DNA of 58,837 nt, filler included, from Catajapyx aquilonaris (lineage: Eukaryota), in assembly GCA_000934665.2 (NCBI GenBank). It is 2 parts of 2 records of this genome, joined end to end, with 100 filler letters (N's around TTAATTAATTAA, not from the genome) between each part and the next. Parts side by side here need not be neighbours in the genome. Positions count along the whole stretch, not along the records: positions 29,480 to 58,837 come from KZ539224.1; 1 more part is not named here. One strand, written 5' to 3'. Positions 1 to 58,837 of the stretch are shown here, one piece after another. The translations under genes and the position numbers were made by a program. Positions within the stretch are counted from its first letter, which is position 1; every line of letters starts with the position of its first letter. The notes beneath the pieces were generated by a model. The model did no database searches. It was not told the origin of the DNA and saw only the letters and a program-made list of their open reading frames with translations.

Positions 1-198
1 AAAATTTTCTACTTTTTCCCCCTTTCCTCATATCTGGGCATGCGCAGTTGGCTCATCGCGGCTCCTCGTATGCAAGATTCTTGTACGTGGATACCGGCCT
101 TAACTGCCTGATGCATACCCACACAGACCCCATGTAGGTAAGCGCAATGCAATTTGAGGGTGGCTTGGTTACAATCAGACAGGCTCACCCATACAGAC

Positions 199-370
199 CT
201 TGCTTCCTTCGGTATCCGAGCCTCCTGGCCTTGTCTGGCCGGCTGGGCCTGGGTGCCCTGTGCATGGTATTGAGCTGGCGGTACTGCCAGCACCTCATCC
301 TGAGCAGGAAGCGCATCACATCGCTCTGCTTCTTGCGGTACAGCTCCTGCATATACCGGTACGCTCCCAT
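199..370 (-). CDS. RpL15: 60S ribosomal protein L15, first coding exon (rest of gene beyond the left edge)
   Basis: [33 protein letters not shown]...[13 protein letters not shown] is the eL15 N-terminus; donor CAAG|GTCTGT at 199/198. Confidence 0.95.
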
Positions 371-421
371 CTTGGCCCCTCTTCTAGGCCGCCGCCTGCT
401 GTCCCTCTACTCGCCACCTGA

Positions 422-438
422 TCGGAGAAAAGAGAGCG
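422..438 (-). promoter_or_regulatory. Probable 5'TOP/TCT pyrimidine-tract start site of RpL15
   Basis: Minus strand reads CTCTCTTTTCTCCG about 55-65 nt upstream of the RpL15 ATG, as expected for ribosomal protein genes. Confidence 0.65.
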
Positions 439-1943
439 GCCGGGGATTACTCTCTCGTCTCATCGTGCTTTCCCAGCTGCTGGGCCAGGGCTGGGCAGGG
501 GCGGATGGCCCCAGTGCGATGGGGATCGAGGCAGATTCGCCCCACCGCCGACCCAGAGCATGTTTACCAGAGAATGGATCCCAACGCGGCTCCGGTGGGC
601 AATGGGGATGGGTGGTGGGTGGCCGGGGATTCAGCGGATGTGACGTATGCACCACGCAGCTTCCATAGCACATAGCATAGTAGTTGCGCGGCAATCACAA
701 CAGCTACATTTGATAGCAGTGGTGGGTCTCAATGCGGTCACTTAAAATTGACATTTGACCCCACCATGGTTGACCCTTTCCTCACGTACACCATGTTAGC
801 CAAAGTTATCGAGCTGCACAGATCACCTGAATCAGACGTAATTCTGGGCAAGCTAGTGTGCGTGTAGCAGTTATCGTATACAAGATATTAGCTACCGTGT
901 GTCATTAGTGGCCTAATGAGAAAAGATTAATTATAATTAGTGGCACATGTAATTAGACTCCCTCCGATTGTTACATGAGACTGGTTGCAAACACTCGCCG
1001 TACGTGTGGGTTTCACATTCGCAGGCGTTTGTCAGTTGGCAACCTGTGAGTAGTGGCGGAGAAGGGACTGCGTTTGTTGAACGACAGAGAGGCACATCGC
1101 ATCGGTACTACTCGGCAGGGGAGATACCCGCCGTCCTTTGGCACTGCTGGCACCCACACAGGGTACGCATAACAGGGTTGAGGACCATGGGCTGGGGCAG
1201 GAGGGCAGGGGTTGCACAGCCTCGTCATGTGCAACCCTAGGCCTGGTGAAACCTTTGTCACTTTGTCAGAACAACATCTCAAAGGATGGGGAGAAGGTGG
1301 GGATGGCCTATTCAAGCCACTGGTTTAGGGGCAACTGCAGGAAGGGATGCTGGATAGGGCAAGAGTCATGCCCGTGAAAGTAGCATGGGAGGGGCCGGGG
1401 TAGGACTACACTTCTGCCGCAAACTTGATCTTGCCTGATCGATTAGTCTTGACGCATGGGGCAGTATTTGCCCCATGACTCTGCCGCTCCATGTAAACAG
1501 CCCCTTGAAAGGAAGTGACAAGCATGGCAAGTGTCTCTTCCCTGTCTCCATTGGTCTCCATGGTTGCAAGGATTGATATGGCAAAGCTCATTTGAAAAAC
1601 AGTTTCGTTTCCAAAAGGCCCGCAGCTCCATGCCTCTGGGCAGGTTAGCCCCATAGTAAAATGGACTACAATAGAGCAGAAAATTTAGAAGAGCTATGTC
1701 TTTTCAAGGAAAAACAATACTGCTACAATAAAGACCATTGTAGTAGACCAGGACTATTGTCAGGGTGAAAAACCAAACCAAATGCTATTTTAGGTTTTAT
1801 TTACTAATGAGGTTCTAGAATTCGATTCTTGCTTTCGAGCTGATGCAAGCTTGGGGACATGCCCTAAGGATCAACACATCCTACAGAAGTATATTTTCCA
1901 ATTGTTATTAATTATTTTTATTTTCAGCGACAAATTTTCTGTG

Positions 1944-3904
1944 ATGGCAGGCCAACAGCCTGGTCAAGGTGGCCTGTTTGGTCTGGGTGGCAGCAACCCT
2001 CCACTTTCTGGGTTCTCATTTACCTCCAACCCACCGCCAACCACCGCAACACCAGTTGCCACAGCTACTGGTTTCAGTTTTGGGACACCTGCTTTTGGAA
2101 CCCCACCACCCGCACCCGCTGCCACATCCACAGCCGCAGCTCCTCCACTCACCTTTGGTTTTGGGTCAGCCGCTGCTGCTCCACCCACTGGGCCACCTCC
2201 TACCACAGCACATGTCCCACCAGCGGGGTTTAATTTTGCACCACCTGCCGGCACTGCTGCTGCTCCTGCTGCTGCAGTCCCAACTGGCGCCACAGCAGGT
2301 TCTGCTGCCCCAACTGGGTTTGGATTTGGTGCTCCCCCACCTGCGCCCACTTCAGGTGCTGGTGCAACTTCTGGCTTCACGTTTGGGGCGAGTGCAGTTC
2401 CTGCCCCAGCTGCCACCACAGGGGTCGCCCCTGCACAGATGGCTGCTCCCCCAAACTTTCAGTTCAAGTCACCAGCCACTACAGCGGTGCCTGGAGCAGC
2501 TTCAGTGACACCTGCATTTTCATTTGGAACTCCAGCTGGTTCTACTACATCTAGCACCCTTGGAGCCTCTCCCTCTCTTGCCACGACACAGCCAGGACTG
2601 GGATTGGGAACAACTCTTGCACCTTCTGCAGTGTCTTCAAGTATTACTGCACCAACTCCTAGCAAGGTATTTTATTTTGGCATTGACTGTTCTTATTTCA
2701 TTGCTAGCTGGAACAAGACCATCTTGATACAGAATACTACTATTGTTTTCAAAGGATGTTGGTAGCAGCATGCATTCACTCTTCAAAGTGCCACCTCCCA
2801 GTCTCTCTGCTGCCACCGTTGCTTCCACCATCCCTTCCGCTACTGCCACTGCAACTCCCTCAACTGCCGCCCCTGCCCTTGCCTTTTCCCTTGGTGGTGC
2901 TAAGACAGCAGCACCGACCACTGCAACAGCCACTGGTTTCTCGCTGGGTGCTACCACCAGTGCTCCTGCTGCAACCGGCTTTTCACTTGGTGGACGCCCA
3001 CCAACCACCACTGCTGCCGCAGGATCAACTAGTGCTCCAGTAATGGGCCTGACGACAGCAACCACCACAACTGCCAGTGCAGCTGTCCCACCGTCGGGTG
3101 CATCCATGAGCTTCCGTCAGTTGGAGGAGCTCATTAACAAATGGACCCTGGAACTAGAGGAACAAGAGAGAACTTTCCTGAGGCAGGCTACACAGGTCAG
3201 ATATTTTGTACCCATTTGATACCTATTAATATTCTTCATTATGGGGCACATTGTCCTTCCCAGATGATAAGTTAGGTTGTGAAGGCATGAGTCAGAGAGC
3301 ACAAATATAGACTTTCGATCCTAACAGGTGAACGCATGGGACCACCTGCTGAACCAGAACGGGGAGAAGATAGTGTCCCTGAACGAGGCCGTGGAGCGGG
3401 TGAAAGCAGACCAGCAGCAGCTGGAGCATGAGCTGGACTTTGTGGCAGCCCAGCAGAGGGAGCTGGAGGAGCTGCTTGTCCCTCTGGAGAGGGCCATGGA
3501 GGGAGGGGCTGCCAGCTGCCCAGCCGACCCTGAGAGAGAGCACACTTACCAGCTGGCTGAAAGTGTGGATGCTCAGCTCAAGAAGATGGCTGGAGATCTG
3601 AAGGAAGTCATTGAACATTTGAACGCTGCCAACAGGACTCAGGATAGTCAGGATCCGGTCAGTGAGAGAGTTTGTTTTATCTGCGTTTAAAGGCGGGTTG
3701 ACCCTGTTTCTCAATGTTTCTGTACTGACTTGGAATCATTTGCAGATTGTGCAGGTGGGGAGAATCCTGAACGCCCACATGGACTCGCTTCAGTGGATTG
3801 ACGACAGCACCAATGTTCTGCAGAGGAAGCTGCAGGAGGTGACAAAAATGCATGAGGTGCAGAAGCGTGATATGGAGAGGTCTTTCAACCTGGCCTACAA
3901 CTAG
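1944..3904 (+). CDS. Nup62: Nucleoporin Nup62/Nsp1; exons ~1944-2666, 2755-3195, 3328-3657, 3746-3904
   Basis: FG/FSFG-rich Thr/Ala N-terminus followed by the Nsp1_C coiled coil (LEELINKWTLELEEQERTFLRQATQVNAWD...QIVQVGRILNAHMDSLQWI); GT-AG introns keep the frame. The exon-2 acceptor is the least certain boundary. Confidence 0.93.
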
Positions 3905-4098
3905 ACTGTCATTTTGATACAACGATTTTGGAGTAAAAGGTCATTTGCACATAGCTTCTTGTTTATTCAGCTCCTAACAAAAGGTCACCCTACTGTTCCA
4001 GAGTTAAGCAGGTATAATGACTGCCCCAGGTGAAATGAGACAAAAGTCAAACTAACTTGGATGGCAACAATGAATTAGACTATCTTTATTTGCATAAT

Positions 4099-5373
4099 TT
4101 ACACCTCATTTACATGGTCTTTTCTGGCAGCAGCGTTGAGCTTAGAGTAGAACCAACGAGAAATCATGAGCGGGGTGGCGTTCATCAGGGTATATTGGAG
4201 GCCATGCACCCAATACCCCGTTGTGTATGAGGTGTATCCAAGAGTTGCAACAGCATGGCGGGCATACGTAGGAGCATCTGGCGCAAATACACTTCCTTTG
4301 ATGGAATCGTTGTGAGCAGTTATGTTGGTCATCACATAGAAGGGACAAACCAGCTGAACAACAATGCCTTGGGGCTCCAGCTCTTGCTGCATCACTTGAG
4401 TGAAATATGATGTATACGCCTGGAAGTATAGTTTCAATGATTACTTTATACAGCCACATGTGCAGTGCCACTCACACCATCAAAGGATTAGGGAATTCTT
4501 TCAACTGAATTCCATTGTCAAGAGCTAACTTTGACTTGTGGGAATTTCATGTGAATGACTTGTGACCATTACCTTTGTGGCCCCATAGACAGGCATGCAC
4601 AAGAGTGGACCAAATGCACTTCCGGATGAAATATTGATGATGGCCCCCTTCTTGCGGCTGACCATCTGTGGGGATATCATCCTGGTCAGGAGGGTGACTG
4701 GAGCCACATTCACGTTGATCTGCCGCCAAATAGTGTCATCATCCTGCTCGTTCAGATACATTGGGAACGAAGGAAAGACACCAACATTGTTCACTGGAAA
4801 GTAGATTAAAAAGTGTGAGCCAAATCCGCGGAAGGCTATTCAGTCTGATATCATGACAGTTGATTGCTACACCTGGGTGGACGTTGCTGGAATCCAGCAA
4901 ATGACCAACTTATCAGTGTGCATACCTAATATGCCAATCTCCTTGTCCTGTAGCTCTGCTTTGATCTTCCCATAGACATCTTTCCCCAGGCTGAAGTCGG
5001 CCTGAATAACTTGCGTCTTCACTTCAGACTGGTCGCGTATCTCCCCTGCCACCCTGTTCAGCTTGGCCAGATCCCGACTGATCAGCACAATGTTGACCCC
5101 TCTCCTGGCCAGCTCCATGGCATATGCCTTTCCAATCCCATCGGTTGCGCCTGTGACAACAGCCCAGGTGCCAAAGCTCCGCACATACCCACTGTTGTCA
5201 TACAGGCGGGACCACACGTGGGCACGTATTGCAGACACAAGGGTGAGGCTGCCACACACCGCTTTACAGGTGCAGTACTTCAAGCCAACCAGTGCCAAGT
5301 ACTCCTCATAGCTGTGCAGGTAGCGAGACACCTCTTCAATCAGTATCTTTGCCGAATCTACATACAAGGCCAT
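4099..5373 (-). CDS. HSDL1: Hydroxysteroid dehydrogenase-like protein 1 (SDR, HSD17B12/KAR family), ~329 aa; exons 5373-4926, 4793-4573, 4419-4099
   Basis: WAVVTGATDGIGKAYAxELA, NNVG, ISSGS, YGATK and TTGYWVHGLQ motifs; the N-terminus (VDS...YEEYLALVG) resembles HSDL1. Confidence 0.85.
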
Positions 5374-6043
5374 GTCGTCTGGCACAGGGCACTGCAATCA
5401 CACTCTCTGTTGTTGCAGCAGGATGTGGTCAGTGCTGCATACGTCAGTAGTGCTATATATCCTCTGTGTCAGGGGTGACACCTGGCAGTTGCTGTAGGTC
5501 AGTGGCAGCGAGGCAACAACCCCGGAACCCCCGCAACAGACCGATTAAAAGACCATTTAATGCGGGACAGGTAAGTTATCGCATCAAGGTATCACTACGG
5601 ATGACGTCGCACCAGATACGGTAACCTGCAGATAACAAGGCAGGAGACCAGATAGCGTCGCATTAATTATTAATCAGGATCCGCCTCCAAGTGAAACCTG
5701 GTTTGTAATTTAAAATAGTAAATAATTTCAGGCTCTTGCGCTTCGGAGTTATGTGCGCGCGGAATTTACACGGTCGAATGAAGCGGAGGACCAATCAGAC
5801 GAAGGTGGTGCGGGATTTGTTCCTCACCGGGGAGGAGCTGTTGGAGAAGACAAGACGGATCATGTCCACCAGATAAAAGGACAGTCCAACGTGATTCATC
5901 TGGACAACATACCAAACCCGACCCAGTGACGAACCGAAGATGCAGCATGGGGAGTGACACGGGCATGCCAGGAACCAGCAGGTAGTACCTACTGTGTGCA
6001 ACTGAAAATGTAATCTCATGTTGTGCCCCTTCAGAAGTGCACG

Positions 6044-9000
6044 ATGTCTCCAAAGAAACCCAAATTCTTGTGCGACGATGACAGGAGAGACAAGCCCACA
6101 TTTGCATTTGCGCCGTGTGCTGAAAAAACGCCCTTTGTTTTATCTGATTCTACGGAGGAGAAGATTCAGGTGGGACATTTTGGTTCACTGATTGTGCCAC
6201 GGTTTTTAATTCCAATGTTTTATACTGCAGGTTCCAGGAACCATTTCGCAGTACCTGAGAGATTACCAGCGGGAAGGAATCAAATTTATTTATTCGCATT
6301 ACAAGAAAAATGAAGGTGCTATACTTGGTGACGATATGGGTTTGGGGAAGACGATTCAAGTTATTGCCTTCTTGTCTGCTGTTCTTGGAAAGACTGGTAA
6401 GGAAATTTGACAGATTGTCACAAAACCACTAGGTTATGCTGAATAGCAGCTTCTGGTTCCTGGATACGTAAGTTGTTGAGTCAATTATTTTCAGGATCCT
6501 GGGAAGATAAAGAAAACCTTCTGCCTGCTTTAATCAGGAAGGATTCAGACCCAAATTTTAAGGAGAGAGAACCTATATGTTTCTTGATTATTGCACCTGC
6601 TTCCATTCTGTATAATTGGATGGATGAGTTCGAGACGTGGGGATACTTTTCGGTGGCATGCTTTCATAAAGAGCTTCGGTTTGTGACCTTTCTTCACGCC
6701 TTTTGAAACTATTGTGACTGTTGTCTTTTTAAATTTAAAAAAAAAAAAAAAAAACATCCTTTCAGACGAGCTACATTGAACAAAGCAAAAAATGGAAGAG
6801 CAGAAGTGGTGCTGACCAGCTTTGAAACTGCAAGAGATTATGTAGGTTTTTTAAATAATATCAATTGGGCTGCCATTTTTGTAGACGAAGTTCATCGGGT
6901 TAAGGAACCAAAAGCACGAGTCACAGTTTCTTTGAAACAATTTAAATGCCAGAGGCGATATGGGCTCACAGGAACAGCTCTTCAGGTTTGCATTATATAG
7001 CAGTATTTGGACCCTTTTATCATGCAATACTTTACAGATGGTATTTTTTCTCTTGTAGAATAATTTGAAAGAACTGTGGTGTATTTTGGACTGGGCCAAT
7101 CCAAACTGCCTTGGTGACACGAGGGAATTCATGGAGGAATATGCATCGTATGTGCTTCATAAATTGCACATATGCACAAGTGTCAGCTGCTGATATATTT
7201 TTTCTTTCTAGTGTTATTGAAAAAGGGCAACGTCGAAAGGTCACTAAAAGAGATCTGGCAGAGGCAAGAAAAAAGAAAGGGGAGCTGGAAAGTATTGTCA
7301 AGATATGGATGATACGCCGCACTAAATCATGCATCAGTGACCAACTTCCCAAGAAAACTGACAGGGTAGGCCAACCCACTACAGTAGTTTCGTCCTGCCA
7401 AATACCAACAAATATTTTGATATATGATATTTCATTGCAGGTGATTTTATGCCGTCCAAGTCTGCTTCAATCCCGTGTGTACAAAGCAATATTGAATATG
7501 AAAGATGTCAAGTGGATGTTGCAGCAGTGGGATATGTGTCCCTGTGGGAAGGGACTGGAAAAAGGAAAATGTTGCTTTAAGGTAAGTTCACACTTCTTGC
7601 CATGAGTCCTGACATCGCATATGACACTTTTGTTAATTAATTTAGCAACACAAGAGTGGTCGGTCAGTAAAAGCACTGACTTTTTCCACAATGCACCTTC
7701 TACTGAAAGCAGCTAATCATCTGGGCATGCTTTCGCCTTCAATTGTCTCTCCGGGAACCCAGGCCACAAAAGCAGCTGAAATATGGCATGCAGTGGCCGA
7801 GGACAGCCCTGGAACAAGCCAGAATGACATTGTTAGAACTATATCCAAGCCCAAACAAAATGGTAAAATGCTAGTTCTAGCACATTTACTACAGGAGTTC
7901 AGCAACAGGCAAGACAAAGTGCTCCTCTTCTCATATTCGACAACTTTGCTGAACATATTGGAGCAGTACATTGAGACTTTGGGGTATGTGAAACTCTTAA
8001 GTGGAGCTTGCCTGTGTATTACATTGCTTTGTTTTCAGGTATATCTACAGGCGGATAGATGGAAACACGAAGCTGGAATTGCGGGGCGAGTATGTGAAGG
8101 AATTCAATACCCAGCAGCAAATATTCTTGTTCCTGATTTCAACCAAAGCTGGAGGATTGGGCCTGAATATTACTGGTGCCAACGTGGTCATAATTTTTGA
8201 TCCAAACTGGAATCCAGCACATGATTTGCAGGCACAGGACAGGTTGGTTTCCATGCTGCCTGGAGAGTTAAATCAACAGTGCCATTAGAAAGGAGCCTGT
8301 TTGTGGCAAACACAGGAAAATTGTACTGAACAATATCAGAAACGTAATTGTGTGTAATGCAAGATAAAATGATGCGGGAGAGATAGTGAGGAGGGGAGCT
8401 TAAAAACCCATGAGGCCATGCAAATTTAGCTTGCACTAGCTCTCTGCTGTTGTTCTCTCCAAATGAAACCAGGTACATTAACAGAGATACTTCCTGGGTC
8501 TACTTTTTCTTTCCCAGGGCATACCGCATAGGGCAGAGACGGGATGTTAGTGTGTACCGCCTGATAACTTGTGGGACCATTGAGGAGAACATGTACTTGC
8601 GTCAAGTGTATAAACAGCAGCTGGGCAGTGTGGCTGTGGAGAGTGAAAATTCTCGACGCTACTTCCAGGGAGTGCAAGGAGATAAAACTAGGAAGGGTGA
8701 GCTCTTTGGGATCAAGAATATGTTTGGGTTCAGGAGTGGAGAAGGCAAAGGAGCCCCTCTCACCGAGGAGATACTAAAAAGGCATTGGAAGTTGGAAGAG
8801 AATATCCACCAGAGTGGCAAGGAGGAAGATCTGTTCATCGTAGCTGACTGCCAAGTTATGCCAGAGGAAGAGCATTTTGATGACACTGAAGGGTATGTTA
8901 CACTGGAAACTACATTTTCTGGTATCATTTATTGATGGCAGAGACTAAAGCATGCCTTTATTTATCTGGGTATCTGTAATTGGTAAATATTTATAGTGAT

Positions 9001-11044
9001 AAAAAGGAAACAGCAGCTGATGATCCATATGGACTCCAGGATCAATTTGTGGATGAGCTGTCATCACCTGCTGTTAGTGACACGAAAAAGAGAAGGGCCC
9101 GTTTGCACGAGATGTCCAGTAGTGATGAAAGTGACAATGATGTTGAGAGCAGCCAGGACATAAATGCCATTGACAAATTGCTTGGTAAGTGGACGCTTCC
9201 TTCAATTATTATTGTTATGAAAAGAACAGCACTCTGAAAATTATTGCATGACAATTTAGCTGAATATTGGAGCCAAATATATTATGATCTGGTCATTTTA
9301 ATGTGATGATTTATGGCATAGATTCGTCCCAAGTGGTGCACACTCATCTGAACCAGGAGGTGGTGGGTAGCTCCAAAGCGGAAGACCACATCAGCCGATG
9401 TGCAGCCAAGTCTGTGTTCGAACTCAACACTGGGAGTCAGGAGCTTGCCATGCACTGTGATCCAATGGTTGGTAGCAATTTCAATCTGCTCTCCACTGGC
9501 AGACTTGACATTGACTGAGTCAAGGTTTAAGATATGCAACGAACTCTTGTTCTATAATTTTATGCTTGGAAAAGTATAAGATTTTGTTCTTTGAATGTTG
9601 CCATGACAGAATTTAGTGAATTTCTTTGATTCTGCCGAGAATTATCAGAATTTTATACACTTCTCTGAATGGCCTCTCTTAACAGCTAGCGAGTGTACTT
9701 TCCTGGTCTGCCGAACCTGTAATAACTTTCATGCTAGGCAGAGTTCCGTAAGTTTGGTCTGATGTTACATGTTACATCAAACCTCTGGAAAAGTAGTCCT
9801 TCTATGCCCACACCGTGGCAGCCTGCATGTCGGACAAATGATAGAGAAGTCTGCCAGTAGACAAATGCTGAGTGCCTTCTGTTTTGTAAATATGGAACAA
9901 TATTTCAGGAGGAACCGATTGAAACAATGCCAGAATTTATTGAGAGGAGCAAAGAGAAGCTGAGAGCTGCAAAGAAAAGAATTCAGCGGGAAAGGTTGAA
10001 TGCTGGTCAAGTCATCAACCTTGAAAACGATCAGGTTCATTATGGAGAAACTCCGAAAGCAGTGAAAAGGTATATGTTCATGCATCACATTTGCTGCGTT
10101 TCATTGATATGTTTAATAGAATAGACCAGAATGAATGCCTGTAGCCTAAATTTTGACACATACGGGATTACTATTGCTAATTTAGAAAATGCAACTAGAT
10201 TAGGCAGAAATAGGTGCTAAAAGTGGAGCAACTGTAATTTCTGCAATTACCTTAATGGATACTTTCTGCTTCTTAAAAAGCAGCTCCATAATCAGAATTT
10301 CTGCAAGCAGGGGTCCTTTATTGTTGTACTACCTGGCATAATTGCTTTGTATCATTCAGTTTGTCACTCTCATTGATCTTGAGTAACTTGGATGCTAAGC
10401 AATCTCCAGAGCTTATTCTAGTTTTTTGTCACTTTCTGAACAGAAAGCACTTGATGGAAATGGCTGAAGAGCAAGGAATACCTGTTGAAGCACTGGCTAC
10501 AAAAATCCTGCAAATGTCCACTACTGAGAAAGTTCACCTCCTGGAGAATTTTTATACTCGCAGATTTCTTGGAATGGAGAAGTTTTTTAATGAACTGTCC
10601 CAGCAGTCGAAGGAAATTCCATATGAAGTAGGTGACAGCATTCAACAACTGGATGAGGGACCGAGCACATCACAGCCCAGGGTGCGTGGAAAGAGAATGA
10701 GAGTGCGGAGCATTCCAGGTGTTAGGAATGAAGAGGACACTCCAGCGATGAAAAAGAATGGGAAATGCACATCACAACAGCCAAAAGTGATAGACCAGGC
10801 ACCACCAAAGGATGCTTGTAGTCGAGCACGTAAGGACACTATAGCATCTGACTTTTTGGATAGCTTGCTGATTTCTCCTGGTCCGAAGCCAGCCCCCAAA
10901 TCATGCAAAAGAAAGAGTGACACATACAACTCCTCAGGAGAGACCCCGGACACATCATTTGGGTCTCGCAGATCCACAGAGAGTGCATGCTCCGAGGGAG
11001 CTGCTGCTGCATTCAGCATGCTAGACCAGCTTTTCTTCTCGTAA
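6044..11044 (+). CDS. ERCC6L2: DNA excision repair protein ERCC-6-like 2 (SNF2 ATPase), about 15 exons; start codon uncertain
   Basis: [87 protein letters not shown], plus the ERCC6L2-type segment [18 protein letters not shown]. Confidence 0.88.
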
Positions 11045-12168
11045 CCAGTGACACAGATTTTTAAACTATTTTTATAGTAATTATCTAGTCAGTCATATGA
11101 AATCAAGGTTTATGACTTGCAGTGTGACACATACATCACAATCCAGCAGTAGCGAGCATGCTGGCTTTTATTTTTCATATTTGTATGTATATTGCATTGG
11201 GAAGTTATACTTTTTCAGGTACAGCCAAACTGTGCAAAACTGTGCAATTACCGTATTGTCTCGAATTATGTAACTATATCAGAGGATAGTGGCAGTGCCT
11301 ATTTCTTAATTCATTGACATGAAAAGTTTATGAAAATAATGATTACAGTAACACGTTAAGTACATATTAGTTTAGAGCAGTTTGGTTGTCCCAAGAGCAT
11401 TTTAAATGAGTTATTATATCTTGAATAGAGGACACAGAATTGGGCCAAATTCAGATATGCTACACATGTTAGTTGGCCTTCGAACCTGCTTCAATTTCTG
11501 TGTTCAATGTTTCAGTCATCATAAATTCAAAGATCTTTTGGGAAAGTAGAATTATATGAAACATTTTTAATTACAGTTGTGATGTAAAAAGGCAATTGAC
11601 TTGTCACAAATCACCAATCATGCTTGAAGCAGCAACCCAGTGAACGGATTTTTATATTACGCAGTCTTTATGCATTCACATTTTATTTTACATTTCAATT
11701 AATGTATTGAATTATTTTTATTGGTATCATTCCTGTTACCAAGGTTGACTTTTTTGAGTGAGTGTATATGTTGCCAAGTGGCAGAGCTCATAACATGACT
11801 ACAAGGACACTTGTATTTGAGTGCCATGATAGGCCTATATCGCATCATGTTGCTTTTTTAAAAGTTTTCAAGAGCCATATTTAAATTTTAACATGTATTA
11901 TAATTTTTGTCAATAACTGATTACACCAACACATTGCAAATAATAAGAGTTCACTTTACAGGGTAATTTGCTGCCAAAGTGAACATTCCAATAGTGGATC
12001 AGGGTAAAAGTTATGAATGACCTGGAGCTAGTAATTTATCACATTTTACTCTGCCCCATTGTTGGAGGTGTTCACTTGAACAGGGGACTACCCAGCCTAA
12101 TCGTGTACCTATTTAGTTTACTCCTGTTCCTAGGATTCAGGAGAGAAGCTGCTGCTGCAGCTAATTCT

Positions 12169-12578
12169 AGACTTTTTCTCATCATCGAAAAAAAGTCTTA
12201 TAGAATGGCTCTGTCCGTCTGTCTGTGGACAGGTATCACAGCCTAAACCGCAACGGATAGCGACAAACTGTTTTCGGATTCAGATGATTAAGCGTGACCT
12301 AAATAAGCCTCATGGTCAACTTCCGGTGGCCCACCTCTTCTGGTTTTCCGGGTTCACTCTATCCACACAAGTGTACTTTACGGGCGGGTTATCGTTGGAT
12401 TTCGAAATTAGTTTTCCTGGATTCCTGACCATGTGTCAGGGATTTAGCCAGGGTTTTACGTTTTATTCTAGCACAGGGGCCGTGGAATTAATTCCCGACG
12501 TTGGACATGTTTGCGATGTGTGTCCTCGGCCGCCATGAGAAAGTGTACTACACTCACTTGATTTACCAGTCTTGTTTC
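12169..12578 (+). mobile_element. DINE-1/HINE-like non-autonomous element (copy A)
   Basis: Starts AGACTTTTTCTCATC..GAAAAAAAGTC (short inverted repeat), then a core CTGTCCGTCTGTCTGTGGACAGGTATC...GATAGCGACAAAC.GTTTTCGGATTC shared with 48678-48831. The 3' end is approximate. Confidence 0.6.
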
Positions 12579-12945
12579 TAACAAGTTCAGTTTTCGCTAA
12601 GAAGCATCAATGAAGTTGACCAAAGTCTAGCATCCTGACGGTGTTATCTCCTGTGGAGGACTTGCATGTTGCAGATCCCCCCATATTTTGATAAAGCACC
12701 ATGAAAATAGTAAAATGGTTGGGCAGCTCACCTGGACAGACAATTGAGAGACTTGGGTACGGTGTTACCTGCAAATGTATGTCGTATGTAAATTGATTAT
12801 CACGTTTTGTACAGTATATTATTTTAGCAGAGTTGCTTGTTGGCAGTGTGACCACCCAAATCACACACTTGAATGACCCATAATGCTGGTGCAGTCAAAT
12901 TTTGGATGGGCTAAAGTTGTATAGAAGTGGAATTTTTTGTCAGTA

Positions 12946-13107
12946 CAGTACTGGTCAATAATCGAGGCAACGACTAGCGACATTTTCCCGAAGCGGCAGA
13001 AGAAGGAATCTTGCTCGCCCGGCTTCTAGCATGCTTATCTTCGATTCCTTCTTCTGCCGCTTCGGGAAAATGTCGCTAGTCGTTGCCTCGATTATTGGCC
13101 AGTACTG
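12946..13107. mobile_element. Tc1/mariner-type MITE, 162 bp
   Basis: ~65-bp TIRs (CAGTACTGGYCAATAATCGAGGCAACG...) with one mismatch, flanked by TA on both sides. Confidence 0.9.
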
Positions 13108-13401
13108 TACATTAATATTTCTTGGATTATGGTGCTGTAGACCCTCAATAATAGTTTGAATTCTGCTGGTACGGAATTGCTCAATAATATTAATTGAAGC
13201 TACTCCATTGATGTATTGACTGGCAAGACATCCTAATTTTACATGATTTGTTGCAATCGATTTTGTGGTTTATGCATATTTATGCACATTTTTACCAGTG
13301 TGACCTGCAGTATATTTTATGTACATTATTTGCCAAAATGAAATCATGAAACTTTGCAGAATGACTATTATTATTTATTGTTTTACTAATGTACAAAACA
13401 T

Positions 13402-14526
13402 CTAACTCTCTCCCATCTGCTCTTGCACCCTCTCCAGCTGCGCCAACATCTTGGCGTGCTGCTCCTTCTTTTTTGCTTCCTTGGCTGCTTTTTTTTCTTC
13501 TTTCTCCTTCTTTTCCAGCAGTTCCTTGAAACGTAAGTCCTTCACATCCACCTTGTAGCCAAAATGACGCCTCACTTCCTCCATCAGGCGCTCCTTCTTC
13601 TCCTGCACAAGAAAAGAGTGACTGTATTATATTAGGTCAGGTTCTCGCAGATTCCTGTGAAGTTACAGAACTTCGGGAACAGCAGGTTGGTTGTGGGGGG
13701 CTGGGTTGCAGATTTAATAACTGCCAGATATTTGGAATAGTTCCCATGATACGCAACATTCCATATTCGAATACCACGATTCATAAACCTGGAACCTAGG
13801 TGGCTAGTGATATGAATCTCGGCACTGATGCCACATTTAGCAGTCCAACCTTGCCTAAACCAGGATTCATCCAACCGTACCTGTGCCTTGCGAGCTTCCT
13901 CCTCCTTTTTCCTCTGGCGCATGACGAGGTCTTTCTTCCACTGCTCCAGCTTCGCCATGTTCCTTTCCACTTCCACTGCCCTGTAATGACACTGCGGTCT
14001 AAGTCCCCGATCCCTGTTTTTAGTGGATGTGTAGTACAAACCTCCTTTTGCGATACTCTTCCACCTCCCTCCTTTTGTCCTGAGCAGCCATGACCATCTC
14101 CTGCAGTGTGAATGGGTTTTCCACCCTCTCGTACTCCACCTTCTCCATGAGCTCCTCCCTGGTGGGCCAGTGTATCCCCGGGTTGATCCCAGTGGCCTTG
14201 GCCCCGTACCTGGCCAGCATCCTCTGCCTGTACTTGACCGTGGTGTGGAACCAGGCCTTGGGCTCAGGGTGAGGGACCTCCCCGTTCACCAGTCGACGGT
14301 GGTGCGGATGAAGACGAGACACGTCCCTTTGCTGCTCTATGCGGGCCTCCAGGGCAGCCCTCTCCGCCTGGGCTTCCTCATCCGCGTCGGGCATGGCCAG
14401 CTCCATCGGCAGAGCCTCGTCCGGAATGCCCTTGGACGAGGCGGCCCGCGTGGTGGTGACCCATGGCGAGCTCCAGCCCCGGGCAGCCAGCCCCGGCACC
14501 ACGCTCATACGCCTGAAGGCAGCCAT
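13402..14526 (-). CDS. GADD45GIP1: GADD45GIP1/CRIF1 (mitoribosomal mL64), ~261 aa; exons 14526-14042, 13980-13881, 13602-13402
   Basis: Mitochondrial-presequence-like N-terminus; RYG..TGINPGIHWPTREEL; EEVRRHFGYKVDVKDLRFKELLEKKEKEEKK; splice phases consistent. Confidence 0.9.
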
Positions 14527-14932
14527 TTTAGCAGATAGCGGGTAAGGATCGCCGCTATTCCTGACCGCGATTTAGGAGCAGTGTTGCCAATCCCTGTGGG
14601 TTTTGACGGGAGATTTGGGCAGGAAGCGCAGCATCCTCCAGGAGGATAGTCCAGCGTGGTGCGCGTGCGGGTCCAAGGCCCCCAGTATTGGCGTATTGGC
14701 CACCATCCGGACTCCCAGAAGCCAGTGCTGCTGCCCAAGAGGAGGACCAGCTGATGCAGTCTGCCTGATGGACCTTTATTGACAAGGGATGACTGGGTTT
14801 GGAACCGACTCTTGCGGGCATCACTTCCAGTGCAGTCCAGTCGATGAAGAGGGACGAGGCTGCAGCTGATGAGCAGCACGTAGTACACAACAACAATATT
14901 TGTGAAGGCCAGGTGTGAGGTATGCTGATTTG

Positions 14933-15175
14933 TGCTTACAATGTTGCAAATGTGGCCACAATTTGCAAGTGAAAGGCTTTTCAGGAGGCATGGATTGCCA
15001 TTATTTGATAGTGTGCGGCTTGAGAGCAGGAATATTATGGTGCTTTGATATGTATACAGGTTGTTTACAATGTTGCAAAAGGCACTTGTGGGTTGTTGGC
15101 CACAATTTGCAAGTGAGAGGCTTATCAGGAGGCGTGGATTACAGTTTTAAAGGTGTGTTGGTTTGAGAGCAGGAA
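14933..15175. repeat. Imperfect tandem duplication, ~130-bp unit
   Basis: TTACAATGTTGCAAA...TGGCCACAATTTGCAAGTGARAGGCTT.TCAGGAGGC.TGGATT...TTGAGAGCAGGAA occurs twice. Confidence 0.8.
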
Positions 15176-15579
15176 CCTCGCTTAGAATCCTTTCTGAAGA
15201 GGTGTTGGACATTCCGCAGAAAGGTAAAAGATGATTGACCAGATTTCCTAGTCAAAATGTAAGATCACGCGCTGACCTGCCTTGTGTTATGTTTATAGCA
15301 GGTTTCCTTTCTCTTCTTTGTCGAGAATGGGCTTGCATGCAGCATATTGTAACAATGGGTGCAGTACCTCTGGGAGTGCAGACTTGAACAATATAACTAG
15401 CCTATAATTATATGCAGTATCTACACACTAGCACAATGTACTGGTACCATTAAAAACAAATTCCTTGTTTGAACTCACACGATTTGTGACTTATGTTTCG
15501 TATGTTTTGTTAATTGCAATATTTTTTCAAAGGTAATTTTGAAACTGGGGTGTTAATGTGAATCAGCATAAAACAGGTA

Positions 15580-15764
15580 CGTAAAACTTCTATAAGTCGA
15601 ATCTTCATGGGACCAGAAAAAAACTTCCAGTTAGAGAAGATTCGAACTAGAAAAGTTTATTTCCTATTACTCGTATTTTACATTGTGACCAACCAAGCTC
15701 ATCATTTTCTTCGACTTATAGAGAACTTCGACTTAGGGAAGTTCGACTTATAGAAGTTTTACTG
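15580..15764. mobile_element. pogo/Tigger-like MITE
   Basis: TIRs C(A)GTAAAACTTCTATAAGTCGAA, TA flanks, internal TTCGACTTA subrepeats. Confidence 0.8.
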
Positions 15765-17384
15765 TACTTCCTGAAATTAGAATAGCAGAAGTGTTTCAAC
15801 TACTCCCTCTGCTATTTTTTAAGATGGTGTGGTACATGGTTGTAACAGTAGGCCTACTTATGCAGCATGATGGTACATTTTAAATTTGCTAATTACACTC
15901 TCACTTTCCGACTGACCCTCGTAAAAGAAAAGTAACTGTAGCAGCTTCCTGCAATTCTATAAATCTGCTAATTGGAGGGCTTCCAAGTGACCTCCACAGC
16001 TGGCAGTTGCCCCACTTCACCAGTTTAGTATTGTGCAGACATTTGCAATTTTGCAAGGTACATTTGCAAGTGGTAAAAAAGTATTGCCTAGCAGTTATTT
16101 TTAGAAAGTTACTGTGGTACTCATTTGCAGGAAGGGGCATTGCATAAGGGAACACTGGAGAGGCAGCTGCTGGCATCCATAGGGTCCTTATATTAATTTG
16201 ATCCATCAGGAACTACACTCATCAGTGGGGGTAAGTAATTAATCCTGCTGATGAGTATGGCCCTTGTGTGTAGGGTAAATTGTGGGAGGAGATTCCATGC
16301 TCGCACCATGTGTGTGGCTTTTTTTTTTTGCATGGCCTTCATGATGGCTATTTAGAGTTGTGAGCCTGGGTGGCCTGTTGGGAGCATGCACAATGTACAG
16401 AGAGGAGTCAAGTAGTGTTAATTTTTCATTTAATTTTTCAGGGTCATGTCTGGTGGTAGTAAATGCTGATGTGTGACTGAAGTAGTGCGGGATGTTAATG
16501 GTTTGATATTTTACTAATAATGTAATATTGTATTACGTGTGTGGGCATCTTGTTGGACATTTCCGTAAAAATGAGGAATATTTTAGTACAGATGCATAGT
16601 CACTTATCTGAAGTCCTTGGGAGAGAGATTTTGGAATTCAGATTTTTATTATTATTTAGAATTTATATTACAGTATGTGATATATGCCAAAAAAATTTTG
16701 CCACACTAGACCCGACTCTTGTGTTCATTCCAACTTGATATAACCCACAGCACAGGCCAAAGATAAGGTCAGATCTGGTGTGTGTGTTTTCACAGTTGTT
16801 TATTTTTTTTCTTCAGGATCCCTATCTCTCTCCCTTGCCGCCTCACTTATTTGCTTATGTAACTTAGCTACCACTTGGCAATGTGCCTCCCCAGATTCAA
16901 ATGTTATGCTGCATCGATCATTTTGGAATGATTTATTTGGATATTTCTGGGTGATATTCTGATTTAATCTGATCATGTGCATCAAACCAGATTGTGTAGG
17001 TTTGGCTAAAGTGGTGGATTAAGCCATTTTATTTGGTTGTAGTGCATGGGCTGAACATGTTTTAACAATTTTTTTTTCCACATGGTCATTCCCTTTTAGC
17101 AATATTTACCCCAGAAAAAGTTGGCATGCCATATATCAATTTAAGAGCAGCTCCGCAGGACACCATCACATTGCAATGTCCGGTAGTAAGTATGCGGCGA
17201 AGACTGGAAGACTGAAATGGAGCCGGGCTATTAAATTGATGCATGATATTTTAATGTTTTCTCACCTCACCTTGGGCTTGTGCTGTGGGTTGTATCAAGT
17301 CAGGATGAACACAAGTGTCAGGTGCAGTCTGGCCAAAACCTTTTTGACCTCTTTTAAGGGGACCTTGAGAGGAATTGAAATTTT

Positions 17385-17557
17385 TAGACTGTGGAAGGAA
17401 ACGGGAGAACTTCGAGAAAAGCCATGCAAACCATAGATAACTTTTTGAAACTATTTCCTCTTGAGAAGCTGTCCTCTGTCAGACCTGGGGATCGAATGTG
17501 GAACCTGCTCAGAGGTGGAAGGCTGTGAAGTTAGCCACTACATTACTGTGACACCCC
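17385..17557 (-). mobile_element. Degenerate tRNA-derived SINE
   Basis: Minus strand shows an A-box-like TAGTGGCTAAC, a B-box-like TTCGATCCC, then GGCTTTTCTCGAAGTTCTCCCGTTTCCTTCCACAGTC, resembling conserved SINE central domains. Confidence 0.6.
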
Positions 17558-17672
17558 ACAAGTTTAAAAGGCATTGTGAGTTTGGTGGGATATTCCCTGA
17601 GCTGTTATGTTTGATTCGTTGTGGCAATCACTCCTTATGGGATTAAGAAGTTATTTTTAAAAGAGGGATTAA

Positions 17673-17800
17673 CCACTTGCACAATCAGGATGTTTGTGTA
17701 ATCCCATTAAGTCATAATGCCTATAATGCTGCATTATGGAAATGATTATCTGTAATTATGGGTGAATACAATCAAGTGCAACCTTGACAGCTTGGAGTGG
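17673..17800. mobile_element. Possible decayed TTAA-targeting (piggyBac-like) MITE
   Basis: TTAA|CCACT...AGTGG|TTAA with weak further internal symmetry. Confidence 0.35.
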
Positions 17801-17980
17801 TTAAATCCTCAAGAAAAAGTGAAAAAATAGAGGTGTCTTGGTTTTTAAAAATAGACCTCATATTATATGATAAAATGTACTGCACATGGTAAGCCTATTA
17901 CTTGCAAAATGGTACTCACATGTTTATATTGAGCCTAGCAACAGTTTGTATAATTTATATCTTCTTTTCTATAGGAAAGC

Positions 17981-20900
17981 ATGTGGAATAGAGTACATGT
18001 AGGCGTAGGTAGAAGATGGGTCCTAGTGGCAGTCTGCATCATAGCCCTGGTTTTGATGGTGTTTTCCGTTCTTGTGGGTCGAGTTCCTAACGTACCGTGG
18101 ATTTCCAAGTTCATGCCTCTCAGGCCAATTGATGCCCTGAGAATCAAGCCTTTAACTGGCTACGAGGGACATGCTGCTGCATACAACGATGAAGAAAATG
18201 AGGTGCGCCTTGTTGTAATGGATGCCGGTATCATTTTGCTGGGTAGCATGGCCCATTTTGCTGACTGTAAACTTTTACAATCTCTGCGGTGTTATCTGCA
18301 GCTGTTTCTTTGTTGTGATGCTGGCAGGTGCATGATTGTGCCAGTAGCAATTGTAAATTCTACACCTGTAATATGTTTTTTGAATACCCATTCTGGGCGT
18401 CATGTAAAGATGAATGTAATCCTGCCACATTGAAATTTTCAATTGGAATCCAAATATTATGATCCTTTTTCAAACAGTCAGAAATGAATGAAAGTATTCC
18501 TCCTGTTATGAATTATACTTTAAGGTGTGTTTACATGTGAGCAATTTGGCGAGAGAGGTATTCGCCTAGTGATAACATCGCTGAGTAACCCGAGTAACCA
18601 ATATTGTTTGAGGTGAACGTAACAATAGATTTTCGCCTCAAGCAATACTGGTTACTCGGGTTACTCAGCAATGTTATTGGTCTTCGCTTTTCAAATCACT
18701 CACATGTAAAAGCACCTTTATACAGCTGCAATTTCTCCAGCTCAGTTGCGCAATAAGGAATATTTACTGGAGAGAGTAGCTTGTAATTTTTGGGCAGGAT
18801 TGTATCAAAACTTTACAGACATTGACACAATCCGTCCTAGCATAAAAATCACCTAATTACTTTTAATATACCCTAATTAGTAACAAGTTCTTGTAACAAG
18901 CCTGAATCTCTTGATCCCTTGTCACATATGGATTTATTTTGTGAGTTGAATTAGCTTGAGAACTTTATGCTTAGGAAAAAAGGAGTCCATTACTTGCCCA
19001 CACTATTAAATCATGTTGTTATGATGTGTACAAAACTATAGAAGCGGCACTTGCAATGTTGCATATTTTTTCTCATGACTCTGCCTTTATTGTTGCTTTT
19101 CTTAAGTAACTCTGTCTGTAGCTGGGATTTTGAGGTAGGATGTGGAGAAGGGAGAAGTACAAGGTCATGCATCTTCCATGTAGTTTTAAAATTTTGCTAC
19201 AACAATGCAATACCAATATTTGCAGGTTTTTTGGGCTGCTGCAGATCATATTATTGAAAATTCATTTGTACAAAATATGTTCCTGCATTGTGTTTGATCT
19301 GTTATCTGCCTGAGTGAAGGACTCTTTCTACAGTGTTCATAGACACTGTTACTTCCTTCATACTTTAGAAAGGGCACATTCCCAACTCTTGTGGGACAGA
19401 GAAATAAGCCTCTTGTACAGTGTTAACTCTTGCGTAGGGCCATCCAGACAACTTCTGTTTTGCTGGTGAACTTGCAACGAGCATATCACACCTGCCCAAA
19501 AACCTGGACATATGGAAGACTGGTCTTGATAGTGACTGCATGAGGCTCCTTGCCACATTTGAATGTATATTTGATGTGACTGTACGTGTTGGAGAAATAG
19601 TTCTGCCTGAACCATTAGTGCCTTTAGTGAAGTTGTGGCTTGGAAATGATTCAAGGCTTTTCAGAGAAGTGTTAAAACAGGTCAGTGCCCTTATTTCAGT
19701 TGCTTGCTTTTTATTTTATTTTGTTGATGTATTACTTTTGTTTATTATATGCAGCATGTCATTCACGTGTACAACAAGTTTACAAAAGAGCACACTATAT
19801 ACAACCCGTTGCGTTCAAAGAGACCTAGAGATACTCCAGATGAAGATCCTTTGGAATATGTTAACATGTTGGTTGAAAAAACCAAACAAAGCTGTGACTT
19901 TTGTAACTATGAAAATAGAACTGCAGCTGCATCCTTTGGAAGGTGATTAATAATTTGTTCTCTGCATTTATTTGAATAAGGTGAATAGAATTAACTCCTG
20001 CTATTCTGCATAGAATATGAGATGCAGGTACGCTTCCAATGTTAGCATTTTGTCATGAAATCTCGTTGCAAGAACCAGTGCCTGATTGACAATAGTTAAT
20101 TTTATTCATTTGCAGGATTAAAGGAAAATATTCAGTGACTGCTGCAAATGTCTTCAGCATGGATGGATGGAACGGGCTGTTCTTACCAAAGACCCACAAC
20201 CCGCTGAATATATCTGAGGATGAATTACTGGACACATTTGAAACTGCCAAGAAATGGTTTGCCAAGGTGCATGAGATTGACAGATCTCTAATTTACCCTT
20301 CAATGTTTTGGGACATTCTACCTCGTGGTGGAGCCAGTCAGGTGCATCCTCACATCCAGGGATTTTTGGATGAGACACGCTACTTTGGTGGACTAGAGAT
20401 GATGCGATTGGCAGCTGAGGCCTATACTGTGGAGACCGAGGGGTTGTACTGGGATGACTTTGTGGCTGTCCATCACATATTGGGATTGACTTGTACATTT
20501 GGTGGAGCTGTAGCGGTTGTGCCACTGGTGAGGGCATGTTATGATTATCATGAGGCTGATATTTTTGACGTGAATACGTCTTTAAAATCGGGTCCGTATA
20601 GAGGGGGGCATGGAGGCAAACTCGAGCGTATTTTTTAGTGGTCTATAATTTTTTGCGGCGTTTTAAAGAGGAATTAAGTAAAAGTGTAAATGGTAGGAAA
20701 TCAATTCACGATGGTGGGGATCTGTGTTCAAAATTTGGAAGCTCTACCTACAGCAGAACTTGAGTTAGGGCGAATAAAAAAAAACGTAACAAGTACAAGA
20801 ACAACAAGTAGGAAAAATTCATTGTTGAAATCTATGCTACGGTCTTACTTAAGGGCTACCGCCCTTAAAATAACAACTTCGTACCAAAATTAATCATTTT

Positions 20901-22173
20901 AATTCGTGGTGGTCCTTTTGATTGTAAATTGCCGGGAAAATATTAATTTACAGGTGTCCCAGAAATAAACTTGTTAGAATAGTCCAGCTCTCAAAAAGTC
21001 GATAGGCGTAACAAGTTTACTCAGTCACTCAACGTTGTTCTTATGGTTACATAATATTACCACAACACTGTACTACTATGATAAACTCTCAAGGGCCCAG
21101 AATTTGCGGGACACCCTGTAGGCTACTGAGGGAACGTGTTTACATAAATGATCACGTGGGAGCAACGTGACCTTGGGATATACAACTCAACTTGGTGGGA
21201 ACAGGGGGGAATTTGGGGTTGCTATGGTAGTTGAGTCACCATCCAAGTGATGGCAGGAGCATATTTACCCATGTTTGGAATCGCAAAGTTCGCCTTCTCA
21301 ATGCACATCCTCGCGCACCAAATTCAAAAACCCTCAAGACATAATAATAATAATGATGTACTTAGCCGTCAAAGGGTTAATATAATGGGGGGGGGGGGAG
21401 AGTATGATACGGATAATTNGTATGATACGGATAATTGTTGGATGAGCAGCATTAACAACACGGCCTACACTGCAGGCTGCAGGCCTAGAAAAAAGCGAGA
21501 GAAGTGAGGGTTTTTCTAGTAGTGGTCTAATGTGCTGTAAACTTGTATTTTATTTTCAGAATGCCAGAAAGGATCATGAAGTAATCCTCCTGAGTTCTGA
21601 ACCCTCCAATGACTTGTTCAGATTGCTACACTATGTTAGGAAGGCATACCAGGACATTTTAAAGAAATACTGCTACAGCACCGGAATAGCATTTCCAGCA
21701 ATGGAAGGGAACAATGACATGAATATGAAGCAATCTTTACCTGCTGTGATTAGAATGGGAACCAGAGGCGACTGCAACAGCATGCTGAATGATGTTAGTT
21801 CACTGGATTTATATCTGGTTAGTACACTATTCATTTGGATAATTAGAGGGAAAGCAGCATAAACAAAGTCAGTTTTGAATACAAGGCCCACCAGTTCAAT
21901 TTATACTTCTCTCAGGAACTTTGATCTGCTTGATTATGTGGACACAATACCATCCAACAAACTCTATCCCTTTCCATTTTTATGGCGACATCTTGGCTAT
22001 GTGTAATTTATTCTTATGCAAATCTGACTTTGGTTACAAGCTGTACATTTTTCTTCCAATTTATAGAGGCTGCATATATGACTGTTTGTGTGTTTCAGGC
22101 AAGTAATGTTAACACGGATCCATATGTGACTATAGCTGCTGTGAGGGAAGCAGTGAAAGAATTTGGACGGTAG
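17981..22173 (+). CDS. Uncharacterised type II membrane protein with a GalT/HIT-superfamily (HxHxQ) domain, ~465 aa; exons 17981-18202, 19438-19680, 19755-19942, 20116-20527, 21560-21817, 22099-22173
   Basis: N-terminal TM segment WVLVAVCIIALVLMVFSVLV; NPLRSKRP, CDFC and GGASQVHPHIQ motifs; six exons join in frame with GT-AG introns. Confidence 0.85.
18523..18717. mobile_element. PIF/Harbinger-like MITE
   Basis: TIRs AGGTG..TTTACATGTGAG, TTA duplicated on both sides, long internal inverted repeat (CTGAGTAACCCGAGTAACCA / TGGTTACTCGGGTTACTCAG). Confidence 0.8.
20584..20630 (+). repeat. Dispersed repeat motif also present three times at 50599-50860
   Basis: TCGG.TCCGTATAG.GGGGGCATGGAGGCAAACTCGAGC shared with the nAChR last intron. 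Confidence 0.75.
20951..21118. mobile_element. mariner-like MITE
   Basis: TA|CAGG(G)TGTCCC...GGGACACCCTG|TA. Confidence 0.7.
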
Positions 22174-23036
22174 CAGGTGCTGCTGTAAACTCCAATGCAG
22201 CCTTTTACATAAACACAATAATTTATTTCTGGGGAAGGGGAGGGGTGGGGGTGGAGGGCACCGGTATGAAGATGATAAATCTTTGTGATTGGATTAGCAG
22301 ATACGTTGCTACTCAGCCATGACACATCTGATGACTTTTTGTGACGTGATTCCTCATTGTAACAGCTGTGTTATTTAGGTGCATTTAGATTTCTTGTCCA
22401 AAGAGCTATCCTAGCAAGTTCAAGAACTAGTCATAGATGCATGTGATGGCATATGGCAGTATTTCTTCAGAAGTTTTTTTGTTGTAAGCTTTCTGGTTTT
22501 TCAGGTACAAACTTTTGTGCCAAATGTGTAAATTGCCAAACTTTGAGTCAGGAAGGCATGAACATATGTGCACATTCTGTCCATACCATCAGTTAAAAAT
22601 ATTTGGGAAGCATAATATTGATTTGCCCGACTATCAATACATCCCATTATTACAGGGTAGACAGGCTGGCTGCTTTACAACAGCATTGCAAAACTAGCTC
22701 ATTTTCTCCACTTTTACACGTGACCTGCCATGACCAATGTATTGCCATCCAGAGCTCTTGCTGAACTCTACCACTTCAGTACAAAAAATGCCAACCAATC
22801 CATATATGGGCATTTCAAAATGGGGCAGAGTAATGATCATTTACTTAATGCTACATATGTGTAATTTTAATTACTGACATTATGTGAGACTTACGCCTTG
22901 GCTGCTGAGTACCTGCTATAAATTAATTCTGTGAGCCATTTCCTCTCGTGCCATTTCATTCCATGTTTCAGAGCAGAGGTTCCCAATATTGATGGTCACA
23001 ATGTGAATCTGGAATGCGGAAGTCTTGCTTGATAAT

Positions 23037-23390
23037 CGGGCCGTCCAGACGGGCCAACCTTAGCCGCGGCTGGCCGCGGCCCTGGCGTCGGCCCCGGCTT
23101 GCGGAGCCACGGCTGGCCACGGTACCCGTTCAGACGGGCACATATTTTAATAACAGCCACCCGCATTTGTAATAGTGGCCGGTAGTCATGGCAGCGACGA
23201 AAAACAAGTGACGCGCAGTATCCGTCGCCGAGGCCAAGCCGTGGCCAAGCAGCGAGCCAACTTCCAGGAAGTCGGCCAACTTGGCCAACTTCTGAGCCGT
23301 GGCCTGGCCGTGCCCGTTGCCGTGTGAACCGTCGCGGCCTCGACCAGCCGCGGCTGGCGGCGGCTAAGGTTGGCCCGTCTGGACGGCCCC
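23037..23390. mobile_element. GC-rich PIF/Harbinger-like MITE, 354 bp
   Basis: TIRs GGGCCGTCCAGACGGGCCAACCTTAGCCGC; 3-bp AAT duplication on both flanks. Confidence 0.85.
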
Positions 23391-24522
23391 AATGACTTCA
23401 ATTTTTGATGAGCATAATCGCTTCCTCATGTGTGGGGAAGTGGCCTTTTATGCTTGTACTCCTGCTTGTGTCTGGGAACTGGCATGTGCTTGATGGGCTG
23501 ATGGCAATTAGGAAGGGGATAATCTCACCAGGGGGGCATGCAGTAAGTCCATAAACCAGTTTTGAGTTAATAGAAGGCAAATATTTGTCCTTGCACTTGC
23601 ATACATGCTAGCAAAGACATAAAATCCCAGCTTGCTGGCTCATTATGAATTTTGAGTACTAAATGGACTTCACCAGGCAATAAAGCTGGAACAGTGTTAC
23701 TTATTAGTGGTGTAAATAACGTAAAACTGTCAAAAATGGATTTATTTTGCATGCTAACAATATATTCCAATAACACACATCCAAAAATATGAACAGAAGA
23801 CATAAATTATGTTCCCTAGTCACAACCATAGGTTGCTTTCTGTCTGCAAAATGTCAGTTTCGAAACAACTACTTGCAGGTGTGAGAACAGATGAAAAGGC
23901 CACTTCATGCATATACTGTAGAAGAAGAGGTCATAATTCTCTTTAGAAGGTTCAAGCTAGCACCATAATGTGTCGTATGGCTTTGCTGCAAAGATTCTTT
24001 TGCAGACTCGGTTATCAACATTTTTGGAACCTAACCAAACAAGATTGGGAACCACTGGATTAGAGGACTGTGTACATCGTTGTTGCTGGAAATGTAATCA
24101 ATGTGCTATTTGTGCTGTGATTATTATTATGTGCTTTAACCATGAAAAGGATTATGCCAATTTGTAAGAGGTATTTTTTGTTATTACTGAGAAATGATTT
24201 ATTATTCAATGACATGTTTTGTTAAACTTTTGGTCAGTTTAAGTGTTAAGTCACCAATAATTAAGTTAGGAGCATGTTGGATATCTACAAGGAAGGACAA
24301 ATACTGTTTCGGTATGGGATGCGCGTAAAAACAGTGAAATCTCGTTTTGTGGTTGTTATCAGGACCTCTGAAAAAAAATGACTATGGGACAATGATTTTC
24401 CAGGATCATTGTAATTGAATATAGGTTTATTGAATCTGGTGTAGTTTAATCTCATCACATCTTATGTTTTGTGGTTTTGAATTAAGGAGAATAAAAATGT
24501 CCACTTTGTTACGTGAAGTGGA

Positions 24523-24797
24523 TAGATGTCTAAACAAGGCGTCCCAGGGTCAGTTTTTTTTTGTCCCGAACCTCATCTCCATTCTTGGTCCTTTGGATTG
24601 ACCAATCAGTGCATATTGAAGGTTGCACACATCCCCAAAAAATTTATGTGGAGTTCTTGAGTTTGAGGAGTGTGCCAGAGTTTTGGCAGAAGTGTACAGG
24701 GAGTTGCTGAAGTGTGAAACCTTTCAATGTGCACTGATTGGTCGATCCGAAGAACCTGAAATGTGGATGGTATGAGGGCTACTGTTTAGACTTTTAG
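24523..24797. mobile_element. Decayed palindromic element (MITE-like)
   Basis: Terminal GTCTAAACA/TGTTTAGAC plus internal inverted repeat GACCAATCAGTGCA.ATTGAA.GGTT / AACCTTTCAATGTGCACTGATTGGTC. Confidence 0.55.
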
Positions 24798-25433
24798 AGC
24801 ATCCTTAATGAGGTTCACTTGATTATATGATACAACTTGAAATCTCAAATTAGTTCACCTTCTCCCATCACTTCTTTTTGACTGCAAACCTTTGTGAGTT
24901 TTGTGACAAAGATGCTCAAGCAAACTGTTAGTACCCGAGAAAAATGTGTATAATGTACCGGTACTAGTATTTTAATTCCACTAAGAATGCTGATCTAGTC
25001 CTGGTCACTGAGGGAAGCTTTATTTACTGTGCAATAAAAACTGGCATGTGGTGAAAACGAGCCAATTGAGAAGGTGTGCTTATTTTTTGACTTCATTTGC
25101 AGGAGTAGTGGTCTGTTGGCTCAGACGCATCTTGATTTTCTGGACGAGCAATGGTTCAACAAATGAAAATTAGTTCAATAGCATGTACCGTACTTGATAA
25201 TATAAGGTGGGAGAGACAGAAATACGGACAACATATCGATGCAAAATAGGGAGATGCTCAACTTACTAATTAATTAGTCCATCAAATGTCTCAACAACAT
25301 GAACATTTAGGACTTGAATTTGCATTGCACTGTACTCGAGGAGGCCTTGAAGCGTGTTAAACTCCAGATGCATCGGACTAGTCAAATCTAGGCATTTTAC
25401 TGAAGATAAGTGGTCTCTGAGACATATCAGTTC

Positions 25434-25652
25434 AGACTGCATTCCTCAGAAATCGAAGCCGCGCTTACCTCACCACTTCTTATTCCGCCTCGCTTCGTGT
25501 CCAAACAATCCAACCAGACGGCCCTACCCAACCAACCATTGTTGCTGCCCAGGCCGCAACAATCACGCAAGAGATCCAGGACTACACAACACTTGGCAGG
25601 AGGAGTGGACTTTGATTTGTCTCCAGGTATTTTCCACTGGAAAAAATCGTTG
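25434..25652 (+). repeat. Probable non-coding first exon of the BTB gene, duplicated at 29096-29312
   Basis: Shared GTCCAAACAATCCAACCAGAC...CAGGCCGCAACAATCA...TTGTCTCCAG|GTATTTT in both copies; acceptor TTTCAG at 25939 precedes ATG 25947. Confidence 0.7.
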
Positions 25653-25946
25653 GTAAAGATCAGCGGATTTTTTGCAGGAAGTTTTTCAATTTCAAGCTAC
25701 TCTTTGGGTGCATTAAAATTACTGTAACATATGGCCATATTATTTATATCGATTCAGAATTTTAAGCAAGGGAGATACAGTAACTGCTGAAAATGGGTTT
25801 GACAAAAAAAAAAAAAAACAGTGTTTAAAAATGCCGACTTCCGCAAAGAGTCAAAATGTCTTGGTTTTTTTTTCCAACATTAAAATTATGTGTCAGCAGC
25901 CCAATATTATTGCAGAGGTATTGTTTTGTGTCATTTCAGCAGCACC

Positions 25947-26563
25947 ATGGCCACAACAACTGGGCATATCCTCATTGGACCCGCGAAGGATGGCTCTTTC
26001 GGCTTCTCCATACAGTGGAAAATCGACAATTTCGGAGGGAAAAATAATAGGAGGATGCATTCAACCAGCATCTGCCTCCTACGTCCGCACTTCCTGACGA
26101 CATGAAAACGATGTATGCGTTGGGAGGTGACCCCGACGTCATTCTGATGGGAAACGATGACGTTGAAGTGGCTTCCCATCGTCGCATACTGTCCCTCAAG
26201 AGCCCTGTCTTTGCAGCCATGTTCGAGCGAGACATGCTGGAGAAGAAGACTGGAAAGGTGACCATGCCCGACATGAGCTCTGAATTGATCAGGGAGATGC
26301 TCCATCATGTGTACACCGGGAAAGAGCCCAGACAACTAGGCCAGATGGCATCGTCTCTTCTGGAGGTGGCAGAAAGGTATATCCTGCAGGACCTGAAGGA
26401 AATGTGCGAGGTGCACTTAGCTCGACAGCTGGACATGAACAACTTTCGTACCACACTGGACCAGGCCACCACTTTCAATTGTTCCTATCTGAAGAGAAGG
26501 TGCATGGAGTGGGACTTGGATCACAATAAGGATGCCGTCGAAACAGACATCGACTCGGACTAG
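25947..26563 (+). CDS. SPOP/TDPOZ-like BTB protein (intact BTB ORF 26102-26563) preceded by an out-of-frame MATH remnant; possibly a pseudogene
   Basis: DVIL...SHRRILSLKSPVFAAMFERDMLEKKTGKVTMPD...MLHHVYTG...LLEVAERY.LQDLKEMCE. The upstream ORF from 25947 has IQWKIDNF (MATH start) and stops at 26105. Confidence 0.75.
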
Positions 26564-27525
26564 GTATCAGGCAGTTATTAGATTATTATTATAGGCGTTT
26601 ATTAGATTCTGGATAAAATATTTTGGAAGCTGTTAATTTCCCCATACCATATTGTTAATGCAATCTCACTGAAGCCCTCGTGCAATTTCAGTTAAAAGGA
26701 AATGTTTACAAGTGTTCATTATGCGGTATTGCAACTTGTTGATTTTCAAGAACGACTGTCAAGTTCTTCAGGTCCACTTCAGCTTTCTCAATGTGACTGA
26801 TGCAACCAAGAATGAACCTCCGATGAGGGATTATTATCAGATATGATTTCACGTATAATATTGGATGCTCATGAGATTATTCTATGCAGAGTAGCCGGTG
26901 TTAGCTCCTCAGTTGGAATGTATGGAATTATTTGATCACATGGGTCAAACTATTCGGACACAATAATGTAATAAAATATAGTGCAATAGTGTTTTTTTTT
27001 GCATATAGGCTACCGATTAAATATTATGTGTGTTGTGGGCAGTTACGTTGGCTGATGTCCGTGAAATTTCTCAAAATATTGTCCATCATGCGGTTCAACC
27101 TCACATTGTACCTGTGAAGCTTTTTGATCATGTTATTGTAATGAAGTTATATGCATCAATACACACATAAATGAAATGTCTGGTTACTGGTTTTTTAAAT
27201 CCGTGCGGGATAATTCCATGCACTTTGACCTTACCCTAATTCTAATGTTATTTTCTGCCAGTATTCCAAGGCTGATCCATGTCTGGACAGGACTTGTGGG
27301 TTAGCGTGGGGTAAGTCCAGGGAGACATAAACTTTTTTTCCAGAACGTCACCTGACATTTTTTGATTTGTGTGAAAGGCACCCAAGATGCCACCAACTAC
27401 AGCAGTGCAATGCGGGATAAATTATGAGAATTTATTTGACTAAATGACACTACATTGAGATTAATGGCATTTTGTGGCGCCATTTCTTTACAATAAGTAC
27501 ATGTGAGAGAGAGCGTGAGTATCGA

Positions 27526-27600
27526 GGTAGTGCAGTGGTCTCGTGGTTAAGACGCTCTCTTCGTAACCTGAAGGTTGAAGGATCGAATCCTGAAAGAAAT
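27526..27600 (+). pseudogene. tRNA-derived sequence (pseudo-tRNA or SINE head)
   Basis: GTGGTCTCGTGGTTAAGAC (A box) and GGATCGAATCC (B box); stems do not pair properly. Confidence 0.55.
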
Positions 27601-27727
27601 ACGTCGTTTCTTTTTATCGCTACGGACCTTTCCCGCTGTTACTTCATCTCTCATTTCACATTTATTTCTCTTTGAACTGCATCTGGTAAATAGGCTAGAC
27701 CTCCTTGCCACCCACAATTTCGTTACA

Positions 27728-27800
27728 GCAGAGCGTGGCTGTGTGGTAACGCATCAGACTCTCAATCGGGAGATGTGGGTTCAAATCCCGAATCTCCTTG
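27728..27800 (+). pseudogene. tRNA-derived sequence (pseudo-tRNA or SINE head)
   Basis: GTGGCTGTGTGGTAACGC (A box) and GGGTTCAAATCCC (T arm/B box); imperfect anticodon and acceptor stems. Confidence 0.55.
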
Positions 27801-27928
27801 GTTGACAGTCAGATAGAAAAAAAATTTGCAGCCGACATCTCTGGCCAAGATGGCGACTGTTTCTTCGCAGTTTCCCCAACACTTCTTCAGAGGTGTGGGA
27901 GGAGCAGCGAAGAGGGGGGGAGGGGTGG

Positions 27929-28899
27929 AGAGGGGGAGGAAAGGGGGGAGGGGAGAAAAATCTTTTTGGAATTTTTAAGACACCTGCTTAATAAGAGGGG
28001 GCGGTCTCTTTTTTCGAAGAAAAAAGTCAAAAATATAAAATGTCCATCAAATGATCAAGTGGCTTCGCTTGTGTTGTCCATCCCGGCAGCCCCCACCCTA
28101 CGCACCCCATAGTGACTACATTTGTCTTATACCAGGGAGTTCCATTCTCAAACCTATCATCCCCCCAAATATTTAACCCTAAACTTTAAACTATAGGTCC
28201 CATAAATTCACCGGCACATGCAAATGATTCGCCACAACTTTTATGGCATTTTCAATGGTTTGTTGCAGGCTGACCTTTGACCTGAAAGCCCCTAGTATTA
28301 GGTTTTTGGTCTGGGGCCAGGCCCTACCTCGGTCTCCATCTGTCGGAGCTCTCGTAATGAGTACCTAATGAGGCGGACTGCTACAGTTCGCTAGCAGGCT
28401 AGGGGCATACTACCTCACATCGAGAGATATACTGTATATCTATGTACTGTGCTCTGTACGATCTCATTACGAGAGCTCCGACAGATGGAGACCGAGGTAG
28501 GGCCTGGCCCCAGACCAAAAACCTAATACTAGGGGCTTTCAGGTCAAAGGTCAGCCTGCAACAAACCATTGAAAATGCCCTAAAAGTTGTGGCGAATCAT
28601 TTGCATGTGCTGGTGAATTTATGGGACCTATAGTTTAAATTTTAGGGTTAAATATTTGGGGGGATGATAGGTTTGAGAATGGAACTCCTTGGTATAAGAC
28701 AAATGTAGTCACTATGGGGTGCGTAGGGAGGGGGCTGCCGGGATGGACAACACAAGCGAAGCCACTTGATCATTTTTATGACATTTTCTTTTTTTGACTT
28801 TTTTCTTCGAAAAAAGTGACCGCCCCCTCCCATTAAACAGGTGTCTTAAAAATTTCCTAAAAATTTTTGTCTCTCCCCCCCCCCTTTTCCTCCCCCTCT
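27929..28899. repeat. Long inverted repeat: ~430-bp arms (27929-28361 and 28463-28899) around a ~100-bp spacer
   Basis: For example CGGAGCTCTCGTAATGAG vs CTCATTACGAGAGCTCCG and TTTAAGACACCTG vs CAGGTGTCTTAAA; arms are nearly identical throughout. Confidence 0.92.
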
Positions 28900-29095
28900 A
28901 TGAGGTAACAAACAAGGGAAAAATAGGGGGACCTAACTCATTTTAGTCATGTCAAATAATTAAATAGTTTTTTAAAAGTTGTTGTATACCTTCAACTGTT
29001 CACTGTTGTTAGATGCGAGGGATTTCCCCTATCATTGTTTTCTTCTCATTTCATTGGGTCCCACACTCCTTCCTTTTGCTGTTTTGCATGACTTT

Positions 29096-29312
29096 AGACT
29101 GCAGTCCGCAGAAATCGCAGCCATTGCGCGTTGTGCCAGAGAGCTGTGTGACCCTGCTGACCACACGCTTGAGTCCAAACAATCCAACCAGACTGCCCCA
29201 CCCAACCAAACCATTGTTGTCCTCCAGGCCGCAACAATCAAGCACTGAAGAGATCCAGGCCTGCGGTGGATCTCGACTTGTCTCCAGGTATTTTTCACTC
29301 GAAAAATTCGTT
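29096..29312 (+). repeat. Second copy of the BTB-gene 5' exon and splice donor
   Basis: Diverged duplicate of 25434-25652, ending about 70 bp before the assembly linker. Confidence 0.75.
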
Positions 29313-29379
29313 CTCAACCCAGGAACCGTGACGTGGGGTTTTTTAGGACCCCATCCATACTTTAATATTTATTAACTTG

Positions 29380-29479
29380 NNNNNNNNNNNNNNNNNNNNN
29401 NNNNNNNNNNNNNNNNNNNNNNNTTAATTAATTAANNNNNNNNNNNNNNNNNNNNNNNNNNNNNNNNNNNNNNNNNNNN
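29380..29479. other. Artificial contig linker (44 N + TTAATTAATTAA + 44 N)
   Basis: Exactly 100 nt, symmetric; the 12-mer places stop codons in all six frames. Confidence 0.95.
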
Positions 29480-31110
29480 CCGAAGGACGTGTCCCACCAG
29501 TCGGGACACAGACTCGTCCTCCTCCGAATCCTTGTCCAGGCTAATGTTATTTCCCAACACTATTCTCACAATCATCGCCAGCCACACCAGGACACGTTCA
29601 AACCACTCCATGGCTGCTGGCTCACTTACCTATTCGGAGCCACTCAAGCACGCTTTGTGGAGCTTATCATTTTCTGAAAAGCACTCAGCAACAGCCATTC
29701 ACCCTTCAATTACACCACTCACTAGTACATATCTGGAAAGCACTTAGCAATGGCTACTGTCTTGGTAAAGGAGATATGACTTGGAATAATTATAGTTGCC
29801 ACTCGAGTAACGGAGAGAGCTATAATTGTACTGTATAGGTCTATCTTTTCTTCTGTGCTTCGTTTACAAATAAATTATTACCTGCTGTGTAAGATAGTTT
29901 CACAGAGGCCATGAATTATTTAATGCAGTGCACTGTTTACTGCTGGGTTGTCAATATCTGCTGGCTCGCTGACATCCGAATTCTGTGTTTCGTAGTACTG
30001 TGGAGTAGAACCTTATCACTATACTTCTGAGAATCACTCAGCCAAAGCCATTAGCTCTCCGAGTCAGAGACAAGTTTGAATTATAGTTGCCAGCATGTAA
30101 TTGATGGAACAATGGGCCACTCTTGCCTGTAGGCCTACTCCACTTTGGTATAATCAACTACTACACGAGATCCTTTGTAAACATATACTACCAGTCGATG
30201 GAAAGCCATGTATAGCTATACAGAGTGTACGCTACAGGGCGTTGTAATGAATATTTTACTCTATTGACGGAGGTATAAGGTATGCTAATGTCGTTGAGTG
30301 TCTTTGCTCACATATACTTTACCAGCCTACTATTAATGCCAGAGGTTTTTTCTGCTGTTTCACTCCTCCTTGAAGGTACTGCCTGTTTTTTTATTTGGCC
30401 ATTTTCATTATTCAAGTAACCTAATATTGTTTAGCTGCAAATAAATGAATAAAGTCGTTAACTATTGGTGGTAAGGTTGTAGACTGGAGGTTTAAGCATA
30501 TATTAATCTAGGTATAGCACAATTATTCGCTCTACAGTACGCCTTCAGGTGCTTGGGTTGGTCGTGAGGCATATATGCTGCTAATGGAGTGTGAATCGAT
30601 GGCCCTCGCACATTCGCCTAATCACACGTTAGGCTCGGTGGGAAATGTACAGTGCCTGCGAGGCATACGAGACACTGCCGGGAACCCAGCTTAACTTGAA
30701 TATCATCAAAATTGTGTGACACTTATTAGAGAATAGGACTAAGGTATGTGTCACGGGTGTGAGAGGAATGAATGCGGAGTCAATAGGCTCTTTTTATAAC
30801 TCAAGGGAAGATTGTTGCGATTTCCAGAGCTTCAATTTTGTTCCACAGTGAATAATTATTGTGACGGTACCGCTGTTGCCTTTTAAAATACGAACCCCTT
30901 GAGACGCTGCATCGAAAATAATGCAAAAATAGGCTAGTTATAATATTCATCGTTATGTATATTATTTCGCAAATATCGTATAGGTGACAAGCAACGACTT
31001 ATTCGTATAATAGGAATTACAGACCCATCAATTATTTATATAATTCTTAAAATTAAATAACATAATATTTACGGTTTAAGTTCATTTGTGGTGTTTACGG
31101 GGTCCAATAG

Positions 31111-31148
31111 TAGCCGCCATCTTGAAGCGGTGTTGCCAAGTTGTGAGT
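31111..31148 (+). promoter_or_regulatory. Probable promoter/first exon of atlastin-like copy 1
   Basis: YY1-like GCCGCCATCTT, RFX-like GTGTTGCCAAG, then a donor-like GTGAGT. Confidence 0.4.
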
Positions 31149-31817
31149 GACACCTGTTCATATGGATTGAATTATTTTGGTTGGTCCTTTTCACATCATA
31201 ATTTTGAGAGTTTACCTGACCTAATTAAGTGACATAACTGAGATTTGATTAGACACGTAACATCAGTTCAAACACTGACAGATATGACATAAAACGCAAA
31301 TACTTTTTCGAGTAAAATTTATTTTTTTAAAGTTCAGTGCATGTAAAACCAAATCCTTAAAAAATGCTATACACCTGTGTGAAATAAAGCTTTTTGTCTT
31401 ACACCCAACTTTTATCAATGCTGGTTATCAAGATTTGACCTTTAGACACAGGCTTTTTCCTTAATGGGTGCATGATGACACTGGTATCTTAAACCGACCA
31501 CTCATCAGACTTTGAACCTGATTCTGCCAAAAGTGTTGACCCTTTGACCTATTTATAGCCAGGTAGTAGTTAATTATTATCAATCTGTTTTTTTTTTTGC
31601 TAATTTTCAAAGAATGCAGATTGATTACTTTTATGTCCATTGGTCTGTGTGGATTTTACTAAGGACCTTGTCGGTACGTTATCTTTTTATCCTGATTTAT
31701 GAGGTGATTAGGGTGATTCTGAACAGTTCATGGTGAGTCGTGAGCACTCATTTGATGTCAGGTATTTTTTCAAGCAACACTGCCTGATGAAAGGGATAGT
31801 CTAAACTACTCTAAACA

Positions 31818-34800
31818 ATGGAAGTACAGGGGAACAAAGGCCAGCCTCGCACCATGGCCACTATGATGGTCGGAACGGTTCCAAGCAAAGTGAGCAAGCC
31901 TGTCACCATAGTGGAGAAGGTAGAAAAGGGCTTCAAGCTGAACGAAGATGCCCTCAGAGAAGTCCTAACGAAGGATCGCATTAAGGACAAACCTGTTGTC
32001 GTGGTGTCAGTAGCTGGGGCCTTTCGATTGGGGAAGTCCTTCATGCTGGATTTCTTTCTGCGATTCATGAACGCAAAGGTCAGTGTCATTAGTAATCATA
32101 ATTACGCTAGGTAGTCCAAGTTACATTGGATTTTTGGCATGCACATAGATGTTACCTGGCTGGATTGGAGCGGAAAACACTCCCTTGGAAGGATTCTCCT
32201 GGCGAGGCGGAACCAAACCCGAAACAACAGGCCTTGTCGTGTGGAGCGAACTTTTCGAGGCAGAGGGACCAGACGGACACCCTGTTGCCGTCCTGTTGAT
32301 GGACACCCAGGGATTATTTGACAACCGGTCCACTGCCAGCGATTGTGTCAACATATTTGCACTCAGCACCATGATCAGCTCAGTGCAGATATTCAACCTG
32401 TCTGGCAACATACAGGAGGACGACCTGCAACACCTGCAGTACTTCACAGAGTATGGTCGGATGGCACTTGAGCAGAGCGGTGAGACGCCTTTCCAGCGAC
32501 TGCTCTTCCTTGTGAGAAACTACACCTTGACTGATGAGTACGGACTTGAAGGAGGCAGAAAATTGCTCAAAGAAATGCTGGAAGTGAAAGACGATCAAGA
32601 TGGAGAACTTCAGATGTTGAGGGAACGCATACGCGAGAGTTTTTCAGAAGTGGATTGCTTCTTGATGCCCCATCCTGGCAAGAATGTGTCCAAGGCAGGC
32701 TTCGATGGGAGTACGCGGTATTTGGACAAAGATTTCAAAGAGCAGCTGCAGGTGCTGGTGCCACACGTGTTGTCGAAGGAGAATCTGGTCGTTAAGAAGA
32801 TCGGAGGAACTGTAATCAGAGTAGAGGAGCTGATTGGCTACATCAGTTCTTACTTTAATGCTCTGAATTCTGATGCATTACCAGAGCCAAGAACATTGCT
32901 GAGGGTAATATTACTGCTGTTAACTTTTTTTACCTTCTTGTTTTTGAACCGACAGTGTACTACAATAATCATCTCAGTGATATTTGCATATGCAGTATTG
33001 AGCTGTATTTTTCTTTACATGTGCCAGGCCACGGCTGAGGCGACAAACATGGTCGCAGTGGAGAAAGCCAAGGAACATTACGACCAGCAGCTATGCGACA
33101 TGTTTGGCGACAGAGACGTGTTCATATATGTGGACGAGGAAACGCTGAAGAATAAGCACGACATAACGGTAGATTCCAGTGTGGACGTGTTCAAGAAATC
33201 TGGGAAGATGGGTGGAGAAGACTTGTGCAATGCATACGAAGGACGGCTGTTACAGGTGTTTGCTTGCTTTTTACTGATATTTAACATGGTTTTTGCTCAA
33301 GGTTAGCTTTAAAAGTTATTAATTAATACCAATTTTCTAATGATATTTGTTATGGAAGATGTACGTCACTGGCGAAGAAATATAGATTTTCAGTGTAATT
33401 TTTTTAAAGAAAAGAATGTCATCAGATATATTTTGAAATATTTCGCCAAATTAGATCTTACCTGTATGGTGTGCTACCTGGGCAGTGTTCCCACAAAAAT
33501 AACAAAAATTCTTCGTTATTTCGCAATTGACCCATGTGCGAAGAGAGAAGCTGATCCTAATTACCAAAACTTTCCATGGCAGGAATTGAGCAAGAGGAAG
33601 GATTACTACAGCCAACTGAACAGAAACAATTACGAAGTGGCCAAGAAGAGCACTGGCGAAGCTGTAGATGCTGCGATAAGGAAGTACAAGGAGTTACTCG
33701 ATGCACTCTTTCCACTTGAGGAGTCGTTTGTAGCCGAGAAGAAATTACACACCGAGCATAGGAATGCAAATGAGAAGAGTCGACAGATGTACAGAGCGAC
33801 AATGAAATTTGGCAGAGAAGATTTGTGGATGGAGCACGAAAAGAAGCTTCTGACGGTACAGTGTCATTATTAATTTTACTACTGACGGTTCGTAACATTT
33901 CTTGACATAACGGATGATCATATGATCTGTTTTAGATCCTGTATGACACATTACAAGCATACGTCACACTCAACCAGAAGAACACCGAGAAGGCAAAGAG
34001 GTTGTACGTTGAACAATCAAAAGCTGAGTACGACCAGAGGATGGGTGAAATCTTTGCAGACAAATCGCTGTTCGTTGACGACTCGGATCTGCGGAAAATG
34101 CACATTGTCGCTAAGGATTTTTGTTTGAAGCTGTTTGCTGGGAAGGCTGGAAAAGTGGTTGTGGAAGAGAACAGGGACAACATGTGTAACGAGGCTACAA
34201 CACGTCAGGAGGACATGCTGAATATGGCCAGCGAAGGAGCTTCTTCGGTGATGCCCAACGATACGCAGCAGAACTTTAGTGATGCAATATCGTGGTGTAA
34301 AGAAGATTACAACTTGCTGGAAATGGTAACGATTATAATTCATCAGATTATTAGAGAATCCACCTGGGGCATATCGATGTGGTGTTCACAACTCAAGTAA
34401 AACATATGAAACATTTCAGGAGTTGGAGAGAATGTATGATCGGTACCTACTGATCAACAAAGGCGTACATGAAACAGCTCACGAGCAGAATGATGGTATA
34501 TTGCAAGCAGCCCTTGTGAGTTACATGCATACTATGGATGCTGCCTGTGAAGACATACGCACAGAAGTATTTGATGCGGGAGAATTAGAACGACAGCATA
34601 ACATTGCAAAGAAATGCAGCATGGACCTGTTTCGGGAGGCGAATAAAATGGGTGACAAGATGTTCATAGAGAGATACCAAGAAGAATTAATTCAAGTAAG
34701 CTACTCCAAAGTGGACACTGTTGTGGAATGTTACTGATGAGTGTTCCTCCCCAGAAATTAGGCCACATGTTCCACATGTTCCACATGTATGTCGGGAAGA

Positions 34801-35475
34801 ATTATGAACGACGTCAGCAGGCACAGAGGGATAACAATGAGGCCGTAACTGCTGCAAAGAAGAACTACAGCATGCGACTGAGAGAGCTCACTGACAAGCA
34901 CCCAAATAAGTTCATCGAGGAGGCGGAGTTGGAGAAAGTAGAGAGGGCCGCAAGAGTTGAGAGTCTGAATATCTTCAAGAAAACCTATAAGATGGGTGGC
35001 GATAAATCCTCAAGATCATATGAAGCTGGACTCAAAGAGGTAATACCAGGGTTTATTTACTTGCTGAACCTTATCCTTTCTGTCAACTTCCTCTTGCATT
35101 TAGGAATGGGACAACACATATACAAATTGCCTTGCGGACAATGCAAGTAAGCTGTCGATCCGCCCGAGCGGTGTTGCTACTGCTGTAGCTGGAGTGTCAG
35201 GTGCAGTGGCAGGTGCTGGTGTCATAACTGTGGTAGGTGCTGGTGTCGTGAATTTGGCATATTCTGTATTGGCTGCATGTACCACGGGTTTTACTGGTGG
35301 TATAATAGGCCAAAACGTTGGAGCAGCGGGTCTAGCGGCTGCAGGCACTATTGGCACTGGAATGGTCGTCGTGGGTGCTCCTGTGGCTCTTGCAGCCACC
35401 GGTGTTATGGCAGCAACGACTATATCCAAGTTCTTCTTAAAGTGTGAACGCACTCAGAAGAAAGTAAAGAAATAA
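31818..35475 (+). CDS. Atlastin/RNF112-like large GTPase with five tandem helical-bundle repeats (copy 1, ~930-946 aa); exons 31818-32078, 32149-32904, 33028-33255, 33583-33855, 33936-34325, 34420-34695, 34755-35039, 35104-35475
   Basis: VVVVSVAGAFRLGKSFMLDFFLR, GFSWRGG..ETTG, LMDTQG, IQEDDLQHLQYFTEYGR, PFQRLLFLVRN, CFLMPHPG, ATAEATN; all introns phase 0; hydrophobic Gly/Ala tail. The start may instead be 31853 or 31863. Confidence 0.9.
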
Positions 35476-36798
35476 TTATAGCACACCTCAAGTTTGGACT
35501 AATCGCAAAGCCTGTCATGGCAATCGAAGATGAGGGGGTTAATGGCAGCATTGCATGCCGCATGAAATGTGACTATCTAAAAAAGCTGATGGTGAATTAT
35601 TATCCAAGTACTGTACTTTTCATGAACATATTCTTTCAACAATTTTTTAATCTTATAAAATTGCAATAAAAAGACAGATGAATGAAGCTTTCCGACACAA
35701 TGTTTTTAACCATGCGTTTTATGTATCCTACCCCACATTGCTTGATGGAGGATTTTTTATTTCATCATAATATAGATGCAGCCCGACTATTTCCTGACTG
35801 CACATTTTGCTGGAGCAGCGAGGAAGAAGATAATTATGTCATGATACACATACGGTTTCATTTGCACAGGTCTAGGTAGTGACTGATTGGCAGAAAAGTT
35901 GCTTATTTTTAAGAACATAGTTTAAGTGATTACTAAAAATGTGTACCCAAATTGTTTCAATACTTTCATTCTTCAGGTCTTACTGCCCGTTTTTTTTAAA
36001 AAAAAACGGGGAATGTTTTGTTTTGCTCTTATTCTTTTTAATGCCTCGTTGGAGACTTTTGGACCAACAATCTGCTTTATACTGCTTTACACATCGAGAT
36101 TGCTAACAAATAAAATTATTTCGGCCCGTTGCATCCCTTGCGATACATCAGTCTCTCTTTGTAATTAATATTGTGGATTGATTAACTTCCAAATGAGTCA
36201 CGACCAGCAACTCCTGAAATAATAAACTGAACATGCTGACATCTCATGCTGAGCCTAATTCGGACACACTGTTAAAAGATAGCAGGTATGTCCTGAACAG
36301 ATGGGGGCACCATTTCGATCCCACGCCCACGTACAATAGAACACAAATTTGAAGCAAATTTTAATTAATTACAAGCCATTCACATATAAAAAAATTCAGT
36401 ACAGTACAGGTAAGAACAAATCATATAAAATATTACACCTGAGAGAAAATAAAGGTTTTATCTTCAAGTGTTATCAAGATGTGACCTTTAGACATAGGCT
36501 TTGACACTCACATTTTTACCCACCCACTCATCCAACCTGGAACATAATTGAGTCTCCCAAAACTTGTTGACCATTTCACCTACTTACAGCCAGGTAGTAC
36601 TTACGTTAATTCTAATAATCTGTTTTTTTACAAATTTTAATAGTGCAGATTGTTTACTTTTGAAGTCCACTCGTCTGCGGGAAATTCCCTCAGGAACCTT
36701 GGGCAACTATCCAAGCATATCAATCACTATCTTATATATTTTTATCCAGGTTTTGGGGAAGATTTTGGTGATTCTGAGCAGTGACTGTGAGTGGTGAT

Positions 36799-39700
36799 AT
36801 GATGCCAGGTATTTCAGGAAATACTTCTGATGTGGGCCGGCCTGTCACCATAGTGGAGAAGGCAGAAAAGGGCTTCAAGCTGAACGAAGATGCCCTCAGA
36901 GAAGTCCTAACGAAGGATTGCATTAAGGACAAACCTGTTGTCGTGGTGTCAATAGCTGGGGCCTTCCGATTGGGGAAGTCCTTCATGCTAGATTTCTTCC
37001 TTCGATTCATGAACGCAAAGGTCAGTGTCGTTAGTAATAGTGGAGAATGATGACTAATTGTAACTTCGCTTCATTTGCATGCACATAGATGTTACTTAAC
37101 TGGATTGGAGCGGAAGACACTCCCTTGGAAGGATTCTCCTGGCGAGGTGGAACCAAACCCGAAACGACAGGCCTTGTCGTGTGGAGCGAACTTTTCGAGG
37201 CAGAGGGACCAGATGGACACCCTGTTGCCGTCCTGTTGATGGACACCCAGGGATTATTTGACAACCGGTCCACTGCCAGCGATTGTGTCAACATATTTGC
37301 ACTCAGCACCTTGATCAGCTCTGTGCAGATATTCAACCTGTCCGGCAACATACAGGAGGACGACCTGCAACACCTGCAGTACTTCACAGAGTATGGTCGG
37401 ATGGCACTTGAGCAGAGCGGTGAGACGCCTTTCCAGCGACTGCTCTTCCTTGTGAGAAACTACAGCCTGACTGATGAGCACGGACATGAAGGAGGAAGAA
37501 GATTGCTGGAAGAAATGCTGGAGGTGAGAGACGATCAAGTTGGAGAACTTCAGATGTTGAGGGAACACATCCGCAATAGTTTTTCGGATGTGGATTGCTT
37601 CTTGATGCCCCATCCTGGCAAGAATGTGTCCAAGGCAGGCTTCGATGGGAGTACACGGGACTTGGACGGAGATTTCAAGGAGCAGCTACAGGTGCTGGTG
37701 CCACACGGGTTGTCGAAGGAGAACCTGGTCGTTAAGAAGATCGGAGGAACTGTAATCAGAGCAAGGGAGCTGATTGGCTTCATCAGTTCGTACTTCAATG
37801 CTCTGAATTCTGATGCATTACCAGAGCCGAGAACTTTGCTGAAGGTACTTATACTGTCGTTGATTTTTAAACTGATTTATGATGATCTATTTTCTTGGCT
37901 GTTTTTGAATCAGCACTGTCCAGTAACATGTCATGTGATATTTAGCCTACATTTAATATGCAGTAGGAATATTTTTTTTCTACATGTGCCAGGCGACGGC
38001 TGAGGCGACAAACACGGTCGCAGTGGAGAAAGCCAAGGCACATTATGACGAGCAGCTATGCGACATGTTTGGCGAAAGAGATGTGTTCGTGTATGTGGCC
38101 GAGGAAACGCTGAAGCATAAACACGACACAGCGGTAGATTCCAGTGTGGACGTTTTCAAGAAATCTAGGAAGATTCTAACTAGTTCGGACCCTCAGCGTT
38201 TTCAATCTGCACTTTGTGACAAGAAGGTACCACTTGGCATGGATGTTCCCTATAGGCCTTTAGGAGTCACTAGCAAGATACCTGGCGTTTCTCGGGTTAT
38301 GAAATACCTTTCCATAGAAGTAACTCATTGATTTGGGGGGAGATGCTGTGGCCGAGATGGTAATGTCTCGGCTTGCTGGGTGAAAGGTCCCAGGTTCGAT
38401 CCCCGCCTGGGAGTTCCCCTTCACTTGCGTCGGGAGGGTCTCTGACCCTCGCCTTGGAGGTGTCTGGTAACCTAACTTCCTGGGGAACAACACACAATCC
38501 CTTTTCAGACATTGCACATGCACTCATGTTCCCTCCCCAAAACTCCCTGTCCGAAAATATATATTTTTCGATATCTAGACTCAAAAAAGGTCAAGTACAA
38601 TGTGGTAAAAACCTTCCCAGTTAAAAACTACCCCTAATAATCCCCCTGGGACATACGTCGAGGTCTCCGTATTGATTAGTTTCGCGAACATACATTGTGA
38701 AATATATCAGATTTGATCGGCCCCTCAGGTCACGAGTTCTGCGATGTTGCCAGGCCATGAGGCTAAAAACATGAAAATGGCCTAACAATGTGATAAAACC
38801 GCAAGAGAACGGCAATAATTATAGAGATCCACTCAGATAATGTATGAAAAGGTAATGCAATGAAATACTGCCTATAAGGGGCACTGAGTATAGCGGAAAC
38901 CTGCCAATATCGGAATTTTGCTGATGAGAATGTGTGTATCTTATATGGCATAGGACACGTGAGGGATATACGGTGACTTCTAACATGTCCATCACTTATC
39001 GATGCATCAGTGTTCACTAATCCAGTAAATCACGTACATTTCAGGAGTTGGAGAGAATGTATGATCACTATCTACTGATCAACAAAGGCTTCCATGAAAC
39101 AGCTCAGAAGCAGAATGAGGGTGTATTGCAAGCAGCGTTTGCACGTTACGTGGAAATTATGGCTGCTGACTGTGGAGACAAAAGCAGGAAAGTTTTTGAT
39201 GCTGAAGAATTATCACGAGAGCATAACGTTGCAAAGACATGGAGCATGAACCTGTTTAGGGAGGCGAATAAATTGGGTGACGACATGTTCATAGAGAGAT
39301 ACCAAGAAGAATTAATTCTGGTGAGTTATAAAAAGTGGATATTACTGGCACATTACTGATGAATGTTCCTCCCAGAAATTAGACCTCAAGTTCCAGATGT
39401 ATGTTGGGAATAATGATGAAAGACGTCGGCAGGCAGAGAGGGATAATGATGCGGCCATGACTGCTGCAAAGGAGCACTACTGCATGCGCCTGAGACAGAT
39501 CACTGACCTGCACCCAAATGAGTTCATCGACGAGGCGGACTTAATGAGAGTAAATAGGACTGCAAGTGATGCGAGTATGAATATCTTCAGGAATATGGAG
39601 ATGGGCGGGGAAAGATTTTCAAGGCCATATGAGGATCAACTCAGACAGGTAATATAATCCGTCTGTTTTTATGACCACAAATCTGTCAACTTCTCTTGCA

Positions 39701-39975
39701 ATTAGGAATTGGACAACATATTTAGAACATGCCTTGCTGACAATGCAAGGAGGCTGTCGTTCATTCCGAGCGGTAGACATTCGATTGCGGTTGGAGTGTC
39801 AGGTGCAGTGTGGGCAGTTGGTTGGACGCTTCTAAAATTAGCAGCGGGTGTTGCAACTATCGCAACCGCTGGCACTGGAATGGTCATAGTGGGTGCTACT
39901 TCAGTTGTGATACTCGTCTGTATTACGGTAAAAACAATGTATTCTAGGTTCATGTTAAGGCGTAGACGCATTTGA
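36799..39975 (+). CDS. Atlastin-like copy 2, disrupted: repeat-1 exon truncated at ~38173 and repeat-2/3 exons missing (pseudogene or shortened isoform)
   Basis: Exons 36799-37020, 37089-37844, 37993-~38173, 39045-39320, 39376-39648 and 39706-39975 match copies 1 and 3; unrelated DNA occupies ~38174-38995. Confidence 0.82.
38336..38510 (+). mobile_element. tRNA-derived SINE within the insertion in copy 2
   Basis: GGGGGAGATGCTGTGGCCGAGATGGTAA (A box) ... CCAGGTTCGATCCCCG (B box); 3' end approximate. Confidence 0.7.
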
Positions 39976-41040
39976 AGGAGGTAAAACAAAGTAGTTAGTG
40001 AGCGTCACTACTTGGCACATTATTAGTTTGGAGTAATTTGTAAAGCATGTCAGAGAAGTGATGCCAGTATTACACAGCATGACATGGGGGTCGAGATGGT
40101 TAATGTTATAAAAACTAATAAAGCATCAGATATGAAGCAAAAGTCAAGAGATTCATTGTTGATACTGTCGGAAGTTACTACAATTATATAGATGTCATGA
40201 TAATGACATTGTCGTGAGTGGACCATGGCCTGCTTGGTGTTTTTTTCCTGCACATTTCATGGCTGTTGTATCAATACTGATTATTTTGGAGGAGTACAAA
40301 TGCTGATATGATAACTAATATCTATGCAGAAAACAATCCGAAGCTGCGAAAGTACATCATAATAGGGAAAACGGCCAAATAATCTATCAACAATTGTTTA
40401 CGATTGTTACCAAAGTATTTACATCCCAGCCAACTTCAACTATTACGAATAAAATTTATTTTTTAAAAAATTCAGTGCATGTAAAAACAAATCCTAAAAA
40501 TGTTATACACCTGAGATTAAAATAAAACATCTTGTCTTACACTCAACTGTTATCAATGATTATCAAGATTTTACCTTTAGACACAGGCTTTTTCTACTTA
40601 ATGGGACTTAGATTATACTTTTTTAATCTATGATATTTTTAACCACTCATCAGACTTTGAATTCTGCCAAAAGTGTTGACCATTTGATCTATTTATAGCG
40701 AGGTAGTAGTTATATTATTATCAATCTGCTTTTGTTTTTTCAAATTTTAAAGAGTGCGGATTGTTTACGTTTATGTTCATTGGTCTGTGGGAGGATTCAC
40801 AACTAAGGACCTTCATTTGGCAACTAGCCAAGAATACCCGTCGGTACATATCTTTATCTTTTAATCCCAGATTAATTTTGAGGTGATTTGGGTGATTCTT
40901 AACAGTTCTGATCAGTTGTGAGTAGTATATGTTGTCAGGTATTTTTTTTCAAGCAACACTGTCTGGTGAAAGGGATCGTCCAAACAATCGAAGTACAGGG
41001 GAACAAAGGCAACGGAGGCCAGTCTCGCATCATAGCCACT

Positions 41041-44000
41041 ATGGTTGGAACTGTTGCGAGTAAAGTGAGCAAGCCTGTCACCATAGTGGAGAAGGGAGAA
41101 AAGGGCTTCAAGCTGAACGAAGATGCCCTCAGAGAAATCCTAACGAAGGATTGCATTAAGGACAAACCTGTTGTCGTGGTGTCAGTAGCTGGGGCCTTCC
41201 GATTGGGGAAGTCCTTCATGCTGAATTTCTTTCTGCGATACATGAAAGCAAAGGTAAGTGTCGTTAGTATAGTGCAGACGCGGAGTTGTAACTTTTTATT
41301 TGCGTGCACATAGATGTTACCTGGCTGGATTGGAGCGGAAGACACTCCCTTGGAAGGATTCTCCTGGCGAGGCGGAACCATACCTGAAACGACAGGCCTT
41401 GTCGTGTGGAGCGAACTTTTTGAAGCTGAAGGACCAGACGGACACCGTGTAGCCGTCCTGTTGATGGACACCCAGGGAATATTCGACAACCGGTCCACTG
41501 CCAGCGATTGTGTCAACATATTTGCACTCAGCACCTTGATCAGCTCTGTGCAGATATTCAACCTGTCCGGCAACATACAGGAGGACGACCTGCAACACCT
41601 GCAGTACTTCACAGAGTATGGTCGGATGGCACTTGACCAGAGCGGTGAGACGCCTTTCCAGCGACTGCTCTTCCTTGTGAGAAACTACGGCTTGACTGAT
41701 GAGCACGGACTTGAAGGAGGAAAAAAATTGCTGGAAGAAATGCTGGAAGTGAGAGACGATCAAGATGGAGAACTTCAGATATTGAGGGAACACATCCGCC
41801 ACAGTTTCTCGGACGTGGATTGCTTCTTGATGCCTCATCCTGGTGAGAACGTGTCCAAGGCAGGCTTCGATGGGAGTACACGGGACTTAGACAAAGATTT
41901 CAAAGAGCAGCTGCAGGTGCTGGTGCGACACGTGTTGTCGAAGGAGAACCTGCTCGTTAAGAAGATCGGAGGAACTGTAATCAGAGCAAAGGAGCTGATT
42001 GGCTTCATCAGATCGTACTTCAGTGCTCTGAATTCTGATACATTACCAGAGCCGAGAACTTTGTTGAAGGTAATCTGCTGTTGACTTTTTACATCCTTGT
42101 TTTTGAACCGGAATATCACATTCAATCATCATGCCCTAATTGCTTGCTAATTGTAGTATTAACCAATATTTTTTGTTACTTATCAGGCCACGATTGAGGC
42201 AACAAACAAGGTCGCAGTGGATAAAGCCAAGGAACATTATGACGAGCAGCTAGACGAGATGTTTGGTGACAGAGACTTGTTCGTATATGTGGACGAGGAA
42301 ACTCTGAAGAATAAGCACGACACAACGGTAGATTCCAGTGTGGACCTGTTCAATAAATCCAGGATGATGGGTGGAGAAGACAACATGTGGATAGCATACG
42401 AAGGAAGTCTACTGCAGGTGTTTGCTTTGTATTTTATACCCTTACCAGCCTAACATAGTACCTAACATAGTATATTATTTAAAAAAAACTTAATACCAAT
42501 TAGCTGATGATATTTGTTAGGAAAGATGTGCACAAAGTGAGGCTGAAATAAACTGATAAAACTTTCCATGACAGGAATTGAGCAAGAGGAAGGATTACTA
42601 CAGCCAACTGAACAGAAACAATTACGAAGTGGCCAAGAAGAGCACTGGCGATGCTGTCGATGCTGCGATAAGGACATACCAGTGGTTACTTGATCGGGTA
42701 CTTCCATGTGAAGACTCGTTTGTAGCTGACAAGAAATTAGGCAGCAAGCATAGGGATGCAAAGGAAAAGAGTCTAGAGAGGTACAGAACAACACATAAAT
42801 TTGGGAGAAAAGAATTGTGGACGGAGCACGAAAGGAAGCTTACTAAGGTACGGCGTAATTATTACTACGGTACTGCTGTCTTATCATGCGTGATCATTGT
42901 TTTAGACCCTGGACGATACATTTGAAGTAGTGTACCTCTCACGTAACAAGACCAATATTGAGAAGGCAAAGAAGTTGTACATGGAAGAATCAAAAACTAA
43001 ATACGATAAGATGATGAGTGCAATTTCTTCAAACGAGTCGCTCTTCATATATGATTCAGATCTGCTGAAAATGCACAATGAAGCTAAGCGATTTAGTTTG
43101 AACCTGTTCACTAAGGGTATGGCTGGAAAATCAGTTGCGGAAGAGAATAGGGAGACTCTGGACAACATGTGCAATGAGGCTGCAACACAAGAGGAAGGAG
43201 CTTCATCGGCGGCGGCCAACAATATTCAGTGTAACTTGAGTGGTGGAATATCTTGGTGTGAAGAAGAATACAACCTACTTGAAATGGTAATGATCAAAGT
43301 ATTGATATTATATATTTTTCAAAATTTTGTGATTTAAATACTGATCAACTTTGTAGCACTGTCAGAAATGTCTCATTTATGGTACATATCGATTCAGTGT
43401 TTATTGATTGAGTAAAACATGTACATGTCAGGAGTTGGAGAGAATGTATGATCGCTACCTACTGATCAACAAAGGCAAACACGAAAAAGCTCACGAGATG
43501 AATGATGTCATGTTGAGGGCAGCACTTATACGTTACGTGCATGACATGGATGCTCTCTGTGGAGACCTATGCAGAGAAGTATTTGATGCGGAAGACTTTG
43601 AAAGAGAGCATAACGTTGCTGAGAACCGGAGCATGGATGTGTTTCGGGAGGCGTATAAAATAGGTGACAATACGTTCATAGAGAGATACCAGGAAGAATT
43701 AATTCAAGTACGTTGTTTAAAAGTGGACACTGTTACAGCATGTTACACTGATGAGTTTTCCTTCTAGAAATTAAGCCACGAGTACCAGATGTATGTTGGT
43801 AAGAATGATGAAAGACGTCAGCAGGCAGAGAGGGATAACGATGCGGCTATGACTGCTGCAAAGGAGCACTACTGCATGCGCCTGAATGAGTTCACTGACC
43901 AGCACCCAAATGAGTTCATCGAGGAGGCGGACTTAATGAGAGTATATAGGGCTGCAAGTGATGAGAGTATGAATATCTTCAGGAATATGGAGAAGATGGG

Positions 44001-44406
44001 TGGTGATAGATTTTCAAGGCCATATGAAGATAACCTTAAAGAGGTAATATTATCGGTCTGTTTACCTATTTGTATAACCCCTGTCCACTTCTCTTGTAAT
44101 TAGGAATTGGAGAACATATTTATAACATGCCTTGCTGACAATGCAAGGAAGCTGTCGTTCGTCCCGGACGGTTTTTATGCGACTGTAACTGCAGTGTCAG
44201 GTGCTGTGATGGGTGCTGGTTTAATGACTCTGCAACATGCAGCTGCAGCTACTGCGGCTGGTGCAGCAAGTGCAGTGGCTATAGGCACCGCTGGAACTGG
44301 ATTGGTCGCACTGGGTGCTACTGTAACTACTACAGCCACCTGCATTATGGCAAAAACTTTCTTATCTACGATCATCTGTAAGATTAGACGCACTTGGAGT
44401 TGGTAA
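41041..44406 (+). CDS. Atlastin-like copy 3, intact, ~902 aa; exons 41041-41253, 41314-42069, 42187-42417, 42575-42847, 42906-43286, 43432-43707, 43768-44043, 44104-44406
   Basis: Same motifs and exon layout as copy 1; every exon length is a multiple of 3. Confidence 0.9.
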
Positions 44407-44749
44407 AAGATGTTAGAGTTACTTATTGGCACGTTATGAGTCTAGAGTAATTTGCAATTACACTGCATGACTCATGAGTCTAAATGGTAAATGTTATTTT
44501 AAAAAGGTAATAAAACGACAGATATGAAGCAAAAGAAAAGAGATTCATTGTTGATATTGTCGGTCGTTACTATAGATGTTCATGACAATGACATTGTTGT
44601 GAGTGGCTAAATGATTTTACACTAGTCAAATCGCACAAACGTCAGAGGTAAGCATGCACTGTTATGACTTTCTAACAATGTGCAATTCAATGGTCATTGG
44701 ACCGTTCTGCAGCTTGTTGATCATTTACAGATCAGTCAGTGTGGAGAAA

Positions 44750-46243
44750 ATGCCTCGACCAAAGACACCACTTCCCCTTCAGCTCACCTGCCTGAAGGAA
44801 ATAGTCACCACTGTTGTGAGTGCCTGTGAGATACATCCAAATGGACACTTGGATATCCAGAGATACTCCCAGCAGCTTCCGACCATACTGGCCAACCAGT
44901 ACGTCCAAATTCTACTAGCAACCGTCAAGTTGGTTGGACTGTATGACTTGGACGTAACTGGTGTCATCACCAACACACGTTGCAGTCATCTCCAACTAGA
45001 CACCACAAACTATCTGTCGCATCAAATATTGAGCAACCTGGATCAAATGACTGGGTTGACTCATCTTGAAATTAGTGGAGTTGTTGATGACTCTTGGACC
45101 ATGGCCTGCATGGTGTAATGTCCAATCAACTTCGTCACATTCCCAAACTCGAGTCACTTCGTCTCATCGCTGCAGTCAGCGACGACTCCCAACTAATTCA
45201 AAACATTGCGAGTTTCTCTCATCTTCTTCAGGAGTTGTGTTTTGTGTGGGACATGTCCACAGATCAGCCTGTAACTCTGAAGGATTGTCAAAACCTGAAG
45301 AGGGTCAGTGTGATGTATTATGGAGACTCCTCAGACATGGTGGTGTACATCCTGGAGAGCATCCCTCAGCTGGAGCGCTTGTTTGTAGACACAGAAATGG
45401 AGAGTCCAGTTTTAGCCAAATGTCTATGGACGTATGGGTTGAAGTATTTTCCAGGCCATGTGAGTCATGAACTGGGCTTATTGGCTAAACATTTTCCGCA
45501 TTTGGAAGATCTGCATGTGAAGAAGTGTTACAATCCTTCAGCAGCTGGAGGGCTAGTATGCGTGAAATCTCTTCGTATTTCAGAGTCGATCTATCATAAT
45601 GTGTCAGAACTGATCTGCATGTTTACTCACACCCTTGTGAGTCTCACACTGCATGACATTATAGGAGTTCAGGAATCATTTGACAATCTAACATTGCGGA
45701 ACATTGTGGAACCTCACCATTATGAAGTGTACGTGTGTAGACATTGCTCAAATCGGATGCATTTTTCCTCGTTTGAAGTACCTGATCTTGATTAGCAACC
45801 TGATTACACCTATGACAACGAGTAATCGTCCTAACAATTCATTCACGCAACTGACAGATTTGACCATCAAAGACACGAACTCTGACTTCGTCAAAAGTGC
45901 TCACCTCCAGCACATTATGTCCAGTTGCATCAACCTACATGATCTGGTGATAGTATGCAACACACTGGACAACACCTTGATGCACAATATTCTTAGCATC
46001 AACCCAATGACACAGATGGAATATCTTGACATAGAGAGCAACACTATCACCCCAGATGTGATCTTCACAATCCTTGAATATTTTGGTGATCTTCTGGAGC
46101 GCGTCCTGTTCCGTGGCACTCAGATGAGCATGAACCAGGACTACATTGAATCGCTGAAGACCAAGATACGTCCCTACCATATTCTGATGCACATTGACAG
46201 AATTCAGTTCGGCCTAGAAGAGCATTGTGCTGATGAAGACTGA
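44750..46243 (+). pseudogene. Intronless BC-box/LRR (RNI-like; ZYG11/PRAME-style) protein with two frameshifts
   Basis: MPRPKTPLPLQLTCLKEI start; LxxLxL repeats (GLTHLEI, PKLESLRL, PHLEDLHV, PRLKYLIL) spread over three frames; shifts near 45095 and 45700. Confidence 0.7.
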
Positions 46244-46457
46244 CGTCAACAATAAGAGGACAGAAGTGTTATTATGTCCTGATGTATGTTACCTTCTGAT
46301 GATTTATTCCAACCCGAATATACTCATTTATGTAGATATAGTCATTTAATTAATTTTCTAGTTGTTTATTTGCATCTTGTTTCTGTTAAGTTATTCGATA
46401 AGTTATTTGTCCATGCATGGCCAGATGTGTTTTAGAATTTGATGTCTGGTTGTGATC

Positions 46458-48172
46458 CTAAAGCTTTTTTTCCTCTCTCATCTTGGTGATTTCCCTCAGT
46501 CGCATTACCCTTCGCATAAACTCGGGTTTCTTGTATCCTTTGTTCTCCAGGAATTTGTTGTAATACTCAATGGCCTGTGCTTCGGCCAGCTTACAGTCTA
46601 ACTCGTCACAGACTCTCTCGCTGATTTGGGCCGGAGGAAAGGCCGTTTGTCTGAAAGCTCCCCACCACATTCGGATGGGAAGGTAGTACTTGCCGTACAA
46701 GAGACGTAGAAGACCTTTAGGCACTGGCACAAATGTTTTCTCAGGCAGGGGAATAGGCATCTCCTTCATAGGCCTACTTTCTGCACGTTCTCGAGAGCGC
46801 TTGTTGTCCCTTGAAACTAGAGGTCTGAAAAAGACAGTGTGTCACACACTTTCGTTTAAAACTTAATGATAGGAGTTCTGACCTTCCTTGCTTGTTCGAG
46901 ACGCCATCTCCGCAATTCACGCTGACCCTCTTAACCTCTAGCTCTATCGTAGGAGCCAAATAGCCCTCAATCGCTGACTTGAACCAATCGGACACTTTTT
47001 CAGGGGTGAAGTTGGCGGCCAAATCATCTCCACAGAAGCTGATGAGCCAGTCTATGTACTCCTTCGCTGCCTGGTGGAACATGCATTGTGACACATACCC
47101 GTCAAACGTGGTGAGATTGCGCCAGGTGCTTAGGCAGGTGGGGGGCACAATCTCACTCCACCTGGCACAACTCCGCCTGGGAGGGACAGCGCCGCCTGGG
47201 ACAACGCCGCGCCATGCCGCCTGGGACAACGCGCGCCGTGCCGCCTGGGACAACGCCGCGCCGCCTGGGACCTGCACCTGGGACCTGCCACCTGGCACAA
47301 TTTCACCACCTTTGATGGCACATCTCAAGATCCAATGTTCCTGCTCACCTTACTGATGCGGTCATCAACCTTAGTGTAATTTCCATGCGTTTCGGTGTGT
47401 TTATTCCATGGCAGTTCACCCTTGGATAAATTCGACCACATCTGTTGCTCTGTCTTCTCAAAGCGTTTGAAAGCTTCAGCTTCGTTCTTAGTGAGCTTCT
47501 CTTTCTTCCTGAGAAAAGAAGATCAAACATGAGTCATTCGATAATATGATCAGATGTGGTACATACTTGTCCTTTCCATCAACCAACACTGGCGGGTATG
47601 TTCGCCAGTCTTCGGATTTTATACGTTTGAATGATGGGTTGTTGATGAAGGTTGCAAACACGTTTTCTTCCATAGCCATTGCGGTCAGATCCTTTATAAG
47701 CTTTTGCCACTCTTCGTCGCTCATTCTCAGCTCCTGGGAAGAAGCAGGAACCAGAGACACACACTCCATCGACAGACTGCTGGCCATTGAAAACAGGTCA
47801 TCCTCTTCATCCTCCTCTACCTTCTGGCCAGTGCTTTTGGACGAGATTGTCGAGTAGAAATCAGGATATTCCATTGCCATCTCCACTTCCACTTCCTGCA
47901 ATCTTCCACATTAATTGTTCACTATAGTTCAGGATATGAAATATGCCACCTGTATGATCTCTTCCTCTCTCAGCCTCCATAGACGCTCCTTCTCATCAAC
48001 CGCTTTCTGTCTGGCCATCTTGGTCTTATCGAGGTCAGTCAGCTTACGAGGACGCCTCCAGCAAGGTACTTTCTCATCTCTATTCGTGGCATGCTGTTTG
48101 CCCTGCTTATGTTAAGACATGAGGGTCACATTACTAGTGGCTAACAGTCTTACTTACATGGAATTCAGCCAT
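46458..48172 (-). CDS. Uncharacterised ~403-aa protein; exons 48172-48158, 48102-47950, 47895-47567, 47508-47349, 47070-46883, 46824-46458
   Basis: Six exons with canonical GT-AG boundaries join into one open frame (MAEFH|GKQH...|EVEVEM...|KKKEKL...|AAKEY...|RPLV...LLYGKYY...PEFMRR). Confidence 0.75.
47099..47318. mobile_element. GC-rich MITE in an intron of the orphan gene
   Basis: ~30-bp TIRs CCRTCAAA.GTGGTGARATTGYGCCAGGTG; internal GCCGCCTGGGACAAC repeats. Confidence 0.75.
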
Positions 48173-48291
48173 AGTTAATCACAAGACCCTGGCACGCTGA
48201 ACTTATATCGAGTATTTTATGCAATAAATTTGTTCTAAAGTGTTGCTAGACAACATGTAAGACCATTCTTGCGAACCTTACATAGTTATAT

Positions 48292-48655
48292 CAGGGAGCA
48301 TAATATACTACATAAGAGGCGCAAACTTCTGTCGGCGCCTTTGATGTTCGCGTCTCTCTGTTTGGGCCCGTTGCCAAGGCTGGCGGCCATCTTGAAGTGT
48401 GGGGAACGCCAACGAGGTATAAATAGGGTACAGGCAGAAATAGGGTCCGCCATCTTTGGTGGTTTTGGCGGCCATGGCAACTACACGGCAAGAACATGCG
48501 CGAATCAAAGATTGGGACCGTATTTTTGCCTGTACCCGATTTATACCTCGTTGGCGTTCCCCCCACTTCAAGATGGCAGCCAGCCTTGGCAACGCCCCAA
48601 ACAGAGAGACGCGAAAATCGAATGTTTGCCCCTCTTATGTAGTAAATGCTCCCTG
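48292..48655. mobile_element. Foldback MITE with 7-bp target-site duplication (P-element-like)
   Basis: GTTATAT|CAGGGAGCAT...ATGCTCCCTG|GTTATAT; palindromic over most of its length. Confidence 0.85.
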
Positions 48656-48677
48656 GTTATATACTGATTTCTTTATT

Positions 48678-48831
48678 AGACTTTTTCTCATCAGAAAAAT
48701 GTCATATATTGTAGAACGGCTCTGTCCGTCTGTCTGTGGACAGGTATCTGGGCCTAAACCGTAAGAGATAGCGACAAACGGTTTTCGGATTCGGATTTTG
48801 TCGACTTTTTTTAATCGATGAGAAAAAGTCT
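48678..48831 (+). mobile_element. DINE-1/HINE-like element (copy B, short)
   Basis: Sub-terminal inverted repeats AGACTTTTTCTCATC / GATGAGAAAAAGTCT around a GTCCGTCTGTCTGT core shared with 12169. Confidence 0.65.
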
Positions 48832-50313
48832 TTAAAATAAGTCAACCAGACATTTGTTGGTGATCCAGACCTGAAATGAGTAGGTCATTATCAAAACTAG
48901 GCTATCTTCTTTGATACGGATCCTTCAGATTTAGTGAATCATTTCACGGCACCAATGACCATTCCCAATGGGAGGTGGACCCGAGGTGAATATGTTCCAT
49001 ATATTGGAAATATGAATTAACTATAGGAATTAACACACTTTTGGCCTGGTTTTGATAGTGACTTAATTGTTGGCATGAAATGATTTGAAGTCACTGTAGA
49101 ACGGATTTTTATTTCATTTTTTTTCTTTTCTTCTTGGTGTGTCAAGAGAGTCATAAATCATCGTGACAGTAATAAGCATGCGTGAAATTGTTTACAGAGA
49201 TGAACAGCAGCGCAGTTTAAGTTGTGGGGATAAAAAGCTGGGGGGTGTTTAGAGAACACATGGTTTTACACCATCGCACATTGTTGCGGGAGGAAAGGTT
49301 TTGCACGTATGGCCAATTGTAGCATGTAATTTGAAGTGTTCCTTCTTTAGAAGTTATTGAGAAAAATGTTGTGTTTTTTGGCTTCATGGGAAATAACAGT
49401 TATAAACAACAGTTAATGGCACAATACGTTGAGGACTCATTAGAAGAAGAAAGTAGTGGAAAACCTACACTTTGAGGACTTTTTTTTTCTTGCGGTTTAT
49501 AAAAAACTTTTTGGGGATTGGGTTAGGGTTGGGATGAAGTTTTCTCCATTATTGTGTTAACGATCACTTTGAAAAGTGTTAAGGCCATTATACATCCATT
49601 GTTATTTTTTTCCCCTCCAATAACAGTATGAACACAACACATACCAGGCTATTGAAGATATGGAACACTTGCCGAGAATAGCATGCATTCTAATATTGTG
49701 TATGTTACGTGTTGTTACGTGTGATTTTACAGATTTATAAAATATGAGCAGACCATTATTTTTTTATTAGTTATTACGTCCTATTACACTGAGATTCGAG
49801 CTGAAATCCTTTTTCGTTTACACCGGGTGGAGCTATTTACTCATTGTTTCCACTACGTTTGTACATTTCCATGTAAACACGGGTGGTTATAATTAATTTT
49901 TTTTTTTGTTTTAAAACGAGACCCCAGAGAGTTTATTACACCAAGAGGATAGTTTACATGGAATCAACAATATATGGTCGACATTGTTGATTACGTGTAA
50001 GCTACTCTTCCTCCACTGAAATGACCAGTCCGTCATTACATAATACATACAATATTTTTTTTTCATCTTATTTTTTGTTTCCTTTTTTAAATTTTTTTAA
50101 ATTGGGAAGACTTGGTTGCGTTCCTGCGGCTGCTCTACACCGTACACGCTACACATTTTGGCACTGTCTTTTTTTAATATTTGAAATTGTCATCACCATT
50201 TTTTTTTTCAATCCGTGATTTTGAACCATTCCACAGTAGAGCTCTGGCTTTGAGCAACATTGGAGCACCAGGTTTCTATGTCCTTTTATAGTGTAGGGTT
50301 TATGAGTGAGGTG

Positions 50314-53300
50314 CTATTCCTCTTCGGGTCCCATGGCCATCATCTTCCTCTTGGCTATCTTGGAGTACTGGATGTCTATGGGGAGGGTGGTGTCATACAA
50401 GGAAGGTGCCTGCAGGATGATCCCACACGTGCCCAAGACACAGGCCAAGGAGAAGATCCAGAGGAACAGACGGTCCAACACCATGGCCACGTACTTCCAG
50501 TCTTCCTCTATCTACATAGTCATAGAAAAGGGTTAGAATTTCGGGCTGATCTTTACTACGCGACGAAGTGACGGGAGTCGGTGTGGAGGCGCACCGGGGG
50601 GGCATGCAGGCAAACTCGAGCGTTACCGAAAAGCGTTACAGTCAGGCCCTGACAGGGGGGGTCCGCCAGGGGCCCCATGGCAGGGCTAAATTCGGATCCG
50701 CATAGGGGGCCATGGAGGCAAACTCGAGCATTACAGAAAAGAGTTACAGTCTACTATAGCCATGTCCACTATACCCGAGTCTACTATATCCGAAGTGGCT
50801 AAATTCGGATCCGTATAGGAGGCATGGAGGCAAACTCGAGCATTACAGAAAAGCGTTACAGTCTACTATAGCCGAGTCTACTATATCCGAGTCTACTATG
50901 TCCGAGTCTACTATATCCGAGTCTACTATCTCCGAGTCTACTATATCCGGGTCTACTAATTATGAAATAAATAAATATTAATGAATAAATAAAAGAAATA
51001 ACTTGACTCCAGCCATTTCGCCACGTATACATATAGGAAAGACCAGCCCCTGCTACATGTTGTACCTCTGCGAACTTGTCCTCGTTCTTCTTGTGCTGCG
51101 CGACGAACCTGATGCCCGTGATGGCCTTGGCGAACTCCGGGTAGAAGGGCCTGTCGCTGGAAGGACTGACCTCACCGGTACCGGCAAAGTCCACGACGTC
51201 GTCCGTACCCGGTAGCGGCAGGAACCCGGCACCGTTCCCACCGGCGGTCGTGGTCTCGACGAAAGGGGATGTGACGTCGACGAAGCCCCGGTGGTCGTAC
51301 CTTGGAGGTGTGATACTGGGTATGTCATAGTCTCTGCCATATTTGCCATACTTTTCATACTCCTGGATATCGAACACGTCCATCTTTCCGTTGCTGCCTC
51401 CGTTGCCGCCGTTGTTGTCCGGAAGACCAAAGTCGATCCCGCAGGCCTGGTGGGTGTTGCTGGTATGGTTCTTGTCCTCGTCCTCGTCCTCGTCCCTCTT
51501 GGGCCTCTCGATGAACAGGTACCTGGGCAGGAACTCGATGAAGACCTTCCGGACCCACGGTGCCATCCGGTGTGTGGCTGGCGAGCGGAAGTTGACGTTG
51601 AGCACCGCGATGGTCACCACCACGGAGAATGTGACCAGGATCATTGTGAACAGCAGGTACTTCCCAAGGAGCGGTACGGTCAGGGACGTCGGAGGGATGA
51701 TCTCGGCCAGGAGCAAGAAGAACACAGTCAGGGACAGGAGGATGGAGATGCAAAGAGACACCTTCTCTCCAGAGTCTGATGGAAGGTAGAAGACAAGGAC
51801 TGACAGAAAGGAGATGCCCACGCAGGGTATGATCAGGTTGACAGTGTAGAACAGTGTCTTCCGCCTCAGAGTGATGTTGAAGATGATGTCCGGGTATGGC
51901 TCCTCGCAGCAGCTGTAGAACTTCTCATTTCGGACAGCAGGCACCTTCATCACGTCCCATTCAACACTCAAGTAGTAATCACGAAGATCGATGCCCACTT
52001 CAATAAAGTTGGATTCGGCCGTTTGACCTATGTGCTGGAGGTCAACCTGAAAAGTAGGACAATTTTTGCTATATTTGCTCCAAAAACTAGCGTCATTTTC
52101 AAAATGTGGCTACCCATCTAATCTGGGAATGATCTGCGTTCACCCCTATTGTTGCGGGTTTTGCCTATAGTGACATGCACACGCCATTTTCATCAATCAA
52201 AAACTGATAGGGAAACAAGCTATTGAGCTCGTTTCAATAACCAGCATTTTGGAGAGGAAAAACATGCCAATATTATTATTCCGATGGTAAACAACCTTTC
52301 GATCAAACTCACAGTGTGATGTGACCCGTGCCAATTTTAATTATCACTATTGCAATAGAGATGTGCAAATAGTTTTGTAACATTTTCAACGGGTTCAGAT
52401 GCTGGTAATATGAATGGATAGGGAATGCTCCCTTAGAAATATTTTGATTTGATTTGTGTCTGTAATTGATTTGAATTGAATTGGTTTGATTGTGAAACAT
52501 GATTGCGATTGGTTTGGATTGATTTGATTTGAATCAAGTAGATTTGAATGGAATTGAATTGGTTTAATTGTGAAACTTGATTTTGATGTGACTTGACTGT
52601 ATGTGATTTATTTTATTCGATTTGATTTTTGACTTAATTAATATCCATATGGTCAGATAATGTACTAACCAAGTATCCGTCGTATGTCCAGGAGCCGAAC
52701 TTCATGAAGCAAGTCTGCTCATCAAATGGAAAGTACTCGACGTCTATCTCACACGAGGACTTGTAGATAGCAGGAGGCTTCCATGACACCTTTCCCGTGT
52801 AGTGAAGATTAGCTTTGGTCATTATGGTCACTTCGTAGTTACCATCCGCACTGAAATGGAAATAAACTTATTAACATTTGTAGAGCATCGCCCAATAATA
52901 ATTGGATTGGGAATGTGACTATGTTTGTCCGCGATTGCTGCGCCATCTATGTGAGACATACTGTACATCCTTTTAAATAATCTGCGTCGCACATCTCAAT
53001 TTAATCCTTTCTTGCTTTTGTCATCAGGACTTAGCGGACATTTTCCCCTCGAGGTTGCACTAGTTGGTGCTATAGGGACTTTGCGAATTCTCCCTTTTCT
53101 CTACTCCACCTCCCTATCCAAAGTAATGAGGAGCAGTGAAATTTCGCCAATTACAATCCGGTGCAAGCGTCAGGCTTTTCGCTGAAACTCGGGGAGCACG
53201 AGCTTGATTTTTTTTTGGGATGCAAAAAAAACTCACGGGGTTTTTGCGCGTGAAATTTTGTGAATGTGGGTTGAAAGTAGCACTCTTCGTAATTGATGTG

Positions 53301-53854
53301 GGAATGGCTGGAAGGTTTCGAGCCAAAGCAGGGTTGACATTTCAGGACGAAATTTGGGATGGTTTTATCGCACTTTTGTCAGTTACGGTGTTTATACTAA
53401 GAAGAGTGATATTTACTTGTTGTACAAGACGATATCCGGAAGCCAAATGTGTTCTGAGGGTACATGAAGTGTCTCGACACCACCATAGTCCTCAGGGTTC
53501 CAGAGCAGCTTGTAGTCATGCCATTCCTGGAAAAAAACGATATATCAGTCAAAATGCACCGAAATTGTGTGAAAAATGGGTCTGTCCGGGGTGAGTCATC
53601 ACTTCAGCACATATCCACGTAGTACCAATACCTACGGCAGATGGCAGAAGTGTGTTGAGAGATATGCGCCATCTATGAGAAAAGTAGCGATACTACGTGC
53701 ACTTTGGTGAGCGGATGATGACTCCGGACAAACTAACAGACAGACTATTAGTATAATGATAATTAAAATTAATCAAAAAAATTTGTACAAATTTGTAAAT
53801 AAAACTCACCTGTTCTACCCAAACATTGGTGGTCATGATTTGATTCTTGAGGTT
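50314..53854 (-). CDS. nAChRalpha1: Nicotinic acetylcholine receptor alpha1 (ALS-like), 3' five exons: 53854-53810, 53526-53417, 52850-52670, 52046-51066, 50511-50314; 5' exons not found in the window
   Basis: [15 protein letters not shown], Cys-loop [15 protein letters not shown], loop [11 protein letters not shown]2 [42 protein letters not shown] and C-terminal YSKIAK are alpha1-type. Confidence 0.92.
50599..50957. repeat. Composite repeat plus 15-bp minisatellite (AGTCTACTATATCCG)n in the last nAChR intron
   Basis: Three GGCATG.AGGCAAACTCGAGC.TTAC.GAAAAG units followed by tandem 15-mers. Confidence 0.85.
52440..52632. repeat. Degenerate (TTGAW)n pentanucleotide microsatellite
   Basis: Runs of TTGAT/TTGAA. 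Confidence 0.7.
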
Positions 53855-54474
53855 CTGTAAAATTAGAGAGAAAAATCATTAATTATTTTGTGGGTGTTGC
53901 ACACACATGTAAAGGTGTGTGGGGAATATGGGTTCTGTATCGTGCCATTTGGGTGCCCACAGGATATTTGCTTTTCCAGGAATTCCGTAATCGATATCTT
54001 TCCCTCTCTGCACCGACCCCTTGGGCGATGCTCCAGCTTCTCTCTCTCTCTCTCCTTCTCCCTTCCCCTCCTCCCCGCCTTCCCTTCCATTGCTACAATT
54101 TTATAGAGTGAGGTAGGTTGGGGAGATGTGGAGGGGGAGGGTTGCATCGCAAATAATTCAGGAAGCAAGTACCAGGAGAGATTCGAAAGACCGAATATAT
54201 CGCAAATCTAACGGAATCACCTGGGAACTAACCTGCGAAATAATATACGGTACTGTATCAGAATATCCGGAGGTTAAAGGGTACTGACCTACAAATGAGG
54301 TCATTGTTGCACAAAAATTTGCAATATCACATTATTATTATTACCGCCTTTATCAATTTTTGCACTAACTTTTATGTAAGACATTTTATAATGACCAGCT
54401 ATCAAAAAGATTAACTGCTAATATTAGGTTGTAAATCTGTTCATATAAAACAGCTTAGAAAAATTAAAAACACT

Positions 54475-54595
54475 ACATAATATTAATAACTAATAATAAC
54501 ATAATGCGGTAATATTAATAACTAATAATAAACATAATATTAATAACTAATAATAATATTAATGACTAATAATAACATAATGATATTGATAACAC
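54475..54595. repeat. AT-rich degenerate tandem repeat
   Basis: Repeated TAATATTAATAACTAATAATA(A)CA. Confidence 0.7.
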
Positions 54596-57500
54596 AGGAT
54601 AAAATAATACAACAAAATAATGAGACTATATTAAATATCGAAAAAGAAATATTAGTTCTGAAGTGTGCAGTTTACAAAAAGTAACCTTAATAATATGTTA
54701 ATATCAACATACTGAAATATTAACACGATAAAATAACAAAAATAACGAGACAATGTGAATAATGACACAATAAAACTAATGACACTTCAAAAAATAACGA
54801 CAAAATAAATATTAGTTCAGAATGCTGCAGCTTACAAAAAGTAACTTTAATAATTCATAATATTAGTCAATTAATAATAAAATAAATATTAGTTTTGAAG
54901 GCAATTTTTTCACAAGCTTGGTCCGTTTAAGTAGTTACTCAGGACGATGCTAATATTAGGTTGAAGATCGGCCTTTTGAAATACGGCTGCAGGTTGAAAA
55001 ATTGACATTAATAATTCATAATATTAATAAATTAATAATAGTGCAATAAAATGATGCAGGCAATTTTTGCATTATCTGAAGCAGTTACTTAGCAACAGCT
55101 ATATATTTAGAGTGTGTAAAAATATTAGCTGCTTAATTATGTCTATTACGCCAAAAAAAATCTATTCGATTTTGTTGCAATAATTACATTCGCCCGAATT
55201 TTTTTCCTCTTGTTTGGCCCCCCATACCCCAGCCAATCATCATCACCCCGGATTTCCTATGCCTCTCCCCGGAATAACTGGGGGTACAGTTCTGCATTAC
55301 CCGGGGACTCATCTTCCGGAAGGGGGGGGGGGAATAAAAAGAGAAAGAACAGATCGATATAATGTATATCTCTGCTCTTTCCAACAGTCCTCTCGCATGC
55401 CAATGTCATTGCTGAATGGATTTCATGTCCTGGGAGAAAGGAGGGACTTGGCTTTCACAAAAGAGGATCCATTGTTGGAGGAGAGTGCAAATAACAATAA
55501 TGCTTCCGGGAATTGTTATATGTGCCTCTCTGCTCCGGAACACAGACTTTCATTCAAAAGACTTGGTGGCGTCTAGGCTGCCTATAGGTTTTTGGCCATG
55601 CCAAAAACCATGTCGTTACAAAGATGGCTGATTTTTTTAAATGCGAGTTTAATTGGCTGGAATTTTAAGTACAGTGCAATTTCATGCCCCGTGGCTATAG
55701 ATGTGAAATTATCCCCCATACGAAATTATATACACACCTCATTTTGCCAATTACCGCCTCCCTGACCCGTTCGGGCAATACATTGGCTTGTTAGTAATAA
55801 TTTACAACACACTATAGTCGCTCGTAAAGGTCACTGGATCAATAAACAGGCTTGTCAACATAAACCGTCGGCAACAATACATGGACACAACAATGAATCC
55901 TTTACATTGGGTGGTCAACTGATGAAACACAAGTTGCCATTTATTCAGTAAGAAAAGGAAGGTTGGACACTGGCGATTCCAAGAATAAAATGTCCAATGG
56001 TGTCCAACAAGGTGTCCAGCAACATCACAGGGTTCACTATACTAAAATTTTGCAAAATTACGCCAACAATTTGGTCAGATTAAATTGCAGTTACAATGAA
56101 ACCTGTCTATGTTGGACACTGACGGTTATGCCCAACTTCACATGTTTCATTGTAACTACAAATTTTATGTGATCAAATTATTGGCTGTAATTATTTCGCA
56201 CTGGCCGAATATATACACTGGGCTTATCGAGCAAGTGCAGTTGGTCCCCTTCAACTCCATAGGCTACACAAACTGCTACGGATTTATAGACTGACTAGAG
56301 GTCCTAATTTCATGCCTGTCTAGAAAATGAACCTCAGCTCCCAGAAGGGTAGGGGAGCCAGGGCCGTGAATTACTGTAATTACCAAATCCAGCTTAATGA
56401 AGGAGACTCTTTAACGAGGAAGAATTGAATGATCTCGATCCCGAGCCCCCCCCCCCCNNNNNNNNNNNNNNNNNCCCCCCCCCCCCCTGCGCCCTTTCTC
56501 TCTAAATACTGCGATTGAAGGGGGGGGGGGGTCAATATGGGCCTTGCAACAATGCAATGGCGAAAAAAATTAGACAATTAATTGAATATTAATATTTTAT
56601 ATCTATAATACACCGGTATTTTAAATAATTCGTTGTGTGACCGAAGCTTCTGATTTGCCCGCTCTATGTTGTTTTTCGCGACGGTTCCGATTAGCCCCCG
56701 TTCTGCGCATGCGCAAGGCAGCGCCTCTGGTGGATGGAACTAGTTTTTAATTAATTAATTGAAATTTACACATTTTTTACTTTCCTTGGGAGTGATTAGG
56801 AGGATCGTACAATATTATTGTGATATTACTTGATCTAATATAATTACTCAATCAACAACAACAACAATAATAATCGTAATTGTCCTTTCCATTCAATGGG
56901 GGCAAAATGAGATTTTATATCCCATGGATTTCGATTGAGATGGATTCGGCGGAAACTTTTAAAGTGAGATTTACCAGAGATGATGAAGCACCTGAAGAAT
57001 CCGGAGTTTTCTCAAAGCCTCTCTTTCTTTTCCTGTCCGGAATTTTGAACTAGGATCATACGACTCCGTAATAAATAGAACCATATGATCTGATTTGGAT
57101 TACAATGCACATGTCTATTAAAATATCCGGCTAGCAATAGTCCTTTTTTAAAAACTATATAAATTGTTTGAATTTATGCCGAATTTTAATATACATCTTG
57201 TGCGTCAGAGAGAGTTTCATTTCAATGGGGACTATACAGCTGTATTTGAACTATATGCCCACAGGTCTATAACACTATAGACTCGGCTGTAACGTACTAA
57301 GCACATAGCCAATAGCTGTGTGCCATGTGGATAAAAACTGTGAGCCACTTCGTATTGAAATCATTTTTTTATCAATCAAGTTGTACATTATTTGAACAAT
57401 AGTGGGCAGTATTGTCCGAAACATTTTTTTCAACCTTAATTAGCGTCAATTTTTTCACAAATTCAATTTTGTTCTAACAATCGACATGAGGCAATGCATA

Positions 57501-58448
57501 GAAGTGCAACAATAGTAATGAAGTGAAAATAGATTTTCCCTCACACCCAATCATTGTAGAGTATTGACCTTACGCATTTATTTTGATAACACCCACAGAG
57601 CACACAATTATATCTCTAGCTCTGGGTCTCGCTAATGAACTAGAGGGGAAATCCCAATCGATGTCAACACGTCAACAAAACGTGAGAGAGTAGAGGGTAT
57701 ATGTGTGTGGATGGGGGGGAGGGGAGGGGGGAGGGGGGAGTCGATTGTTATTCAGCGCGTGGTTTGCACGTGTGGATTATCCCTAATTAAACTCCGAACA
57801 TTTGCAGTCGTTATTCACTTTGCGAAACTTGAATTACTGTCCGGTGAAGCAAGGACTATAAAATGCAAACTTTTTAAAAAAAACTCCCCCCCCCCTTCCA
57901 AAAAAAAGGACTTCCATCTGCTGTCCAATTAAAACAGGATTAGGAAGCAACTATGTGTAGTTTTCCACCAATGGGAGATTACAAAATAGACTGTTCTTTA
58001 TAATGATTTTTTCACTCTTGGACNACCCCCCCCCCCCTCCCCTTTTATCTCTCTCTTTGGTGGAGACATTTTATATCTGCGATTTGGGCACAAACAAGTC
58101 TGATCGAAAGCCTAGATTTGGATGCGGACGTCAGTTCTTGCTCCGACAAAAGGGGTCCGGTTGACAATGGATTGGAGAGAAACACTTCTATTAGGAAGGT
58201 GATATTTACAGAGGAGAAAAAAATAGTGTTACTAACCTGTTGAGTACATATTTCCAACCAAAAGAAACGTTTTCAGCCAAAAATTATGAATAAACAAAAA
58301 TATTTTCCTCAACCTAACATATCTTAACATATAACCCAATTTTTCCCAAACATTTCAATATTTTTATTTTTTATTTTATTTTATTTTTAATGTCCCGTGA
58401 TATGGCGGAGCCCTTTTAGGGGGAAGGAGGAGGTTCCCAAGGGAGGGC

Positions 58449-58541
58449 GATCATTTCTGACTTTGTGATCTCTGACTTTGTCATTTCTGACTTTGTGATC
58501 TCTGACTTCGTCATTTCTGACTTTGTGATCTCTGACTTTGT
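58449..58541. repeat. 15-bp minisatellite (six units)
   Basis: Alternating CATTTCTGACTTTGT / GATCTCTGACTTTGT. Confidence 0.85.
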
Positions 58542-58837
58542 GAAATACACCAGGCCTTTTCTCCTGGCCCTGGGCAGAGTAGGGAGTGCAATTCTGCCCC
58601 AGCATATCGGGTGAAAAGCGGAAAACATTTTAATATTAGTGATGACAATAAACCAACGTTCCTGATTGGCTCAAAGGTTATGCCTGAGCCAATTAAAACT
58701 TAGATAACAAACCGTCCGAAAAATACCCCTAGTTTTTCAATTTCTGTATTTTTTTCCCCATCCGTAAAATTGCTAGTGAGTCGACGTAACAGAAAATTTA
58801 CGGGTGTTGACATTTGCATAATTAACTCGGCGTTATT

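Follow-up and report, generated by a model that had tools for sequence, protein, structure and literature searches.

Tandem atlastin-type GTPase genes with a five-bundle stalk in Catajapyx aquilonaris: candidate long-range membrane tethers

Fusion of membranes by canonical atlastins requires their C-terminal tail, and how the tail and the length of the stalk balance tethering against fusion is an open question for both atlastin and Sey1p. The tail of canonical atlastins contains an amphipathic helix (PMC9804665), and in the sections of that source that were available duplications of atlastin and Sey1p are treated in general terms only. Sey1p has a stalk of four three-helix bundles (3HBs) joined by continuous helices, according to the available part of PMC4576867. 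Judging from titles and abstract openings, the atlastin literature that was searched holds no description of atlastins with multiple 3HBs.

Here we describe a group of such genes in the window, a stretch of 58,837 nucleotides from Catajapyx aquilonaris (assembly GCA_000934665.2). On balance it is probable that a non-canonical, membrane-anchored atlastin is represented here by three paralogues in tandem, two of them intact and one internally deleted, which would act as long-range tethers and be poor fusogens or none.

Gene models and transcripts

Three tandem atlastin-type genes were found on the + strand at 31818–44406, as the first-pass annotation had proposed. Copy 1 (31818–35475) and copy 3 (41041–44406) are intact in the gene models, with eight exons each and introns that are all GT..AG and phase 0. 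Their spliced products of 946 and 895 aa, respectively, each comprise a G domain of atlastin type with its hinge, a series of five 3HBs and a Gly/Ala-rich hydrophobic C-terminal anchor. The stalk exons measure 76, 91, 130, 92 and 95 codons in copy 1 and 77, 91, 127, 92 and 85 codons in copy 3, in agreement with the first description of proteins of about 900 aa with five stalk exons of about 76–130 codons. The junctions quoted in that description (LLQ/EL, LLT/IL, LEM/EL, LIQ/KL and LKE/EW) are indeed phase 0 and all belong to copy 1. The neighbouring genes (Nup62-like, SDR, CR6-interacting, BTB and acetylcholine-receptor) are of housekeeping type. The features of the locus are as follows.

31818..32078, + strand: copy 1 exon 1, start codon, N-terminus and P-loop GAFRLGKS (Pfam GBP N-domain, E 2.9e-11)
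32149..32904, + strand: copy 1 exon 2, remainder of the G domain (DTQG, G4 = RN) and hinge ALPEPRTLL (Pfam GBP, E 5.3e-59; Drosophila atlastin, E 1.6e-86)
33028..33255, + strand: copy 1 exon 3, bundle 1 from helix 1 to the middle of helix 3 (ATL1 350–418, E 4e-5; HMM)
33583..33855, + strand: copy 1 exon 4, remainder of helix 3 of bundle 1 and bundle 2 to mid helix 3 (HMM; contig joint 33854>33935)
33936..34325, + strand: copy 1 exon 5, bundle 3, in which ~45 residues are inserted between helices 2 and 3 (HMM; contig joint)
34420..34695, + strand: copy 1 exon 6, bundle 4 (HMM; AF2; structural matches to ATL1, Sey1p and fly atlastin)
34755..35039, + strand: copy 1 exon 7, bundle 5 (contig joint 34695>34755, GT..AG)
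35104..35475, + strand: copy 1 exon 8, helix 3 of bundle 5 (second half), tail and stop (gene model)
36799..37020, + strand: copy 2 exon 1
37089..37844, + strand: copy 2 exon 2, G domain with RN (92% identity to copy 1)
37993..38175, + strand: copy 2 exon 3, resembles unit 1 over 61 codons and then diverges
38176..39044, no strand: copy 2, unrelated DNA in place of the unit 1 end and units 2–3 (SINE-like insertion)
39045..39320, + strand: copy 2 unit 4 exon
39397..39648, + strand: copy 2 unit 5 exon
39706..39975, + strand: copy 2 tail exon and stop
41041..41253, + strand: copy 3 exon 1 (ATC stands where copy 1 has its ATG, and the following ATG lies at 41041)
41314..42069, + strand: copy 3 exon 2, G domain, RN (gene model, tblastn)
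42187..42417, + strand: copy 3 unit 1 exon (gene model, HMM)
42575..42847, + strand: copy 3 unit 2 exon (gene model, HMM)
42906..43286, + strand: copy 3 unit 3 exon, with insert (gene model, HMM)
43432..43707, + strand: copy 3 unit 4 exon (gene model, HMM)
43789..44043, + strand: copy 3 unit 5 exon (gene model, HMM)
44104..44406, + strand: copy 3 tail exon and stop (gene model, hydropathy)

Since the usual CAG has become CAC (34782–34784), exon 7 of copy 1 begins at an in-frame acceptor farther upstream, which adds 10 residues beside a 9-base tandem duplication. Exon 8 of the same gene encodes ~90 uncharged Gly/Ala/Val/Thr-rich residues followed by a short basic end.

Copy 2 (36799–39975) was found to be without the end of unit 1 and the whole of units 2 and 3. 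Within the unrelated DNA a tRNA-like SINE head was read by eye near 38340–38410, though a search of Rfam over 31000–45000 gave no match, and the depth of a public run (X1) was 125 over 38115–38555. Copy 2 may be a pseudogene, unlike copies 1 and 3, for which a pseudogene family was considered and rejected on the open frames over eight exons, a G-domain dN/dS of about 0.3 and the spliced contigs.

The kind of run X1 is not on record, and it covers 15 of 30 bins, the uncovered parts being uninformative. Checked against it, the gene models agree exactly at two of the seven copy 1 junctions (33854>33935 and 34695>34755, each bridged by contigs with GT..AG borders and no mismatch), while none of the copy 3 junctions was bridged; no full-length transcript was seen among the contigs. 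Contigs also bridge the junction between exon 2 and unit 1 of a paralogue that is ~92% alike. Two further joints, 37842>42185 (with 11 letters other than those of the window) and 39900>44345 (with 22 letters between), were considered as trans-copy splicing, but the records that bear them differ from the window and they are therefore read as another paralogue. Together the contigs point to at least one further expressed paralogue, ~92% alike, outside the window.

The stalk and its exon borders

An HMM built from 88 canonical atlastin 3HB segments, with the window sequence excluded, found five matches in each of the spliced proteins 1 and 3. Units 1–5 scored 55.8, 26.6, 10.6, 37.2 and 40.6 bits in copy 1 and 41.7, 34.7, 14.7, 27.6 and 46.0 bits in copy 3, the weakest being unit 3 of copy 1, against a top domain score of 6.6 bits in 200 shuffles and the reversed stalk. 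The canonical atlastins P0177, P0208 and P0234 gave a single match each. The claims that canonical atlastin has one such bundle and that the repeats align to it are thus both upheld. Among the repeat exons themselves, unit 2 excepted, tblastn gave E values of 1.7e-4 to 3.5e-6, and exon R1 matched the 3HB of human ATL1 (residues 350–418) with an E value of 4e-5.

The exon borders fall at an equivalent place within the bundle, between HMM positions 74 and 75, inside helix 3, in all five stalk junctions of copy 1 and four of the five in copy 3; at the remaining copy 3 junction the alignment ends at position 74. Each stalk exon opens with the latter half of helix 3 from one bundle and continues with helices 1 and 2 and the first half of helix 3 from the next. 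The stalk is made, as first described, of symmetric phase-0 exons with equivalent boundaries, and it offers a clean example of a rod domain arising by duplication of such an exon with borders that lie within a helix and not between domains. A segment with one bundle and an intron would have been duplicated in tandem, giving a symmetric exon that was duplicated again. In blastp searches the units of copies 1 and 3 pair one to one, with 59–82% identity, which indicates that the five-unit stalk predates the gene duplication, and multiplication of the stalk exon would accordingly be placed before duplication of the gene itself.

The AF2 model of the exon at 34420–34695 has helices at residues 2–44, 53–73 and 80–91 (pLDDT 87.4). 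When it was compared with 48,161 chains, only three gave a Z of 8 or more, namely ATL1 (10.2), Sey1p (8.9, chain 5ca8_A) and fly atlastin (8.4), though helical matches with a Z below ~13 may be generic. Foldseek with this unit 4 model returned no match with E <= 0.001, and ranks 1–23 were all atlastin chains. The model of P0039, a distant homologue of 942 aa, shows alternating helices of ~50 and ~22 residues (pLDDT 76.4; pTM 0.42 from a 20-row alignment), a pattern that we read as six bundles. From these two models, one of an isolated window exon and one of a distant homologue, helix 3 is predicted to be continuous with helix 1 of the next bundle, forming a rod as in Sey1p that, if straight, would perhaps be ~20 nm long.

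G domain, C-terminal anchor and possible roles

The G domain is of atlastin type, as originally annotated. Its best match in the PDB was Drosophila atlastin (E 1.6e-86), with atlastins spanning 1.6e-86 to 1e-76 and GBPs at ~5e-9 (GBP2) or worse; the best identity to a database protein was 58%, to insect atlastins, and the Pfam family was PF02263 (E 5.3e-59). All three copies have the GAFRLGKS P-loop with the catalytic Arg, the switch Thr (...PETTG) and DTQG, and the hinge ALPEPRTLL aligns to ELPEPKSML. The G4 motif, by contrast, is RN and not RD (LFLVRNY in all three copies), whereas D was found at this position in 129 of 131 other G domains of the family, the other two being unmatched by the pattern.

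Canonical atlastins have two closely spaced transmembrane segments. The tail of the window proteins is an uncharged Gly/Ala/Val/Thr-rich stretch of ~70–91 residues with a hydropathy of 1.3–2.4, followed by only 11 residues in copy 1 and 8 in copy 3, compared with a median of 63 (range 4–97) in 100 canonical atlastins. Neither of these proteins ends in a CaaX motif, and the only GBP_C match in Pfam was at E 0.06, in unit 1. No relevant Pfam family was found for the tail exon up to an E value of 10, the only matches being Trp_oprn_chp (0.14) and holin (0.54). An ISG12/IFI6-like or glycine-zipper domain was considered for the Gly/Ala-rich tail and set aside, as Pfam offered no relevant family and Atlas only unnamed bacterial clusters (0.88) and Gly-zipper leads (0.76).

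Our best guess for the role of these proteins is a long-range membrane tether. G domains on facing membranes would pair as in atlastin, the five-bundle stalk would hold the membranes at a longer distance, and nucleotide binding should be weaker or altered, as the Asp that reads guanine is replaced by Asn. The literature searched gave no measurement of this substitution in an atlastin. The proteins are probably poor fusogens or none because they are without the C-terminal cytosolic tail and have RN for RD, and these two features seem better arguments against a canonical fusogen than the length of the stalk. Stalk length had been taken in the first-pass annotation to point away from an ER fusogen, a view that finds no support: Sey1p, with four 3HBs, fuses membranes and its stalk is critical for fusion (PMC4576867, in the part available), so a long serial-3HB stalk is no argument against fusion.

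A GBP-like, cell-autonomous defence effector, whose stalk would reach, coat or tether pathogen-containing membranes and whose genes would undergo birth-and-death evolution under host–pathogen conflict, seems unlikely. The tandem expansion with one broken copy is consistent with it, as are the additional paralogue outside the window and the long, fast branches of all multi-bundle paralogues. Some relatives end in CTIL or CQIL, CaaX-like ends that recall GBPs, which are prenylated and are induced by infection or interferon-like signals. However, the G domain is far nearer to atlastin than to GBP and the neighbouring genes do not form an immune cluster. The dN/dS values point both ways. The stalk (0.40–0.84) and tail (1.15–1.47) appear relaxed or fast relative to the G domain, which is under purifying selection (0.28–0.34), but no stalk exon exceeds 1, and the tail values come from an alignment of low-complexity sequence. 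Should the genes prove infection-responsive, they would represent a second route from this GTPase superfamily to defence, independent of the GBPs.

It is very doubtful that the proteins serve as regulators of canonical atlastin, pairing with its G domains, their own guanine binding crippled by the G4 Asn, to damp or redirect ER fusion in the manner of a natural dominant negative held at a distance by the rod. The presence of RN in all three copies alongside an intact P-loop Arg, switch Thr, DTQG and PEP hinge would suit such a role. In small GTPases the Asp-to-Asn change reportedly shifts specificity to XTP rather than producing a dead protein (PMC2120845 and PMC2120555), which argues against it. 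On the other side, the equivalent GBP1 mutant, D184N, is used as a GTPase-dead dominant negative (PMC2714978), and R217Q, a mutation in the RD motif of ATL1, reduces GTP binding and likewise acts as a dominant negative (PMC5327485).

An ordinary long-stalk ER fusogen, the arthropod counterpart of Sey1p/RHD3 acting like atlastin, is highly improbable. The proteins do retain the hinge, the catalytic residues and a membrane anchor, and Sey1p achieves fusion with its four serial 3HBs (PMC4576867). What speaks against it is the 8–11 residues after the hydrophobic stretch against a canonical median of 63, the RN for RD, the place of the clade in the tree, where its long stem lies outside the compact cluster of canonical arthropod atlastins, and the several diverging copies.

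Multi-bundle paralogues and known systems

The architecture is not special to this genome. An exhaustive profile search found multi-3HB paralogues in several arthropod orders, unnamed as such in databases; a word-index search with the unit 4 exon had given 16 candidates, none with E <= 0.001. These "atlastin-like" proteins, from an ostracod, a barnacle, mites, moths and flies, combine an atlastin-type G domain with 3–8 bundles detected by the canonical HMM, and include the following.

Darwinula stevensoni CAD7246749.1 (P0028): multi-3HB, atlastin G domain
Halotydeus destructor KAI1306718.1 (P0095): multi-3HB
Ostrinia XP_063824527.1 (P0092): multi-3HB
Heliothis A0A2A4K8V3 (P0134): multi-3HB
Bactrocera oleae XP_069962155.1 (P0104): multi-3HB
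Amphibalanus XP_043245738.1 (P0006): multi-3HB
Contarinia XP_031633295.1 (P0071): multi-3HB
P0017 and P0039 (ENA proteins): multi-3HB

The tails of P0017, P0028 and P0039 are Gly/Ala-rich and hydrophobic; across the group the anchor is a tail anchor, CaaX-like or none seen. All of these proteins keep RD, in contrast to the RN of the window copies, and their G domains are less identical to those of the window than are the G domains of canonical atlastins. By blastp the individual units could not be paired as orthologues with those of multi-bundle proteins from other species, the best outside matches of units 2–5 being first bundles or canonical bundles. In an unrooted tree, built by a quick method without a GBP outgroup, the multi-bundle lineages formed a polytomy of long branches outside the canonical cluster, with long-branch warnings. 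We tentatively suggest that long-stalk atlastins with 3–8 bundles may form a fast-evolving and so far unrecognised class in arthropods, in which the stalk design of Sey1p has been rebuilt from the bundle of atlastin itself and the anchors are interchangeable (a Gly/Ala-rich hairpin, a tail anchor or a CaaX box). The window members, which in addition have neither the Asp that reads guanine nor the tail needed for fusion, would be natural tether-only or altered-nucleotide atlastins, serving long-range membrane contacts or defence and not ER fusion.

Among solved structures, RNF112 (PDB 9jju–9jjx) is the second-best family in PDB searches and shares an atlastin-like G domain with a helical domain, but its match is at E 2.9e-26 compared with 1.6e-86 for atlastin, and no RING exon was seen in the window gene models. 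GBP1, GBP2 and GBP5 belong to the same PF02263 superfamily and their stalk starts with two 3HBs, but in the available part of PMC4576867 they are described as having no transmembrane anchor and a stalk that folds back on the G domain, and their G-domain match is ~80 orders of magnitude weaker than that of atlastin.

Canonical atlastin (ATL1–3 and Drosophila atl; PDB 3qnu, 3x1d and 5vgr) shares with the window proteins the P-loop Arg, DTQG, the PEP hinge, the 3HB family and a C-terminal anchor. It is shorter (~530–680 aa, compared with 895–946 aa), with a hydrophobic stretch of ~51 residues compared with 70–91, and the window genes differ further in having five bundles in place of one, RN in place of RD, no cytosolic tail and several fast-diverging copies. 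Canonical atlastins with one bundle and arthropod paralogues with 3, 4, 5 and 8 make up a natural graded series of one module, and with this series and a naturally tail-less RD-to-RN variant, experiments on stalk length and nucleotide specificity could use natural proteins.

Sey1p/RHD3 (PDB 5ca8) resembles the window proteins, on the window side by prediction, in its serial 3HBs with continuous helices, its membrane anchor and the presence of a single bundle whose helices 2 and 3 are separated by a long loop (PMC4576867, in the part available). Its G domain, however, is of RHD3 type, whereas the window G exons matched only PF02263 (GBP) in Pfam and atlastin or GBP in the PDB. As the window stalk derives from atlastin's own bundle, the likeness to Sey1p would be convergent. 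In its stalk design this five-fold-bundle atlastin, little noticed and apparently common to other arthropods, resembles the Sey1p of yeast and plants.

The gene array and its transcripts

The segment 31818–44406 on the plus strand carries one gene in three tandem copies, a transcribed and spliced atlastin paralogue whose stalk has five serial three-helix bundles. No copy beyond these three was found within the 58.8-kb window by tblastn with the copy 1 exons as queries. Copies 1 and 3 were modelled from stop-to-stop frames, peptide landmarks and splice-site contexts, and copy 2 was delimited by tblastn with the copy 1 exons. All introns in the models of copies 1 and 3 are GT..AG and phase 0, and the stretches of about 550 bases that precede the copies resemble one another (69% mean column identity). 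Runs of N at 29380–29479 and 56458–56474 both lie outside the array.

Gene copies in the array
31818–35475, plus strand: copy 1, 8 exons, 946 aa
36799–39975, plus strand: copy 2, internally deleted
41041–44406, plus strand: copy 3, 8 exons, 895 aa

X1, a public sequencing run whose kind is not on record and which is kept as contigs, contained 29% of the sampled copy 1 words. Its contigs join 33854 to 33935 and 34695 to 34755, in both cases at GT..AG with zero mismatches, corresponding to the junctions between stalk units 2 and 3 and between units 4 and 5 in the copy 1 model. X1 covers these two of the seven copy 1 junctions, and both agree with the model. The second joint confirms the upstream in-frame acceptor of copy 1 unit 5, which sits 30 bases before the acceptor position of copies 2 and 3 and adds 10 residues; copy 1 has CAC where copies 2 and 3 use a CAG acceptor. 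A 9-base tandem duplication (CACATGTTC twice) is found directly before copy 1 unit 5 (34755–34790). Contigs spliced in this way derive from RNA or from a processed copy. A third X1 joint links the end of a G-domain exon (placed at 37694–37842) to the start of a unit 1 exon (placed at 42185), with 11 differences from the window in 149 bases, and a further record placed at 39900 / 44345 joins family exons. Such contigs are about 92% like the window, and their source is probably at least one additional expressed paralogue outside it.

What remains of copy 2 is exon 1, the exon encoding the G domain, 61 codons at the start of unit 1, both units 4 and 5, and the tail, with 38176–39044 standing in place of the remainder of unit 1 and of units 2 and 3. 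A repeat with a tRNA-like head, recognised by eye, was seen inside this gap at 38115–38560. Its X1 depth was 125, compared with 0–5 elsewhere, with many loose ends, and it is probably a SINE family abundant in transcripts. A candidate phase-0 donor (AAG/GTACCA, 38224–38230) is present 17 codons past the unit 1 break; in-frame splicing from it to unit 4 at 39045 is possible, and copy 2 could then be a three-unit variant, not a pseudogene.

A stalk of serial atlastin-type bundles

The 12 repeat exons in the window align on a shared pattern with a mean column identity of 32%. In tblastn searches some pairs matched at E values of 1.7e-4 to 3.5e-6, unit 2 gave no match to other repeat exons at such values, and unit 1 matched residues 350–418 of ATL1 (E 4e-5). 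An independent bundle HMM of 100 positions was made from 88 distinct canonical atlastin segments, drawn from 98 of 101 single-bundle proteins of 520–680 aa among database search returns. It matched the spliced proteins of copy 1 (55.8, 26.6, 10.6, 37.2 and 40.6 bits) and copy 3 (41.7, 34.7, 14.7, 27.6 and 46.0 bits) five times each, covering most of the model, and the top domain score over 200 shuffles and the reversed stalk was 6.6 bits. Given this control maximum, unit 3 of copy 1 is only modestly above noise; the unit is interrupted between helices 2 and 3 by some 45 inserted residues, and its copy 3 orthologue scores higher. Judged by these profile matches, the stalk is a series of five atlastin-type bundles.

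The HMM matches run across exon junctions. In copy 1 five of five junctions lie between HMM positions 74 and 75, midway along helix 3, as do four of five in copy 3, where the fifth alignment stops at position 74. A stalk exon thus comprises the second half of helix 3 from one bundle and then continues through helices 1 and 2 of the following bundle as far as the middle of its helix 3.

Folds were predicted for the unspliced translation of one window exon and for a homologue. The model of the copy 1 unit 4 exon (pLDDT 87.4, pTM 0.72; alignment of the 12 window repeats) has helices at residues 2–44, 53–73 and 80–91, the first being the end of bundle 3 helix 3 continuing into helix 1 of bundle 4. 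Foldseek ranks 1–23 were all atlastin chains (rmsd 1.3–3.0 Å, mostly ≤2.0 Å, over 72–81 columns), at E values reaching only 0.06 or worse. In an exhaustive alignment against 48,161 chains, where helical matches with Z below about 13 can be generic, those with Z ≥ 8 were ATL1 (10.2), Sey1p (8.9) and fly atlastin (8.4), the next being 6.7. The model of the homologue P0039 (unnamed ENA record, 942 aa; pLDDT 76.4, pTM 0.42; 20-row alignment) matches ATL1 over the G domain and first bundle (E 3.4e-34). The helices that follow its G domain, of 28, 22, 54, 22, 46, 22, 56, 22, 49, 22, 54, 22 and 31 residues, are read as six bundles linked by continuous helices. The stalk of the window proteins is predicted to be a Sey1p-like rod, with a length estimated from helix lengths at roughly 20 nm.

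Relatives and origin of the stalk

A search of 1.84 billion proteins with a profile of the window repeats (E ≤ 0.001) recovered 228 proteins, with several matched stretches in many of the best 150, and 21 of the 25 scanned had a GBP-type G domain by Pfam. Among 131 collected single-G-domain proteins, the profile matched once in 109, twice in 5, three times in 14, and four, seven and eight times in one protein each. When units were counted with the canonical bundle HMM, each of three canonical atlastins had one. Three were found in P0006 (Amphibalanus, XP_043245738.1), P0022 and P0071 (Contarinia, XP_031633295.1), four in P0104 (Bactrocera, XP_069962155.1), P0095 (Halotydeus, KAI1306718.1), P0010 and P0039, five in P0134 (Heliothis, A0A2A4K8V3), P0092 (Ostrinia, XP_063824527.1) and P0028 (Darwinula, CAD7246749.1), and eight in P0017, an unnamed ENA protein. 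Source species include Darwinula stevensoni, Halotydeus destructor, Amphibalanus amphitrite, Ostrinia, Heliothis virescens, Bactrocera oleae, Contarinia nasturtii and Planococcus citri, amongst others, and the source names, where given, are automatic ('atlastin-like', 'Atlastin-2', 'unnamed protein product'). These counts indicate that multi-bundle atlastin paralogues are not unique to Catajapyx aquilonaris.

The C-termini of the relatives include a Gly/Ala-rich stretch (P0017, P0028, P0039) and a single tail anchor (P0095, P0104, P0022). The three-bundle proteins of the barnacle (P0006) and the gall midge (P0071) have no hydrophobic tail and end in the CaaX-like sequences CTIL and CQIL, which look similar to the CaaX prenylation boxes of GBP1/2/5.

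For the phylogeny, 46 G domains were placed in a quick maximum-likelihood tree, which took 27 of the 109 single-bundle rows and left out cluster duplicates (P0151–P0155) and fused or two-gene models (P0001, P0171, P0034). The three window copies grouped together (support 100), and the stem of this clade measured 1.12 changes per column. The clade fell among long multi-bundle branches whose order was not resolved and which carry long-branch warnings, apart from the tight cluster that 29 canonical arthropod atlastins formed (SH-aLRT 85). No unit-by-unit orthology between species was detected by blastp, and multi-bundle stalks may have arisen once or several times.

We infer that the stalk exons arose by tandem duplication of one bundle segment and its intron. 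If the duplicated segment ran across helices 1 to 3 in full and carried its intron along, the product would be exactly such an exon with a copy of the phase-0 intron on either side, and this symmetric exon could easily be duplicated again to lengthen the stalk. Each unit of copy 1 has its own counterpart in copy 3 (59–82% identity), so the five-unit stalk predates the gene duplication. Nei-Gojobori dN/dS between copies was 0.28–0.34 in the G exon and 0.40–0.84 in the stalk exons, divergence climbing along the gene, and 1.15–1.47 in the tail exon, where the low-complexity alignment is unsafe. The dS between copies was 0.05–0.18 at the 5′ end, compared with 0.58 in unit 3, and the lower 5′ values may reflect gene conversion.

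G domain, membrane anchor and possible function

Exons 1 and 2 match the Pfam GBP N-terminal domain (E 2.9e-11 and 5.3e-59). Their strongest matches amongst solved structures are Drosophila atlastin (E 1.6e-86), ATL3 and ATL1, with RNF112 (E 2.9e-26) and GBPs (5e-9 or worse) matching more weakly. The genes also conserve the P-loop and its Arg (GAFRLGKS), the switch Thr, DTQG and the PEP hinge. On these matches and motifs the G domain is of the atlastin type. The nearest database proteins are canonical insect atlastins, and with a top identity of 58% there was no close relative of the family in the protein collection searched. The G4 motif, which reads the guanine nucleotide, is RN (LFLVRNY) in all three window copies. 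RD stands at this place in 19 of 19 further family members that were aligned and in 129 of 131 collected G domains, the remaining two being unmatched by the search pattern. Analogous Asp changes in Ran and Ypt1 have reportedly been employed to alter nucleotide specificity (PMC2120845 and PMC2120555). The equivalent GBP1 change, D184N, is described as a GTPase-dead dominant negative (PMC2714978), and in ATL1 the Arg adjoining the G4 Asp is reported to be altered in disease, with reduced binding of GTP (PMC5327485).

The window proteins probably act as a long-range membrane tether, in which G domains would pair between membranes. The first-pass annotation had proposed that these genes may encode GBP-like defence effectors, which is possible, and the tandem birth-and-death pattern and the fast-evolving stalk and tail fit this, but the genes near the array are ordinary ones and none of the tests run in this analysis supports it.

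Neighbouring genes in the window
1794–3219: FG-rich Nsp1/Nup62-like C-terminus
4867–5397, minus strand: short-chain dehydrogenase
14020–14571, minus strand: CR6-interacting (GADD45GIP1-like) protein
26051–26563, plus strand: BTB domain with an SPOP-type BACK hint (E 4.8e-18 and 1e-4)
50856–52109, minus strand: nicotinic-receptor-type channel, one long exon, then a YSRLG-type simple repeat

Directly downstream of copy 3, long open frames of leucine-rich appearance (44615–46243, plus strand) matched no Pfam family at E ≤ 0.001.

Both the RN motif and the lack of a C-terminal tail speak against the proteins being efficient fusogens of the canonical kind. Canonical atlastin is described as carrying a pair of closely spaced transmembrane segments as well as a tail that includes an amphipathic helix (PMC9804665), and in the 100 of 101 canonical atlastins with a hydrophobic stretch, its median length was 51 residues, followed by a median of 63. 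In contrast, the last exon of the window genes encodes a longer stretch of 70–91 uncharged residues, rich in Gly, Ala, Val and Thr, and a shorter end of just 8–11 mostly basic residues.
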